64,000 bases of DNA from IMG/VR virus record IMGVR_UViG_3300050343_000212, one strand, 5' to 3'. Position numbers and translations under genes: made by a program. Source of the stretch: a virus. The notes beneath the pieces were generated by a model that saw nothing but the letters and a program-made list of their open reading frames with translations, did no database searches and was not told where the DNA came from. Position 1 is the stretch's first letter, and every line of letters begins with the position of its first letter. Shown here piece after piece: positions 1 to 64,000 of this stretch.

Positions 1-1764
1 CTGACTACAAATTTCATCGACATCGTTCTTATATGTATCAATTGGAAGAATTCCATCAGCATACTTTGTACGACCAAAATTTCACACCATCCTTTCTCTT
101 TAGCAATTTGATTAGATGCTTTAAGAAGATAATATTGGAAGGATTCTGACAATCCATGAACAGCATCCCATGCCTCTTGTGAGTCGTATGCGTACCCCAG
201 TTTGGCAAGGTAATGTGCTAGACCAATAAATCCTACTCCAAGCGATCTACGTGCCTTTGTAGCGCGTTCTGCTGCCGCTACAGGATACTCTTGATAATCA
301 ATCAATTCCTCAAGACCACGAACAGAAAGATCACAAAGATCTTCTAGTTCTTCATCAGATTTAATCTTACCAACATTAACAGCAGAAAGAATACACAATG
401 CAATCTCACCCAACTCATCATCAATATGACTAATTGGATCTGTTGGTAAAGTAATCTCCTGACACAGGTTACTCATATTAACCTTATCCTTAAAGGAAGA
501 GTGACTATTACAATGATCAATGTTCATAGATACAAACGACCAGTCTCTGCTCTCTCCTTTAGGATATTCAGAATAAGTTCTTGTGCCCCGATAGTCTTTC
601 TTGGAACAGACTCATCTGATTCATAGTCCACATATAGATCGTCAAATGTATCAGTACCAAAAGCATCATACAGACCTGGTACGTCATGCGGTGAGAATAA
701 GCTAATCTCTCCATTCTGGATGAAACGTTCGTAGAAAAGTTTTGAAATTTGGATTGAGTAGTCAAGTTTGCGTACCCGATTGTCTTCTGTGCCTTTGTTG
801 TTCTTGAGAACAATAATATCTTCTATTTCTTGGTGCCAGATAGGAAAGTGAACTGTAGCAGAACCACCTCTGATGCCGTTTTGAGTGCAGCATCGTACAG
901 TTGATTCAAACTTTTTAAGGAAGGGGACCACGCCTGTGTGTTGTACCTCTCCGCCTCTGATTTTAGCGTTGATGCCACGGATTCGACCTGCGTTGATGCC
1001 GATTCCTGCGCGTTGTGCAACATATTTACCAATAGCCATGTCACTGCTAAAGATAGAATCGAGGGTGTCATCAACATCAACGAGAACACAACTCGCAAAC
1101 TGACGCAGTGGGGTTCTGACCCCTGCCATGATTGGCGTTGGGATGTTGAGTTTGTGTTTGCTGATTGCGTCATAATACCTTTTGACATAAGACATTCGTG
1201 TGTCTTTTGGATACTCTGAGAAAATAGTCAGAGCGATCATCATATACATGAACTGAGGAGTTTCATAACTCCACCATTACTTCTATCTTGTACTAGGTAT
1301 TTATCCACAACCTGTCTTAGACCAGCATATGTGAATAAGAAATCACGTTCATGATCAATATAACCATCTGCCTTGGCAATTTCTTCTTTAGAATATTTAA
1401 TAAAGATACCCTTATCATACACATCAGAATTAGTGCAACTCATAATATGAGTTTCTAATGCAGGCATCTGGCGCATCTTTCCATACAAACTCTTTCTTAC
1501 AGAAAAAAGAAGAAGTCTAGCAGCAACGAATTGATAATTAGGATGGTCCAAATCAATCAAGTCACTTGCAGACTTAATCAAAATCTCCTGGATTTCTCCA
1601 GTAGTAATTCCATCATAAAACTGGATACCAGATTTCATCTCAACCTGACTCGCAGAGACCCCTGCAAGACCAGTACATGCCTCCTCAACCATAAGATGCA
1701 TCTTATCAAGGTCTAGAGACTCAATACGTCCATCTCTTTTTTTAACCTTTGTGCCGTTGCTCAT
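1..1764 (-). CDS. nrdA: Ribonucleotide reductase class Ia alpha subunit, runs off the window start, with several 1-nt frameshifts (~1250, ~525, ~78)
   Basis: ATP-cone N-terminus (VKKRDGRIESLDLDKM), RQFASCVL, GIRGGSAT; after manual frame correction MNIDHCN and SNLCQEITLP; ATG at 1764 overlaps the primase stop. Confidence 0.95.
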
Positions 1765-2325
1765 ATTTTTTTCCAAGTGTTAAACTTAAGTTTTGCTTCT
1801 AAACCAGAATATGTGTTTGATTCTGAACATTATGGTTAAGTATTTAACAGGGTTACGATCTAGGGCTCTTCCCTGTATCCCTACCAACACATTATTTCTT
1901 ATTAAGGGTATGACAATCCTAGGATCCTCATGTTTACTGTCACTGCCGGTAAACTTATTAAAGTCTTCACAGAAATAGAAGTCACCAGAAAAGATTGCCC
2001 TGTCTTCTAAGTATTTCTTAGTCCTAGGTACATCAAAAGCTTTTGGCAGGTCCATCTTCGCCCTCTTCTCAAACTTAGGTTTGGAAGTATCTATTGTTTT
2101 GAATACACCCTCAGGAGTTTCAGTCACAAAATTCTTACCGGTGTGACCCTCTTTGAATTTCTCAAAGGTATATTGTTTATGTGTCTCACAATCAACCTCT
2201 TTAAGGAAATTGTTAAACGACAAACTCACACCGCAGTTGTGGCACTTATAATTTGTATTGTTCTTGACTCTATACAGGTATCCACGAGCCTTATTCTTAT
2301 GCTTCTGGGAATCACCACAAAGGGG
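1761..2325 (-). pseudogene. gp61: DNA primase gp61 remnant: N-terminus and TOPRIM region missing
   Basis: Zn-finger CGDSQKHKNKARGY...YKCHNCG read manually at 2325-2230; RIVIPLI...GIQGRAL; jumps at ~1824 straight to the terminal ESNTYSGLEAKLKFNTWKKI*. Confidence 0.85.
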
Positions 2326-2551
2326 TCATGATCGCTGTCCATTTTATCACGGAGTTTGTCGATTTTATCAAACAATACTTCGTCAATTTCTTCTTGCTTA
2401 GAAATTCGTTGTTCATGAACCGCTAACATGCGCGACACATTATTATTTACCTCTGCAATTTTTTCAATTGCAGAGTCAACCTTGAGACCAAAGTCTCAAA
2501 GTTTTCCAATCTTGTTTCTAAAACAGCAACCTTAACTTCATTTTCTTCCAT
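2326..2551 (-). pseudogene. Coiled-coil hypothetical protein, C-terminally truncated and fused to the primase remnant
   Basis: Manual read MEENEVKVAVLETRLENF...MLAVHEQRISKQEEIDEVLF; junction at ~2326. Confidence 0.5.
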
Positions 2552-2552
2552 C

Positions 2553-2700
2553 TTAAGGTTTCCAAGTTTTTCTTACACCCTTCATATAGATATATTTCTT
2601 TTTCTTCTTTAATCTTACTGGTGGATCATCACCTGCTTCAACTGTACCAGCAATTTTTCCCCCACCAACATTATTAGTAGGCAGCGGACATTAATTGTTC
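2553..2700 (-). CDS. Small basic hypothetical protein (start uncertain)
   Basis: Manual read PTNNVGGGKIAGTVEAGDDPPVRLKKKKKYIYMKGVRKTWKP*. Confidence 0.4.
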
Positions 2701-2714
2701 TTGAAACTGTTGAA

Positions 2715-3095
2715 AGGTTTTCATTATTTTTGTATATTGTCTGCAATTTTTCCAAACAATTCATATCAATTTGAATATCATGCATAAATGTTTTTGGATA
2801 TTCTGGAAGTCTTCTAGAAATAGTACAAAAGTTTTCATAGAAGACCAAAGATCATCTTCAATTTTATAGAACAACATTGGAGTTGTTGCTTCACCAAAGA
2901 TATTATAAAGAATAATAAAATGATTAAAAGAAGATGAGTCTTTAGTTGACCAGTATTTTTATATCTCGTTTCAACAATCTTTTAATATATTTAAAATGAT
3001 TTAGATCTTTATCAAAATCATCTTTAGTCACTGCCTGAGGATTCTCATAATTTTGAATGGCAAACAGAAGAAATTATCTTCTTCAATTCAATTCA
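2715..3095 (-). CDS. Hypothetical protein (frameshifted; boundaries approximate)
   Basis: Manual read across frames: QNYENPQAVTKDDFDKDLNHFKYIKRLLKR...HLLLNHFIILYNIFGEATTPMLFYKI. Confidence 0.55.
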
Positions 3096-3694
3096 TATCA
3101 ATTAACCATTTCAAATATTTAGATGTTATGCAGCAATAGTCAATGTGCCAGCAGCAGTGCCAATAGCAGTAGAACTTGTAATAGATGAGTTCAGTTGTTG
3201 TACCAGTATCCTTAATTGTTGAACCACCGTTTTGTGCAAGTGGGTTAGCAATAACATTGAGTACATCAAGCATTTATATCTGCTGATGCTGCACCTAATG
3301 TCTTACCAAATATCAATTCATTAGTACCTGATCCACTAACATAAAGACAAGTTTGATGTCTTGCTGCGTCTGTTGTGTTATTAACAACGAAATGTGGCGT
3401 TCCAGTTACAGTTACTGCTTCATTCCATCTTACACGCATAGAGATTGTACCACCAGCACCTTTACTAAAGGCGGTTGTCATAAATTCAATCTCAGTGATT
3501 GTAGCATTTTGTAGTCTATCAGCAAGATCACCAATACAACATAAAACTTCAGGTTGTGCATTTACATTACCATTGCCGGTCATTGTGGATCCACCTTCAA
3601 CAACCCATCCACTGTTATTAGCATATACTTCTTTTTTCTCAGAGTCAGTAAGCCACTTTGGTTTTGACTCATCAGTTATTCCCCATAAAGGCAT
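3088..3694 (-). CDS. Late, probably virion-associated, beta-rich hypothetical protein (frameshift ~3270)
   Basis: ORFs 3266-3694 and 3088-3273 join; Thr/Gly-rich; TATAAATA directly upstream. Confidence 0.6.
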
Positions 3695-3724
3695 GGTTCT
3701 TTCCCTTAAATTCTTTTATAGAGA

Positions 3725-3732
3725 TATTTATA
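3725..3732 (-). promoter_or_regulatory. T4-type late promoter TATAAATA
   Basis: Exact match 31 nt upstream of ATG 3694. Other exact copies: 10647-10654, 17883-17890, 37286-37293, 39977-39984, 45159-45166, 63649-63656. Confidence 0.85.
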
Positions 3733-3734
3733 AG

Positions 3735-3763
3735 AAAGGAGACCTTGTAGATTGGTCTCCTTT
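3735..3763 (-). terminator. Intrinsic terminator hairpin
   Basis: Perfect 10-bp stem AAAGGAGACC/GGTCTCCTTT with 9-nt loop right after the stop at 3766. Confidence 0.75.
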
Positions 3764-3765
3764 AA

Positions 3766-3967
3766 TTATGCTTCTTCGCGATTATTGATTGCTTTAGTCA
3801 CAACTTCTAAGAGTTGATCATCCATATCAGTCTTGGTCAACTTAACTGCCTTAGCAAGAATAACAAGACAGATCTCAACCATTTTCTCACCGAGTTCTTC
3901 ATTCTCTGGAATATTTGATAGCATCTTTAATAATTTTTGATGCTAGTGGAAGTAAAAATGCAAGCAT
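3766..3967 (-). CDS. Small hypothetical protein (one frameshift; not in ORF track)
   Basis: Manual read MLAFLLPLASKIIKDA...IPENEELGEKMVEICLVILAKAVKLTKTDMDDQLLEVVTKAINNREEA*. Confidence 0.6.
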
Positions 3968-4196
3968 GGTAAAGATCAATTGATGGCCCATCACCTTTAT
4001 TATTTGACAGAGATACTTTCATCACAGGATAAACAGAGGAGAAAGTATTATATCTATTCTGTCCTGTCTCAGCTGCGGTCTGAAAGTCCTGACTTAGAAG
4101 ATCATCATCACCCTTAAACAATCTCTTGTCGAATCCAGCGTTAGGACCAGCGGAATTTGCCGCATTTGTATATCCGTCGGCACCTACTTTCATCAT
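3927..4196 (-). CDS. Hypothetical protein (3' end possibly truncated)
   Basis: ORF track; start overlaps the upstream stop (ATGA-type coupling). Confidence 0.4.
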   Translation of the reverse strand: MMKVGADGYTNAANSAGPNAGFDKRLFKGDDDLLSQDFQTAAETGQNRYNTFSSVYPVMKVSLSNNKGDGPSIDLYHACIFTSTSIKNY

Positions 4197-4702
4197 GACT
4201 TAGATTTGCCCATGAACTGTTTGAAGGTCTTACGATGACTCTTGTATGAACCAATCTGACTCTTCAGGGTGTTGTAATCATTAGCGTCATAGGACTCTCC
4301 TACTGAGGAGGATCCACCATTATCACCCCCATTCCCATTGGAACCATTTCCATTCCCATTGGAACCATTTCCATTCTTATTCTCATCATCATCCACAGTA
4401 TGCCCATTCTCTTTGCGGAGCATGCCAGCAGGACCAACCATTTTAAACCCTTTTGGAATAGGCTTACACTTCTTGTCAGTATAACAATAGTAACTACCTG
4501 ACTTACAGGTCTTATGTCCTTCTTCTACCTCTACCTTATTAGGTAGTCCTTTGTGTTTGGTTTTAGCAAACTTCTTCACGTCGGACTTAGACATGGAGGT
4601 TGCAGCTTGAGAAATCTCAGACGAGGGACTTTTCATTTCCCCTTTCTGAGTTGATCTAACCATCCCGAAGAACCTTTGTTGGGCCTTTGATTTTGCTGGC
4701 AT
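4193..4702 (-). CDS. Hypothetical protein with DUF3008-like N-terminus, small Cys module and Asn/Gly linker
   Basis: MPAKSKAQQRFFGMV...KKFAKTKHKGLP; CKSGSYYCYTDKKCKP; ATG at 4702 adjacent to upstream stop. Confidence 0.6.
   Translation of the reverse strand: MPAKSKAQQRFFGMVRSTQKGEMKSPSSEISQAATSMSKSDVKKFAKTKHKGLPNKVEVEEGHKTCKSGSYYCYTDKKCKPIPKGFKMVGPAGMLRKENGHTVDDDENKNGNGSNGNGNGSNGNGGDNGGSSSVGESYDANDYNTLKSQIGSYKSHRKTFKQFMGKSKS
4329..4376. repeat. 21-bp tandem repeat (2.3 copies) encoding NGNGSNG
   Basis: CCATTCCCATTGGAACCATTT x2 plus a partial copy. Confidence 0.9.
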
Positions 4703-4703
4703 G

Positions 4704-5834
4704 TCACTTCTTCTTGGTATCAATGATAGCACCCTGTCCATGTTTAGCACGGATACTTGCCTTCACTTTCTCAAGTGCCGACATACCGTCATAGGGTTTT
4801 TTCTTTCCACCACCCATAGCAACATTCTTGGTAGCACTATTATAACGGTTGTTGCCGTCAACACCACCACGCTCCATACGACGGTCTTTCAGAGAATCTT
4901 CGGTTGATTCACCCATTGCTTTTGTAGGTGCTTCAGACTTTTTCACCTTACTCAATCCTTGCTGTCTTTTCTGAGCAATCATTCTATCAATCATTGCTTT
5001 CTTCTTTTGAAGTTGCAGTTCTTGAGGACTCATTGATGCATCTTCACCCATGTGATCTGCTTTCTTATAACGTTTATCACCAGACATCATTTTCTGATAT
5101 GCGGGAGTGTTTCCTTTCTTATCAGCATTAGTAACAGTCATACGAGTATCTTTTGGTTCTTCCTTTTTCTTAGGAGTACCGCCATACACTGCCTCTTCAA
5201 CCTCAATCATCTCAAGGATTTGACCTCCCAATTCTGCAATAGCTTCTGTCATTCCCATGGGGGGATTGATAATAACCTTATTTTTTACCTTTTTCTCAGA
5301 GATTTTCTCTCCAGATTTAGTATCAGTCTTTCCTTTTGGTGAAGCATTTCCACCAACATACTCAGAGAGATCAGTTCTCCAAGAGACATGCTCATTGACA
5401 TCACCATCAGTATCTTTCTTATGGAGATTCTTGTAGAGGTGTTTATGGAGTGGTTTTGCCTTATTAAGGATCTTATCCTTAGTCTTATAGTTATCTTCTT
5501 CCTTCATGGAACATTCTTTTTCCTTACCATGAATAGGACAATCTTCACCCTTGGGGGAGTGATTGCATTCTTTTTTCTCATCCAATACTTCTGTTTCTTC
5601 ACCCATGAAACCGAGTTTCTGCCTCAGTGCAGTTCTCTCAGTACCACTCAGTTGATTCTTTGCAACATAATCATTAAAAGCCTTAGGTAGGGGAACACCA
5701 TCTCTACGAGATTGATATCTGATAGCCTTAGCGTGAGCTCCAACATCAGCTCCACCATCTTGCCCCCCACTCTCCATGTCTTCTTGGAGGTTTTGAAGGT
5801 AGATGGCACTCAATTCTCTGAGTTCAATATCCAT
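4704..5834 (-). CDS. Lys/Glu-rich low-complexity late protein, candidate internal head protein
   Basis: 376-aa ORF; CATAAATA late-like box at 5864-5871; modular segments bounded by hydrophobic-x-E motifs. Confidence 0.65.
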   Translation of the reverse strand: MDIELRELSAIYLQNLQEDMESGGQDGGADVGAHAKAIRYQSRRDGVPLPKAFNDYVAKNQLSGTERTALRQKLGFMGEETEVLDEKKECNHSPKGEDCPIHGKEKECSMKEEDNYKTKDKILNKAKPLHKHLYKNLHKKDTDGDVNEHVSWRTDLSEYVGGNASPKGKTDTKSGEKISEKKVKNKVIINPPMGMTEAIAELGGQILEMIEVEEAVYGGTPKKKEEPKDTRMTVTNADKKGNTPAYQKMMSGDKRYKKADHMGEDASMSPQELQLQKKKAMIDRMIAQKRQQGLSKVKKSEAPTKAMGESTEDSLKDRRMERGGVDGNNRYNSATKNVAMGGGKKKPYDGMSALEKVKASIRAKHGQGAIIDTKKK

Positions 5835-5846
5835 GAGACTGTTTTA

Positions 5847-7088
5847 CTACTTTTTCCTGTACTTATTTATGAATTGTTTACCATAATCATATCCAGGAGT
5901 CTTATCTTGTACATTCTTCAGGTACCCATCAGTTCCAATAAGGGTGTTTGGGTGTTTACCATCTCTCTTTTTCCTGTTCATTTTGACCTCAGTGTACTCA
6001 TTTAGGTCACTAATCCAGGATTTGAACATCACATTATCTTCGGTCACACAGATTAGATAGTTGGTTCCTCTACGAATGACCTTGCCGATGAGTCCAGTGT
6101 TAAGGCTCTCAACTAACTGATTAACCTTAAAAAGACCACCATTGATATAGTTTTCTCTAAGGTTTTTCCAATCAAACTTAGGTGCAATCTCCCAAAGTGA
6201 CCACCCCTCTTTGACTGACATTCTCTTTTTGAGAGTTGTCATCATCATTTTAGCAGTTTTGTCGTCGATTGTGTCAGGAATACCAGTACGATATGTCTCA
6301 AAATCGTCCTCAAGGGCCGCTTTTCTCATCTTCGACGCCGACATTCCCTCAGTTCCTTCTGCATCTGAGTCTCTATCACCAGCCGATACAGTTGCCACGT
6401 CAGAAAAATCATAGAGTTTTCCGTTGTATTCGCTAGAGAGTTTGGTGAATTCCTGAACCCGGTCACCACCAACCACAATTTTAACACTTGAATGTCCATC
6501 TGAATATGCCTGTTTCAAAACATCAAAAATAGTCTTAGAGTTGGGATCATTGACTATATTCTCAGCATAATCTGGAAAAGACTGTCTCATGACATCAACT
6601 TTCTCGTCTGGATCAAGAGGATTCTTCTTAGGATCTACTGATCTAGAGGGATATATCTTTAAAGATCCCTTACCTGCTGCCTTTTTAGCAGCATCTAATA
6701 ACTTTTTATGTCCAATCGTTGGAGGGTTGAATCTGCCGAAAGTGACTGTGAGAGGTCCAAGATCTTCTTTAGCTGACCCATCAGCTCTAGTAGGAGCTGG
6801 CATTCTTCTTGGTTTTCCATCTCCAAATGTTCCAAATTCTCCCTGCTGCACAGGCATTTGTCGGACAGATTGTGGTTCATCTGAAGATTTTAATTCTTTT
6901 TTTGGTTCTTCTTGGGATAGTTCCTTCTTAGTAAGCATCTGAAGGGTTCCCTTGCTAGTAACAGCTACCCTAGCACCCTCTTTATCATACCAATTACCAT
7001 GACCATCTCCCGTTAAACCCTTTCTTTGGGCTTGATCAGAGACGGTCGAAGTTCTAGCTTCTTTTAAAAAGTTGAAAAAACTCTTCAT
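5847..7088 (-). CDS. HxGH-type nucleotidyltransferase (cytidylyltransferase/NadD/CoaD-like) with capsid-targeting-like N-terminus
   Basis: TFGRFNPPTIGH and GMSASKMR signatures; N-terminus MKSFFNFLKE; TCTAAATA at 7111-7118. Confidence 0.85.
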   Translation of the reverse strand: MKSFFNFLKEARTSTVSDQAQRKGLTGDGHGNWYDKEGARVAVTSKGTLQMLTKKELSQEEPKKELKSSDEPQSVRQMPVQQGEFGTFGDGKPRRMPAPTRADGSAKEDLGPLTVTFGRFNPPTIGHKKLLDAAKKAAGKGSLKIYPSRSVDPKKNPLDPDEKVDVMRQSFPDYAENIVNDPNSKTIFDVLKQAYSDGHSSVKIVVGGDRVQEFTKLSSEYNGKLYDFSDVATVSAGDRDSDAEGTEGMSASKMRKAALEDDFETYRTGIPDTIDDKTAKMMMTTLKKRMSVKEGWSLWEIAPKFDWKNLRENYINGGLFKVNQLVESLNTGLIGKVIRRGTNYLICVTEDNVMFKSWISDLNEYTEVKMNRKKRDGKHPNTLIGTDGYLKNVQDKTPGYDYGKQFINKYRKK

Positions 7089-7121
7089 CAGTTATTATAT
7101 CCCATGGGATTATTTAGATGA

Positions 7122-8039
7122 TCAGGCGTATAGGACATCCTCCAGAGCATTTGTTGATGACTCTTGATCTCGGGGAAGAACATAGTTCATGACTAGAAGT
7201 TCTTCCTTTTTATTCTTGTTTTCTTTACGATGAGCGAGACTATAACGAAACTCAAAAGTTTCCATATGAAATTCATCGAACTGTTCCCTTAACCAGGGGT
7301 GTTCATTGTAGGTAATCATCCAATTGTGGGGGGTGTCCTTACACGCTTTGACGAAGCCTTCATGAGAGAAACCAGTGTGCATCTCCTTGTTCTTACCATA
7401 CAACATATCTTTGATGAGATATGGAGGGTCAAGGAATACAAATACATCCTCACCAGGAGCTTCCATCAGGTCACGATAGTCCTGATTGGTAATCCTCCAG
7501 GGTTGAATGATCTCACTGATGTTAGCAAGTTTCTTGATCTTACTCTGTGAGAAAATGGTGTTCTTGTAAGAATCACGGATGAAAGCATTCTTGTTCTGTT
7601 CAGTAAAACCACCGAAACTAGAACGATTCAGGACATAGAAAGCAGTGGCGAGTTCAAAGTCATCGTCAGAAGTGTTGATGAGATCTCTCATATCAGCATA
7701 GAGAGCTCGGTGTTTAGCCTCCAGTTCCTCAACACCCTCAGCACGACAAGCTTCATCCTTGAGTTCAAGGAGTCGATTGATAAGGGCATCAGGATTCTTC
7801 TGTAGTTGAGTCCAGAAAGCGAACAGATTGTAGTACAAATCATTGACCCAGACAGGAACACCTGGATACATGACAGAGAAAGTAAGAGCACAAGATCCAC
7901 CACCAAGGAAACCTTCACGGTATTCTTTGATGTTCTCAGGAATCATGTTCTTACGGAACAGGTAGTAAATGATCCGTGATTTACCACCGGGATACCGGAG
8001 GACAGTGGGGTACTTACGACGTTCAACGATCTTGGCCAT
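7122..8039 (-). CDS. dam: DNA N6-adenine methyltransferase (Dam/D12 class)
   Basis: LRYPGGKS, EGFLGGGS (motif I), NDL, FLDPPY (motif IV), EELLVMNY; target site not determinable from sequence. Confidence 0.92.
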   Translation of the reverse strand: MAKIVERRKYPTVLRYPGGKSRIIYYLFRKNMIPENIKEYREGFLGGGSCALTFSVMYPGVPVWVNDLYYNLFAFWTQLQKNPDALINRLLELKDEACRAEGVEELEAKHRALYADMRDLINTSDDDFELATAFYVLNRSSFGGFTEQNKNAFIRDSYKNTIFSQSKIKKLANISEIIQPWRITNQDYRDLMEAPGEDVFVFLDPPYLIKDMLYGKNKEMHTGFSHEGFVKACKDTPHNWMITYNEHPWLREQFDEFHMETFEFRYSLAHRKENKNKKEELLVMNYVLPRDQESSTNALEDVLYA

Positions 8040-8061
8040 GTAGACTCATTCCTATAATTCA

Positions 8062-8090
8062 ATATTAGCATGAAAAGACCACCCAGTCAA
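8062..8090 (-). promoter_or_regulatory. Sigma70-like promoter for the methyltransferase
   Basis: TTGACT-17nt-TAATAT with TG upstream of the -10. Confidence 0.7.
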
Positions 8091-8101
8091 GTCGGATGGT
8101 C
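8073..8101 (-). terminator. Intrinsic terminator after the nuclease-like gene, overlapping the MTase promoter
   Basis: GACCATCC-9nt-GGGTGGTC followed by TTTT. Confidence 0.6.
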
Positions 8102-8115
8102 CGGTTTGTCAAGTG

Positions 8116-9486
8116 TCAGGATAGTTTAACGTATGGTCCTGATACCCCTGTGACAGTAGAGGAAGCGTATCTATACATATCTTCCATTAACATATTTTTC
8201 TTTTTATCATCATTGATACCATTGATGATTTCAAACAATTTTACTGTAAGATACTTCGATTGTCTATAATTTGTGTCTCCTTGTAACCACCTCATCTCAG
8301 CTTCAGCTTCTTGATTTGCGTTGACAAGTCCGAGACTTTTTGATGTTTTAGCCACCCACTCAGCCATCTTTTCATCTCCCTGAACGGCAATTCTCCTAGA
8401 AGTTGGGTTGTCTGGGAGTTGATCAAATCCATGAGATTTCAGAAGGTTACTCATTGCCCCATGTCCGACCTTTCCATGTCTAGCCGATCCACCAAGAACC
8501 TCACCAGAGAAACCACCAGAACTAGTAAATGTTCTGAAGTTAACTTTGATTTCCTGAGGTCCTTTCTTCATGATGAGATAACCACTGGTTGAAGTCATGG
8601 GTGACTCCATCTTCTCATACTTAAAATCAACTGTAGATTTATCAGTAGGAAAGTTTATATCTGCGAGGTTTGCTCCTCTCTCCATCTTCTTGAGTGAAAC
8701 TCCAATGAACTTCTTGTCTTTCAAGAGTTCAAACATTCTAGCATTCAGAGTTTCCCATGTTGTGATACCAGCCAGTTCCTCCTGCAATTGTTGAGCAGTG
8801 AATCCACTCTTAGCAATGTAAATATCAGCTGGTGACCACTTATTCAGGTCACCATACCAACCCTGAACTTTCTTAACTTTCTTGAAAACATCACCAACCT
8901 TATCAACCATGTCACCACCACGGAGATACTTATATCCTTGACCGTATGGTGTTTTGAGTTTAAGTGCTCCCATGATGGATGACTTCTTCCAATCAGGATC
9001 CATCGACTCAATCTCTTCAAAGGAGGCACCTGTAGTAACACACTTGTCGTATGCCTTCTTTAGTTTCTGTGAATCAATAACACTATCAACAGTAACTCCA
9101 GCATTATCAATAACGTACTGAGCGTAAACTGCTTGACCAGATTCAGCGATCGCTGTCTTCTTAGAAGCTGAATAACCACCACCAACAGGTGGTTTTACAT
9201 TTATTCTAATTTTCTTATTCGTATTTTTAATCAGAACATCAATCTGAGTGTCCTTACTGTCAGTACTTACAATATAATTAGAGTTCTCAAGGTTCTTCTT
9301 GAGATTAGCCGTAGCTCTCTGTCTTTGAACTTGTGGGACTACTACTCTAAACGTGGCTATGATTCTGGATCTACCAGAGGCAGCCATTGTAGTTGAGAAA
9401 TCAGAGTAGTAGTTATAATCATCACTGCCCATCGCATCAACGACCGCCAACATGGCTTTCTTAGCTTCGGGAGGGATTGTACTCAT
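8116..9486 (-). CDS. Putative PD-(D/E)XK-like nuclease
   Basis: 456-aa ORF; NKWSPADIYI followed by FIGVSLKK resembles a PD...(S)xK nuclease core; family call is from motif only. Confidence 0.45.
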   Translation of the reverse strand: MSTIPPEAKKAMLAVVDAMGSDDYNYYSDFSTTMAASGRSRIIATFRVVVPQVQRQRATANLKKNLENSNYIVSTDSKDTQIDVLIKNTNKKIRINVKPPVGGGYSASKKTAIAESGQAVYAQYVIDNAGVTVDSVIDSQKLKKAYDKCVTTGASFEEIESMDPDWKKSSIMGALKLKTPYGQGYKYLRGGDMVDKVGDVFKKVKKVQGWYGDLNKWSPADIYIAKSGFTAQQLQEELAGITTWETLNARMFELLKDKKFIGVSLKKMERGANLADINFPTDKSTVDFKYEKMESPMTSTSGYLIMKKGPQEIKVNFRTFTSSGGFSGEVLGGSARHGKVGHGAMSNLLKSHGFDQLPDNPTSRRIAVQGDEKMAEWVAKTSKSLGLVNANQEAEAEMRWLQGDTNYRQSKYLTVKLFEIINGINDDKKKNMLMEDMYRYASSTVTGVSGPYVKLS

Positions 9487-9671
9487 TTTTGCAATTCCTC
9501 TAAGTAATCCAATGATACCAGTTTGCTCTCATATTCTGGTCCGAAATATTCTTTCACTTTGATCGGCACACCCATAACAGTTGGCCACCCACTCGCGACA
9601 TAGGTGTAAACAGTTTTACTATCCTCGTTCACAAAGTGAGGCCAAGGATACTTATACATCAATTTTCCCAA
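9483..9671 (-). CDS. Small hypothetical protein
   Basis: 62-aa ORF overlapping both neighbours. Confidence 0.6.
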   Translation of the reverse strand: MGKLMYKYPWPHFVNEDSKTVYTYVASGWPTVMGVPIKVKEYFGPEYESKLVSLDYLEELQK

Positions 9672-10618
9672 GAACCAACAACCTCGATGATACGTTGAAT
9701 TTCAGATTCTGTAAACCCCTGGAGCTCCAGTTCTTCTTTTTTCATCTTTGTCATGGAATCCATGGCCATACGACGCTTAAACTGTTTGTCAGCTTCCTTG
9801 GTGTCACCCTTTGACTGAGCCATCATGTCCTTATTATAAGCTTTGTTCTTTTGAGAATCAACCTTTGCCTTATTCATAGGCATATAACCCTCTTTCTTGA
9901 ACTGAGGATGGTCATCAAGTTTCATACCACGTTTCTTCTCAAGACGTGCTTTCTGTTCTGCAGAATTATTACCTCTAATGTTCTTCTTATCAGAAAGAGC
10001 TTTCTTCATTGGCTCTTTCTTATTTCCATCCTTATCAAAATCAAGGTAATCTGGTTTAGCACCTTCACTCATTCTCTTGGCTACGTTGACAGCTCCACGA
10101 GCTACCTTCATAGCTCCTTTCTTGAGCATTGACTTGATACCACTCTTAGCCTTAGCCTTCATCTCAGAACCTTTTCTCTGAGCCTGAGCTGACATGTTCT
10201 TAGTTGTCTGACCAGCTCTTCTAGCCTTCATCTTAGCATTAGCTTTAGCGTCTCTATATGCCCCATATGCTTTGACTGCACCTTTAGCAGCTTTCGACTT
10301 GACCGTGCCAATGGCTGACTTCAAACCTCTCTCCAATCTATCTGTCTTTTTGGCTTTAGTACCAGCGGTATCGTGACCGTAAGTTACTTTAGCTTCTGAA
10401 ATGACTGTGGTGAAGATTGCTTCACACTCTTCTACTGTATAACCTTCGTCCAGAAGTTCACCAAGTGCTTCTTCACAAAGATCCTCAAGTTCTTCATCAT
10501 TGATCCCAGAGAGGTCCATTTCAGCGATCTCGTCTCTTTTCGCTGTTAGTTCTTCTCTAGCTTCGGTACTATGGACAGCGCTGTACGCTTCCATAAAATT
10601 ACGCATAGATGCAGACAT
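9659..10618 (-). CDS. Late hypothetical protein with acidic N-half and Lys/Ala-rich C-half
   Basis: 319-aa ORF; TATAAATA at 10647-10654. Confidence 0.7.
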   Translation of the reverse strand: MSASMRNFMEAYSAVHSTEAREELTAKRDEIAEMDLSGINDEELEDLCEEALGELLDEGYTVEECEAIFTTVISEAKVTYGHDTAGTKAKKTDRLERGLKSAIGTVKSKAAKGAVKAYGAYRDAKANAKMKARRAGQTTKNMSAQAQRKGSEMKAKAKSGIKSMLKKGAMKVARGAVNVAKRMSEGAKPDYLDFDKDGNKKEPMKKALSDKKNIRGNNSAEQKARLEKKRGMKLDDHPQFKKEGYMPMNKAKVDSQKNKAYNKDMMAQSKGDTKEADKQFKRRMAMDSMTKMKKEELELQGFTESEIQRIIEVVGSWEN

Positions 10619-10632
10619 CTTCTTTACAATTA

Positions 10633-10842
10633 CTATTTCCTGTCTTTATTTATAGAGTCGAGATATTCTCTTTCAGTTTGATACAGAGAAGAGGGATTGA
10701 GATAAATCTCAACTCCCTTCATTATTTCTGGTATCAACCACTCATGAATAGGAAGACACGCTTGCCAGTTCACTGGTTGAATACAGTTCATTATCACAAC
10801 AGCCCAAAAGGCGTTTAGATAGTTAATCAGTGTCGTCATCAT
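10633..10842 (-). CDS. Small hypothetical protein
   Basis: ORF track; likely start MMTTLINY at 10842. Confidence 0.55.
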   Translation of the reverse strand: MMTTLINYLNAFWAVVIMNCIQPVNWQACLPIHEWLIPEIMKGVEIYLNPSSLYQTEREYLDSINKDRK

Positions 10843-10955
10843 TAAAGAAGGAACCAAATTGGCCTTTACTTCCCAGTTCCCTACTATCGATCATATCCAT
10901 AATTTCATCAAACTTTTTAGTTTGTTCCATACTCATCAAAATCTCTGATAGTTGT

Positions 10956-11345
10956 TTAACTACCAGTGGTTTCAACATCAAACTCACCACCAGGATATCG
11001 TGCTTTGAGTTTCTCTACATTCATCTCAATCACCTCATCAAAGGTTGTATCAAGTGCCATACATGCCTGAGCAAGATACCAACAGATATCACCCAGTTCA
11101 CGTTTCATATGAAAGACATTCTCTTCATTATAAGGTTTACCTTGCAAGAAGATCTTTTTTACAACTTCAGTAAACTCACCTGCTTCTGCAGATAATCCAA
11201 GAGCAGCAGTTAGAAGTTGTGAGACGTTTGCATCATTTACTTCAAGTTCACTAAGACGTGCAGCAAGAATAGGCCAGTCAAGACTTGGTTCACTAGTAAC
11301 TCCTTTTACAAATTCAAGGTACTTTTCGGTATCAACTTTAGTCAT
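10956..11345 (-). CDS. mazG: MazG-like nucleoside triphosphate pyrophosphohydrolase, C-terminal tail replaced at a junction (~10975)
   Basis: GLSAEAGEFTEVVKK, ELGDICWY, NVEKLKARYPGGEFDV; own ATG at 11345. Confidence 0.9.
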   Translation of the reverse strand: MTKVDTEKYLEFVKGVTSEPSLDWPILAARLSELEVNDANVSQLLTAALGLSAEAGEFTEVVKKIFLQGKPYNEENVFHMKRELGDICWYLAQACMALDTTFDEVIEMNVEKLKARYPGGEFDVETTGS

Positions 11346-11654
11346 GAAAATCAGGGATAAATGGTTCTTGGACAATTTGGAGGGATTGTTGGTAGGAAGT
11401 TTTTGTCCTTCTACTTCAATATATTCTACCTCTTCCCAACTACCACCAACACCACCGTCCATATTGACGACGATATCTTTAGTTGGAAGTTTGGGTCTTT
11501 CTAAAAGTTTGACCTCAACGGTTTCATAGATTGGTTTGAATTGGTAATAGTGTCCATCACCTCTTGTTCCAATAAGATTAACGGCATCTTTAATAGAACC
11601 ACAATCAGCAATCTTTTTACCAGTTGGATCAAATACAGAGTAGTATCCGTTCAA
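11346..11654 (-). CDS. Hypothetical protein, appears fused in frame to mazG (probably an indel error)
   Basis: First ~100 aa of ORF 10956-11654; start overlaps the gp41 stop. Confidence 0.55.
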
Positions 11655-12635
11655 AACTTAAACCCCTCAAATGATTTCTTTGGTTTTGCTCATCGTTATT
11701 ATACTCTTCATCCTTACCACTGTCAAGAATATCATCTTGTGCAGACTGTTCACAATCATACAAACGCATCTTTGCACGATCAATACCAACACAAATCTTT
11801 TAGAGATAGTTGGATCATTATATCTATTCTTCAATTGCTTCACCAGTAATTTGTCCTAGTCCTTCGAGGTCTTCAGTAGAAATAAGGGCAAACATAAGAT
11901 CAGCAGTAGCAGGGAGACCAAAGGACTCAGAAGTGTCAGTAAGCTCAACATCAGAGCTACCATAACCAGAACGAGTGGTCTGCGTGGCAGAAACGATAGG
12001 GACGTTTGCTTCACAAGCCAGTCCTCTAAGTTCTTCAGCAATTGCTTTGACAACTGTATATGAATTGACATTGCTACCAGCGCGATATCTTGCGGAAGCA
12101 CATATATTAAGGTAATCAATGAAAATAATATCAGGTCTAAATGATTTCTTAAGTGCAAGTTCATTAAGAAGTGCCTAAAGTGTCCACTATGTGCTGATGC
12201 AGTTGGATATTCTTTAATTATAAGAGAACCTTGAGTTTTCTGCGATAGTTTTGTTACCTTTTCCTCAAACATTGTTTAGGTAGATCTGTTATCTCCTGAA
12301 TAGGTACATTGAGTAGGTTAGCATCAATTCGCTCCGCAATTTTCTCTTCAGCCATTTCAAGCGTGATGTATAATACGTTTTTCCCTCCCAGGAGTGCGGA
12401 AGCTGCCACATGACACATAAACAAACTTTTGCCGACACCAGTGCCAGCGAGAGCAATGTTAAGTGTTTTATTCGGGAGACCACCCTTCGTAATCTTGTTG
12501 AAATACTCCAGGTCGAACGGGATTCTTGTCTTCTTCACGGTGGTATGATTCATATCTTTCTTCATAATCAAGTAAGTAGTCATGTCCTACATGAGCATCA
12601 AAAGAAACTGCCAGAGCTTCTGATAGAATACTAGA
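11651..12635 (-). pseudogene. gp41: Replicative helicase gp41 with N-terminal domain missing and several frameshifts
   Basis: Walker A LAGTGVGKS, ITLEMAEEKIAERID, IIKEYPT, VSATQTTR (manual), KQLKNRYND; begins abruptly at SILSEALAVSFD. Confidence 0.9.
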
Positions 12636-13629
12636 ACTGAACTCCTCCTTTGCAATTGCATCTAGTTTCTCCATCACCTCTGGTGTGAAGTATGCTTCTG
12701 GGTCTTTGTAGATTGCTTTGGCATAGACTTTCTTACCGTCTATCTCATAACGACCTGCAACATTTTTCCAGAGACCTCCCAGTTCACCCAGTTCAAGAAG
12801 ACCATAATATCGATCAAGACCACGCTCATCGTAATAGAGACGTATGGTAACATCTTTGTTCTCCTTACTTAGACGCGACTTTGCTGTCTTAGCTTTAATA
12901 AGATTTCCAATGACTTCTGTTCCATCCTTTTCTTTCTTTTTGCTGAGATAAATGATTGTAGACGCTGCATATTTGAGACCGCTGCCTCCGCCCATTTCTT
13001 TGGTGGGAACGTATGATCCGATGACATCATAGGTATGATTGGTGACGATTAATGGAATTTTTGCTTGACCAAGTTTGAGTGTAAGCATACGGAATGCTCC
13101 CTTGACAAGTTGAGATTTGGTCATGTCCCGAACTTGCTTATCATCTAGTGCATCACGAATCTCCTTCTCTGTGGAAAGCATACCAAGAGAGTCTAACACA
13201 AACATGCAGGGTCTGCGTTCTTCTTCAGATTTTTTTAAGTATATGTCTACTGCCTTCAGTGCCTTGGTTCTAAACTCTTCAATGGTGACAACATTGACCA
13301 CCACCAAGTCGATCCATGTCTACCCCACGACTTGCGATAAGACCCTTGTTAACAGCGGCTTCAGTGTCAAAATATAGACAATAACCATCAGGATTAGAAT
13401 CAAGGAAATTCTTGACGACTGCCAAACTAAAGAAAGTTTTTCCAGTAGAAGACTCCCCAGCAATGGCAGTAATCTTATTCCCAGATACGCCACCAAATAT
13501 ACTACCTGAACAAAGTCCGTTAAAGATGTACGAACCTGTGTCCACGAAAGTTTCTGTGTCGTCGATGTCTCTTGCGAGTTTGGTATAGTCATCTCCAATC
13601 TCTTTTACAATCTCTTTTAAAAAATCCAT
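12635..13629 (-). CDS. uvsX: RecA-like recombinase UvsX (frameshift ~13300; last codons lost at the gp41 junction)
   Basis: AGESSTGKT, FDTEAA, LDSLGML, VTNHTY, MGGGSGLKY. Confidence 0.93.
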
Positions 13630-13798
13630 TAAATAACAATTCCAAATTCTTCACGGGCAATTTTTTGTAAGGACCACCAGGATTAGCATCACGGATATCC
13701 TTAATCCTTTTCAGTTTCTGATAAAGGGCAGCATCTCCCCCGAGACGCATAGCACTAATAATAGTACCAAGTTCTTTGTCGTTAATAGGTAGTTCCAT
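13629..13798 (-). CDS. Small hypothetical protein (frameshifted)
   Basis: MELPINDKELGTIISAMRLGGDAALYQKL; TAATG overlaps at both ends. Confidence 0.55.
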
Positions 13799-14838
13799 TA
13801 GGAGAAAAATAATTCCAGGTTTACAGTTTTTTCGACATTCCAACCAATCGCATCAAGAATTGCTTTCAGTGGTTCGACAAAGGACTTCTCAAATTGTAAG
13901 TCATAGTCGATGTACTTGTCAAGGTTAAGTTCTTTAGGGAACTCTTGAATGAATGAGATGATATTCTCATGAATAATATTTGGTTTCTTTAGATAACAAA
14001 ATTTAATCTTTTCACCATTTTTGATTAAGAATACTTGGACTCAAGTTTGTTCTTCTTGATATAATGATTAAAAAGACAATGCTCCACGACAATGAATAGG
14101 AGTTCCCTTAGAATAAATGTCAGAAGAAGATTTATACTTTACAACATCAGATACAGATCGAGGGAATGATATCTGTTCGGGTGGTAGTTTTTTAAACTCT
14201 TCACGACACTTATCAATGAATGAAATCACATCATCTTCAGTGCCAGTCATCATCAATTTGAAAGCATCCTTAATCATCTTCCTACAAGGAGCAGGTGTAG
14301 ATGATTTAACTGCTTCAATACCCATCATCTTTAGTTTAGGTTCTTCATATCGAACACCCTCACTATCCCACACATTAAGAATGTATCTTTTCTTCGCAGT
14401 CCAGATGCCACGATCAGCAATATTCTCACGCTTCATTTGCATTTTCTGGTCATATGCCGATACATACGTCGCCAGGTTCTGGTAGCATTTATCGATGTAC
14501 GGTTCCAGTTTGTCACGACAGACCATATCAAGTAACTCCACAACTTTTGCTTTGTCGCTAGACTTATTAGCAAAAAATTTATCAACAAGAGGTCCAAGAT
14601 TAAGATAAATTGAATCTGTGTCAGATGCAATTACGTAGTCCTCGTCGGTTGTAGACAACAGTTTATTTAGATACTGGTTCATCTTACTCTCAATCCAACG
14701 GATAGAGACTTGACCAGAAAGCGTAATCGCCTCCGCATTGGCCAGTTTATAGTACCTAAAATACTGATTACCGATAGCACCATAAGCAGAGTTGAGTGAG
14801 ATCTTCTTAGCCATCTGGATATTGTTGCACTTCTCCAA
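13798..14838 (-). CDS. gp43: Family B DNA polymerase gp43, C-terminal part (second fingers helix, palm, thumb); frameshift ~14070; start uncertain
   Basis: QMAKKISLNSAYG (region III), SDTDS (region I), KKRY, MGIEAVKSSTP; ends ...LELFFS*. Confidence 0.93.
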
Positions 14839-15754
14839 TAATCCATGATCTCATACCATATGGTCTATCGGCAATAATAGTCTGAGTATGTTCTACCACA
14901 TCTTGTGGTACAACTAAACAGAATCCAATACCTAGATTGAATACATTTCTCATTTCTTCCTCATCAATGTCTCCTGCCTGTTGGATCTTATTGAAGAGTT
15001 CTGGTCTCTCCCAAGAAGAGTAATCAACATCAACTGTAAGACCTGATGGAAGACACCTAGGAAGGTTCTCAGGGATACCACCTCCAGTGATATGTGCCAT
15101 ACCTAGGATAGGAACCTCATCCAATAGGTGCTGGATTAGACGAGCATAGATGGTAGTTGGTCTCAACAACTCAGGCATCTCTTTATATTTAATGTAATTT
15201 CTCCACAACATATCATTGATGAGTGTGTATCCATTACTATGAAGTCCATTACTCTCAATACCAATGACTACATCACCCGCTTGGATGTTTCTACCATCAA
15301 CAATATCATTCTTCTCTACAATACCAGTACAGAAGCCAGCAACATCATAATCATTTTGTCTGAAATGTTCTGCAGTTTCTCCACCTATTAGTTCCATCCC
15401 CGCTATTGTACAACCAACATTAATCCCATATACAATGTCGCTGACATTAGCATCAAGTGTTTTGGTAGAGACATAATCTAAAAAATATAATGGTTTAGCA
15501 CCGGAACATATAACGTCATTAACGCACATAGCAACAAGATCCTGACCAATAGTGGTGTAATCATGAGCAATCCTACAGATATTCATTTTAGTTCCGACAC
15601 CATCAGCTCCAGATACCAACACGGGTTTCTCATATCCTGATGGGATCTCCATCATTCCACTAAATCCACCGTCAATCTTAGGTGCCAGTACCTTAATGTA
15701 TTCAACAAAAGATCTACCCTTAATAATATCAACTCCAGAAGTTTTGTAGTCCAT
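14807..15754 (-). CDS. purM: Phosphoribosylaminoimidazole (AIR) synthetase
   Basis: MDYKTSGVDI, SGADGVGTK, DLVAMCVND, IGGETAEH, GLHSNGY, AHITGGG, FNLGIG. Confidence 0.96.
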   Translation of the reverse strand: MDYKTSGVDIIKGRSFVEYIKVLAPKIDGGFSGMMEIPSGYEKPVLVSGADGVGTKMNICRIAHDYTTIGQDLVAMCVNDVICSGAKPLYFLDYVSTKTLDANVSDIVYGINVGCTIAGMELIGGETAEHFRQNDYDVAGFCTGIVEKNDIVDGRNIQAGDVVIGIESNGLHSNGYTLINDMLWRNYIKYKEMPELLRPTTIYARLIQHLLDEVPILGMAHITGGGIPENLPRCLPSGLTVDVDYSSWERPELFNKIQQAGDIDEEEMRNVFNLGIGFCLVVPQDVVEHTQTIIADRPYGMRSWIIGEVQQYPDG

Positions 15755-17216
15755 CAGATTCCCCTCCGTTTCATTTCAGCTTCAATGTCAACTAATTTCT
15801 GTTTTGACTTCAACATCTTACCCTTGAAGACCTTACGATCAGCATACATCTTCTCCATCAATTCAGGCAAGAAACCCTTGGTATCTTTACGGAACATAGC
15901 TCCATTAGCACAGACAGCATAGTCGCTATAAAGTTCAAAGTTAAGTTTCTCACCTAGGATCTTGTCCACTGTGACACTAGGATGTTTTTCACTCATGAGT
16001 GTTTCGGGAGAGATATTATACTGCATCATCAGGTGAGGATACAGAGAGTTCAAGTCAAAGGATACCACATATTCATAAACACCTGGTTTAGGTTCTTTAA
16101 CATAAGCCCCAGCAAACTTATCACTCTTCTCAGATGTATTCCTAGGTGGAATGACAATATTTCTCTTCTTGAGATAGTTGTAGATAATCGTATCCCACAT
16201 ACGGACTTGAGCCATAGGATCAATGAAGTTCACCTTTGCATCAAATGCCATGGTGATGACCAACTCAATCAGTTTCATTTTGTCTTCCAAACGGTCAACA
16301 AGTTCCACGTCTTTGATGTTGTAATCAATGAACTTCTTCCAGTTTCCCCTATAGAAATCCTTAAAAGTATCAAACTCACTGTGGTCTAGTTTCTTCTGTC
16401 CTAGTTCAACCTCAGCAATAAAGTCCAATCTATAGGACTCACGATTCACATAAGTAAATTTCTTATAGAGTTCCAGGTAGTCAAGTGTAGTAACACCAGA
16501 AATCGAATAGACATTATATTCACGACCAGAGATACCAATCACCTGATGATCTACCATCTTCCAGGGTGAAAGTTGTTTCATTTTCTTATCACCCATGATT
16601 CGTGACATACGACCACAGAGATATGGAATATCATATAGACGAACATTCCAACCAGTGATCACATCAGGAGTATTCTGTTCCCACCAATACAAAAAAGATT
16701 CAAGCATAGCAATCTCATCACTATGATAATGATAAGTCACATTATTCTGTGAGGGGGTATATGGATGACGACCCCAGGTAGTAATCTGTTTAGTAGTATA
16801 ATCTTGAATTGAGATAGATAACATCTCCTCAGAACATGAATCAGGACTAGGGAATCCCATCTTCAGACTGTACCTCAATATCCATGGTGACCAGTCCAAT
16901 CTTGTTTCAGATCAAACTTGATCTCCTGCTCAGGATACTTATCAGAAATATATTGATACTGATATCTCTCATTCCCATAAACCTTAAATCCCTCTACACC
17001 ATCATACTTTTTGATGAAGTCTCTGCAGTCTCTTACCAATCCAGGTTTGATGGGTTCAACATGTTCACCCTCAAGTGTACGGTACTTGGTCTCTCTCTTA
17101 GATTTTACAAAAAGAGTGGGAGAATACTTCTCTTGGAACATCACTTTTTGCCCATCCTCATATCCACGGACGAGAAAATTGTTTCCGATCATCTGGACGT
17201 TGGTATAAAACCTCAC
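15754..17216 (-). CDS. gp43: Family B DNA polymerase gp43, N-terminal part (N-domain, 3'-5' exonuclease, region II); frameshift ~16890
   Basis: MRFYTNV, DIE, ITGWNVRLYD, YNIKDV, SFDLNSLYP; own stop after ...EAEMKRRGI, TGATG-coupled to purM. Confidence 0.95.
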
Positions 17217-17485
17217 TTCAATAGATCCTCATACTTTGTTTTCAATTTACTATTGGGTACAACAATGGTCAAAACTTTATCAGAACTGATCATAAAATCA
17301 TTTTGAATTGTCAGGTTCATTAACCATGGAGATAATTCTTCTCCATTAACAATAAAAGGTTCAATCAACTTACAATCTGGTTCTCCCAGTTCTGATGGTT
17401 TCTCCTCAATCTGACTGATCAGAATCTGATTGTTCACTAGTACCAGAATCCTGATGTTGTTCAATACCGGCAATTCCTCGCTCAT
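17213..17485 (-). CDS. Hypothetical protein (Sm-like fold suspected)
   Basis: ORF track; ATGA overlap with the gp43 start. Confidence 0.7.
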   Translation of the reverse strand: MSEELPVLNNIRILVLVNNQILISQIEEKPSELGEPDCKLIEPFIVNGEELSPWLMNLTIQNDFMISSDKVLTIVVPNSKLKTKYEDLLK

Positions 17486-17759
17486 AAGTCTCCTTTAATT
17501 CGTCAATTGGTTCAGTAATAGTTATAACCCAATCAGCTACTACAGAAATAGTTTCCTCTTTACTGAGTGGCATCCAAGGTGTCAATCTCATTTTGAATGG
17601 TTCCTTTGCAGGTCCAGACCGATCAGCCTGATTACCCATCAACTTGACCACACAAGGATACTTGAGAAAGTATCCAACTACCTGATCGTGAGCAACCATT
17701 TCGGTCATGTCGGCAATTACATCTTCACCAGACTTCAATAAACAAAGTTTGATAGTCAT
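17406..17759 (-). CDS. Hypothetical protein (Sm-like fold suspected)
   Basis: MTIKLCLLKSGEDVIAD...PWMPLS, same pattern as 19103-19393. Confidence 0.75.
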   Translation of the reverse strand: MTIKLCLLKSGEDVIADMTEMVAHDQVVGYFLKYPCVVKLMGNQADRSGPAKEPFKMRLTPWMPLSKEETISVVADWVITITEPIDELKETYERGIAGIEQHQDSGTSEQSDSDQSD

Positions 17760-17781
17760 TTATATAAAATTTCCTCTAGTC

Positions 17782-17810
17782 ATTTTACTGCATAAAAAAG
17801 GGGGTGTCAA
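17782..17810 (-). promoter_or_regulatory. Sigma70-like promoter upstream of the gp43 operon
   Basis: TTGACA-17nt-TAAAAT. Confidence 0.8.
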
Positions 17811-17827
17811 CTGGATTGTGCCAGTTC

Positions 17828-17890
17828 CGTAGCTCCTTTAAAAGCGAGTTTGTGTTTTGTGGACCCCGAAGGCATCCATACTTATTTATA
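17828..17890 (-). promoter_or_regulatory. Orphan late leader (late promoter, UUCG hairpin, strong SD) with no CDS behind it
   Basis: TATAAATA, GGATGCC-TTCG-GGGTCC, AAAGGAG, then no start codon at SD distance. Confidence 0.65.
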
Positions 17891-17899
17891 ACACAAAAC

Positions 17900-17933
17900 A
17901 AAAAAAGAGGAACGGTGATAACCGAACCTCTTT
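17900..17933 (-). terminator. Intrinsic terminator downstream of regA
   Basis: AAAGAGG..CGGT-TATC-ACCG..CCTCTTT plus T-run. Confidence 0.75.
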
Positions 17934-17979
17934 ATATGGTGTTCCGACTTTCGTAGAGACCGCACGAAAGGTCTCAGTC

Positions 17980-18421
17980 TTATTTAGATTCTTCTTCTTG
18001 AGGTTTAGTCTTCTTACCAATATTATACTTCTGCTCCAAATCCAATCGTTTTTGTCACGATATGGAAAACTTTGATTTGATTCAGTGGAGCAATATCTGA
18101 ATACTATCTTCATTTACAACTGAGATAAGTCCCCAGTCAGCAAGAAGACGAGTAATACGATTCCTACGCTGAACATCATTAACAGTAAGGTTAGCGTATT
18201 TACCATCAAGGGCAAACAACTCCTTAAAGTGCACGATGTAGTATTTACCCTGCTTATGCAAAATATGACAAGATTGATAAAGTTTCTTTTCTTTTCTTGA
18301 AGCAACTCCAATTCTTGTTAGGGTTTCTCTTACTTTAAGGAAATCATCAGGTTCATTTAAGAAGACCTCAATCATTTTATCTTGAGACCAGGAAACCTGT
18401 AGGTTCATCTGTTTGTGTCAT
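17980..18421 (-). CDS. regA: Translational repressor RegA (frameshifts near both ends)
   Basis: FLKVRETLTRIGVAS, LYQSCHILHKQGKYYIVHFKELFALDG. Confidence 0.96.
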
Positions 18422-18806
18422 TTTTTGCCACCAATGTCAAGTCGTTGTTTAATGTAGTTGAATTGTTCAGTTTGATAAAATTTTCAGAGCTTGAGATGCT
18501 TTCTCATTACTATAACCATAGTATTGTTTAACAATGTCTAAATCTGATACTTTATCCTTCCGGATCCAAGGAGAAAATCTCTTTCTCTTTCTCAGAGATA
18601 TTTAGATAAAATTTATATTGCATATCTTTATCTAAAAAATGATACCTATTCATTTCATTGGCATAAAGAACAGTATCAAGATGACCTGACAGACATTTGT
18701 TAATAATAAAGGGGGGATATGACTTGATGACATGTTCATCATCTTCAGTAAGATCATTCTTATTGAAGTTAATAGAGTTCAGCCAATCCTTCAGTTCAGG
18801 TTCCAT
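18418..18806 (-). CDS. gp62: Clamp loader small subunit gp62 (frameshifts)
   Basis: LKDWLNSIN, YPPFIINKCLS; manual continuation DLDIVKQYYGYSNEKA; ATGA overlap with regA. Confidence 0.9.
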
Positions 18807-19106
18807 TAATTAAAGAAAATTTGAAAGTGCAATGGGTCGTATGGAACTCCATGATACCATTTTTTGCCATGATGTCCTCTTCCAGGTCCATTGTGTGAAT
18901 GTTTATGACAATGACTATATCCATATCTATCGTGATAATGACAATGTCTATGGGTCACACCGTGAAAATGATGGCGATGACCAACTCGTCGAGTTGCAAC
19001 TCGTGGTCGATGAGCCCTTGGTGGATCATGAATTGATACTTTATGAGCAAAAAGCTGGAGTAGTTAGGAAAATACTACCGGCCAGTACTAAAAATAATTT
19101 CTTCAT
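18806..19106 (-). CDS. His-rich small protein with signal peptide (hidden by a +1 T in a homopolymer at ~19050; absent from ORF track)
   Basis: Removing one T gives 99 aa, MKKLFLVLAGSIFLTTPAFA-HKVSIH...; start overlaps the upstream stop (ATGA) and stop overlaps the gp62 start (TAATG). Confidence 0.75.
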
Positions 19107-19393
19107 AGAATTAGTTTCTTACTAGGTGTTTTAATTTTGTTTGGATCAAAGATATTCTCGTAATTATCTACGATCTCCTCTCTAGCATCACACATATAAA
19201 CGATGTGTTTTTTGTCAACCTTGAGAGTTGTATCCTCCTTTTGGAGAACAGACCAGGGACCAAATCCAACTTGACCACTTGGAGAGGGTAGAGCAATCAA
19301 TGGATTCTCAACCTCAATACAAGTTTCGTTCTCATCAATTAGAGTACAAATTACCTCCTCACCGGAGATCATACGAAATACTTTTACATTCAT
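19103..19393 (-). CDS. Hypothetical protein (Sm-like fold suspected)
   Basis: MNVKVFRMISGEEVIC...GFGPWS. Confidence 0.75.
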   Translation of the reverse strand: MNVKVFRMISGEEVICTLIDENETCIEVENPLIALPSPSGQVGFGPWSVLQKEDTTLKVDKKHIVYMCDAREEIVDNYENIFDPNKIKTPSKKLIL

Positions 19394-19668
19394 TTTTCAA
19401 TACCTTTAGGGAACTCTTCAATCTCTACTAAATCATAATCCCAGTCTTCCATGACTGCATTGGCAAGAAATCTATCAGAAAGCATTTCTAATTCCTTCTC
19501 AGCATACTCTCTAGTCTCTGCCTCCAACCAAACATCAACCACCTTACCAAGTCTGAGTTTCTTGATATCTAAATCGGACAATCTCTTACAACAATCTCTC
19601 ACAGCATTACCAGGAGAGTCATCAACCTGTGACCTCAGACGGATGAATACTAAAGCTTTGAATTTCAT
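19390..19668 (-). CDS. purS: FGAM synthase subunit PurS
   Basis: IRLRSQVDDSPGNAV, LRLGK, FLANAVMEDW match the PurS pattern (DPxG, R.GK, L.NPV.E.Y). Confidence 0.85.
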   Translation of the reverse strand: MKFKALVFIRLRSQVDDSPGNAVRDCCKRLSDLDIKKLRLGKVVDVWLEAETREYAEKELEMLSDRFLANAVMEDWDYDLVEIEEFPKGIEK

Positions 19669-19826
19669 TTCAGTGCTTGAGAAAGAAGATTGGTCAAATC
19701 AGAAGTTTGTTGTGCCATTATTCTGTATCCTGTACCAACATAAAGTTGTCCAAGAAGAACAACGAGGGTCATAGTACTCCAGAAGTAATAATACATTCTA
19801 GATTTCTTTTGTCTTGATTTGGTCAT
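19665..19826 (-). CDS. 53-aa membrane protein (below ORF-track cutoff)
   Basis: Manual read MTKSRQKKSRMYYYFWSTMTLVVLLGQLYVGTGY...; ATGA overlaps at both ends. Confidence 0.65.
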   Translation of the reverse strand: MTKSRQKKSRMYYYFWSTMTLVVLLGQLYVGTGYRIMAQQTSDLTNLLSQALK

Positions 19827-20770
19827 TTGAATTCACACTCTACCATAATTTCAGTTAAACAAGCGAGAATATTTATCTCTTGATCAGCCACGAACGAACT
19901 TTGATACTGGTACTTAGCGATAATAAGGACAGCTGCAGCAACACCAGGGCCTTCAAGATTGTTATAGCAGGCATCGTATATGCTACGAAGAAGAACAGCG
20001 GGATCGTTATCAAGATTATTAACAACCCACTTACGGACGCTAGAAAAGTCTTTTTCCTTAAGTCTTTTGAAGAGGTCATCAGTTTTTACTAACGCGAACG
20101 AAGCGAGTATACCTGAGTCGATTTTTCCCCCTGACGAATACCTTTGAACTTCGTTGAGTACTCTTCTCCAGTCTGGGAAATGTTTGTTGATAAGTTCTGC
20201 AAGGACTTTTGCGTCATATCCAACAGATTCTTGATCCAGGATTTGTTGGAGTCTTTTGAAAAACTTTCCTGCAAGTTCCTGTCTTTCTTTTCCCTTAATG
20301 GCAAAGTCAATGACTGCACATCGGGAGTGGAGGGGAGCAACGATCTTGTTTTTGTAGTTGCAGGTGAAGATGAATCGACAGTTGCCAATAAACTCCTCAG
20401 TAAACGCCCGTAAGGCAAGTTGTACATCTGGGGTTGTGTTATCTGCTTCGTCAATGATGATGACTTTGTGTTTAGCAGTTGACGAAAGCGATACGGTCGA
20501 AGCGAAATTCTTCGCATTGTTTCTGACAGTATCAAGGAATCTCCCTTCATCGGATCCATTGATGACATAAACATCTACTCCAAGTTCGTTACATAGGGCT
20601 TTAGCGACAGTGGTTTTTCCACATCCAGGAGGACCAGATAAGAGAAGATTGGAAACCTCACCTTTATCTAGGAAAGCTTTGAATGTATTCTTAATGTTGT
20701 CAGGAAGAATACATTCCTCAATAGTCTTAGGTCGATACTTCTCAACCCAGACAAACTCATCACGACTCAT
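19823..20770 (-). CDS. gp44: Clamp loader large subunit gp44
   Basis: WVEKYRP, GPPGCGKTT, IIIDEAD, LHSRC. Confidence 0.97.
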   Translation of the reverse strand: MSRDEFVWVEKYRPKTIEECILPDNIKNTFKAFLDKGEVSNLLLSGPPGCGKTTVAKALCNELGVDVYVINGSDEGRFLDTVRNNAKNFASTVSLSSTAKHKVIIIDEADNTTPDVQLALRAFTEEFIGNCRFIFTCNYKNKIVAPLHSRCAVIDFAIKGKERQELAGKFFKRLQQILDQESVGYDAKVLAELINKHFPDWRRVLNEVQRYSSGGKIDSGILASFALVKTDDLFKRLKEKDFSSVRKWVVNNLDNDPAVLLRSIYDACYNNLEGPGVAAAVLIIAKYQYQSSFVADQEINILACLTEIMVECEFK

Positions 20771-21465
20771 AAAAATTGCCTTAGTTTGGTCAAAATAATC
20801 TTGTAGGCTTCTACTATATCACCTTCTCCATTCCTGAACAAGTCCTTATCAAACCTGTCCCTGGTAGACTTACACCACAACCTCATGTTGTCTGGTGACA
20901 ATTCATCAGCGACATATAAATCACCGTGAGCATCATAACCAAACTCCAACTTAAAATCTACAAGATCAATACCACACAACAAAAAAACTTGTTGTAGCAA
21001 TTGATTGATATCGTTAGTTTTTTCAATTAGTGGTTTAGTATCAATTCCCATCAACCTCACTCGATCTGGTGTAAGTAGTGGATCGTTTTTACTATCATCC
21101 TTAAGAAAAAACTCAATAATAGGAGGTTGAATGATAATCCCTTCTTTCAGACTTGTGGTTCTCACAATAGAACCAGCTGCAATATTCCTACAAATAACTT
21201 CTAGAGGAATAATATCAAGTTTTTTACACCTCATTGTGTTTAGTGAGGGACAATCGATATAGTGTGTTCTGATAGAATTACTCTCCAGAAACTCCATTAA
21301 CATTGCTGTCATAAGACAACAGATTGTACCTTTACCTTCGGGGAAATCAATCATATTGCCATTCCCGGCAGTAACACAATCTTCGTACTTAATCAGTATC
21401 TCTGAAGGATCATCACCTTCATATAAAGTTTTTACTTTCCCCTTTAAAATTTGATTCATACCCAT
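20767..21465 (-). CDS. purC: SAICAR synthetase
   Basis: KGKVKTLY, IPLEVICRNIAAGS, LVDFKLEFG, ADELSPDNMRLW, DKDLFR. Confidence 0.96.
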   Translation of the reverse strand: MGMNQILKGKVKTLYEGDDPSEILIKYEDCVTAGNGNMIDFPEGKGTICCLMTAMLMEFLESNSIRTHYIDCPSLNTMRCKKLDIIPLEVICRNIAAGSIVRTTSLKEGIIIQPPIIEFFLKDDSKNDPLLTPDRVRLMGIDTKPLIEKTNDINQLLQQVFLLCGIDLVDFKLEFGYDAHGDLYVADELSPDNMRLWCKSTRDRFDKDLFRNGEGDIVEAYKIILTKLRQFL

Positions 21466-21983
21466 TCAGGTTTACGATTTGGAAGGCGAAGATAATTATC
21501 CTTCACCCATGGTTTAGAACCTATGTACATTTTATATGCATCAAAGGTTGATATATTAGTATCTAGTTTGAACTCATCAGGCATTGCCCTCACAAATGGC
21601 GTAGTCTCCTTGCCAGACCTTCCTGTAGGATCACCAGTAGGGAGAATTTCCTTTGCAACCAAGAGAGTATGGTAACAGGTATGAACCTTGCCATACCGGT
21701 TCTTATACTCCTCACAGAGAGCTAGTCCATGTTGTAAAAGCCACTGCCAATTCATCACAAACTCATTAGCCCAGATAGTACAGGGATGATTACGAAAGGC
21801 ACCTTTCTCAGTTGTGTAGGGTGCACCATTAGCTTTGGGAAGAGTACCAAACCCATGACCCCATTTATCAGAACATACAATGGCTAACATCTGACAGGTC
21901 TCAAGAGGCATCTTGACAATATGTTTGTCAGGAAGAACTTGAGCAGAATCCCATGGACTAGAGCTAGTAACGAAGATGTTCAT
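21456..21983 (-). CDS. Pyrimidine-dimer DNA glycosylase/DenV-like family protein
   Basis: MNIF...DKHIVKMPLETCQML...HPCTIW...EEY..RYGK.H. Confidence 0.7.
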   Translation of the reverse strand: MNIFVTSSSPWDSAQVLPDKHIVKMPLETCQMLAIVCSDKWGHGFGTLPKANGAPYTTEKGAFRNHPCTIWANEFVMNWQWLLQHGLALCEEYKNRYGKVHTCYHTLLVAKEILPTGDPTGRSGKETTPFVRAMPDEFKLDTNISTFDAYKMYIGSKPWVKDNYLRLPNRKPEWV

Positions 21984-22171
21984 AATAATTTTGATAATGA
22001 GATCATCAACAAGAATGATAACATAATTACTACATCCCAGGACTTTGTTCTCACAAAGTAGGGTACCGATATAAGGTCAGCAACAAAATGTGTTACTGCC
22101 CCCACCACCACATTTACATGAAGAACAATAAAATAGGCAATGATCACAAGACCACTACCAATGATCCTCAT
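21980..22171 (-). CDS. Small membrane protein
   Basis: Hydrophobic ORF, likely start MRIIGSGLVIIAYF. Confidence 0.6.
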   Translation of the reverse strand: MRIIGSGLVIIAYFIVLHVNVVVGAVTHFVADLISVPYFVRTKSWDVVIMLSFLLMISLSKLL

Positions 22172-22178
22172 CTTAATA

Positions 22179-22850
22179 TCAACCGAAGGTTGAGTCTGGT
22201 TCGAGTGCGATGTAGTATGTGACATCTTGATTTTGATTCACGAAACGGGACAAAAGTTTTTCAGATACAACCACATCATAGTTGCCTGGAATAATCTTCA
22301 AGTTCTCTTCCTTGAAGTTAAAGACAAACTCATTGTCTGTCTCACCAACAATAATCTCAAAATCGTTTGAGGTATCATTCTTCTTATCACGAGCTACCAG
22401 TTTGATGACACCAGCTTCACCAATGACAGAAATGTCAGGTACTTGGTAGACAGATGCTGCTTTCTTAAGTTGTTGAAGGTCTTCTGCCTTCATCACAAAA
22501 CACACATCTTCTGAAGGGAGAGTGATCTCTTTTTCTGGAGGTGCAACAATGACAGAGGGATCTGCGAAGAAGAACTTAGAACGTCGCTTACCTTCACGGA
22601 TAACAACATACTCATTGTTTTTGAAATCTAATTCAGGACTGTTATGGAGTGACAATCCATTGAGAAACTGGTTCAAATCATAGATACCAAAATCTTTAGG
22701 GAACTCCTCATTAATGTTTGCCTCAACCAGAATGTTCTTCATCACAGAAATTGAACGCAATCTAGTTCCTTGTTTGAAGAGAATTGATTGATTGATAGAA
22801 GAAAAGTTTTTCAGAAGGTTTACAGTGTTTTCACTGAGTTTCATAGTCAT
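22179..22850 (-). CDS. gp45: Sliding clamp gp45
   Basis: MKLSENTVNLLKNFSSINQSI, FGIYDLNQFL, YYIALE. Confidence 0.96.
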   Translation of the reverse strand: MTMKLSENTVNLLKNFSSINQSILFKQGTRLRSISVMKNILVEANINEEFPKDFGIYDLNQFLNGLSLHNSPELDFKNNEYVVIREGKRRSKFFFADPSVIVAPPEKEITLPSEDVCFVMKAEDLQQLKKAASVYQVPDISVIGEAGVIKLVARDKKNDTSNDFEIIVGETDNEFVFNFKEENLKIIPGNYDVVVSEKLLSRFVNQNQDVTYYIALEPDSTFG

Positions 22851-23254
22851 TGGTTGTAAGTTTCAGTCTTGTTGTTCTTGTCATTGAAATACATTAGAAG
22901 AACAGCATAATGCAGGATCTTCATAATGTCACGTCTTGATGTTCCTTTCTTGTCATATCGTGATGCGTACTTAAGAATGTTACTACGACAGAACGCCTCA
23001 CCATCACCACAGGCTTCAATCAGATCGAGTGTCTGGATTTTATCATTACCAGACGAATAATGTTGATTGTAAGTTGAAGTGATGTATTCAGAGAGTTCCT
23101 TAATAATTTCATCCTCATTGTACTTTCTCATACCCTTAGTTTTTGGGGTACTGAAATCACCGAGATTCTCAATATAGTTTCCCATATAGAGATTCTCGTC
23201 AGATAGGGTAATTCTATCAGTACCCTCTCCTCCAACGAAAGTATTTTCAGTCAT
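22847..23254 (-). CDS. DUF3310/T7 gp1.7-like putative nucleotide kinase
   Basis: HY...FCRSNILKYASRYDKKG...DIMKILHY. Confidence 0.65.
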   Translation of the reverse strand: MTENTFVGGEGTDRITLSDENLYMGNYIENLGDFSTPKTKGMRKYNEDEIIKELSEYITSTYNQHYSSGNDKIQTLDLIEACGDGEAFCRSNILKYASRYDKKGTSRRDIMKILHYAVLLMYFNDKNNKTETYNQ

Positions 23255-23283
23255 ACTATTTTAGTTAGATACACTATACTCTA

Positions 23284-24396
23284 TCAGCATACTTGGACTA
23301 AGTCAACATTTTCACTTTCATTTTCGATAGAGAAGTCCACATCGACTTTGTCGTAGAGTTCCATGAAGGATGTTTTAGTCTCTTCATCGAAACGGTTAAT
23401 ACAAACTTGGAGTGCTTTATTCTTATCATTAAAGATAGAGTAAGCATGAATGATATGAACCAGACGACGAGTGGAGATAACCTCCTCAATACCACCGTCA
23501 TAGAATGTCTTACGGATGATATCAGCCCAGTCACACAGGTACCTACAGAACGAACGATCATCGATACCCAGATCCAGTGCGACACCCTCAAGAATCTTCT
23601 GTTCGATAGCAACTGTAGGATAGGTCTGCTCAAACGTTACGGGGAATCTTTCAAGGAAAGCTTCATTGAGAACATTAGTTCCAATAAAGCGACCGTCATC
23701 GCTCCCTTTACCTTTAGTATTTGCAGTTGCAATAACATTAAATCCTTTTTTGGGTTGGACAAACTTACCAATTTTCTTAAGAAAAACACCTTTACCCTCA
23801 AGGATTGACTGAAGACATAGAATCTTGTTAGATGCTAGGTCAACCTCATCTAGAAGAAGTATAGCTCCCCGTTCCAAAGCTTCGATGACTGGACCATTAT
23901 GCCAAACAGTTTCGCCATTAATAAGACGGAAACCACCAATAAGATCATCCTCGTCGGTTTCAATGGTGATGTTGACACGGATCAATTCTCTCTTGAGTTG
24001 TGCACAAGCTTGCTCAACACTAACCGTCTTACCATTACCAGAGAGTCCCGTAATGAAAGTAGGATAGAATAGATAAGAAGAAATAATTTTCTTAACGTCT
24101 TTAAAATTACCAAACTGAACAAAAGTATTATCTTTCTGTGGTATCAAGTCCTGAACAACGGATGGTTCAGCTGATGGAGAATCATATGTCTCTTCCAGTT
24201 GTTCCTGAACAGTCAGATTCCACTTACCACGACCTGTTTTATAGTCTGTGAGTCGTTTAGAAACAGTCACATAGTTGTGATCGTTCATAGCACACCAGGC
24301 ACGAACTTCAGGTGTAGTAATAGTTTCACCATAAAGAGCTTTAAGTGAGGTAATGACGTATTCGACGGAGAGTGACATGGTGGTTCGTTTCAACAA
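23284..24396 (-). CDS. cobS: CobS-like MoxR-family AAA+ ATPase
   Basis: GLSGNGKT, ETDEDDLIGG, LLLDEVD, IATAN, AFLERF, ISTRRL. Confidence 0.9.
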   Translation of the reverse strand: MLKRTTMSLSVEYVITSLKALYGETITTPEVRAWCAMNDHNYVTVSKRLTDYKTGRGKWNLTVQEQLEETYDSPSAEPSVVQDLIPQKDNTFVQFGNFKDVKKIISSYLFYPTFITGLSGNGKTVSVEQACAQLKRELIRVNITIETDEDDLIGGFRLINGETVWHNGPVIEALERGAILLLDEVDLASNKILCLQSILEGKGVFLKKIGKFVQPKKGFNVIATANTKGKGSDDGRFIGTNVLNEAFLERFPVTFEQTYPTVAIEQKILEGVALDLGIDDRSFCRYLCDWADIIRKTFYDGGIEEVISTRRLVHIIHAYSIFNDKNKALQVCINRFDEETKTSFMELYDKVDVDFSIENESENVDLVQVC

Positions 24397-24437
24397 AGTT
24401 ATTATAAAGGATGGAAAGGGATCAGGAAGACCCTTTA

Positions 24438-24455
24438 GGACAGTTCCTCAAGTGG
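24438..24455. promoter_or_regulatory. Palindromic upstream element, copy before cobS
   Basis: GGACAGTT-CCTC-AAGTGG, 31 nt from TATAAT. Confidence 0.55.
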
Positions 24456-24456
24456 A

Positions 24457-26592
24457 TCAACAAACTAGATCCATAAACTGACTCAGAACTTTCTTATTTA
24501 GAGACTTAGCCTTCAAATTCTTAACGAAGGCTGTTCTGATTTTAGCTTTAGATGCACCTTCCTCAACTTGAAAATCTACATCATTGTTGAGTGCCTGATC
24601 AACCATAATAAAGTAGGAAGAATACCCAGAGTTGTTAATAGAGAAGAACTTGTCCTTCTTAACCTGTTTGACTTTCTTATCGATATCGTACTCTTCATAT
24701 CGTTTAATCATACTATTTACGTCGCGAGTTGCAGCAATCCTGATTCCGATAAAGTTAGTTCCAGGGAAAGTTTCTTTCATATCAGCCAATAAAGTCTCAG
24801 TAAACTGATAATAATAATCACCAATCTTATAAGTATGGCCAGTACTACGGTTACGGAGATAAGAGTGACCACGACTAAGATTGGAATGACCTTCTCTTAT
24901 ACCATACTTTTCAGAATCCCAATAGTTACAATAAGGAAGATAGTTTGCTTCACCATCAGTCAGTATCACACACTGAACTTTTTGAAGGTCATTGTTTTTC
25001 TTAAACTGAGGAATGATCTTATAGAGAGACACCAAAGATTCGTTCAATGGAGTACCAGAAAGACCAAATCCTTGAGGGATTTCATACTTACCCCAGGTTT
25101 TAAAGTAGTATGCGATTCTCCATAGGTTGAGAATCTGTTTCTCCATGTTATTGCGTTTGGTTCTACTAGACAGGAAGTTGATAAGATTGAAGTCCTTATG
25201 AACAAACAACTTACCATTTTCCCATTCCATTGAATCCATTTCTACATCATCACTTCTCCAATAAAAAGAGTTAGTAAATGCGTAAACCTCAAAGGGAATA
25301 TTACACTTGTTACAGAACCAGACTAGATTGATTAACTGTTTAACAGTATCTAGAATGTAATCACCCATAGAACCTGACCAATCCAGGATAAAGATCAGAC
25401 CATGATTCTGACCATCAGGAAGGACATTGATCTTACGGAATAAGTTTTCATTATACTTATAAGTATGGAGTTTAGTACAATCAAGAACACCAGTCTTAGA
25501 TACAAATGAACGAGAATATGCGTCTGCAGATTTCTTGCACTCAAACTCTTTTACCAGATAATTCACCTCACGTTGTGATTCCCTCTTGAACTTCTGATAT
25601 TCTTCATCAGGTCGAGTAAAATCAGAAACTTGATATTTTACCTCACCAGTGAATTCACACTTATGTTCCATAGGAACCAACTGTCGTGCAAAATCTTCAT
25701 CAATAAGACGTTGAACTTCAACGTGATCGATGATAATGTTATCTAGATTTACATCAGGAACTTCTACATAGATGTTCTGGATACCACGATCCATACCATT
25801 TAGTTCAGAGATACCATCCTCAAATGCTCGATCAGTGGTAGCTTCAGGTTCTCCACTTTCCTGCTTTACTTCATTCTCAGTGTCTAATTTCTGATTCTCA
25901 GACTCACGTTTAGCTGCTTCTTCAATCATCTCTTCATGAGTCATATCATCACTAGAAGATTCAGGAGTTTCAGAGTTTTCTACATTGCCTCCCTGTTGAT
26001 CGTTAGTTCCTTTAGGTTCAGGATTGTGAGTATCAGTTTTAGTTTGAGATTGTTGATCCTTACAGTAGGAATAAATCTCTCTTGCTAGATTACATACTTC
26101 CCCAAAAGTTTCGGTCAGACCAACACGGTCGCGGAAAACAATCTCAGTTGCCTGAAAAGGAATATCAATAAAGTTACCAATCTTCCAGTACAGATTGATA
26201 CGATCAGCCAGGTTCATTCTTTCAATATCCTGATCCTCAATGCAGAAAAAGTCTTGATCAGAAAGTTCATTATACCCCTTGAAGAAACTCTTAGCGAGTC
26301 CGGGATAACGACGTTTCATCAACTTCTCAATACGAGCATCTTCTATAATATTAACAAATGAGTGAGGAATATCTCCTGGGGGATCTACATTTGGAGTATA
26401 AAGTGCATGTCCTACCTCATGTCCTACCAACATATCATAGACAGCATTGGATGCACGTTTCCACATAGGAAGTGTTAGAACACGATTCTCCACATCAAAC
26501 TGAGCTGTCATCACCTCACGGTTCTCAACCACAATGTCCTCAGTGGCTAGAAGTTTGGCTAGTTGTGACTTGACTTCGTAGTTGACTGCCAT
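24457..26592 (-). CDS. Metallopeptidase-VWA (CobT-like) protein
   Basis: HEVGH (HExxH), NIIEDARIE, LDWSGSM MIDAS, SGTPL, ILTDGE; likely start MAVNYEVK at 26592. Confidence 0.85.
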   Translation of the reverse strand: MAVNYEVKSQLAKLLATEDIVVENREVMTAQFDVENRVLTLPMWKRASNAVYDMLVGHEVGHALYTPNVDPPGDIPHSFVNIIEDARIEKLMKRRYPGLAKSFFKGYNELSDQDFFCIEDQDIERMNLADRINLYWKIGNFIDIPFQATEIVFRDRVGLTETFGEVCNLAREIYSYCKDQQSQTKTDTHNPEPKGTNDQQGGNVENSETPESSSDDMTHEEMIEEAAKRESENQKLDTENEVKQESGEPEATTDRAFEDGISELNGMDRGIQNIYVEVPDVNLDNIIIDHVEVQRLIDEDFARQLVPMEHKCEFTGEVKYQVSDFTRPDEEYQKFKRESQREVNYLVKEFECKKSADAYSRSFVSKTGVLDCTKLHTYKYNENLFRKINVLPDGQNHGLIFILDWSGSMGDYILDTVKQLINLVWFCNKCNIPFEVYAFTNSFYWRSDDVEMDSMEWENGKLFVHKDFNLINFLSSRTKRNNMEKQILNLWRIAYYFKTWGKYEIPQGFGLSGTPLNESLVSLYKIIPQFKKNNDLQKVQCVILTDGEANYLPYCNYWDSEKYGIREGHSNLSRGHSYLRNRSTGHTYKIGDYYYQFTETLLADMKETFPGTNFIGIRIAATRDVNSMIKRYEEYDIDKKVKQVKKDKFFSINNSGYSSYFIMVDQALNNDVDFQVEEGASKAKIRTAFVKNLKAKSLNKKVLSQFMDLVC

Positions 26593-26651
26593 ATGGTGTT
26601 TTATCGATATAACTATGATACACGAAAACTGAGTCCTGAGGAAGGAACCAG

Positions 26652-26669
26652 GACACTTTAACAACTGTC
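26652..26669. promoter_or_regulatory. Palindromic upstream element, copy before the peptidase-VWA gene
   Basis: GACACTT-TAAC-AACTGTC, 30 nt from TATCAT. Confidence 0.55.
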
Positions 26670-26740
26670 TGCAGACCAATCCCGGCCTCTAAGGACCGGG
26701 ACTTTAGTTTAAACTCCTATAGGTGGTTTAATTAAATTTA

Positions 26741-26908
26741 CTATTCTGTAAGAATGTGCCTACAAAACCTCCTTGCTGTTTGATCTATGATGCCACACTC
26801 TGAAATACATTGGAAATAATCTGACACTTGATCATACTTTTCTTCTGATGAGTGTTTTTCGTCCCACCTCCAAGATGATAATTCGTTTCTTGATATCAAG
26901 TTGTGCAT
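26741..26908 (-). CDS. 55-aa Cys-containing hypothetical protein (below ORF-track cutoff)
   Basis: Manual read MHNLISRNELSSW...DYFQCISECGIIDQTARRFCRHILTE*; GAGG upstream. Confidence 0.65.
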   Translation of the reverse strand: MHNLISRNELSSWRWDEKHSSEEKYDQVSDYFQCISECGIIDQTARRFCRHILTE

Positions 26909-26953
26909 AATACCCTCTATCTCACTTCATTATCTAGGCAACTTATGTTTAAT

Positions 26954-27136
26954 TCATGACATTTGGTTAATAATTAACATTTTAGTATTATTTCTTTTTA
27001 TTTCTTTACATAATGAGACTCTCTTGAATTTCTTCTTAAGAGCCTGTAGTTTGTACTTAGATTGTCTAAGTGCATGAGGTTTAAGTGACCTTTTCTGTTC
27101 CTTTTTGCTGTGATGTTGCCAATTTGGAGTATTCAT
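26954..27136 (-). CDS. Small basic hypothetical protein
   Basis: MNTPNWQHHSKKEQKRSLKP. Confidence 0.55.
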   Translation of the reverse strand: MNTPNWQHHSKKEQKRSLKPHALRQSKYKLQALKKKFKRVSLCKEIKRNNTKMLIINQMS

Positions 27137-27233
27137 TGAGATACCTATCAGATGCAGGGTCGGTGATTAACGTCATACCATTTTTTTTGAATTCTTTGGA
27201 GATGTCAACTGGACGGCGGATTTGTTCTCTCAT
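27081..27233 (-). CDS. 50-aa hypothetical protein
   Basis: Manual read MREQIRRPVDISKEFKKNGMTLITDPASDRYL; ATGA overlap with gp46. Confidence 0.55.
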   Translation of the reverse strand: MREQIRRPVDISKEFKKNGMTLITDPASDRYLNEYSKLATSQQKGTEKVT

Positions 27234-28963
27234 GGTGTTTCCACTGAAGTACCTTGTATCATACGGCTAAAACCTTTATCTTTAGAGAAGGATATGACAC
27301 TTTCAAATTTGTCCTCAAGACCCCCCTTGTGAGATATGACAAAGATGTTAGCATCCTTGATTACGAACCTGATGATCTTTAGAAATTCGTCTGTACCAAA
27401 TCCATCTAGTGAACTGTCGAAGACCTCATCCATGATGAGGAGATTTGTGTTTACTGAATTCTTAAACCTAGCGACTTCCCTCCAAGTAAACAAGAGGGCT
27501 AGGTCTATCCTCATTTTTTCTCCTTCAGAAAAAGAAGAGTAGGTAAAGTCTTCATGAATAGGCGTCTCGATAGTTTCTGAAAACTCCTCATTCAACTTAA
27601 AGTTGATGTAGAAATCCATCATCTGCAGATACTTATTGACCTGTTGATTTATCAGAGGGAGATACTTCTTGATGATTTGAGATTTTACCCCACCGTCTTT
27701 AAGAAGACTATAAGTGAAGTCGTGGTAAGAAATACTCTCCTTTACCTCAACAAGTTTTTCGTATGTTGCCTGAAGACTGTCTCTAAACTCTTCTAGTTTC
27801 TCATGTTCAGAATTTCTGTTTGAAATTTGATTGGTAAGTGTTTGAATTTCCGATTCCAGTTGTCTGATTTGTTTTTGACAACTAGTGATTTGAGTGTTAT
27901 TAGAAGTGACGCCATTAATTAGTTTAGAGATTTCTCCGCTGATATTTGTGAAATTGGACTCCCTCAACTCTTCGTCTTTAATTGCCCCCAGGAGTTGTTC
28001 ATACCCCTTTTGCAATTCTTTGGCTTTATCTTGAGAAGTCCTAATCTTATTTATTCTGAACCCCTCTTCGATTGTTTGTTCACATGTAGGGCATACCGAA
28101 TTGTCGTTAAAAAACTTATGATCCTTAACCAATGTTGAAATCTTTTGGGACAACTTACCTTTAATGTTTCCATATTCCTTAAGTTTTTCTTTATGATCAC
28201 CAAAGTTTTGGAGTTCACTCTGAAGTTTTTGGACACTAAAGGTCAAATCAATATTTCTATTTGTGTAGTTATTCTCTTCTACAAGAAGAGAACTAATCTT
28301 ATGTCCCTTGTGTCTAATATCTTCCTGACTCTTTTCTTCAATTTGTCTAATAAAGTCCTTTTGCATATCAACTTTATCTTTAAGAGATTGTCTCTTTAAT
28401 TCAAATGTTCTAGCTTGTTCTTTCAGACCACGAATCTTCTCCTTTATAATCATATTCATGGAGGAGAAGATCTTGATGTCTAAGAGTTCCTCTACGACCT
28501 CTCTGCGACTTGTGGAAGGGAGTTGCATGAAAGGAACGAAGGAACTACTACCCAAGATAACAATTTGAGTAAATGACTTGTAATTCATCTTCAGAACATT
28601 CTGTTCCAACCACTTCTGTTGATCATTAGCAGAGTGATCTTGATCTAAAGTTTCACCATCTTTATAGATCTTAAAGATATTTGGTTTAATACCTCTTACA
28701 ACTTTCCACTGTGTAGAATTGACATCAAACTCAATCTCAACCAATGTACCTTTTTCATTGGTGGTATTGATAAGTTGTGCCTTATTGATTTTACGAAATG
28801 CCTTACCATATAAGACAAAGGTTAGAGCATCCAGAACAGTAGACTTACCAGCTCCATTAGAACCAATGACCAAAGTGGTATTGTGAGTATTCAGATTTAA
28901 TGTTGTGGGTTGATTTCCTGTACTCAGAAAATTCTTCCAGGAGATAGTTTTAAAGGTAATCAC
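27230..28963 (-). CDS. gp46: Recombination nuclease ATPase subunit gp46 (Rad50/SbcC-like)
   Basis: WKNFLSTGN, GSNGAGKS, CPTC hook, FSEGEKMRID, LIMDEVFD. Confidence 0.97.
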   Translation of the reverse strand: MITFKTISWKNFLSTGNQPTTLNLNTHNTTLVIGSNGAGKSTVLDALTFVLYGKAFRKINKAQLINTTNEKGTLVEIEFDVNSTQWKVVRGIKPNIFKIYKDGETLDQDHSANDQQKWLEQNVLKMNYKSFTQIVILGSSSFVPFMQLPSTSRREVVEELLDIKIFSSMNMIIKEKIRGLKEQARTFELKRQSLKDKVDMQKDFIRQIEEKSQEDIRHKGHKISSLLVEENNYTNRNIDLTFSVQKLQSELQNFGDHKEKLKEYGNIKGKLSQKISTLVKDHKFFNDNSVCPTCEQTIEEGFRINKIRTSQDKAKELQKGYEQLLGAIKDEELRESNFTNISGEISKLINGVTSNNTQITSCQKQIRQLESEIQTLTNQISNRNSEHEKLEEFRDSLQATYEKLVEVKESISYHDFTYSLLKDGGVKSQIIKKYLPLINQQVNKYLQMMDFYINFKLNEEFSETIETPIHEDFTYSSFSEGEKMRIDLALLFTWREVARFKNSVNTNLLIMDEVFDSSLDGFGTDEFLKIIRFVIKDANIFVISHKGGLEDKFESVISFSKDKGFSRMIQGTSVETP

Positions 28964-29225
28964 GCGCGTTGTCAGGAGGAATTACAATGTCATTGGGTGT
29001 TATAATCGTATATCTGTGATCATGCAGTTCACAGGTTTTAACCATTATCTCGTCTTCTATTTCTAACACATGCATCTTAGGATAGTCAAGCTCTTTTAGT
29101 TGCAGGGAATATCTGGTAGCATCATCTTCTTCTTGAAAGATGTAGAGTACTTGTTCTCCATCATCATCAACTACAGAATATGCTCCATCTTTTTCATGAC
29201 CTGCTACCGTAAGAATAAACATCAC
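28950..29225 (-). CDS. Hypothetical protein between gp47 and gp46
   Basis: 91-aa ORF overlapping both neighbours. Confidence 0.7.
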   Translation of the reverse strand: MMFILTVAGHEKDGAYSVVDDDGEQVLYIFQEEDDATRYSLQLKELDYPKMHVLEIEDEIMVKTCELHDHRYTIITPNDIVIPPDNARDYL

Positions 29226-30277
29226 ACCAGTTCACATGCTTCCTGATACACGTCCCTAATTACTTTTTGAATTTTAGATTTATCGAGACTTGACTCAGAC
29301 TCCTCAATATATCTATTAAGAATAGAGAGAGTATCTTCTGTATCAATTCCTTCAACATTATCTTTATCATTATACCACCCACCAAACTCAAAGTTCTCAA
29401 CGATCTTTAGGTCTGCTACACCAGAGGTATACAGTTTATCAATAAATTTTTCAAACTGTTTAACATCAGTCTTCTGTTTGACAATCACCTTTACAATCTT
29501 ATTTGTATATGGAGTTGTATCAAACATCTGATAGTTGGTATCATCATAATAAATGTTATGAAATAACTGATATGGATTATTTACATACGTGTGTTCAAGA
29601 GTTTCCACATCCAGTATCGTAAATCCACGATCATCTCCGACATCCGTCCAGAACATCTCGTAAGGATTCCCAACGTAGTAGACTGTTCCGTCATCTGATC
29701 GAGTATGGTAGTGCCCCGTGAAGACCTTGGAGAACTTTGAATATAACTCGCTCTCATTACCATGGTCCATGACGATCTGTCGATTAACTCTAAATCCGTT
29801 GAGCTCAAGGTGCCCCATCGCGAACGAGCAATTTGTCTTTTTAATAAGGTTATAAGTTTCTTTTTCATTTTCCTCACAAATCCAGGGTATGAACAGAACA
29901 TCTAATCCATCAATATTGACTTCAGTAGCTTTAGAGTATTTTATTATATTGTCATACTCAGTGAGAAGAAGTTCAATAGAATTGATTTTATTACTATTCT
30001 TGTAGTAAGCATCATGATTTCCCACAATCAGGTGCATCTTTGCTCCCATATCTTTGAGAGGGTCAAATACTACCCTTTTTGCCCACTGGAGGGTTTGAAA
30101 CTCGATTCCCCTACGACTATCAAAAGCATCCCCAAGGTGGAGAACGGTGTCAATACCCTCTTTCTTTAGGGTAGGGAAGAATACATCACGATAGAATTTT
30201 TCAAAGTAATCATGAAAGAGTTTAGAACCCTTTCTTGCACCGTAATGGGTATCAGTGATTACTGCTACTTTTGTCAT
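29222..30277 (-). CDS. gp47: Recombination nuclease subunit gp47 (Mre11/SbcD-like)
   Basis: ITDTHYG, HLGD, GNHD, GHYH. Confidence 0.97.
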   Translation of the reverse strand: MTKVAVITDTHYGARKGSKLFHDYFEKFYRDVFFPTLKKEGIDTVLHLGDAFDSRRGIEFQTLQWAKRVVFDPLKDMGAKMHLIVGNHDAYYKNSNKINSIELLLTEYDNIIKYSKATEVNIDGLDVLFIPWICEENEKETYNLIKKTNCSFAMGHLELNGFRVNRQIVMDHGNESELYSKFSKVFTGHYHTRSDDGTVYYVGNPYEMFWTDVGDDRGFTILDVETLEHTYVNNPYQLFHNIYYDDTNYQMFDTTPYTNKIVKVIVKQKTDVKQFEKFIDKLYTSGVADLKIVENFEFGGWYNDKDNVEGIDTEDTLSILNRYIEESESSLDKSKIQKVIRDVYQEACELV

Positions 30278-30780
30278 TGATTACGAAGTTTAATGTGGAC
30301 TGCGTCCTTGATGGAATTGTAGTCGGAATAGTTGCCGCTGTCAAGCTCGTTGGCATCAAAGACCTCATCGAAGTTAGTCTTCTCTAAAATCTTGTTCTTA
30401 ATCTCCAGTTGTTTCTTCTCTTGTTGAATCCTTCTCAGAAATGCATAATAGATGATTTGAGTAAAATAAGCAAATGGGTTCTTGGATTTCTCAGGATTAA
30501 AGTTATGAACGTATCTTACACAGTTTTCGATACCATCACAAATCATATCATCCTTGAACATATAGTTCACGAAGTTTGGTTTATATGATAGATGATTAGC
30601 AATTTTCAAGAAACACTCACCAATATACCTAGGAATCCTAGGTTTGGGTTTGTCATTGAGTTTAGCTCGTTCAACCTCTGCAAAGTAGTTCTCCAGTGCA
30701 TTGAGAAACTCTTTGTTATTTACATAGTGTTCAGATTTCTTAGGTCTTGCCATAGTTCCATAATTGTGATTGACAGCCAT
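30274..30780 (-). CDS. gp55: Late sigma factor gp55
   Basis: HYVNNKEF, YIGECFLKIA, DDMICDGIENC, NPFAYFTQI. Confidence 0.96.
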   Translation of the reverse strand: MAVNHNYGTMARPKKSEHYVNNKEFLNALENYFAEVERAKLNDKPKPRIPRYIGECFLKIANHLSYKPNFVNYMFKDDMICDGIENCVRYVHNFNPEKSKNPFAYFTQIIYYAFLRRIQQEKKQLEIKNKILEKTNFDEVFDANELDSGNYSDYNSIKDAVHIKLRNQ

Positions 30781-30803
30781 AAACTATAATTATTACTCAT
30801 ATT

Positions 30804-30854
30804 ATTATATCACTTTCATAAGTAGTTGACAATACCTTGAATTAACAATAGAAT
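30804..30854. promoter_or_regulatory. Back-to-back sigma70-like promoters with overlapping -35 boxes
   Basis: Minus: TTGTCA-17-TATAAT toward gp55; plus: TTGACA(30826)-17-TAGAAT(30849). Confidence 0.7.
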
Positions 30855-30880
30855 AGGTTTGTCCAGGATGAAAGGGAACC

Positions 30881-31282
30881 TTAGCTTTTATTATAGAGTT
30901 TCTCTAGAACCTCTTTAGCTTCATGTACTGTAGACAAAAATCCCATCTTTCTATCTAGTTTTATATTATTCGTTTTATTAAGTTTACGAACATATTCTTG
31001 ATAATATACAATCATCTCAATACTATCTGATTCAGACATAGTAATGACCTGATCCATATTTATAATGAACATATCATCACTAGCGGTTTTCAACCAAGGT
31101 TCCATTTTGTAACCTTGAAACTTACCCCTATGGGTAATTTCTTCAACAACAATAGGATTGGAAAGAAGTAACAGTGTCCTATCATCTTCTTCCATAGCAG
31201 CTACTTTAGTAAATATTTCGTCACCAGATCTTAGTTTGATTGTAGCATAAAAATCATCTTGTATCTCCATGTCCATAGACAC
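30881..31282 (-). CDS. Hypothetical protein (Sm-like fold suspected)
   Basis: FYATIKLRSGDEIF...EPWLK. Confidence 0.75.
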   Translation of the reverse strand: MSMDMEIQDDFYATIKLRSGDEIFTKVAAMEEDDRTLLLLSNPIVVEEITHRGKFQGYKMEPWLKTASDDMFIINMDQVITMSESDSIEMIVYYQEYVRKLNKTNNIKLDRKMGFLSTVHEAKEVLEKLYNKS

Positions 31283-31291
31283 TCTCCTTTT

Positions 31292-32756
31292 CTAATCTTT
31301 TAAAATTATTGATATAATTTCATAATTGAATTGTTCTTGAACATATATTTTCACTCTTTCAATAAAATGATTCAAAGTATAGTTCTTCCTTGACCCCATA
31401 GTTGCATCATCTGCAATATCATAGAGTTTAGCTTTCACTTTATCTTTGCCTTTTCTTAGGACTCTACCAATAGACTGTAAGTTCCGAATACGAGACTTTG
31501 ATGGAGAGGCAAATATTACGTTGTGAAGGTTTTTGATGTTAATCCCTGTACTGAAAGTTCCGAAGGAGGCAACGATGATAGCGTCTTTCTCTTCCTCTGT
31601 AATCTTTCTAACTTGTTCTCTGGATTCTGCATCCACACCACCATGGATGAAGAAGACCTTTCTACCGGCTGATACCTTGTTATTTATTAGGTCATAGAGT
31701 ATGGCACCATGTGTCTCAACTCTTGTATAAAGAACCAAGGTGTTACCCTTCAAATCAACTGACAGATTTGATATGAATTTGTTTCTGTTCTCATGAGATA
31801 TGAGATACTTGATTTCATCCTCATATGTATCAAACTTTTGAGGACGGTGTTTTAAAACAAGACACTGAATATCAAGTTTAGCTAGATGACCTTCATCAAT
31901 TAGCTTCTTAGTTCCTGTTACTTTGTATGACGGACCAAACAGTCCCTCTAAGACCCACTTATGGGTCTGTGTCCCGTCTAAAGTACCAGTAAACCCATAT
32001 CTATACTTAGCATGGTGGCACTTGTCCATAATCCCTATAAGTGACTTACTCTTAAACAGATGAGCTTCGTCACCAATAATAACATCGTACTCCTCAAAGA
32101 ATGATCTATCCAGTTGATAAACTGACTGCCAGGTAGTTATGGTTACTTCATTGGTGTTGACCCTCTCACGACCTGCATAGATTCTGTGACAGTGATTTTC
32201 AGCATCCCACCCATAGTCCTGGAAATCTTTAAACATCTGTTCCACTAGTGATGTGGTGGGGACCACGAGTAGAACCTTTCTCTTCAAACCAACATGAAAT
32301 CTTACTACAGAGTAAATCATAAATGACTTACCTGATGCAGTTGGGCTAATCAATAACTTCCGATTATATCTCAGAGCATCATGAACAGCGTCTATTTGAT
32401 AGTCTCTTGGTTTCAATGAGTGCAATAGATGCCATAAAATCTTTGACACCTTCTTTGCAGATCATTTCATTGACCTCAAAGGGAAGTCCGTAGAATTTAT
32501 TATTTACAAATTCAAAACTATATTCAGACTTTTCACAGAATGCAATAACTTTATCAAGAAGTCCCACATAGATTCTCTTTGTTCTGGTATCGAACAAATG
32601 AATTTCTCCGTTCCAATGCCTCCGTCTATACTGAGGCATGAACTTTACGTTGGGAACTTCAAAGGTAAATCTATCTCTAAGTTCGTATTCAATATGTGGT
32701 TCCGTAGAGATTCTAAGATAAACTTCATTTACCTTCTCTATGGTCAAATCAGCCAT
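31292..32756 (-). CDS. uvsW: SF2 helicase UvsW (frameshift ~32420)
   Basis: PRDYQ, SPTASGKS, GDEAH, GFTGT, QSIGRVLR. Confidence 0.96.
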
Positions 32757-32783
32757 ACTTATATGGTCACCTATAAGTATTTA

Positions 32784-32984
32784 TTAGCTATTCTGAAAAG
32801 AATAATCCAACATCATTCTTTGAAATTGATCTCTTAAAAGCCACATATGTTCTTGTTCTTCAGCTGGTCTAGCAGGAGAACCAGGCCATGTCCTGATTGT
32901 CTCAGCAATGCAGTGATGCATTAGACGCACATCATCTATAGAGACGTGCATCGTATAATCAAACTGTTCTTGTTCCTCGTCCAA
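32784..32984 (-). CDS. Small hypothetical protein
   Basis: 66-aa ORF. Confidence 0.6.
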   Translation of the reverse strand: MDEEQEQFDYTMHVSIDDVRLMHHCIAETIRTWPGSPARPAEEQEHMWLLRDQFQRMMLDYSFQNS

Positions 32985-33011
32985 TGATTTGAGAATGGGG
33001 GATAATTTTAT

Positions 33012-33452
33012 TTATCCCATACCAGAAGAGAATCTCATAAAATCTATACTATTTTTAATTTGATATGTTCTATTAGTAACTTGTTTTAGTATTTCTTCAA
33101 TGTATTTCAACATTGTATCGTAATACTCAATCTTTAATGAAATTCCTGCTAGTTTCTCATCTGCGTCAAGGTATTTTTGCATAGTATCTTTATCTCTAAT
33201 CTTCTTAGGAAATGGATTATCGATGTAAACTTGAGGATCTGCCTTTCCTGCAAAGTACTCATACCGTTCATGACGGATATTCTTTCTTTGTTGTTCTGCT
33301 TTCTTTCTCAAAAGAATCAGATTATTGTATAGATCATAATATTTCGCATGTAATACGGGAATATTCAATGACTCAGTGTGTAGATTATCAGGATCAATCT
33401 TTGAATCCTCTTCCCACATTTTCTGAATCGTAGGTAAATCAATCATTAGCAA
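33012..33452 (-). CDS. uvsY: Recombination mediator UvsY
   Basis: WEEDSKID...LHAKY...YLDAD...R.YQIKN.ID; position between gp3 and uvsW. Confidence 0.88.
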   Translation of the reverse strand: MLMIDLPTIQKMWEEDSKIDPDNLHTESLNIPVLHAKYYDLYNNLILLRKKAEQQRKNIRHERYEYFAGKADPQVYIDNPFPKKIRDKDTMQKYLDADEKLAGISLKIEYYDTMLKYIEEILKQVTNRTYQIKNSIDFMRFSSGMG

Positions 33453-34021
33453 CAGGACCCGCCACCGGGTGTAATATTGTATATAAGGTATTTAAAACCA
33501 ACTCTAGCCTGTAGATACTCAACATCTCCTACTTGAGAATTAAATTCTAGAGGACTTAGATAGTATGGGAACATGTCTTTAAATTTTACATTAAAGGCTG
33601 GTTCTTGTTGATTGTTGTTGATGACAAGAGTTGCATCTGAATAAACATCCAAACCAACTGTACCCATACCTTCGTCTTGAAGATTGTAAATTTGCTCAAG
33701 AGATTCAGGAAAACCTAATCCTCTCATCCACTTATCAATCTCAAGATAATTTTGAAGATTCTCATCAACAAAGAATGTCAATTCTAGATCAGAAAAATCT
33801 AAGATCTCTCCAGGTCTAGAAACAGTCTTGAGATAATTAGTTTGATTTGTGACCCCCAGGGTCATACCTGGTACATTTATTATACTACCAAAGAATCCAA
33901 CTGTGGGAGTTCTTTCTATAGAAAATTGAAAACTATTTGGTATCAGGAAGTTTCTATTAGAAGGTTGACCTGAGGGAAGAGCTTTCTTAGTTTGATTTTG
34001 TGTTGGTCTTCTTGTCGCCAT
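33446..34021 (-). CDS. gp3: Tail completion/sheath terminator gp3
   Basis: NRNFLIPNSFQFSI, FFVDENLQNY, FKDMFP; GATAAATA upstream. Confidence 0.88.
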   Translation of the reverse strand: MATRRPTQNQTKKALPSGQPSNRNFLIPNSFQFSIERTPTVGFFGSIINVPGMTLGVTNQTNYLKTVSRPGEILDFSDLELTFFVDENLQNYLEIDKWMRGLGFPESLEQIYNLQDEGMGTVGLDVYSDATLVINNNQQEPAFNVKFKDMFPYYLSPLEFNSQVGDVEYLQARVGFKYLIYNITPGGGSCC

Positions 34022-34058
34022 CTATCGGCACTCTTTTTTAGTATTTATCAGTAGGCAT

Positions 34059-34083
34059 AAAAAAGACCCTAACCAGGGATCTT
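34059..34083 (-). terminator. Intrinsic terminator
   Basis: AAGATCCC-TGGTTA-GGGTCTT plus T-run. Confidence 0.65.
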
Positions 34084-34089
34084 ATAGTA

Positions 34090-34578
34090 TTATGAGATGA
34101 GTGTTAACGATGTATCTAAAACAGATCTCTGTTTCTTGTCAAGTTTCCTAACAAGTTCAAGAATCTCCTGTACTTGATTATAAGAATCTTGTTTTTTAAG
34201 TTTAGGAGTATCATCACTGATGAATGATGATGTGATTGGATATGATTTATCATTCAACATATTGTAAATCTGAACGGTTTTACCTCTCCATTGTGACGCA
34301 AGACAATTGCATCGATTTTTCACATATGCATCAATCTTGTCTTCAAGAGGCCAGTGACGCTTGTTGTGATTCTTTGGGAGATCATAAATTTCAAGAACTC
34401 TGTCTTTCAGTTCATCATAATCAACAATCGTCAAAAAATACTTAAATTGATTGGTGACTATCAGGTGGCCACATCCCCTATCGATACGATCCAATACCTT
34501 GCCGTCACCACCACTTTGATCAAACATGAATTGAAAATAGTTTCTTTTACCAGGTGTATCAATAACATGTTTTGTCAT
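34090..34578 (-). CDS. Hypothetical protein (162 aa from MTKHVID)
   Basis: 3' part of ORF 34090-34926; ATG right after the gp23 terminator. Confidence 0.6.
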   Translation of the reverse strand: MTKHVIDTPGKRNYFQFMFDQSGGDGKVLDRIDRGCGHLIVTNQFKYFLTIVDYDELKDRVLEIYDLPKNHNKRHWPLEDKIDAYVKNRCNCLASQWRGKTVQIYNMLNDKSYPITSSFISDDTPKLKKQDSYNQVQEILELVRKLDKKQRSVLDTSLTLIS

Positions 34579-34605
34579 AAAAAAAGACCCCCGTGAGGGA
34601 GGTCT
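34579..34605 (-). terminator. Intrinsic terminator after gp23
   Basis: AGACCTCC-CTCAC-GGGGGTCT plus 7 T in total. Confidence 0.85.
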
Positions 34606-34648
34606 GAATGGACATGTGGGGCAACCGCTTCCGCAGCAACCACTTGAA

Positions 34649-36053
34649 TCACATGAGGTTCTTAACTGTAACGCGACGGTAGTAGCGGTTCGAGTTAACT
34701 GTAAGAGCACCAGCTCCGACAGTTGTTCCTTCAGCGAAGGGATTAGCGACCATGCCGTAGCGAGTCTTAAATCCGATTTTGGGCTGGAAGGAGTTCTCTC
34801 CAACTGCACGAACCATCTGAAGAGGAACGTATGGGCAGTAGAATAGACCTGCGTCATAAGGGGAAGTACCCTTATAACCAACAACGTAGTACTGGTTAGC
34901 AGCACTGTTTGCCGAATATGGGTCAATGTAGACTCTGATACTTACCTTGAGGATACCAGCGAAGGTGTTACCAGTGTCATCAACGTTAAGGTTAGCGTTC
35001 AGTGCTGGAGTGTAATCCAGGACACCAGCCATGGTCAATGCAGAAGCAACGTCAGCAGAGCACATGATTACATGTTGCCCTTCCCGCGACGAGTTCTTTG
35101 TGCGATTGCGTTAGCATCACGCTCGATTTGGAACAGAAGTCCTTTGAACTTCTCAACAGACCAACGACCGTTGGAGTCAACGTCGAGGTCAAATTCACCA
35201 GCAGTTGCGGTGTTAGACAGCAGCACCAGTTCAGCAGTCTTGTAGATAGTTCTAATAACTTCTCTGTTGATTTCCGCAAGGATTTCAGTAGAGAGGATGT
35301 TAGCAAGTTCTGCTTCAGCGTTAAGACCGTGAATTGCCTTAAGGTCTTGTGCCAGTTCCAAGGAGTACTCTGCTTTCAGAGCTCTGGACTTGGCGGTAAC
35401 GGTGACTTTCTCGATCGAGAATGCCATCTGGTTGAAGTTATCACCAGTGCTTCCGAGATCTTCAGAATTCTGCAGTGGTCATACCCTGACCAACACATAC
35501 AGTCTGAGTAGCAGCGCAGAACCAACAGGGTTCAGTGCGCCGGGGTTAGAAGCCTACCTTGTGCGGTAGTACCCAAACCAACATTAGGTCGGTACCAGGG
35601 AAGTCAAATCCTTCGTTCTGACCAGAGAATGCGGTATCTACTTCGTCGTAGAATGCTTCGCTGCACCACCTTGAGTCTTGTACTTCGAACGCATCGCGAA
35701 GATGAGTCCAGTAGGACCAGACATTGGTTGAACGCCTGCGAGGTCATATGCGACCAAGTTGGGCATAGAGCGTCTGATCAAGGAGATCAGATACGGGGTC
35801 GAAACCAGCAACGGGTGATGCACCAGACCAGAGAAACCAGCATTGCCAGTTCCACCAGGGTCGGTGTTGACATTGGGGGTTGCTCAGTAAGCATTCCGCC
35901 GCTTTGAAATGCGGATTGCTCTCTAAGGAATTTTTCTTGGTTTTCTAACAGGACTGCGGTTACGGCTCTCTTGTGATTGTCTTTGATTGAATCAAGACCC
36001 TCATGATTGAGGAGAGGTGCCCACTTTTCCTGCAGATGTTCGGATTGGAACAT
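34649..36053 (-). CDS. gp23: Major capsid protein gp23 (many frameshifts)
   Basis: EKWAPLL, LISLIRRSMPNL, QPMSGPTGLIFAMR, KSRALKAEYSLELAQDLKAIHG, YCPYVPL, KTRYG, VKNLM*. Confidence 0.98.
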
Positions 36054-36108
36054 TTGCTTTTTACCTATGTGGTTAATTTACGGTTTGAATTAATATTAAA
36101 TTCAGTTG

Positions 36109-37246
36109 TTATTTAAGAGTTGATCCCAATGCTCTGATGTAAGCGTCCATAGAACCAGTAGATGGTGCTGTGGTTGCGTCTACACCCTCAGAAAGGGTTT
36201 CAGTCTTAGATTGTGTAGAAACTGTCTTCTGATTGAAATAAGATTCCTTCAGAGTTTCTAACTTCTCACGATATTGTGCTTCACTTTCAAACTCCACACT
36301 TTCGGAAAGTGAGGCGAGTTTCTCTTTCTGTGTCTGTGCAAGACCTTCAGAGACTTGATCAATACTCCTTCAGCAACCGACTCAGAGAGGCGGGAGTTTA
36401 GGGAAATATTCTTCTCAATTTGCTCGTTGAGTTTTGTTTCCATGTCATCAAGTTTTTCTACCATGCTCTCAAGTACATCATACTTATCTTCAGGGATTGT
36501 TACATAATGTTCTTCAAAAAGACCCTTCATTCCAGAAAGGAATGATTCAGTCATTTCGGTCTTGAGACCAGAGTCAACTGCGAGTTGATTCTCAGACATC
36601 CACTCGTCAGAGACATACTCAAGATAAGAATCAACACGCTCTGCGAGTGATTCTTTAGCAGAAGCAACTTCTTCTGCAAATTTCTCTGCGTATTGTGCTT
36701 CTAGTTGTTCTTTGATTTGAGCAACCTTAGAATTGATTGCTGCCTCAAAGATGGTGCGTGCTTTTCTTGGAATTCCTCGGAGAGTTCTTCACCAGCAAGG
36801 AGAGCATTAACGTCTTCTTCGACGTCATACTCAGCAACGACTTCTTCTTCAGTTACTTCTTCTTCAGAAACAACTTCTTCTGTAGTAGACTCTTCTTCAG
36901 AGACTACTTCATCAGTTGTGGTTTCTTCTGCTTCTGCAACTACTTCTTCTTCGTCACTAATTTCTTCTTCTTCCTTCATACCCTTTGGCATAGGATCTGC
37001 TGCCTTTGCACCTTTGTTTACAACGTCTTTAACTTGTTTGAGAGTTCCTCCAGGAGTCTTCAGCTTTGCTGAATCATCATCGACTTTGTAATTTTCTGGT
37101 GTAGGTCCACCCAAATCCTCATAAGTAGGTGGTGTGCCACCAGTAGTGAGTTTGGGCATAGGATCTGCTGTGCCAGCATTAGCATTGACAGCAGTTTTGG
37201 ATTGCTGTGTCTTTACTTCCATTTCTTGTAAATCTCCACGAGACAT
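36109..37246 (-). CDS. gp22: Prohead core scaffold gp22 (frameshifts ~36705, ~36300)
   Basis: Acidic coiled coil, EELSEEF, FEEHYVTIPEDK, KLETLKESYF; late promoter at 37286. Confidence 0.9.
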
Positions 37247-37296
37247 TTGAACTCTCCGTTATTGCCGGGTATTAAAAACTATATTTATTTATAAAA

Positions 37297-37950
37297 CTAA
37301 AGATTAGATAAGAAGTTATTCCATAACTCTAACTTATGTTCTTCCAGTATTTTCTGGTCAACGAGTGTATTTATTCTATTTTTTGTTTGTTGTGCATACT
37401 TCTCACGGAGAAGTCCACCATCCCAAACCCACTCTTTTCCTTCCATAATCCCTTCAACAAAGGCATCTGGGGCAGAAGGATCAGCAACGATATCAGCAGC
37501 AGTTGCTAACATAAAATCGTCACCAACAATATTGACACCTTCACGGGTGGTCTTTAAAGAACCAATACCTCGAGAAGAAACACCAAGTTTTACTCCATCT
37601 TCTACTAAAGCAGAAGCAATCTTACCCATTGGGGTATTCAAAATCTTTGCTTTACCGATGAAATTTGAACCACTTTCTCTAAGTGATACAATTTTATGAG
37701 AAACTCTGTCGAGGTTTACAGTAGGACCATCAGGGTGTCCAAGTTCTCCAAGTGCTCTGCCTGACTGAACATTCGATTCATTATAACGAGAAACTTCCTT
37801 GCGGAGAGTTTCCATGGGATACATACGACCATTGCGGTTCTTGATGTTACCCTGAAGGAAAACTCCCTCAATATATAATGACTTCTTGCCAGACTTAGTA
37901 GTCTCAACTAGAAATTTTACTGATTCGATTTCTTCTCTAATAAGTTTCAT
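37297..37950 (-). CDS. gp21: Prohead protease gp21
   Basis: MKLIRE, YIEGVFLQ, NRNGRMYP, ALGELGHP, GVSSRG, DPSAPDA. Confidence 0.97.
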   Translation of the reverse strand: MKLIREEIESVKFLVETTKSGKKSLYIEGVFLQGNIKNRNGRMYPMETLRKEVSRYNESNVQSGRALGELGHPDGPTVNLDRVSHKIVSLRESGSNFIGKAKILNTPMGKIASALVEDGVKLGVSSRGIGSLKTTREGVNIVGDDFMLATAADIVADPSAPDAFVEGIMEGKEWVWDGGLLREKYAQQTKNRINTLVDQKILEEHKLELWNNFLSNL

Positions 37951-38008
37951 CGGCTCCAGCTGTAGTAGGGACAGCAATTTCAGTGCCAAATATCGATGCC
38001 TTAGCCAT
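37951..38008 (-). pseudogene. Remnant of a small late gene cut off at the gp21 start
   Basis: Late-like box and AGGG SD, then MAKASIFGTEIAVPTTAGA running directly into the gp21 ATG in another frame. Confidence 0.45.
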
Positions 38009-38034
38009 TAGTAATCCCTAGTGTATGGTTTTAT

Positions 38035-38232
38035 TTATTCAACTTCGCCTTCAAGTTCAGTAGAAACTTCAGTTCCTACCTCTTCTTCGCCACCGTCAAA
38101 AACGGATCCAGCGATATTTGGTCGAATATTCTCAATTTTTCCTGCCGCCTTGGCAAAAAGAATATCTTTAATTGAATCACTAATTTGAGAAGGACTCTCA
38201 TCCTTCACCAACAAGTTCATAAGTTCATCCAT
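38035..38232 (-). CDS. Small acidic prohead-region hypothetical protein
   Basis: 65-aa ORF after gp20 with CTAAATA upstream. Confidence 0.7.
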   Translation of the reverse strand: MDELMNLLVKDESPSQISDSIKDILFAKAAGKIENIRPNIAGSVFDGGEEEVGTEVSTELEGEVE

Positions 38233-38259
38233 AATTATTATTAATAATGTTTTAGTTAT

Positions 38260-39946
38260 TTAGATGTCGCCACCCTTGGGTTTTGGGGTTTCTTCTGCTT
38301 CGGGTTCTTTTGGACCCTCACCACCACCTTCAGCAGTATTCATCTGGCTTTGAAAATCAAGTTCTTGAGATGCCATTTGCATATTCTGAACTTCTTTAGG
38401 ATCGATGATTGTACCATCAGCGATTTCTTTTTTCATCATCTTATCCTGTTCTTCAATCTCAGCATCAGTCTGTCTGAGAACGTTTCTTCTAACATACTCC
38501 TGAGAGTAATACTTACCAACATAAGGTTCAGCTAAACCAGCAAGGTTCAACCTATTCTCAAAAAGTTCTGACTCTTTGAGTTCAGCAGAAGTGGTTATCA
38601 TAGAGGAAGTCATACTGGATGTGATCACCCATGTAAGTTCCAATCCTCAGTTGTAATCAACATTTTTAAGGAGGAGTTGAGTCTTTCAACATGATCACTG
38701 GAACATGTGCTGAGAACCTTTTTCTCATTCTTCCAACAAACTTGGAGAACTTGATCTCATCCCTCAGGATTTCAGAAGAACGACCCTAGTGAGAATCCAC
38801 TATCTCCCTGAAGTCTTGTTTCTGGTACATTCAATGAGCTATATAAGTTTCTTCTGGAAAGTAATTGGATATCAGTAATCTCCCCAAGATTTTGACCACC
38901 AGGAAGTGTGGAGATTTCAGTTCCCTCTACCCCCTTCACGTCTAGGAAGCCAGAAGTCCTCCATCATAGACATATGTTTTTTATCATCTCTAATCTCACC
39001 GGTATTTGCATCATAGACTAAGTTTGTTTCTATAACGCAGTCATTACATCTCTAAGATATTGTTCTGCTTTTACCTTAGGTAGATTTCCTACATCAATAT
39101 AAAAAATTCTACGTTCTGGGGCTCTCGAAAGTCTGTAGATAACCAAGAGCATCTTCAATCATCATCAGTTGATTGAGTGGTTTAATTGATTTGTGTAGCC
39201 AAGACAGAGTTGATCCTTTATTTCTATCTACTAGATCCAGAAGTACAATATGTGACAGAGTCACGGGTCATCTTAACACCCTTTGCACTTCCAGCAGTGA
39301 AGGAACTGGCAATCGAACCTGCCTTTGTATTGCCAGGAGTATAGACAAAATACTCTTCTAGTTCTGGGAAGTTATAACTCTGTGGGTTGTCCCTACCACC
39401 TCTTTCAAGATTGTTCAGTGCATCTTTTGGATTCTTTTTGACTTGACGAATGAACTTCATCTTCGACGCATCAATATACCTCAGTTCCTGAATACCAGCT
39501 GAGGGGTCTTTTTGGTCGATGACCTTATTGTAATATAGTCTTCCGTCGATATACCAGTTGCGGAAGATTTCATGAGCTTTTTTGTCAAAATCAAGAAGTT
39601 CAAGAATATATTTAAACTCTTCCTTGATCTTTTTCTTGATGCCATCACTAGCATTTAAGTTTTGAAGATCAATCGTTACAGGACTATCATTCGTGTCCGC
39701 CACGATCGCTTCATTTACAATATCTTCGATCGCACTATCACACTCAGGATAGAGTGCCATTGAACGATATCTACGAATTAGATCATTTTCATTTTTATAA
39801 ACACCCTCAATATCTACAAAACTGCCATAAAACCCCGAAGAGACGTAGTGGTCCGTACCATCATTATTACTTGGTGGTACTGGAGATACTACACTCTCCG
39901 GGGTCTTTTCATTATCTTCAATTGAGAAACCAAATAATCTCGCCAT
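38260..39946 (-). CDS. gp20: Portal protein gp20 (many frameshifts)
   Basis: MARLFGFSI, YPECDSAI, WYIDGRLYY; manual YRLSRAPERRIFYIDVGNLP and FWLPRREGGRGTEI. Confidence 0.96.
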
Positions 39947-39952
39947 TTCAAG

Positions 39953-39984
39953 TAAATACTAGGATCTATCTCCTAGTATTTATA
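39953..39984. repeat. Perfect 12-bp inverted repeat overlapping the gp20 late promoter
   Basis: TAAATACTAGGA-TCTATC-TCCTAGTATTTA; TATAAATA at 39977-39984. Confidence 0.85.
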
Positions 39985-39993
39985 ACTCAAAAA

Positions 39994-40701
39994 TCACGCA
40001 TCTGCAGTTCCAGTTGCGACAGATTCATCAGTAATGGAACCTGTGTTAGCACCTTCACCAGCTGCGGTCTCATCGGATTCACCAATAGTGAAGTATTGAA
40101 CCTGGAAGGTTACAGTGAATTCTTCAATTGTGTCAGCACTGTCATAACTAAGTGCAATCTCACTGATCTCAGAAGGCCAAATGTCATAGAACTTATAGCT
40201 CCTCAGAACACTGACAGTTCCTGGACTATTCTTATCCGAGAATGCCTTGTTACCACGACCTAGTTGCTTGACATAACCATTGGTCATGTAAGAGGTTGGA
40301 TTAGTAACACCAGTGTTGTCAATTAAGTTCGATACAACATCACTCCACTTCTCAAAAGCGGTTCTCAGAGTAAAGTCCTCATCGTTGATGATGGTGACTG
40401 TCCACTCAGCGAATGTTCTATCACCAGCGACTTTCAGAGTTCTACCTCTAAAAGGAACACTGATTGGATTCACTGTTGAAGCTGGAAGTTGAGCTGCTTT
40501 ACACAAAAACTTAAAGTTTTCTGTATAAGCAGTCCATGGATCTGAGGTATCTGTATCTCCACCTTCGCCACCGCCAGTAGCATCGACCGCACCAGTTAGT
40601 GCTGTTGGAAATGAGGGAATTGATACCTCAAATAGATTGGGACGGGCGCCGCCGCCCGCCAATTGTGTTTTGAAAGATGATAATGTTCTTACTGAAGCCA
40701 T
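39994..40701 (-). CDS. gp19: Tail tube protein gp19
   Basis: GGGARPNLFEV, VPFRGR, AGDRTF, IEEFTVTFQVQY. Confidence 0.96.
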   Translation of the reverse strand: MASVRTLSSFKTQLAGGGARPNLFEVSIPSFPTALTGAVDATGGGEGGDTDTSDPWTAYTENFKFLCKAAQLPASTVNPISVPFRGRTLKVAGDRTFAEWTVTIINDEDFTLRTAFEKWSDVVSNLIDNTGVTNPTSYMTNGYVKQLGRGNKAFSDKNSPGTVSVLRSYKFYDIWPSEISEIALSYDSADTIEEFTVTFQVQYFTIGESDETAAGEGANTGSITDESVATGTADA

Positions 40702-40737
40702 TTTAATTGTTCTCCGTTAGTTTAGTTAATATTATGA

Positions 40738-42525
40738 TCAAACAGTTCCGACTACTTCGGAGAAGTCAACACCAGTTCTGGTGGCAACAAAGGTAAGTGT
40801 GATAAAGTTAATAGACTTGGCAGGTTTCAGGAAGATGTCTGCTCTAAACTCATTGTTATCGATCAGGTCAGGAGTATTATTACTCTCGTCACATTTAACT
40901 GACGAGGTAGTCAATGAGTCCTCTCTTTCGCTTGAACATCACGGAGGTAGGGATCAACAGCGTTCACGAAACCAGATCTTGTAGTCTGGTCGTTGACTTC
41001 AAAGAGTCTTGAATTGGCTGCCTGTTCGATAGTTTTTTCAACCGTCAGGAACAATCTTCTTACGTTTATTCTATCAAAAGCGGAATCATAACCAAGTGCT
41101 GTCTTGTCACCAAACAGAACAATACCAGCACCTGGTTTGTTCATGATTGGATTAATTCTATTACTATAGAGTTGGTCTCTCTGTGTCTTACTTGGGTTGT
41201 AAGCCAACTTGACCGCGTCATTGATAGCTCCTCTTTGGGTACCAGCTGGTGAGAACCAAGGGAAGGATTCAGTGTCAGTTCTAACCATTGCTCCTGCAAC
41301 GTCTGGGTTGCATGGGACGTAGACAAACTGATTATTGAATCTATCAAAAGTATACTTCCAACCACTGTCAAATACAGCGTAGGAGGAAGATGTCAGAGGT
41401 GCATAGAACTCAAGAACGTTCTGTACTTGTGTTGCAGAAAGAGTCTGACCGACAACGTCATCTCTGTGTGGGGAGATAACTGCTATACAATCCTTTCTAG
41501 ACTCGGCAACCTGAATCAGTTTGTTAGCCTTAGCTTGGGAATTGATCTTATCAGGAAGACCGGGACCCATCAGGAGGAAGTCAACAGTAACTTCTGCGTC
41601 ATTCGAGAAGACTTCATAAGAAGTTTGAAGATCTCCAAGTGTTGCTGGGAATCCACTATTTGATGTATAGTTTTGACCACCACCAAGAGTGTATGTCTTA
41701 TTGCCAATGGCTGAGAAACTAATATTTTGTGCTGCTTGTCCCCAAGCTCCACCACCAGCTGTGATTGGTAAAGTTCCAGAACTAAAGTCAATAGCTTTTG
41801 GACTTGTACCTTGAACTGAGTCTTCAGCATTAGAGGGACTATAACCAGCGAAGATATACTTAGAACCGTTAATCAACGCGTTCTTGTAATATGTCCTAGT
41901 TGGTGCTTCACCATCAGCTACAGCATCAGATGCCTTAGAAAGGAAGGTGTGTTTCTCAAGAATATTACCTTGAATACCAGTGACACTACCACTGTCGTCA
42001 ATAACTACAAGGTGGAGTGAGTCACCCGCGCCATTTCTAGAACCAGTATAGTTAGAATCAACTGGTCTGCCAGCGATTGTGTTCCAGAAGATTGGGTTAT
42101 TGGTACCAATTGTTTGTTGATCATACCAGTCAAGTGCTGTTGTAACTGGGGCTGTATAACCGGTTGTAATACCTGTTGAGTTTGTAAAGATTAGTTGATT
42201 AGTTGCAGCGAACGCTCTAGTGGAGTCATTCTTAGCGTACTTAACTTTAGTCTCTGTACCAGCGGTGTCAACTCTCGAAAGAACTCTAACGTCAATCGAA
42301 CTAGAACCACCAGCGTCTGTGGTAACACCAGTAACGATACCTTTAATGTAACCATTGAAAGATGATGTTGTACCAGCACCAGCAATAGCACCAGTGACAG
42401 CGGCTGTAACAGCAGTACCGACGACAACGTTAAGACTACCACCCGGTGCTACAGATTATCAGCTCTTCCTACTGTTAGGTCAACCTCCCTTATCAGAATC
42501 CAGGAGATAATTGAGGAGTCGCCAT
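40738..42525 (-). pseudogene. gp18: Tail sheath gp18 with an N-terminal block deletion (~42455) and frameshifts
   Basis: MATPQLSPGVLIREVDLT; RKDCIAVISP, WFSPAG, FGDKT, RINVRRLF; only ~595 codons. Confidence 0.92.
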
Positions 42526-42604
42526 GTTTTGATTCTCCGTGGTCTCAGTTTATCTTCAAATATTTATTAATAACTGACTTTTCACAGGGGAAACATGACG
42601 TGAA

Positions 42605-42829
42605 TTACCAATCTGGATACTCCCAATCATTAATTGGTGATTTTTTATTCATTAAAATTCTTTTTATTGTACAGTCTTTACATTCGTAAGAGTATGATGA
42701 TACAACAGCGCCTCTATCCTTTCTTGTTCTATAAAATCCATCAATTAAATTTTTATTAAGACCACAAGATCTACATTTTCTATCTTGTAAAAGTAGGTGT
42801 CCAAGTTTAATTTGTCCATCTAAATCCAT
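42605..42829 (-). CDS. Small CxxC...CxxC protein
   Basis: CRSC...CKDC; TAATG overlap with gp17. Confidence 0.65.
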   Translation of the reverse strand: MDLDGQIKLGHLLLQDRKCRSCGLNKNLIDGFYRTRKDRGAVVSSYSYECKDCTIKRILMNKKSPINDWEYPDW

Positions 42830-44478
42830 TATCTATAGTCCCACATAAATGATCATCTCACCATATTCACCAACCGAAGCATTAGACCAACGATCACCTG
42901 AGCATCAACAAAACTATCTTCATCTAATCCATCATTTAAAAATCCAAATGGTGCCATGTCCTGTTCAATTTGATTTTTTTGCTCTTCATATAATCTTTTA
43001 CTAACATCTTGATCAGTCAGTTCTTTAAAGTAATCCATCTGGACTAACCAAGCATAAATGACAAGACACATTGCCAAGTCATCATTACAACCTTCTTCTG
43101 CCTCAAATGAATTATGCTTTGAGATAAATGTTGTTAACTCAGAAATAATCTCATAATCATTAAAGATAAGTTTATCTTCTTCAATAAGAGTTTTAAGATT
43201 AAGTGATCCAACTTTTCTTGACAGTCTTGGACATCTTAACACCAATTGAGTTTTCTTACCAGAAAATCCTTGACCTACAATTTGACCTGCTCTACCTCTC
43301 ATAGAGCACATAAGAAGATTTTGATATTCAAGATCATATTGTAAAATACTTGCAACTTGATCACCAATATCATTTACTTCACATAAGATAAATGCACTAT
43401 TATAACTCTTGCTACTCATAAATGATATAGGGAACAACATTGGTTTAATATCATTATTTCTATATTTTGCAACAATTTTATGAGGAAATTCTGTAATATC
43501 AACAACAACAAAAGCAGAATAGTCTTCACCAACTCCCCTTGCAACGTCAACTGTCATTACATAATCATGATCTTGTTTGGTTTTCATATACATCTAATCC
43601 AGCATTTCTTTGTATTGGATTATCATAGACTAAAGTTCTTAATTTACTTGGAGCAATCAAGAGTATTAACTGATCCTAAAAATTCACATTCAAACTCAAC
43701 TTTAAATTGTGCTTCTGAAGTGTTTGCAATTGTAGTTCTTTCCACTTCTCATCTCTACCAGGAACTTCTGACCAGTGAACATCTGTTGGAATATACTCAT
43801 TTTTACCTTTCTCCGCATCATGCCACATACGGTAGAAGTGATTCATACCGTGTGGAGTGGATACAATAATTACTTTGGTGTTTTTACCAGAAGTAATAGT
43901 AGGATAAACAGATGCAAAGAACGAGTCTGCAACATGGTTTGGAACGAATGCAAATTCGTCGAGGAAGAGGATATTGAACGACATGCCTCGGACAGCACTT
44001 GCAGACGTAGAAGCTGCCAATATCTTACTGCCATTTTCTAACTCCAAGATCCTTTGTTCCATGCAATAATACCCTGCTGCATCCATTTGGGCAAGTTCTC
44101 ATATGCAGTTTGTAATCTTCCTAAAAGTTCTCTAGCAGTCGCTGCTTTGTTAGCAAGGATGCCAATATTAACAGAGTCATTGAATACCGCATAATGAAGA
44201 AGATAAGACACAACTGTAGTACTTTTGCCAGTTTGACGGGGCATTTTACAGATGTTAAATCTATTTCATGAAAATTATTAATTAACTTTTCTTGGAAATG
44301 ATATGGATGAAACTGAGTTAAGACCCTCATCCAGAGAAACAATTTTAATATATTTGTTAGCAAAATATACAGGATCTTCTTTACATCGCATAAACTCAAG
44401 AATTTGTTCTTGAGTAAATTCAATTGCAGTATTTGCTTTTTTTAGATTAGGATTACCAAGATATACATTATCAGGCAT
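42829..44478 (-). CDS. gp17: Terminase large subunit gp17 (several frameshifts)
   Basis: YLGNPNLK, PRQTGKST, LDEFAF, STPHG, DVARG, NDDLAMC. Confidence 0.97.
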
Positions 44479-44484
44479 AATTAA

Positions 44485-45138
44485 TCAACAGTTCCAAGCT
44501 CTAAGTGATTTATTGATTCTGCTATCTGGATCTCTTGCAGTTTTAGCAGAAGTTAATTTCTTCTTCATTCCTTTCATTCTTGCACATGCTTCATCAATAA
44601 CTTCTACTTCAATACCAGCATACTTCATAGCTGCAATCTGAGTCTCAGTGAACTCAGGAAGGTCATAGAAACCTTCAAATCCTTCTTTCTTAGTAGAATT
44701 ACCCCAGTTAGCTGCACCAACCTTACGACACTTCACTAATGCACCTGATGCATAAGCTGAAGGCCATACAGAATAACGAGACTTTACCTTACTGTAACAG
44801 GCGTCTTTAGTCCCACTACCTTTACCTTTCTTATCTGATGCTTCGTTAAAGATTTCTTCTTTCATTTTCTTCTTTGGTTTATCAGTGGAAACGTAGGTTG
44901 GTTTGGCTGCTCCAGACTTTTGTTGTTGTCCAGGATCTTGTCTTGACTTTCTTGTGTCAGCTGATCGAAGTTCTTTCTTCGACATACTAGCTTTCTTAGA
45001 TGAAGAATAACACTTAGGTGTTCCCTTTTCACCAGGTTCATTAGCACAAGGGGAACCATCAGATTGAACCCAACCGGGTTTACCATCTTTTGATTTAGAT
45101 TTACCAAACCAATCTCTAAGTCCCTCTTCGTTAATCAT
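44485..45138 (-). CDS. Late basic modular hypothetical protein
   Basis: 217-aa ORF; TATAAATA at 45159; modules SAYASGALVKCRK and CARM...DPDSRINKSLRAWNC. Confidence 0.7.
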   Translation of the reverse strand: MINEEGLRDWFGKSKSKDGKPGWVQSDGSPCANEPGEKGTPKCYSSSKKASMSKKELRSADTRKSRQDPGQQQKSGAAKPTYVSTDKPKKKMKEEIFNEASDKKGKGSGTKDACYSKVKSRYSVWPSAYASGALVKCRKVGAANWGNSTKKEGFEGFYDLPEFTETQIAAMKYAGIEVEVIDEACARMKGMKKKLTSAKTARDPDSRINKSLRAWNC

Positions 45139-45161
45139 CGCAAATAAAGAGTTTCTTTTAT

Positions 45162-45344
45162 TTATAGTCCAATAATAGTCAAAGGGTTTGAGAACACAGT
45201 GGCTACACCTGTTGTGCTGTCAAACTCAATTCTATTACTTTCATAATCCAAAGTTTTCATGTCTCCCAACTCAATACCATCACTGGCAATTCCAATATTG
45301 CCACCACCACCAGAACCATTGATTTCACTGATTAGTTTAGGCAT
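45162..45344 (-). CDS. Small hypothetical protein
   Basis: 60-aa ORF with TGATG overlap. Confidence 0.55.
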   Translation of the reverse strand: MPKLISEINGSGGGGNIGIASDGIELGDMKTLDYESNRIEFDSTTGVATVFSNPLTIIGL

Positions 45345-45676
45345 CAGTTTGCAGTCTCCAATACTGAAAGAAGAACTTTAAGTGTGCTATTAGCTCCAGC
45401 ACTTGCTTTGACAGAATCATTGGTCTGAAGAACCAATTTGCCGTCGAGAGGGATGAAAGCATCATTGACTGGTACAGTAGCACCTTTGATGATTTCAGTT
45501 GTAGTGGAACTTCTAACATGTGACATGGTCACTGTTGTAGAATCACTCGCAACATTTGTGATATGTGCATAAAGAACAATACCGGTATATCCAGTCGGTG
45601 CAGTGTAGACTGTCTGATCAGATGTGGTCAGTACAATCGTTTCTGTCTTGAATCTATTAAGTGCTAACTGTGCCAT
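45344..45676 (-). CDS. Hypothetical beta-rich virion-type protein
   Basis: 110-aa ORF abutting neighbours. Confidence 0.7.
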   Translation of the reverse strand: MAQLALNRFKTETIVLTTSDQTVYTAPTGYTGIVLYAHITNVASDSTTVTMSHVRSSTTTEIIKGATVPVNDAFIPLDGKLVLQTNDSVKASAGANSTLKVLLSVLETAN

Positions 45677-48600
45677 TTAACTAAGTGCTAGAATGAAAGG
45701 GGTCATTTCTGAGAACAGACTTTTGGAGAATGCTCTTCCACTAATCGTTCCTGTTGATTGATTAATCTGGAACTCATCACCAATTCTGAAATTACCAGAC
45801 TGATCGGTACTGGTGTAAATCACACTACCTCCATTTTGAGTTACAACTTCATTTGCTTGAATTGTAACACCACCTCTCTTGGGTGTTGCTGATGTAATAT
45901 CGTTGCCGGAACCAATATACTCAAAAGTATGAGAACTGGCGATAATCTTACTCTGTTGGAAGAAGTATGTTGTAGATCCTACCCCAACAGTGTTGAGTAG
46001 ATTTTCAGCAAGAGTTAATGTAGTAATCCCAGCAGTAATGGGAGTTGAGCTATTTATCGTGTAATAGGTATCTGCCATAACTGCTGTTGCAGTGGCGGTT
46101 GTACCTGTATCTGGAGCAGAGATAGTTACAGTAGCAGTTCCTGTATATTGACTTCCACTACTAATGATATCAATTTCAGTTACTGTACCATTTTCTATTG
46201 TGACGAATGCTGTTGCCACTTCTCCATTTGGACCTGTGGGAGATGATATAGTTACAGAAGGTGTACTTGTATATCCACTACCACCAGATGTAATTGTAAT
46301 GGTTTCTACAGACTTGTAAAGTTGATCAAAATAAACAATTTGACCATCGTATGGTCTAGTAGTAACACCACCTAGATTGACAACAATATTATCTTGTCCA
46401 ACATTGCCACTTGAAGTTACAGTACCAATAAACTGTTGATTACTTACACCATCCGCAACCAAACCGAAAGTGCCAAAACTACAGTTACTATTTGCCAGGT
46501 CTGCTTGACCACCTTTATGGACTGTTATAGCTTCGTTACAACAAATAGTGAATACTGAAACTAATTGTGCATATCCCTGATTAGTAATAGCAACACCAAC
46601 ACCACCTTGATTATATTGTGTAAAGGCATCAACATTCATTGACTTAGTCAAGACAGCCTTATCACCATCAACCCTGATACCAGTTCCAGTAGTGGTGTCA
46701 CTAGTACAGTTCTGGATGTATGGACCTTTCCACTTACCACCACCAACATTAGTAGCACCAGCTGTTGGGAATGCAACTGCAGATGAAGGAGCCAAGTGAC
46801 CGGAGAAGGTCATATTAGCCAACTTACATCCTTTATTAACATGGAACAGATCTTGAGTTGTACTACTTGGTAAGACTTTTACAGTTCTTTGATCATCACC
46901 AACTACTGCTACAAAAGCTGGAAGTGTGATAGGATTATTCTCAACATAATTACCAGACAAAACCTTGATAACTGAACCTGACTGAGCCACACCAACAGCT
47001 CCGGCAATAGTCAGTTTAGCGTTATCAATTGATGTTCCATTATTGGAATCATTACCATCTTTAGCAACATAGAAAACATTGGGTGCTGAGTTGATACCAG
47101 TTGCACCAGAATTAATGGTAACATTTGGACCAATCTCAATATTAGAATTGGAGATAGTAACAATACCAACACCAATTGTTTCATTGTTACCATCGATGGT
47201 AACTGATGCTGTACCAATAGTAAGGATTCCAGTAATTCTTGCGTCACCTCTTACCAAAAGGGCAGTGGCCGCTGTTCCTGCATTGACTTCAAGACCACTT
47301 CTGAATGTTGAAAGTCCGAGAGAATCTACATGTTTTACATCATCATATGTGATAGTTCCAGCAACATTCACATTTGTGAAGTTACCAGTTGTCATTGTGA
47401 TAGCAATACCACTAATGAAACTTGTTTGAGCTATTCCAGCACCACCAAAGGCAGTACTAGCAATACCAACCCACTTGGAGTTAGCCTGATCATAAATCAG
47501 TAGTTTGTTATCTCCTGTTGATGCATCAAACGAAACATCATCAAGATCTTTTATAAATCCTGCTCCACCACCACCCATAGTGGAGAGTTGAGTGGTGATT
47601 CTAGATAAGAACAACCTGTAATGAGTAGACAGATCCTCCAGTGTCGCAAAGTTCTGATTAATAGGTGTCAGTGGGTCAATCTGACCACCGGCTCTTTCTT
47701 TTTCTTCTGGAGGTTCGTTGAGAAGATAGTTTTCTTTTAGTTCAGTTTGTTCAGTTTTGATTAAAGAAGCGATTTTAGATAACTCTTTCAGTTCTTTTCT
47801 AAGAGAAAGAATATCACTATCAATTCTTGAGACATCCTCATCGTAGTATTTTACTTCAGGGAGTGCATCAACAGTCCCCTTCAGATCAGTAAAGAACTTG
47901 AGAATAGACTCATCTGCCTTAACACTCTGTTCGTTAATCTTCTCAATCTGCCCTTCAAGGGACTGTTTGAGTTTATTCTGTTCACTAAGAACAGATTTTC
48001 TTAACTTTTTATCATCATCTTTAAATGTATTACGAAGTTCCCAGATTCTAATAGAAGTTTCTTTTATCTCTTTATAGATTTTATCCTTAGTTTCTGTGAT
48101 TCTATCGTTTGTTTGATCAAGATTGTCCCCAAGGTTTTTTACATCAACTTTAAATTCAAATTCTTTAACCTCAAGAGACTCATTTAGTTCATTAACCTCA
48201 CGATTAATCTTCTCTTTGATTATATCAATATGCCCTTGTACTTTGCAGAAGTCATCATCGATGAGACTGAAAGTTTTACCAATCCAAGAGAAGTCTGGGA
48301 CTTCCTGAACTTCCTGAATCCAGTCAGGGAAGGTTGGAATAGCCTCATTTACCTGTTCAATTCTTGATTTGAGAGATTCAAGATCCTCTTCATAGTATTT
48401 TACTTCTGGAAGACTTTTTATTTCTTCCTTAATGTCGATAATTTTATCATAAATTGAGTTAATGTCATGGTCATAGTACTTGACCGTAGGAATTTTTGAC
48501 TCAATTTCAAATAATTTACCCTCAAATTCTTCACTTTGAACACTTAGGACATCAATTTTATCTGTCTTTGCATAATTTGATTGAATTTGTTCAATTTGAG

Positions 48601-48904
48601 CACTAATTTCCGCTAATTGCTCATCATAATACCTAATTTCAGGTATTTCTGGAATATCTTTTCTTACATCATTGACTAAACGGACCAATTCCGACCATTC
48701 TGGAACCTGAACAACGTCAGTTACTTCTAGAAATGATTCTCCATCGGAATTTTCGATGGTCTGTGTCTCTTCCTCTACAGTTTTTTCAAGAAAATCTTCG
48801 ACTGAGGGCAGATTTTCTTCTTTAAATTCTTCTACTGACGGTAAATTCTCAGGATCTTCTATGAAATCCCTATAAGAAGGTAAATTATTATTATCACGCG
48901 ACAT
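45677..48904 (-). CDS. Large structural/fibre-like protein: acidic coiled-coil N-half, beta-helix-like C-half
   Basis: 1075-aa intact ORF; four P(E/T)(V/I)(K/R)YY(D/E) repeats; YVAKDGNDSNNG...LTIAGA pectin-lyase-like entry motif. Confidence 0.65.
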   Translation of the reverse strand: MSRDNNNLPSYRDFIEDPENLPSVEEFKEENLPSVEDFLEKTVEEETQTIENSDGESFLEVTDVVQVPEWSELVRLVNDVRKDIPEIPEIRYYDEQLAEISAQIEQIQSNYAKTDKIDVLSVQSEEFEGKLFEIESKIPTVKYYDHDINSIYDKIIDIKEEIKSLPEVKYYEEDLESLKSRIEQVNEAIPTFPDWIQEVQEVPDFSWIGKTFSLIDDDFCKVQGHIDIIKEKINREVNELNESLEVKEFEFKVDVKNLGDNLDQTNDRITETKDKIYKEIKETSIRIWELRNTFKDDDKKLRKSVLSEQNKLKQSLEGQIEKINEQSVKADESILKFFTDLKGTVDALPEVKYYDEDVSRIDSDILSLRKELKELSKIASLIKTEQTELKENYLLNEPPEEKERAGGQIDPLTPINQNFATLEDLSTHYRLFLSRITTQLSTMGGGGAGFIKDLDDVSFDASTGDNKLLIYDQANSKWVGIASTAFGGAGIAQTSFISGIAITMTTGNFTNVNVAGTITYDDVKHVDSLGLSTFRSGLEVNAGTAATALLVRGDARITGILTIGTASVTIDGNNETIGVGIVTISNSNIEIGPNVTINSGATGINSAPNVFYVAKDGNDSNNGTSIDNAKLTIAGAVGVAQSGSVIKVLSGNYVENNPITLPAFVAVVGDDQRTVKVLPSSTTQDLFHVNKGCKLANMTFSGHLAPSSAVAFPTAGATNVGGGKWKGPYIQNCTSDTTTGTGIRVDGDKAVLTKSMNVDAFTQYNQGGVGVAITNQGYAQLVSVFTICCNEAITVHKGGQADLANSNCSFGTFGLVADGVSNQQFIGTVTSSGNVGQDNIVVNLGGVTTRPYDGQIVYFDQLYKSVETITITSGGSGYTSTPSVTISSPTGPNGEVATAFVTIENGTVTEIDIISSGSQYTGTATVTISAPDTGTTATATAVMADTYYTINSSTPITAGITTLTLAENLLNTVGVGSTTYFFQQSKIIASSHTFEYIGSGNDITSATPKRGGVTIQANEVVTQNGGSVIYTSTDQSGNFRIGDEFQINQSTGTISGRAFSKSLFSEMTPFILALS

Positions 48905-48949
48905 GTCAGTTATTAGTAAGAATACTTTGGGATTTCTCTCCCGTTCTTA

Positions 48950-49372
48950 CTATTTATCATTAGTATTTTTCTTCAATAACTTTTGAAGTTCAGCTGTTGA
49001 ACCAACAAAAAGTGCATTATTAACAGTGGTTGGACCCTTAAGATCTTTTTCATCCTCCACATCTTTCAACTTCTGTTGTAATGTGAGAAGTTTGTCGGTA
49101 GCATCAGCTACGTTCTTGATCAATTGACCGGCAACTTCATATGCTCTAGGCATCTCACTCTCCTGTGCCAACTCAAGAATACCATTAATAGCCTCTTGCC
49201 CCTTTTCAATGATGGAATAAAGGTTACCTCTTGTGTATTCGTAGTCTTTTCTGATATCTTCAGAGTCAGTTTTTATTTTCTCAATCTTTGAACTAGTGAT
49301 ATTCCTTTGAACTTCTACCTCAACAGATTCAACGTTGAAAGTTTCATCCAGTTTTTCATACTTATCAGTCAT
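48950..49372 (-). CDS. gp16: Terminase small subunit gp16
   Basis: DYEYTRGNLY, PRAYEVAGQLIK, NNALFVGST.EL. Confidence 0.93.
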   Translation of the reverse strand: MTDKYEKLDETFNVESVEVEVQRNITSSKIEKIKTDSEDIRKDYEYTRGNLYSIIEKGQEAINGILELAQESEMPRAYEVAGQLIKNVADATDKLLTLQQKLKDVEDEKDLKGPTTVNNALFVGSTAELQKLLKKNTNDK

Positions 49373-49380
49373 ATATTACC

Positions 49381-50388
49381 TCAGAAAACCATACCATCAA
49401 AACCAAAGTCATCACCAACCTCAATGAAGTTAGCATCATTGGCTGTAATGGTCTTAATTGCAGAACCAAGAACGTGTTCTTTGACCTCAGTTCCGTCTTG
49501 ACCTCTTTTGACAGTGATGTTGTTTCCACTGACTTTCTCAATATACATCTCTTCTTTATTAATTTCAATATATGTTGCTGCTGATAGTTGAGATGCATCA
49601 TCTACAGTAATCACTTTCTCTGTAGAATCTATGTTTTCTGTAGTAGTGGTGACGACACTGTCATCATAATCCTGAATAGCTCTTGGTGCAACTCTGTAGG
49701 AGATGTCTCTTTCTGGATTTCTAAGACCTGGACTAGCGGACCCAGCAACGTAACCAACAGTAACTTTTCTGATAATATCATTTGAAACATCTGTTAGAGG
49801 TCCGAAGATGAATGTTTTAGCTGTAAATGTTAAAGTATATACAAGAGATCTTCTGGTCTCAAAATTACCCTCATAATCATCTTCCATTTGGATACCCTCA
49901 AGTTGAATGGGTATATCTCTCTTCTCTTTAAAATCACCAAGAAAATTGATTGGAAGATTGTAAGACGGTTGAAAATGTGGAAGAATTTGTTCAACAATCT
50001 GCAACATATCATCATTCAGTTTTGTCATGATAGACAACTGAATAGTCATGTTATATGGTACGGGAACATATCCTTTCTTTACTTCACTACCAGTCGTATT
50101 TTTGACTACAAACTGTTGTGTCTGAGTTGATTTTCTAGTAGGATCATACTGAAGATCGGTGAACTCAAATGACATCCTCGGTAAGGACATTTGAGTTGAC
50201 TTATTCAGATTAGCTTGTTGTTCAATCCTAGCAAGAAACTTCTGAGTTGGTCCATATGCCAATGGGACTCTCAGAGTACTAACACTATTGTCAGATTCAT
50301 TTTTATGTTGAATTTCAATCCCATTAAACATTGATCCGAATCCGATAATTACGGATCTAAAGATCTCATTATAGAAATACTCAAACAT
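49381..50388 (-). CDS. gp15: Tail sheath stabilizer/completion gp15
   Basis: YFYNEIFR, VPLAYGP.QKFL, LPRMSF, EQILP.FQP. Confidence 0.95.
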   Translation of the reverse strand: MFEYFYNEIFRSVIIGFGSMFNGIEIQHKNESDNSVSTLRVPLAYGPTQKFLARIEQQANLNKSTQMSLPRMSFEFTDLQYDPTRKSTQTQQFVVKNTTGSEVKKGYVPVPYNMTIQLSIMTKLNDDMLQIVEQILPHFQPSYNLPINFLGDFKEKRDIPIQLEGIQMEDDYEGNFETRRSLVYTLTFTAKTFIFGPLTDVSNDIIRKVTVGYVAGSASPGLRNPERDISYRVAPRAIQDYDDSVVTTTTENIDSTEKVITVDDASQLSAATYIEINKEEMYIEKVSGNNITVKRGQDGTEVKEHVLGSAIKTITANDANFIEVGDDFGFDGMVF

Positions 50389-50418
50389 CAGTCTAGTGTT
50401 TATTTGTTACTATTTAGA

Positions 50419-52965
50419 TTAAGGCATCCCAAAGGGGTTCTCAGAACTAAAGTCTATGATTTTATTACCCTCAGATTGGAATGTGTCGTTCTCAGCAAAT
50501 GTATCAACTAAGTCATCTTTATTGACTGCACTAATCATATATGATGCTCCAGAATCTTGACCAACAATTCTTTCACCAACAACAAAGTTACCGGTAACAA
50601 TAGAAATTTCCAAATTGTTTATTGTAGAATTCCAGTTTTTAACTCTAGCTTGAGTTCCAGATTGAGAACCAACTACAATCTCATTGAATGTGAATGATCC
50701 AGATCCACTATTAGTATTTCCAATACCACCAATCACAACCTCTGGTGTGAGAACATATTGTGATCCACTATTGATAATGTACACTGACTCTACTGTACTC
50801 GAAGCACCAACGATGGAACCAGCTGTTGCTGTAGTTACACCAAGAACTTGATCAACATAATTTTTCTCACCAGTGTCATTAGTGATGGTGATTGTTGGCG
50901 GGAGTAGGTATCCACCACCACCATAAGTTACATCAATACCAGTAACAATACCACAGTTCTGAATACCAACTTCAACGATAGCTGTTCTGATTCCAGTGTT
51001 AGTGGTTGTTTTACTAATTGTCAGAGTGGAAACTCCGATACCAGTTACAAATGTGATATCTGGGAATACTTGAATATTTGGATTGTAGTACTCACTATAT
51101 CCAGTTCCTATTCTGATTCTATCCCCAACAACCATATTTGTGGTATTAATATTAGTAATTGTTGTAGTAGAAATACCAATAGTACCAGTTGTTTTGATTG
51201 AGTCAAATCTGATTGTAGAAATACCAGTTGCTGTGAACTGTGTGGTTACACCAGTTGGTGCAGTAATAGAAACGTTAGGAGTGGATTGATAACCAAATCC
51301 ACTATTACCAATGGAGAGTGATGTGACTGTACCAGCGATGGATATTGTAGCTGTTGCTGTAGCTTGAACTGGTGAGGGATTACCACTAAAACTAATATTA
51401 GGTACAACAGTATAACCAGCACCAACAGTTGCTGATGTTCCAACTGCCCATGGGTCTACTGGATTGAAGGAAATTGCAGTAACAATACCTGTTATTGGGT
51501 GAATCGTAGCGATACCAACAGCTTGTACTATTGGTGCATCCATGTAACCAGAAGTGGTGATAGCAACAGTTGGTGCTGTCGTGTATGATCTTCCTGTAGT
51601 TGTAAATGCAACTGAACCTGAATCAATAGAAGAACCAGCGATACCTATTGAAGCTGAAACAAATGAGAACCCAGGATGATTAATTGTTACTGTTGGAGGT
51701 GAAGTATAGAACTTACCTTCTGTAGTTATTGCAAGACTTTGTACCGTTCCTCCATATAGACCGAAGTCGTCAATGGTAGCGGAACCAAGAGCCCCGCTTC
51801 CAGTTCCAGTTGGGGGATCAAACGTGACAGTTGGAGCCGTCTTATAATAGACACCACCAGTTGTTCCATATGGGAACAGATAAGACGAAGATCCAATACT
51901 GATAGGTGCAGATATGACACTCACACCAGCTCCCACTTGTGACGGAGTATCTAAAATCGATGTGGCAGCTGCTCCTACATGTTTTGGTGTGGAGATACCA
52001 ACTGATGGAAGATCAATGTAACCACTACCACCAAGTGTTACTGTGACAAACTGAACAGAACCTGTTGTGCTGATGCCTGATGTAGCTGCCGCACCCACGC
52101 CGGTTTCTCCATTTGGTGTTGTTAATGTGATCCAAGGTGCAACAGTGTATCCACATCCAGAATTAGTGATATAAATGCTAGAAACTTTTCCAACTGGTGT
52201 ACCATTACAACCAATAAATTCATTAGTAATAGTTGCAATGCCAGTAGCGGTCACCCCACCAGATGGAGCAGAACTAAATGCCACAACAGGTGCAATACTA
52301 TAATTGTTACCCATATCAATAATGGAGATGTCATTTACAGATCCACCACTACAGAGAGTAGCTGTTGCCAAAGCAGTAGACGCGACACCGATAACAGTAA
52401 GAGTTTGAGTGTAACCAGTGTTGATATCTGTAATTTCATCATCAATATCTTCAATACCAGTATCAATAACCTCATCCTCATATCTGAAGAGTTCAAGTTT
52501 TAATTGATAGACGTAGTTCTTTTCTAATTGATAGAATGGTTGTTCATGTTCGACATATTTGATTTCAAAAAGTTTATCACCAAGTGGAAACCATACTAGA
52601 TCACCCTCTCTTGGTCTGTGTGTGACACCCTTCATACCTGGAATATCTTTCATGAAGGGTGAAATATATTCTTGATATCTTTCCTTTGAGATAACCAATG
52701 TCAAGTCATCTTTCTCTTGAATACCAAACTTAGATAAGAGTGTTCCCTGACCACCAAATCCTTCATAACTATCCACATATGCCTCAAGTGGATAAGCATT
52801 CTCAAATTTCGATTCAATAACCTCCTTGATTATCGTCTTTTCAGTTGCATATTGTCTTGGGAGGTAGTATACTTCTACCCCATACATTTTGAGCTGTTCG
52901 TTTACCAGACTCTGTATTAGACTCTGTTCGTTTTTAGAACCGTTGAGAAAATATGGATTAAGCAT
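50419..52965 (-). CDS. gp14: Neck protein gp14 with a large internal repeat insertion
   Basis: LNPYF, YGVEVYYLPR, RPREGDL.WFP, FEIKYVEHE, FRYEDE; ends ENPFG. Confidence 0.9.
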   Translation of the reverse strand: MLNPYFLNGSKNEQSLIQSLVNEQLKMYGVEVYYLPRQYATEKTIIKEVIESKFENAYPLEAYVDSYEGFGGQGTLLSKFGIQEKDDLTLVISKERYQEYISPFMKDIPGMKGVTHRPREGDLVWFPLGDKLFEIKYVEHEQPFYQLEKNYVYQLKLELFRYEDEVIDTGIEDIDDEITDINTGYTQTLTVIGVASTALATATLCSGGSVNDISIIDMGNNYSIAPVVAFSSAPSGGVTATGIATITNEFIGCNGTPVGKVSSIYITNSGCGYTVAPWITLTTPNGETGVGAAATSGISTTGSVQFVTVTLGGSGYIDLPSVGISTPKHVGAAATSILDTPSQVGAGVSVISAPISIGSSSYLFPYGTTGGVYYKTAPTVTFDPPTGTGSGALGSATIDDFGLYGGTVQSLAITTEGKFYTSPPTVTINHPGFSFVSASIGIAGSSIDSGSVAFTTTGRSYTTAPTVAITTSGYMDAPIVQAVGIATIHPITGIVTAISFNPVDPWAVGTSATVGAGYTVVPNISFSGNPSPVQATATATISIAGTVTSLSIGNSGFGYQSTPNVSITAPTGVTTQFTATGISTIRFDSIKTTGTIGISTTTITNINTTNMVVGDRIRIGTGYSEYYNPNIQVFPDITFVTGIGVSTLTISKTTTNTGIRTAIVEVGIQNCGIVTGIDVTYGGGGYLLPPTITITNDTGEKNYVDQVLGVTTATAGSIVGASSTVESVYIINSGSQYVLTPEVVIGGIGNTNSGSGSFTFNEIVVGSQSGTQARVKNWNSTINNLEISIVTGNFVVGERIVGQDSGASYMISAVNKDDLVDTFAENDTFQSEGNKIIDFSSENPFGMP

Positions 52966-52970
52966 TAATC

Positions 52971-53834
52971 TTACCCGATAAGATCAAGAGGTGGAATTTC
53001 ATATGTAGACATCATCTTATCTTCGATCTTATCAAGTTCAGACTGAGCATCATCATAGATCTGTCTTCCATTGAACTCAATACCACCAGGTAGTTTGACA
53101 CCTTGGAACTTAATCAAGTTCTGACCCCACTGTTTCTTAATCAGAGATGTTAGATACTTTTTCAAAAATACATCATTAAAAACATCAGTAGCTTCGGCTG
53201 GATTCAATGCTTTCCAACAATCAATAACCAGATAATCACCAACATTTAGATCGCTATAAGCAACATCCAGATACATTCTATTTTGTCTTTGATTAAATCT
53301 AATCTGTTTATGAGTATTCAACAAGAAGTTCAATGTCTCAAGATAGGACATTGACATTGAGTAGGATAGGATATCCTGTGTTCCCCAATAGTGAACATCA
53401 TTCAGAAACATCTGATACTTCAAACTAAACATGTTCTTGGTATCCAGACCCATCAAGGCATCCCATTGGTACACTTTATTGATACCAATAACATCATTAG
53501 GTATTTGAATATAATTGCTATTCTCTTGATATGTAAATGTCGTTGGTGTTCCCGCCATATTAGCAGAAGCTGTTGTCACAGCCATACCGACATTACCCCT
53601 TCCACTAGGAGCACCAGTTGGTACAGCTTTAGCTCTATCTAAATCATCTTGAGTTATCTCATATTTCAGGTAAGTTTGAATTACCCCATCAAAATGTCTT
53701 TCTTGAAATAATTGAATTGCATCGTCCAATAGGTCGTGGACCTGCTCTTCGGCAACATTAATTTCAACTACAGGAGCACCCAACTGTCTCAGACAGTAGT
53801 CTATCAATTCTTGTCTAGAGGAGGGCTTCGCCAT
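52971..53834 (-). CDS. gp13: Neck protein gp13
   Basis: YCLRQLGAPV, ERHFDG, QWGQNL.KF, LPGG. Confidence 0.95.
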   Translation of the reverse strand: MAKPSSRQELIDYCLRQLGAPVVEINVAEEQVHDLLDDAIQLFQERHFDGVIQTYLKYEITQDDLDRAKAVPTGAPSGRGNVGMAVTTASANMAGTPTTFTYQENSNYIQIPNDVIGINKVYQWDALMGLDTKNMFSLKYQMFLNDVHYWGTQDILSYSMSMSYLETLNFLLNTHKQIRFNQRQNRMYLDVAYSDLNVGDYLVIDCWKALNPAEATDVFNDVFLKKYLTSLIKKQWGQNLIKFQGVKLPGGIEFNGRQIYDDAQSELDKIEDKMMSTYEIPPLDLIG

Positions 53835-53858
53835 TTATATACTATAACTTTTTACTAT

Positions 53859-54248
53859 TTAGATAGCTGCTGAGATCCCTGACACCACAGTGACATTACC
53901 CTCAGCTAATCTATACACAGTCGTTCCAGAACCTACAAGAATATCCCAAACGTATCTACCTGGTTTTAATTTATCAGTATTAGTTTTATTCATAGAGATC
54001 TCAAATTCACCATTAATCGAACTAGTAAATCCAACAACAAATGTACCAGCAGGAGACATACTAGATCCTATGGATACAGACTTAGCCATCTGAGATGAGG
54101 CTGTCCAACTAGTAAAGTTAAAGTTAGATTTGTCCTGATTAACAACTTTGAAAGTTGAACTAAAATCAGACCTAGTATTGATAACCAAATTGACTCCATA
54201 CGCTGAAGCATTAGAGTCAGGGTTAAAAGTAATTGTATTATTTGCCAT
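53859..54248 (-). CDS. Hypothetical Ig-like structural protein
   Basis: 129-aa ORF, GRYVWDI...EG.V.V. Confidence 0.7.
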   Translation of the reverse strand: MANNTITFNPDSNASAYGVNLVINTRSDFSSTFKVVNQDKSNFNFTSWTASSQMAKSVSIGSSMSPAGTFVVGFTSSINGEFEISMNKTNTDKLKPGRYVWDILVGSGTTVYRLAEGNVTVVSGISAAI

Positions 54249-54441
54249 TAGTTAATACTTGTAACATACGTTTGATATCACCAATGTCTAATTCAAGTTT
54301 ATCAATCCTCTCCTTTTCGGAGAGGAGTTTCTTTCGATTGTTCATATAGGTTTGATAGTCATTAGATCTATTGTTGATAATAGCTCCTGTTTCAGAATCA
54401 CGATATAGACCCGGATGGCCTTCAACTGGAATATGTGTCAT
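54238..54441 (-). CDS. Small hypothetical protein
   Basis: VEGHPGLYRD..TGAIIN; overlaps neighbours. Confidence 0.7.
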   Translation of the reverse strand: MTHIPVEGHPGLYRDSETGAIINNRSNDYQTYMNNRKKLLSEKERIDKLELDIGDIKRMLQVLTNGK

Positions 54442-57400
54442 GCTAATCCAAGGGTTCTAAAGTTCCTAATCATTGGTGGACTTGCTTGATTGGTTGATGT
54501 ACCAATCAGTTTAATTCTAAATGAACCAAATGCTGGTAGATTATCTATGGAGAATTTGTACTCTCTATACATGCTGATACTAGGATCTTGATTCAATGAA
54601 TCACTCTTCGTGATTGGTTGATCGGGAGCTCCGTTACTACTATTAAAGTTGATAACAGATCCATTGGATGCGAAGTTGTTGGAACCAGGGAATGGTGTGA
54701 AGATTACATCTTTAGCTGGTCCTTCCTGATCGATAGCAAAGAATACTCTGATGTCAGAATCTTTAGTCAAGAATGCGTCAAGGTAAACTTGAATAGAAGT
54801 TCCTGGGTTTGCAAGAATGACTGGTTTTGTCACGTACATAAACTTATTAGGATCTGTAAGAACACTGTCAACTCTAGGATCGTTAGCGTAATCAGATACT
54901 GGTTCATTTACTCTGTTTGAGATTAGAGTTACAGACATTTGATCAACATCAACTGCTGGTGAAATCCTACTATCAGAGGAATTTAGGTCAAGACTAATAG
55001 ACATTGACTTATTACCAGGAAGATCATCAAGGAACAGATTTTCATTAGTTGGCGAAGCCATCATTCTCTGAGTATCAAAGTAGTTGACCTGACCAAGAGC
55101 GATCTTTTCAAATCCTTGATCAACGAATGGTCCTTCATTACCAGAGATACTGGTAGCCGAGATTGTTCTCATTGATGGATCAATACTAGTTCCGGTTGGA
55201 GTGATAGTTTCAATCTTAGGAATTGCCTGTGAGAATGGGATATTGTAAGAACCCATTGCTTTGTTACCACCACCAGAATCAGAAGTGTCGAAGTACAATT
55301 TAGGATAAATTGAACCAGTTCTGTCTAGACCATTCTGTGACATATCGATCTTAACTTTATAGAAGTCAGTATCGAATGCATTAGGTTCTGTGACTGCGTT
55401 CATCAGATGATCCTTATTAATTCTTCTCAGAGATACGCCATGGAACTCATATTTCTGAACAATCTCATCAACACCATGATCAATGATGTTTGTATCATCA
55501 ATACCTCTAGTAATACCAGTCAATTCATTACCAGACATGCCAGTATACTTAATGATCTCATCATTCATCAAGATATAACCAGGATTGGTAATTCCAATTC
55601 CAAGATGTTCAAATATACCAAAGTTCGATGTATTTGCAATCGCGATGGATGTTGTAGAGTCAGATTTGTACTCTGTAGTAAGAGTTGTATGTGAAATGTT
55701 AGAACTAATATCCTTCAGAGATACGACGTTTGTATTGGAATACATTCCATGATTTCTCTGGTCAATTCTGAGATGATCACCATTAGTCACTACACGAATT
55801 GGTGCCTCAGGAACCATACCACTTGGATTTGCGTCGTAGTTAAAGGTGGTGGTTACACCTGCGGAATTGGTGTAATCAAGAATTTGACCAACAGTTGTTC
55901 CAAATTCACCTTGGACATCATTGAGTGTTAGTTCATTGTTGCCATGAATTGTTGAGATAGAAACCTTAATACCATCACCGAGACCTGTACCAATTGTTAA
56001 TGGTGCCAAGATATCACCGACCTGATACCCAAAACCACCAGAATTAATACTAGCTCCGACTGCCACACCATTAGTGATTGTCAAATCTGCTGTGGCATTG
56101 ATACCATCACCAGAGAGTGATGTCATAGCAACACCGGTATATTTGAGAGTACCAGAACTTGGGGTATATCCAATACCAGAGTTCACGATACTTAGATTCA
56201 TCTGTGAAGCAGAACCACCGTATCCTACAAATCTACCTGTAGCCCCAGTAATTCTCTGTGTGACCAGATTACCTGGTTTAAGATCAGATTCTGTAGTTGT
56301 AGTTCCAAATCCGACTTTGATGGTCCTAGAACTCGATACAACACCGTTATGGGGAATGATTCTATCATTGTCATCCAGTGATGGGTTGAAGAGTTGAATA
56401 TTACCATTTGGTTGGAACTCAGCTCTGTAAAGTTCAAATGTGAGGTCTTCATATTGAGATGGTGTCCAAGTAGAAGCATTCTGTGACTTGAACAATGAAC
56501 CCAGAAGTCTCTGAGTCGTAACCAGAATCTGATCAGTCTCTGATCCAAGAGTTTGAACGTCAACCTCACCAAGTCTAGATATCCAAACTCTATACTCAGT
56601 GGAATTGGAGAGAATGATGATAGCATATTCTCTCTGACCATTCAGATATACAGGAGATTCAAAAGTGAACTTAGTTACAATACTACAATCATTTGAAACT
56701 TCAATTTCGTCTGGTGTTTTCTGAACTTCAGAGAATGGAATAATTTTCTGAGAAGGAGTACCCAGTTCAACTTCACGAATTTGAACAGTAACAGGTTCTG
56801 AAAACTCTGTTGGTTTTTCTTGGAAGTATAGATCTAAAGATGTTACAAAGATACCTGTTTCATCATCAACAATGAATGATTGTGCAAGGGGATCTTTATA
56901 CTCACCAGTCAATCTGGAAGAAGTTCCAGTGGTTACTGTTGAAGTATCAGAACCTGAACCTTCAACTGTACTTCTAGTCTCAACGAAATTATCATTATGT
57001 TCAACTCTAGCGTTTCTCAATGAGAGTGTAACTTCTTGTGTATCATCTATATCACCCTGTGAATAGAAGTTATCCTCAGCGGAAGTAGAAACCAGACCTT
57101 CAACTCTACTATTAGTTGAACTTGAGGTGATTCTGAATCTATTGTTACCAGTCTCAAATCTAGGAGATGTCGAATCTTCATTTCCTGGAACTCTAAAGGA
57201 ACCAATCAATGTACCGACACGATCACTAACCAATCTTACGTCAGTAACAGTAGCTCTAGCTCCACTATTGACACCAAGAAGAACCATTCCCTTTGCGATA
57301 TACCCTTGATATTCTGGGTTAGTTTCATCAGCTAGTGATGATATATCAATGTTCAGAATAGTCGTAGACTCAGTGTATGAGGTTGGTAGTCTGTTTTCTC

Positions 57401-60400
57401 TATCATATGGATTTCTGTCGTACTTGGTAGATGGTCTATTATATGGACCATACTTATGTGTTGGGTCAGCGACTCTAGCTACAATAGCTGCGATTGATGC
57501 TGTTGGGGATGCACCTTCAAAATTTGTATTTGTATCATCAACAGACTGTTCTGAGAGTGAAGATGGCATCAAACCACCGATGGCCTCACCAACTACGAAT
57601 GTACCCGATGTCATAGTAACTTCGACCAATTTAGGCATCACATACTTGTTGACATCTACATTGTCAAAGAATGAGTACATTTGTGTAAATGGTTTCAGAC
57701 TCTTAGATGTAAACTGAATGTTGCGAGATCTCATGAAGTGAATAACTTCACGATTTACAATTCTATCACCGAGAGATTCAGTATCAATTTGTTCAGTTAC
57801 ACTGGTCTGAGTACCTCTTCTCTGTTGGTTGAGTTGAACACCAACTGTGAGGTCTGTTGTGACATTAGTATCAACATGCTCTTCAGTAACTTTAAAACTG
57901 GAGGGAACATCAGGGTGGGTCTCACGGGTACCAACACCAAACACAGTACCAAACTCGTGTCTAGTGCCCTGTCTTTCAGAAGTATATGGCTTACTTTTAG
58001 ATGCCCTCTGACTTAGATCTACACTAACGTTTACTCCAGTTGTTTCCCAGGCTTTCCAGATAACAGGAGAAATACCAGATCTCTTACCATCAGAATTTGT
58101 CGTAACTTCAGCTCTCATAGCCTCAGCGACACCCCTGAAGGATCCTTCCTGAAGAACATCCTTAACGTCAAGTTCATTCACCTCAATCCAAACATCTACA
58201 CTTGGTTCAAATGAGATTGTACCATTCCAGAACTGAACAAGAAAAGGAGTAACACTTTCAGAACGAGTAGCAAATGGTTGTTTTAACCATGACTCTTCTG
58301 AATAATCAAGAGTGATTATCTGACCTGTTCTCTTGGTGTTCTCACCCAGAATATTGGCAAATTTAGAGTCTTCATTTGAGTTTGTGCCAGTACCAATTCC
58401 AGACATAGTGTCGTTACCGACCATGAGAGTCTTATTGGTAGTGTAGTGAGAGGGTCTCAAAATACCTTCAGACCTATCAATAGAGTTCTTAGCACCAATA
58501 CTGAGGTCTTGATTCCGAATATCACGGAAGTTATCAACAAAGATACCAGATCTGAATCTATTCAGACCATTGGCGTCTGGGATGAATTGATTCATCGTTG
58601 TAGACTCAAGTTGATTCAAAGAAGTATAATATTCAAGATTCTTGATTCTCTGTTCCAACTTGGAGATATCAGTCATTTGATATCTCTTATGTTGAATAAA
58701 TGCTGTTTCTACATTCTGTACACTGTGAGTGTATGCTGGGATATACAAATTGGAAATGTTCATCGATCCAGTAATACCCATAGGTAAAACAGGATTATCA
58801 GATGGAGAACCCTGTTTTACTTGGAAAATACCATCCTTATCAAGATAAACTCTATCAATTCTTCCCAGATAATAATCAAAACCAATAGTTGTAGATTCAT
58901 CTGAAGCCAGAATATTTCTAGAACTATGTTGACCACCATTAAACGATCTACCAAAGAACTCAAATGGTGATCTAGAACTAGATGTTGGTGTATATGGTGA
59001 AACTCTAGGTCTTGCATCAATTAGATCAGTAAGTCTGAATCCAGCAAACGTTGCGATATCTGTAGAATAATTAAACCCGTTGTATGAGTTGCAAATAGTA
59101 ATGTCACCAGTATCTGCTGAATCGTACTCAGCACTCATGAAGTAAACTTTAATCTTATTGGTTGGAATTGAAGCTCCCTCTCTTCTCTGAATTCTACTAA
59201 AATCATAAATTGTTTTTCTTTGTCCAGACTTAGAATCAAATGATGAAGTAATATTTTTACTTCCCATTGAAATCTTTGTAGCTACAGCACTTACACCAGA
59301 ATCTTGGAAGTTGATGACTTCTCCAGGTTCAAATGGTGTTTGATTCTCAAAGATGAACTCAATATTAGTATCAGTAAGTCTAGTAATATAAAGACCTCTA
59401 GCTCCACTAATAGAACCAATAACTTCCTCACCAACAATAATGTCATTTGTGGTATTTGTTGGGCCATCCATTGAACCCAAAACCATTGATGGTGCAACTG
59501 GATCATTGGATCCTTCTCCTTGGAATATGCCATATACCATATTAACATCAGGTACATTCAGACAAATATTTCTATCCTGAACTCTTGTTCCATATGGGAA
59601 CGAACCATAAGTAAGACCATCATTTAATGTTGTTGCACCTATACCAGAACCACTATTACTAGACTTATCAATAATTACAGTTGAGGAGACCTTCTTGATC
59701 TTAACTTTAGGTGTAACATTTGTTTTACGAAGTGTGCAGATGAGTTTAGCTGGTCCATCATTATCCAGACCACTTATTGTGATCTGATTACTACCAGCTG
59801 CAAATGTAAATCTGTCAGAAGAAAGAATTTGTATTTGACCGGCGTCACTAATCAAACTATATCTTTCTTCATCATATGGCAAGAACACTTCACCAGGATC
59901 AGAGTTAATACTACCAGTTGAATTATCGGCTATGACTACATCAAACTGTTTTCTGATAATCAATGTGGAATCAGTTAGATCTACGTTTGAGATAAACTTT
60001 TTAGGAAGTGCCGAGAACAAGGAATTGTTATCAGCAATATTACCACTAGATTTTGAATGCAGTTGAGTTCTTGACTCAATGACCTCCAGATCAGTTACAC
60101 TCAGATCTTCAGAAGGAAGACGACCATCAACAAAACCTGTGACCGTCTGAACACCAACGATCTCAAAAGAATTGGTGGAAACATTAGTAACTCTACCAAA
60201 TGACTGTACGTTGAGACCAGAATTAGAATATTTGATCAAATTTCCAGTTGTTACAATTCCAGGGAAAGGACCACCTGGACCACTAATTGTTGCAATACCT
60301 AGAGGACTTCCATCATAATGACCAGTAGAAATTGAAGCAATACCAATTACACCAGCTGTCTGAGGTATCAAATCAGCTGTAAATGTTCCAGCAGATCCAA

Positions 60401-62060
60401 CAATACCATAAACTGACTGAACATCAGATGTTTCAAATTTCTTAGAGTCAATAACTGTTCTTTGACCGAAATCTTCACCATTAAACTTCAATCTTTCACC
60501 AAGAGAAAAATTACCATTGATATTATAGGCTGTGAATCCAGTTCCAACTGATACGGGGTATCTGAGATAACCTGTAGCTCCACTAGACTCACCTTCAATG
60601 AAACAAGGGATAGTGAGTGTGACATTCTCATTGACTTCGAAGTCATTATATGTTTGAATGTCAAAAAGTGACAAATCCCACTGATTTAGTGATTTTTGAG
60701 AGATTTCATATGATCCACTTTCCAGAGCGAAGTCATAAACTCTAGCAACACCTATTTCCTTACCAGCTGAATCAGTTGTGGCAGATCCAACTCTATTACT
60801 CCTCAAACTCAGGAAATTAGTATTATTGAAACCTATAAATGGTGATCCAGTAACATTATTTACGGAAAATGACGGTCCAAACCCAAAATTAACCGACTGA
60901 TTTTTCAGATTCTTTGTTGTTCTTGCTTTTGGGACATCTAGGAAGGTTGGACCAACAATATCGATGGGATATCCTTTAACATAAGCCTTACCAGGACTAA
61001 TTTTATAGACCATAAGGTCTTCAGATGGTTTTTGGCCACTAGAAGTAGTTTGATTGGGATTATAGATTCCTCTATTACCAATTCCATTATTCAAACTCTC
61101 TTTAACAGTGGTTACAAACTGTTTTACATAATAATGACCAGATTCATCAAAAGTTCTCTTGGCTAATTCCTCTCCAAGCATATTGTAATCAGTTGAGGTA
61201 TTAATTTCTCTTAAAATACCATTATTAACCTCTGCCAATTGAACAAAATTCTGATCATTGTAATCAAATCTGTCTTTTTTACCCAAAACAGCTCTAATTT
61301 CTAGTCTATCAGCCCCAGGAGCGGTGTAATTAGTAAAATTCTTAGCGTTATCGTTTAGAGATGGGTCAATATCCGAAGAAATCAAATTTTCAGTAATGAC
61401 CAGACCAATTCTATATGATGGTTTGTTGGTATACTGATCTAAAATTAGGATTTGATCTTGAACATCAACAAAACACCCTCTTAGGAAGTAAACACCCTCA
61501 CCCAGAGCAAATGCAGAACCAACAGAGTTAGCATTTTCTGTTAAAGTTCTCGCAAGACCCTCTCCAGCAGCAATAAATGTGGTCTCAAAAGTTATATTAT
61601 CAGTTGTAATCAGATTTTCGTTGTCAAAGAAAGTTCTAGTTGAATTATCTGTACTACTTGAATCATGATAGTCAACATAAAGGGTAAAATTACCAGTATT
61701 TGACTCTTGGTCAGTGATATATGTGACAACTTCAGCAGTTACACCAGAATCTGCACCAGTAATCTTCTTACCAACAAGTTGATCAAGGTAAAGAGATACA
61801 GGAATACCTAAAAATTCAGATTCAATCTGAACTGCATAAAAATTAGGCAGATATGTCAACTGCCCAGGAATAACCTTAGCTCCTTCTTTGAAGAAATGAG
61901 TACCCATATCTTCAATTTGATTTTGAAGAATGGATTGTAGATTATTTAACTCTCTAGCCTGAATTGGGTATGCTGGCTTGAAGAGAACTTTGTAGTAGTT
62001 ACTCTGCGGATCAAAGTCGTCAAAATAAGGAGCAACGTTGAGGTTAGTTTCCTGTGGCAT
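54438..62060 (-). CDS. Very large virion structural protein (baseplate/tail-associated, DUF4815-like)
   Basis: 2540-aa intact ORF; TNLNVAPYFDDF...QARELN.LQSILQ.Q N-terminus; directly follows gp8. Confidence 0.8.
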   Translation of the reverse strand: MPQETNLNVAPYFDDFDPQSNYYKVLFKPAYPIQARELNNLQSILQNQIEDMGTHFFKEGAKVIPGQLTYLPNFYAVQIESEFLGIPVSLYLDQLVGKKITGADSGVTAEVVTYITDQESNTGNFTLYVDYHDSSSTDNSTRTFFDNENLITTDNITFETTFIAAGEGLARTLTENANSVGSAFALGEGVYFLRGCFVDVQDQILILDQYTNKPSYRIGLVITENLISSDIDPSLNDNAKNFTNYTAPGADRLEIRAVLGKKDRFDYNDQNFVQLAEVNNGILREINTSTDYNMLGEELAKRTFDESGHYYVKQFVTTVKESLNNGIGNRGIYNPNQTTSSGQKPSEDLMVYKISPGKAYVKGYPIDIVGPTFLDVPKARTTKNLKNQSVNFGFGPSFSVNNVTGSPFIGFNNTNFLSLRSNRVGSATTDSAGKEIGVARVYDFALESGSYEISQKSLNQWDLSLFDIQTYNDFEVNENVTLTIPCFIEGESSGATGYLRYPVSVGTGFTAYNINGNFSLGERLKFNGEDFGQRTVIDSKKFETSDVQSVYGIVGSAGTFTADLIPQTAGVIGIASISTGHYDGSPLGIATISGPGGPFPGIVTTGNLIKYSNSGLNVQSFGRVTNVSTNSFEIVGVQTVTGFVDGRLPSEDLSVTDLEVIESRTQLHSKSSGNIADNNSLFSALPKKFISNVDLTDSTLIIRKQFDVVIADNSTGSINSDPGEVFLPYDEERYSLISDAGQIQILSSDRFTFAAGSNQITISGLDNDGPAKLICTLRKTNVTPKVKIKKVSSTVIIDKSSNSGSGIGATTLNDGLTYGSFPYGTRVQDRNICLNVPDVNMVYGIFQGEGSNDPVAPSMVLGSMDGPTNTTNDIIVGEEVIGSISGARGLYITRLTDTNIEFIFENQTPFEPGEVINFQDSGVSAVATKISMGSKNITSSFDSKSGQRKTIYDFSRIQRREGASIPTNKIKVYFMSAEYDSADTGDITICNSYNGFNYSTDIATFAGFRLTDLIDARPRVSPYTPTSSSRSPFEFFGRSFNGGQHSSRNILASDESTTIGFDYYLGRIDRVYLDKDGIFQVKQGSPSDNPVLPMGITGSMNISNLYIPAYTHSVQNVETAFIQHKRYQMTDISKLEQRIKNLEYYTSLNQLESTTMNQFIPDANGLNRFRSGIFVDNFRDIRNQDLSIGAKNSIDRSEGILRPSHYTTNKTLMVGNDTMSGIGTGTNSNEDSKFANILGENTKRTGQIITLDYSEESWLKQPFATRSESVTPFLVQFWNGTISFEPSVDVWIEVNELDVKDVLQEGSFRGVAEAMRAEVTTNSDGKRSGISPVIWKAWETTGVNVSVDLSQRASKSKPYTSERQGTRHEFGTVFGVGTRETHPDVPSSFKVTEEHVDTNVTTDLTVGVQLNQQRRGTQTSVTEQIDTESLGDRIVNREVIHFMRSRNIQFTSKSLKPFTQMYSFFDNVDVNKYVMPKLVEVTMTSGTFVVGEAIGGLMPSSLSEQSVDDTNTNFEGASPTASIAAIVARVADPTHKYGPYNRPSTKYDRNPYDRENRLPTSYTESTTILNIDISSLADETNPEYQGYIAKGMVLLGVNSGARATVTDVRLVSDRVGTLIGSFRVPGNEDSTSPRFETGNNRFRITSSSTNSRVEGLVSTSAEDNFYSQGDIDDTQEVTLSLRNARVEHNDNFVETRSTVEGSGSDTSTVTTGTSSRLTGEYKDPLAQSFIVDDETGIFVTSLDLYFQEKPTEFSEPVTVQIREVELGTPSQKIIPFSEVQKTPDEIEVSNDCSIVTKFTFESPVYLNGQREYAIIILSNSTEYRVWISRLGEVDVQTLGSETDQILVTTQRLLGSLFKSQNASTWTPSQYEDLTFELYRAEFQPNGNIQLFNPSLDDNDRIIPHNGVVSSSRTIKVGFGTTTTESDLKPGNLVTQRITGATGRFVGYGGSASQMNLSIVNSGIGYTPSSGTLKYTGVAMTSLSGDGINATADLTITNGVAVGASINSGGFGYQVGDILAPLTIGTGLGDGIKVSISTIHGNNELTLNDVQGEFGTTVGQILDYTNSAGVTTTFNYDANPSGMVPEAPIRVVTNGDHLRIDQRNHGMYSNTNVVSLKDISSNISHTTLTTEYKSDSTTSIAIANTSNFGIFEHLGIGITNPGYILMNDEIIKYTGMSGNELTGITRGIDDTNIIDHGVDEIVQKYEFHGVSLRRINKDHLMNAVTEPNAFDTDFYKVKIDMSQNGLDRTGSIYPKLYFDTSDSGGGNKAMGSYNIPFSQAIPKIETITPTGTSIDPSMRTISATSISGNEGPFVDQGFEKIALGQVNYFDTQRMMASPTNENLFLDDLPGNKSMSISLDLNSSDSRISPAVDVDQMSVTLISNRVNEPVSDYANDPRVDSVLTDPNKFMYVTKPVILANPGTSIQVYLDAFLTKDSDIRVFFAIDQEGPAKDVIFTPFPGSNNFASNGSVINFNSSNGAPDQPITKSDSLNQDPSISMYREYKFSIDNLPAFGSFRIKLIGTSTNQASPPMIRNFRTLGLA

Positions 62061-62069
62061 GATTTCTTA

Positions 62070-63629
62070 TTAGAATTGCAAGATGATCTTTACGTCTTCT
62101 TTCTGGGATGACGACCTTATAATAGAGGGTCTATTGTCAACAAAGATAGTATTTCCAGAATATTTTTCTACTTCTGGTTGTGCAACACCAGAAGTAAAAC
62201 TTTGACCCAGGTAATATGTCCTATTATTTATTACAGTACTTACACCCGTAAACACTGTATCAATTCCAAGATTGACTGACCCACCATTAATTGTAAGTGA
62301 TCCGCCAGCCAAAACACTAGCAGTGAATCTATATGCCTCGAATCCATAAATTGAATTCGAGTTTAAAGTTCCATCAGTATTGAATCCAGAGTTTGTTCTG
62401 TCTTGCCAAAGTTTGAGAACACCAGTGGTTTGATCGTAAGAAACGACTCTACCAACAGCTGTATGACCCATACCAACGGTTTGAGTAACATAATCATCTG
62501 GTGTAAATGTTGCTGAACTGTATCCAATTCCACTCAATCTTAAAGCATAGGCCGCACTTGCTTTATCAAGATTCAAATTTGTTGAAGAATTGAAAGCCAA
62601 TGGGTTTTCAATCATCCCAACTCTTGCAAACTGGTTACCAGTGATAAAATCTGGATTTTCAGTATCATTTTCAAATCTAGCATATGAAAGAACGTTATAT
62701 GCTCCAAGTTCTCTATAAACATCATAACCATGACCACCATTTGGTGGGATAATGACATTAAATATTGGTTTTGTTGACCCAGATGGAACTCCACCAGATT
62801 TAAGATTAACAGTTCCGAAGGTATATCCTTCTCCACCACTTGATACGGTTACAGATTCAACTTTTGAGTCGTTATTGATGACAACTGTAGCTTCTCCACC
62901 TACACCATCACCATCAATAGGTACCCTTGTATAAGTAACATTAGCAGTACCAAGACCAATACCACGATCTCTAACAGTTACAATCTTTAATTGACCACTT
63001 GTAGAAGCGTTTTGTCTTATTACAGCATCATCAGAACTAGGGTCATACCAGTTTGATGGAACTGGAATATAGTCAGTGGAGTCAAATTTGATCGCTTGAC
63101 TTGGTTTTACCGTATAAAGGTACTTCCAGATGTAACCATCACCACTTGAACCAGCTGATCTTGGTTCCAAATCAGTAAATCCAGGTTCATCAATAGACGG
63201 ACCACCTTGGAAGTTATTTTCAACACTTGCATTATTATAAAGACATACATAAACTCTATAGTCAGAGTTCATTACATAGTAGTTTGCCGAATATATATCA
63301 AAAGCACCTGATGGTAGGGATGGGTTGTCCCTACTGATGTCATTTCTCCACATGTCATAGGTCACACCAGATGCCCAGACATTTTTCCTAACAACTTGAC
63401 TAACATCAGAAGCATTAATCTTCTTCAGAGCTAACATTGTATCCCAATAGTCATTAGAGTCATTAAGACTATCTTTGGGAGATGGCGAATTAGTATCCCA
63501 ATTAGACTGATATTCCGTAGCATTAGGTAAACCAATAAAAGCATAATAAGAATTTGTGGAAGATTGAACGCCCGACACAAAGTTCTTTGCATTCAAAATA
63601 CGAAGTTGATCAGTTATAATCGCAGCCAT
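62070..63629 (-). CDS. gp8: Baseplate wedge protein gp8
   Basis: AIITDQLR, YYVMNSDYRVYVCL, DGYIWKYLY, DNRPSI.RS..QKED.KIILQF. Confidence 0.93.
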   Translation of the reverse strand: MAAIITDQLRILNAKNFVSGVQSSTNSYYAFIGLPNATEYQSNWDTNSPSPKDSLNDSNDYWDTMLALKKINASDVSQVVRKNVWASGVTYDMWRNDISRDNPSLPSGAFDIYSANYYVMNSDYRVYVCLYNNASVENNFQGGPSIDEPGFTDLEPRSAGSSGDGYIWKYLYTVKPSQAIKFDSTDYIPVPSNWYDPSSDDAVIRQNASTSGQLKIVTVRDRGIGLGTANVTYTRVPIDGDGVGGEATVVINNDSKVESVTVSSGGEGYTFGTVNLKSGGVPSGSTKPIFNVIIPPNGGHGYDVYRELGAYNVLSYARFENDTENPDFITGNQFARVGMIENPLAFNSSTNLNLDKASAAYALRLSGIGYSSATFTPDDYVTQTVGMGHTAVGRVVSYDQTTGVLKLWQDRTNSGFNTDGTLNSNSIYGFEAYRFTASVLAGGSLTINGGSVNLGIDTVFTGVSTVINNRTYYLGQSFTSGVAQPEVEKYSGNTIFVDNRPSIIRSSSQKEDVKIILQF

Positions 63630-63665
63630 TTTATTAGGACTTTTTTCTTATTTATATGTGAAAAT

Positions 63666-64000
63666 TTACTTTGTATATGATCTATTTGTTCTAGGGTATT
63701 TTACCCCAGAAACATCAGGATTTCTATTACCAAATGTAGTTTGTTGGAGAGAACCACTTTCTAGTCTTTTCCTTTTTATAAAAAGGTATCTATTGTGGCT
63801 GGTTGAACCAAAAGTCTCCTTATCATCATTTTCAGATCCACTAGAACTCCCAACTTCAGGTAATGAATTTTCTTTTAAATATTGAAGAACTTCAGGAGTA
63901 GTGATATTAGGTTGATTTTGAGCAATACATGCTATGACACCACAAACTTGTGGACTTGACATACTGGTTCCACTAATTGAAGCAAGGTAGTAATTAGAAT
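63666..64000 (-). CDS. Subtilisin-like (S8) serine protease, C-terminal fragment (gene starts beyond the window)
   Basis: Extending the frame upstream of the ORF-track start gives YLASISGTSMSSPQVCGVIAC, the GTSMAxPxVAG catalytic-serine motif. Confidence 0.8.
   Translation of the reverse strand, partial: SNYYLASISGTSMSSPQVCGVIACIAQNQPNITTPEVLQYLKENSLPEVGSSSGSENDDKETFGSTSHNRYLFIKRKRLESGSLQQTTFGNRNPDVSGVKYPRTNRSYTK

Follow-up and report, generated by a model that had tools for sequence, protein, structure and literature searches.

Marine cyanomyoviruses, including the cultured Synechococcus phage ACG-2014f, widely encode gp43 as two genes, as the contigs compared here show, and the 64,000-nucleotide stretch that we analysed (the window) displays this organization through a corrupted copy. 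In the window, one side of a natural gp43A–purM arrangement has probably been joined to foreign DNA of an unsplit-type gp43, most likely through sequence building, and does not represent a working arrangement. A split gp43 is known from Aeromonas phages; the cyanophage form can have purM or purS as cargo. The features of the locus are as follows.

17828–17829: right end of a block resembling the IMG/VR contigs L005 and L006; a second window-specific breakpoint, with hsp20 missing
16878–17216, minus strand: gp43 N-terminus, residues 1 to ~105, in a frame differing from that of the remaining N-half (16875–17216 in the ORF list)
16859 and 16904, minus strand: two window-specific one-base insertions, seen as gaps in the alignments to L006 and L007, where the ORF is intact
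15754–16899, minus strand: main gp43A ORF, 381 aa, with the exonuclease domain and motif A (DLNSLYP), ending in EMKRRGI and then TGA
15752–15756, minus strand: TGATG, in which the stop of gp43A and the start of purM overlap; GGAGG lies 8–12 nt upstream; native junction
14807–15754, minus strand: purM ORF, 315 aa, Pfam AIRS and AIRS_C
14829–15754, minus strand: native part of purM (AIR synthetase), L005 type, 99.7% identical to L005
14828–14829: junction 2, a window-specific illegitimate join from L005-type ...GGAGAAGT to unsplit-type GCAACAATATCC, with a 2-nt microhomology (GT)
14807–14828, minus strand: non-native tail of the purM ORF (QQYPDG and stop), out-of-frame gp43 DNA
14068–14838, minus strand: C-half ORF, 256 aa, TTG start, with motif B (KKISLNSAYG) and motif C (DTDS); source, an unsplit S-SM2-like gp43
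13798–14071, minus strand: remaining gp43 C-terminus, downstream of a compensating frameshift pair

The polymerase ORFs of the window matched Pfam DNA_pol_B_exo1 and DNA_pol_B and carry the motifs of a family-B polymerase of the T4 gp43 type, with the exonuclease domain and motif A followed by motifs B and C. The N-half ORF (15754–16899) contains DLNSLYPHL (motif A) and terminates in ...KQKLVDIEAEMKRRGI. KKISLNSAYG and SDTDSIY both lie inside ORF 14068–14838, which reads (L)EKCNNIQMAKKISLNSAYG from its TTG at 14838 and overlaps purM by 32 nt, the layout given in the preliminary description. The polymerase frame is not open: besides the purM interruption there are four frameshifts, with stops in the shifted stretch. 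With S-SM2 gp43 as the tblastn query, the N-terminal region was spread over three frames, the insertions at 16859 and 16904 thus dividing residues 1–120, and in the C-half a compensating frameshift pair (~14026 and ~14071) encloses two in-frame stops. Given two extra frameshifts in each half, the polymerase as written cannot be made.

Comparison with independent contigs indicates that the gp43A/purM junction is real and native. The N-half has its own stop at the fingers tip (EMKRRGI, then TGA), and this TGA overlaps the purM ATG on the minus strand (15756→15752), as first described. A 31-mer across the junction matched exactly in three independent IMG/VR contigs. The N-half and purM are 99.2–99.7% identical to contigs with a split gp43 (L007, 99.2%; L005, 99.7% with no gaps over 14829–16782). 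In two of the three junction-matching contigs, L005 and L007, gp43A is followed by purM, orf79, gp43B (388 aa, own ATG) and uvsX, all intact. The C-terminal end of gp43A is the same in L005, L006 and L007 and is homologous to the end of 43A in phage 44RR2.8t.

The purM ORF had been described as intact at 315 aa. The ORF is present and both domains are full length (PF00586, 1.3e-20; PF02769, 5.5e-25); however, native purM has 310 aa, ending in ...WIIGEVK in L005 and ...VIGKVQ in ACG-2014e, each before its stop. The ORF in the window ends instead in six foreign residues (QQYPDG): the native purM end and stop were lost at junction 2, and the ORF runs on into gp43 DNA in another frame. Apart from these altered final residues, window purM aligned end to end with that of ACG-2014e (86.5% nucleotide identity).

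Junction 2, by the same comparisons, is a non-native join that leaves the locus as written broken. Homology of the window to L005 and L007 ends at 14829, and ~360 nt comprising orf79 and the gp43B leader are absent. The C-half begins at CNNIQ, ~43 residues inside gp43B; with the first ~43 gp43B codons gone, it lacks the gp43B start and the whole second fingers helix, whereas its relatives L005, L007, L098, L101 and L163 have a complete gp43B. Junction-spanning k-mers of 30, 26 and 22 nt had no matches in IMG/VR and JGI metagenomes; because the window's own records may lie outside the searched set, this absence is weaker evidence than it appears. Nor did an exact-match search for the 315-aa chimeric purM find any recorded copy. 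A 31-mer from the C-half matched contig L008, but this contig does not reach the junction, beginning 125 nt short of it, and its identity is only 86%.

The C-half derives from the C-terminus of an unsplit gp43 of an S-SM2-like clade and is not the partner of the window's N-half. It is 86–87% identical to S-SM2 and 88–90% identical to seven metagenome contigs, but only 74.6% identical to the true gp43B partner; conversely, the N-parts of the seven contigs are only 67–68% identical to the window's N-half. In all five of these seven contigs that we read across the fingers tip, gp43 is unsplit (...ALEKEIARCNNIQ), and in a tree the C-half nested in the unsplit clade (SH-aLRT 96–97). The idea that both halves came from one split-polymerase phage therefore fails, the N-half being split-type and the C-half unsplit-type, and the earlier caveat that the purM/gp43B junction might be a deletion or chimera was correct, the join being window-specific. 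We rejected a simple deletion in a split-type parent, since the closest split-type gp43B is 77% (nucleotide) and 81% (amino acid) identical, against 86–90% (nucleotide) for unsplit relatives. A homologous crossover in the motif-B region was also rejected, as the join pairs the purM end with gp43 codon ~487, which are non-homologous positions.

That purM occupies a gp43 split holds for the lineage but not for the window, whose C-half is no gp43B. We found purM between gp43A and a complete, ATG-initiated gp43B in L005, L007, L098, L099, L101, L163 and others. The gp43A stop overlaps the purM start (TGATG) in the first four of these, and L101 and L163 have other small ORFs ahead of purM. L005-type sequences come from 3300020438 and 3300017746, and L163 is the 90.5-kb contig 3300020462_000001. 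The same TGATG is in use whichever cargo gene stands first. Natural gp43A (~487 aa) comprises the exonuclease domain, motif A and the first fingers helix, and gp43B (~388 aa, own ATG) comprises an MGYLIGG leader, the second fingers helix, motifs B and C and the thumb. The summed length of these halves equals that of unsplit gp43; their best PDB matches are RB69 and T4 gp43, and the split falls at the fingers tip (RB69 ~509 / 525–530), the 44RR2.8t position, as had been proposed by comparison with Aeromonas 44RR-type phages.

A search for gp43A–purM–gp43B synteny recovered the arrangement repeatedly. Among 80 IMG/VR gp43B loci examined, every one had the conserved MGYLIGG leader and ATG start, the gap was 2–11 nt in about half, purM lay in the gap in 13, and cargo reached 3.2 kb. 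IMG/VR has ~360 such loci altogether, and proteins of gp43B length number more than 7000. Gap contents were purM, purS, a methylase, an HNH endonuclease (one cyanophage locus, L128) or small ORFs. In cargo-free forms, gp43A and gp43B overlap at TAATG, and a stop 4 nt before the gp43B ATG closes the gp43B frame. The best 120 protein clusters matching gp43B were all 386–392 aa with full coverage, and a 191-kb contig has gp43A (487 aa), orf65 and gp43B (387 aa) in succession.

The damage to the window extends well beyond gp43. The L005/L006-like block spans 14829–17828, exactly 3000 nt; L006 is 100% identical over 17200–17828 and then continues to hsp20, where the window instead jumps towards regA. 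The gp41 N-terminus is deleted at 12634/5, window-specific frameshifts also occur in nrdA, uvsX and gp62, a single-base indel stands at 13304, and many further frameshifts and deletions are scattered across 1–19 kb. The first ~19 kb is thus damaged or patchwork sequence, and findings that depend on junctions within it should not be accepted as they stand. Substitutions and indels relative to L007 stand at 16:2. The small indels are not of homopolymer type, so no specific sequencing platform explains them. Long-read indel noise as the sole cause was rejected on this ground and because 16.9 kb of the window (44584–61500) is gap-free against the nearest record, G001, in a comparison that covers only window positions beyond 35 kb, with the gp43 region outside it.

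In the natural state, gp43 is two genes cut at the fingers tip in one marine T4-like cyanophage clade; in its cargo-bearing forms, cassettes sit exactly at the gp43A/gp43B seam and the first cargo gene starts at the gp43A stop. Window positions 14829–17828 come from a phage of the L005/L006/L007 type. At 14828/14829, over the 2-nt microhomology, the sequence switches to the C-terminal 346 codons of an unsplit S-SM2-like gp43, losing orf79 and the start of gp43B. The join most likely reflects chimeric or patchwork assembly, or a corrupted record, because there are many other lesions in 1–19 kb and no independent contig supports it. The same gene, in the same orientation and with synteny kept, stands on both sides of the join, which is unexpected for a random chimera; template switching or reference-guided patchwork scaffolding therefore fits better than a random mis-join.

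A real molecule, faithfully sequenced, is an unlikely alternative; it would be either a defective genome undergoing decay or a dead-end product of illegitimate recombination, arising from co-infection by split- and unsplit-type cyanophages. The 2-nt microhomology is typical of illegitimate recombination, synteny and orientation are preserved, cyanophage genomes are mosaics, and a 16:2 ratio is not absurd for decay. However, lesions disrupt each of nrdA, gp61, gp41, uvsX, gp43 and gp62 within 19 kb, which leaves such a phage unable to replicate; none of these joins occurs on any second contig, and the foreign block is exactly 3000 nt long, with non-homologous ends on both sides. It is very improbable that the window encodes a working two-subunit polymerase, with gp43A running to the TGATG, purM coupled to it and gp43B starting at the TTG inside the purM end. 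The ORF layout is as this requires, with motif A in the N-half and motifs B and C in the C-half, but true gp43B starts ~43 residues earlier, with its leader and ATG, in all 80 loci. The C-half, moreover, falls in the unsplit clade, so that the halves match different lineages; it has a TTG start only, with no Shine–Dalgarno sequence, and the four extra frameshifts with in-frame stops break both ORFs. Extremely improbable, too, is that a split intein, a group I intron, or programmed frameshifting or bypassing heals the interruption post-transcriptionally or post-translationally into one full-length gp43. Marine metagenomes do contain fractured phage genes that carry split inteins and homing endonucleases (PMC2677866), but Pfam returned only polymerase domains in the two halves, which have no additional stretch the size of an intein. 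Rfam returned nothing for the window (E ≤ 0.1) or, at the gathering score, for four natural loci, in agreement with the original observation of no intein or intron signature. The closed gp43B frame of the cargo-free forms and cargo as long as 3.2 kb also argue against healing. A misbuilt join between a natural gp43A–purM side and unsplit-type gp43 DNA is thus our preferred reading of the window.

For the natural loci, we favour with moderate confidence a model in which fission at the fingers tip, at the Aeromonas-phage position, is conserved in a large cyanomyovirus clade and the TAATG seam is a hot spot of cassette exchange. In this model purM, purS, a Dam-type methylase, a DruA-like gene and an HNH endonuclease would have been placed there repeatedly and independently, with nucleotide supply tied to replicase expression. 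As a recurrent cargo, purM lies with the polymerase halves in one tightly packed, same-strand gene row, and the three are probably co-transcribed. Within the gap, purM has a dN/dS of 0.11–0.16, and gp43B has 0.03–0.06; such strong purifying selection suggests that the cyanophage halves associate and polymerize. By analogy with Aeromonas phage 25, whose halves co-purify and are active (PMC2988022), the gp43A and gp43B polypeptides of cyanophages may assemble into an active polymerase.

gp43 is both an essential enzyme and a standard diversity marker of cyanomyoviruses, and in many marine phages it is a two-gene enzyme, which bears on marker amplification and annotation. It offers a natural test case of a polymerase assembled from two subunits cut at the fingers tip, and because ACG-2014f is cultured, the split is open to bench study. 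Through the swappable seam cargo (purM, purS), metabolic genes may also be brought under the control of the replication operon. A literature search found no paper on split cyanophage gp43 or on purM inside gp43.

The closest known system is that of the Aeromonas salmonicida phages 44RR2.8t, 25 and 31, in which gp43 is split as genes 43A and 43B (work of Petrov, Karam and colleagues, reviewed in PMC2988022 and PMC2677866). These also encode a T4-like family-B polymerase, of 498 + 391 aa compared with ~487 + ~388 aa in the cyanophages, and share the fingers-tip cut: ...ASRGVKLDH (stop) / MELELF...LSTDELQQM in 44RR2.8t and ...KRRGI(K) (stop) / MGYLIGG...LSDSELRKL in cyanophages. Variable DNA fills the gap in both: in 44RR it is an untranslated spacer, in phage 25 a seg homing endonuclease and in the cyanophage locus L128 an HNH endonuclease. 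The hosts and clades differ, however (cyanophages, Kyanoviridae; Aeromonas phages, Straboviridae); the cyanophage halves overlap translationally (TAATG) whereas the Aeromonas halves are separated by a spacer, and metabolic genes (purM and purS), unreported for Aeromonas phages, are among the cyanophage cargo. A similar situation exists in Aeromonas phage Aeh1, where mobE interrupts nrdA, and in the 'fractured genes' known from marine metagenomes (PMC2988022, PMC2677866): an essential replication or nucleotide-metabolism gene is divided into two ORFs, separated by a mobile gene, and its halves reassemble. Unlike these, cyanophage gp43 mostly has intervening genes other than endonucleases, and where metagenomic fractured genes use split inteins, it has none.

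Among isolates, ACG-2014f (Atlauavirus) has two CDSs annotated 'gp43 DNA polymerase' in GenBank (491 + 389 aa), with the same break point and GYLIGG leader motif and with two small ORFs between the CDSs; our literature search found no paper discussing this split. Its gap lacks purM, which lies elsewhere in isolate genomes. The purM auxiliary metabolic gene of ACG-2014e, S-RIM12 and S-SKS1 is the same gene (78–91% amino acid identity); orf79 (phrog_1286), a small ORF, often follows it there too, and the short overlap is the same. In isolates, however, it belongs to a purC/purM island far from gp43, whereas in the window, as in 13 of the 80 surveyed IMG/VR loci, the two polymerase halves flank it.

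All genes of the split-gp43 locus in the window lie on the minus strand, and the ORF layout of the preliminary description was recovered in full:

15754..16899, minus strand: gp43 N-half ORF (gp43A) of 381 aa, covering the exonuclease and motif A of a T4-type family-B polymerase, ending ...KQKLVDIEAEMKRRGI
14807..15754, minus strand: purM ORF of 315 aa, both PurM domains matched
14068..14838, minus strand: C-half ORF with a TTG start, reading (L)EKCNNIQMAKKISLNSAYG...DTDS and overlapping purM by 32 nt

The gp43A TGA and the purM ATG overlap as TGATG, with GGAGG a few bases upstream. One-base insertions at 16859 and 16904 scatter residues 1–120 of gp43 over three frames. In the C-terminal part, frameshifts near 14071 and 14026 compensate each other, and the stretch they enclose contains two stops. 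The 315-aa ORF departs from purM over its final six residues, native purM being 310 aa long and ending ...GEVK-stop or ...GKVQ-stop.

Judged by sequence comparison, the gp43A/purM junction is genuine. Three IMG/VR contigs of separate metagenomic origin (L005, L006 and L007) contain an exact 31-mer over it, and L005 matched 14829–16782 at 99.74% identity without a gap, bearing out the earlier view that this junction is clean. L007 matched 14829–17134 at 99.2% identity, the only gaps being the window's two frameshifting insertions. The gp43A–purM–gp43B synteny proposed as a check was present in L005 and L007, with orf79, a small ORF of phrog_1286 (function unknown), before gp43B. Both carry an intact, tightly packed row of gp43A, purM, orf79, gp43B, uvsX, 2OG-Fe(II) oxygenase and gp41, in which gp43A ends ...RRGI followed by TGATG, purM encodes 310 aa, and gp43B encodes 388 aa from its own ATG (MGYLIGGAGE...). 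In L006:1–1174, gp43A is the same (99% aa) and the TGATG junction identical, yet its purM allele and the L005 one share just 85% identity, and the place of orf79 is taken by non-coding, AT-rich sequence, a case of cargo exchange behind a fixed seam.

Alignments and tree placement indicate that the C-half of the window is not a genuine gp43B and that the two window halves are not partners. Homology to L005, L006 and L007 ends at 14829, after which ~360 nt of L005 are missing, comprising orf79 and ~43 codons from the start of gp43B. Past this purM/C-half junction (14828/14829), the window is only 74.6% identical to L005 gp43B; the same stretch is 86–87% identical to gp43 of cyanophage S-SM2, which is unsplit, and 88–90% identical to seven metagenome contigs (L177–L183). 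All five of these contigs that were read across the fingers tip (L177, L178, L181–L183) have unsplit gp43 (...KQEYEKTPTKALEKEIARCNNIQMAKK), and the N-parts of all seven are only 67–68% identical to the window N-half. In a maximum-likelihood tree of gp43 C-parts, the window grouped within the unsplit S-SM2, L074 and L039 forms (SH-aLRT 96–97), far from L005 and L007. The C-half thus fits an S-SM2-like unsplit gp43 and the N-half with purM fits the split L005/L007 type. The outcome that the preliminary description had named as refuting it, halves whose closest matches are two different phages of which just one is split, was therefore observed. The working C-half partner first read into the window was not upheld, and the accompanying caveat that this junction might be a deletion or chimera proved right.

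At base level, L005-type ...GGAGAAGT is followed by unsplit-type GCAACAATATCC, with two bases common to both. Because the junction connects non-homologous positions, a homologous crossover was ruled out. Junction k-mers of 30, 26 and 22 nt had no match in IMG/VR and 241 million JGI metagenome records, a set from which the closest relatives may be absent; the chimeric 315-aa purM product likewise had no match on record, with the same proviso for the records searched.

Comparison with S-SM2 proteins revealed further lesions in the first ~19 kb of the window:

nrdA: in four frames
gp61: internal deletion
gp41: without its N-terminus, and frameshifted as well
uvsX: one frameshift
gp62: two frameshifts

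In the replication module (1–19000), where gp44 and gp45 remain intact, there are many window-specific frameshifts and internal deletions, affecting nrdA, gp61, gp41, uvsX, gp43, gp62 and several small ORFs. At 12634/12635 the window lacks ~460–940 nt compared with every relative that spans the point. Lost are the N-terminal ~130 aa of gp41 and, in comparison with relatives that have a gene between uvsX and gp41, that gene as well (a 2OG-Fe(II) oxygenase or a hypothetical one). At 17828–17833, L006, 100% identical over the preceding 629 nt, runs on to hsp20, and the window jumps towards regA without hsp20. The L005/L006-like block therein (14829–17828) is exactly 3000 nt long with non-homologous ends at both sides, a round length that may hint at how the sequence was assembled. 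The nearest genome record among those searched (G001, covering only positions beyond 35 kb) aligned to 44584–61500 at 97% identity without a gap; the damage is therefore local, which rules out general sequencing noise as its sole cause, and the small indels in the damaged stretch are not homopolymer errors. Findings that rest on junctions or short ORFs in 1–19000 are suspect.

Patchwork or chimeric assembly, a corrupted record and a real defective molecule are the three candidate causes. An artefact is probable, since a phage with such a replication module could not replicate; for the same reason, a real dead-end recombinant seems unlikely. The window locus is a corrupted copy, unsuitable as a type example, and the natural arrangement is better represented by the short contigs L005 and L007 or by L163, part of a 90.5-kb contig.

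Natural split gp43 is widespread. With the 388-aa gp43B as query, we recovered over 7000 proteins; the best 120 clusters were all of 386–392 aa with full coverage, from NCBI, JGI, ENA and Tara sources and contigs of up to 191 kb. A 191-kb contig encodes gp43A (487 aa), orf65 and gp43B (387 aa) inside a normal T4-like replication module. The GenBank record of the cultured Synechococcus phage ACG-2014f (Atlauavirus) annotates 'gp43 DNA polymerase' twice, as CDSs of 491 and 389 aa separated by two small ORFs. Aligned to RB69 gp43, gp43A runs to residue 494 plus ~15 further residues and gp43B starts from residue 525–530, which places the cut at the fingers tip, with nothing lost. Aeromonas phage 44RR2.8t is cut at the homologous place (43, 498 aa; 43B, 391 aa), its seam reading ...ASRGVKLDH-stop / M...LSTDELQQM compared with ...KRRGI(K)-stop / MGYLIGG...LSDSELRKL in cyanophages. 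In the C-part tree, unrooted and sampled for split forms, unsplit gp43 (S-SM2, P-TIM68, L039, L074) was nested among split forms, which would imply repeated fission or re-fusion, or recombination of halves. Split gp43 is already known from Aeromonas phages and is present in GenBank cyanophage records too, apparently undiscussed; our literature search found no paper on split cyanophage gp43 or on purM or purS within it.

Natural loci show a conserved seam between two separate ORFs, and in cargo-free forms gp43B is closed off by an in-frame stop 4 nt ahead of its ATG. As the preliminary description had noted, no intein or intron signal was found (Pfam on the window halves; Rfam on the window and four natural loci). 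Assembly of split gp43 halves into an active polymerase has been shown biochemically for Aeromonas phage 25 (PMC2988022); by analogy, gp43A and gp43B would assemble in the same way, via the palm and both fingers helices. In turn, purM and other cargo genes would be co-transcribed with the polymerase halves and probably translationally coupled to them, which would tie AIR synthetase supply to replicase expression. We speculate, from an HNH gene in one gap and the seg gene of phage 25, that endonuclease-made breaks at the seam drive the original fission and cargo turnover.

We surveyed the gap in 80 IMG/VR loci carrying the gp43B leader. In about half, the halves are 2–11 nt apart and read ...AAG TAATGGG, with a TAATG stop/start overlap and GGAGG provided by the KRRG codons. 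The remainder carry up to 3.2 kb of cargo: small ORFs, purM, PurS, a D12 adenine methylase, a DruA-like protein, a 773-aa unknown protein or an HNH endonuclease. The first cargo gene begins at the gp43A stop (TGATG) in all four cargo loci checked (L005, L098, L101, L102), even as its identity differs (purM, a 128-aa ORF, an orf65-like ORF). The last cargo ORF, in four loci checked, closes with AAGTAA, either directly at the gp43B ATG or a few bases ahead of it, and thereby reuses the end of the cargo-free seam.

A second purine-pathway gene, encoding a homologue of the FGAM synthase subunit PurS, lies beside purM in L146:4438–4716 (PF02700, 2.5e-17, for this copy), L161:4117–4371 and L164:4011–4289, and without purM in L119:4566–4844. 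L166:1782–4998 holds the 773-aa protein with a D12 N6-adenine methyltransferase, and L162:3393–4454 a 354-aa protein with a DruA-like domain. In L128, the sole cargo ORF found (4226–4684) encodes a 153-aa HNH endonuclease-like protein (phrog_374, 1.4e-56), recalling the seg endonuclease that phage 25 carries in its split gp43.

Gap purM occurred in 13 of the 80 loci, and these 13 occupy at least four places on the C-part tree. The next gene is orf79 in three of them (L005, L007, L101) and purS in three or more (L146, L161, L164). The purM–orf79 pair is also present away from gp43 in many contigs. In isolates, purM sits in a purC/purM island, and no INPHARED genome had purM between gp43 halves. 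Both gap purM (dN/dS 0.11–0.16) and gp43B (0.03–0.06) are under purifying selection, a sign of function. Synonymous divergence between lineages is far lower for purM than for gp43B (for example, 0.69 versus >4), which indicates movement of purM between lineages. In two S-SM2-like relatives, gp43 is unsplit and purM is located outside it, ~0.5–1.2 kb upstream of where gp43 starts (L177:11695–12632, L181:4926–5863). The association of purM with the polymerase neighbourhood thus extends to unsplit lineages.
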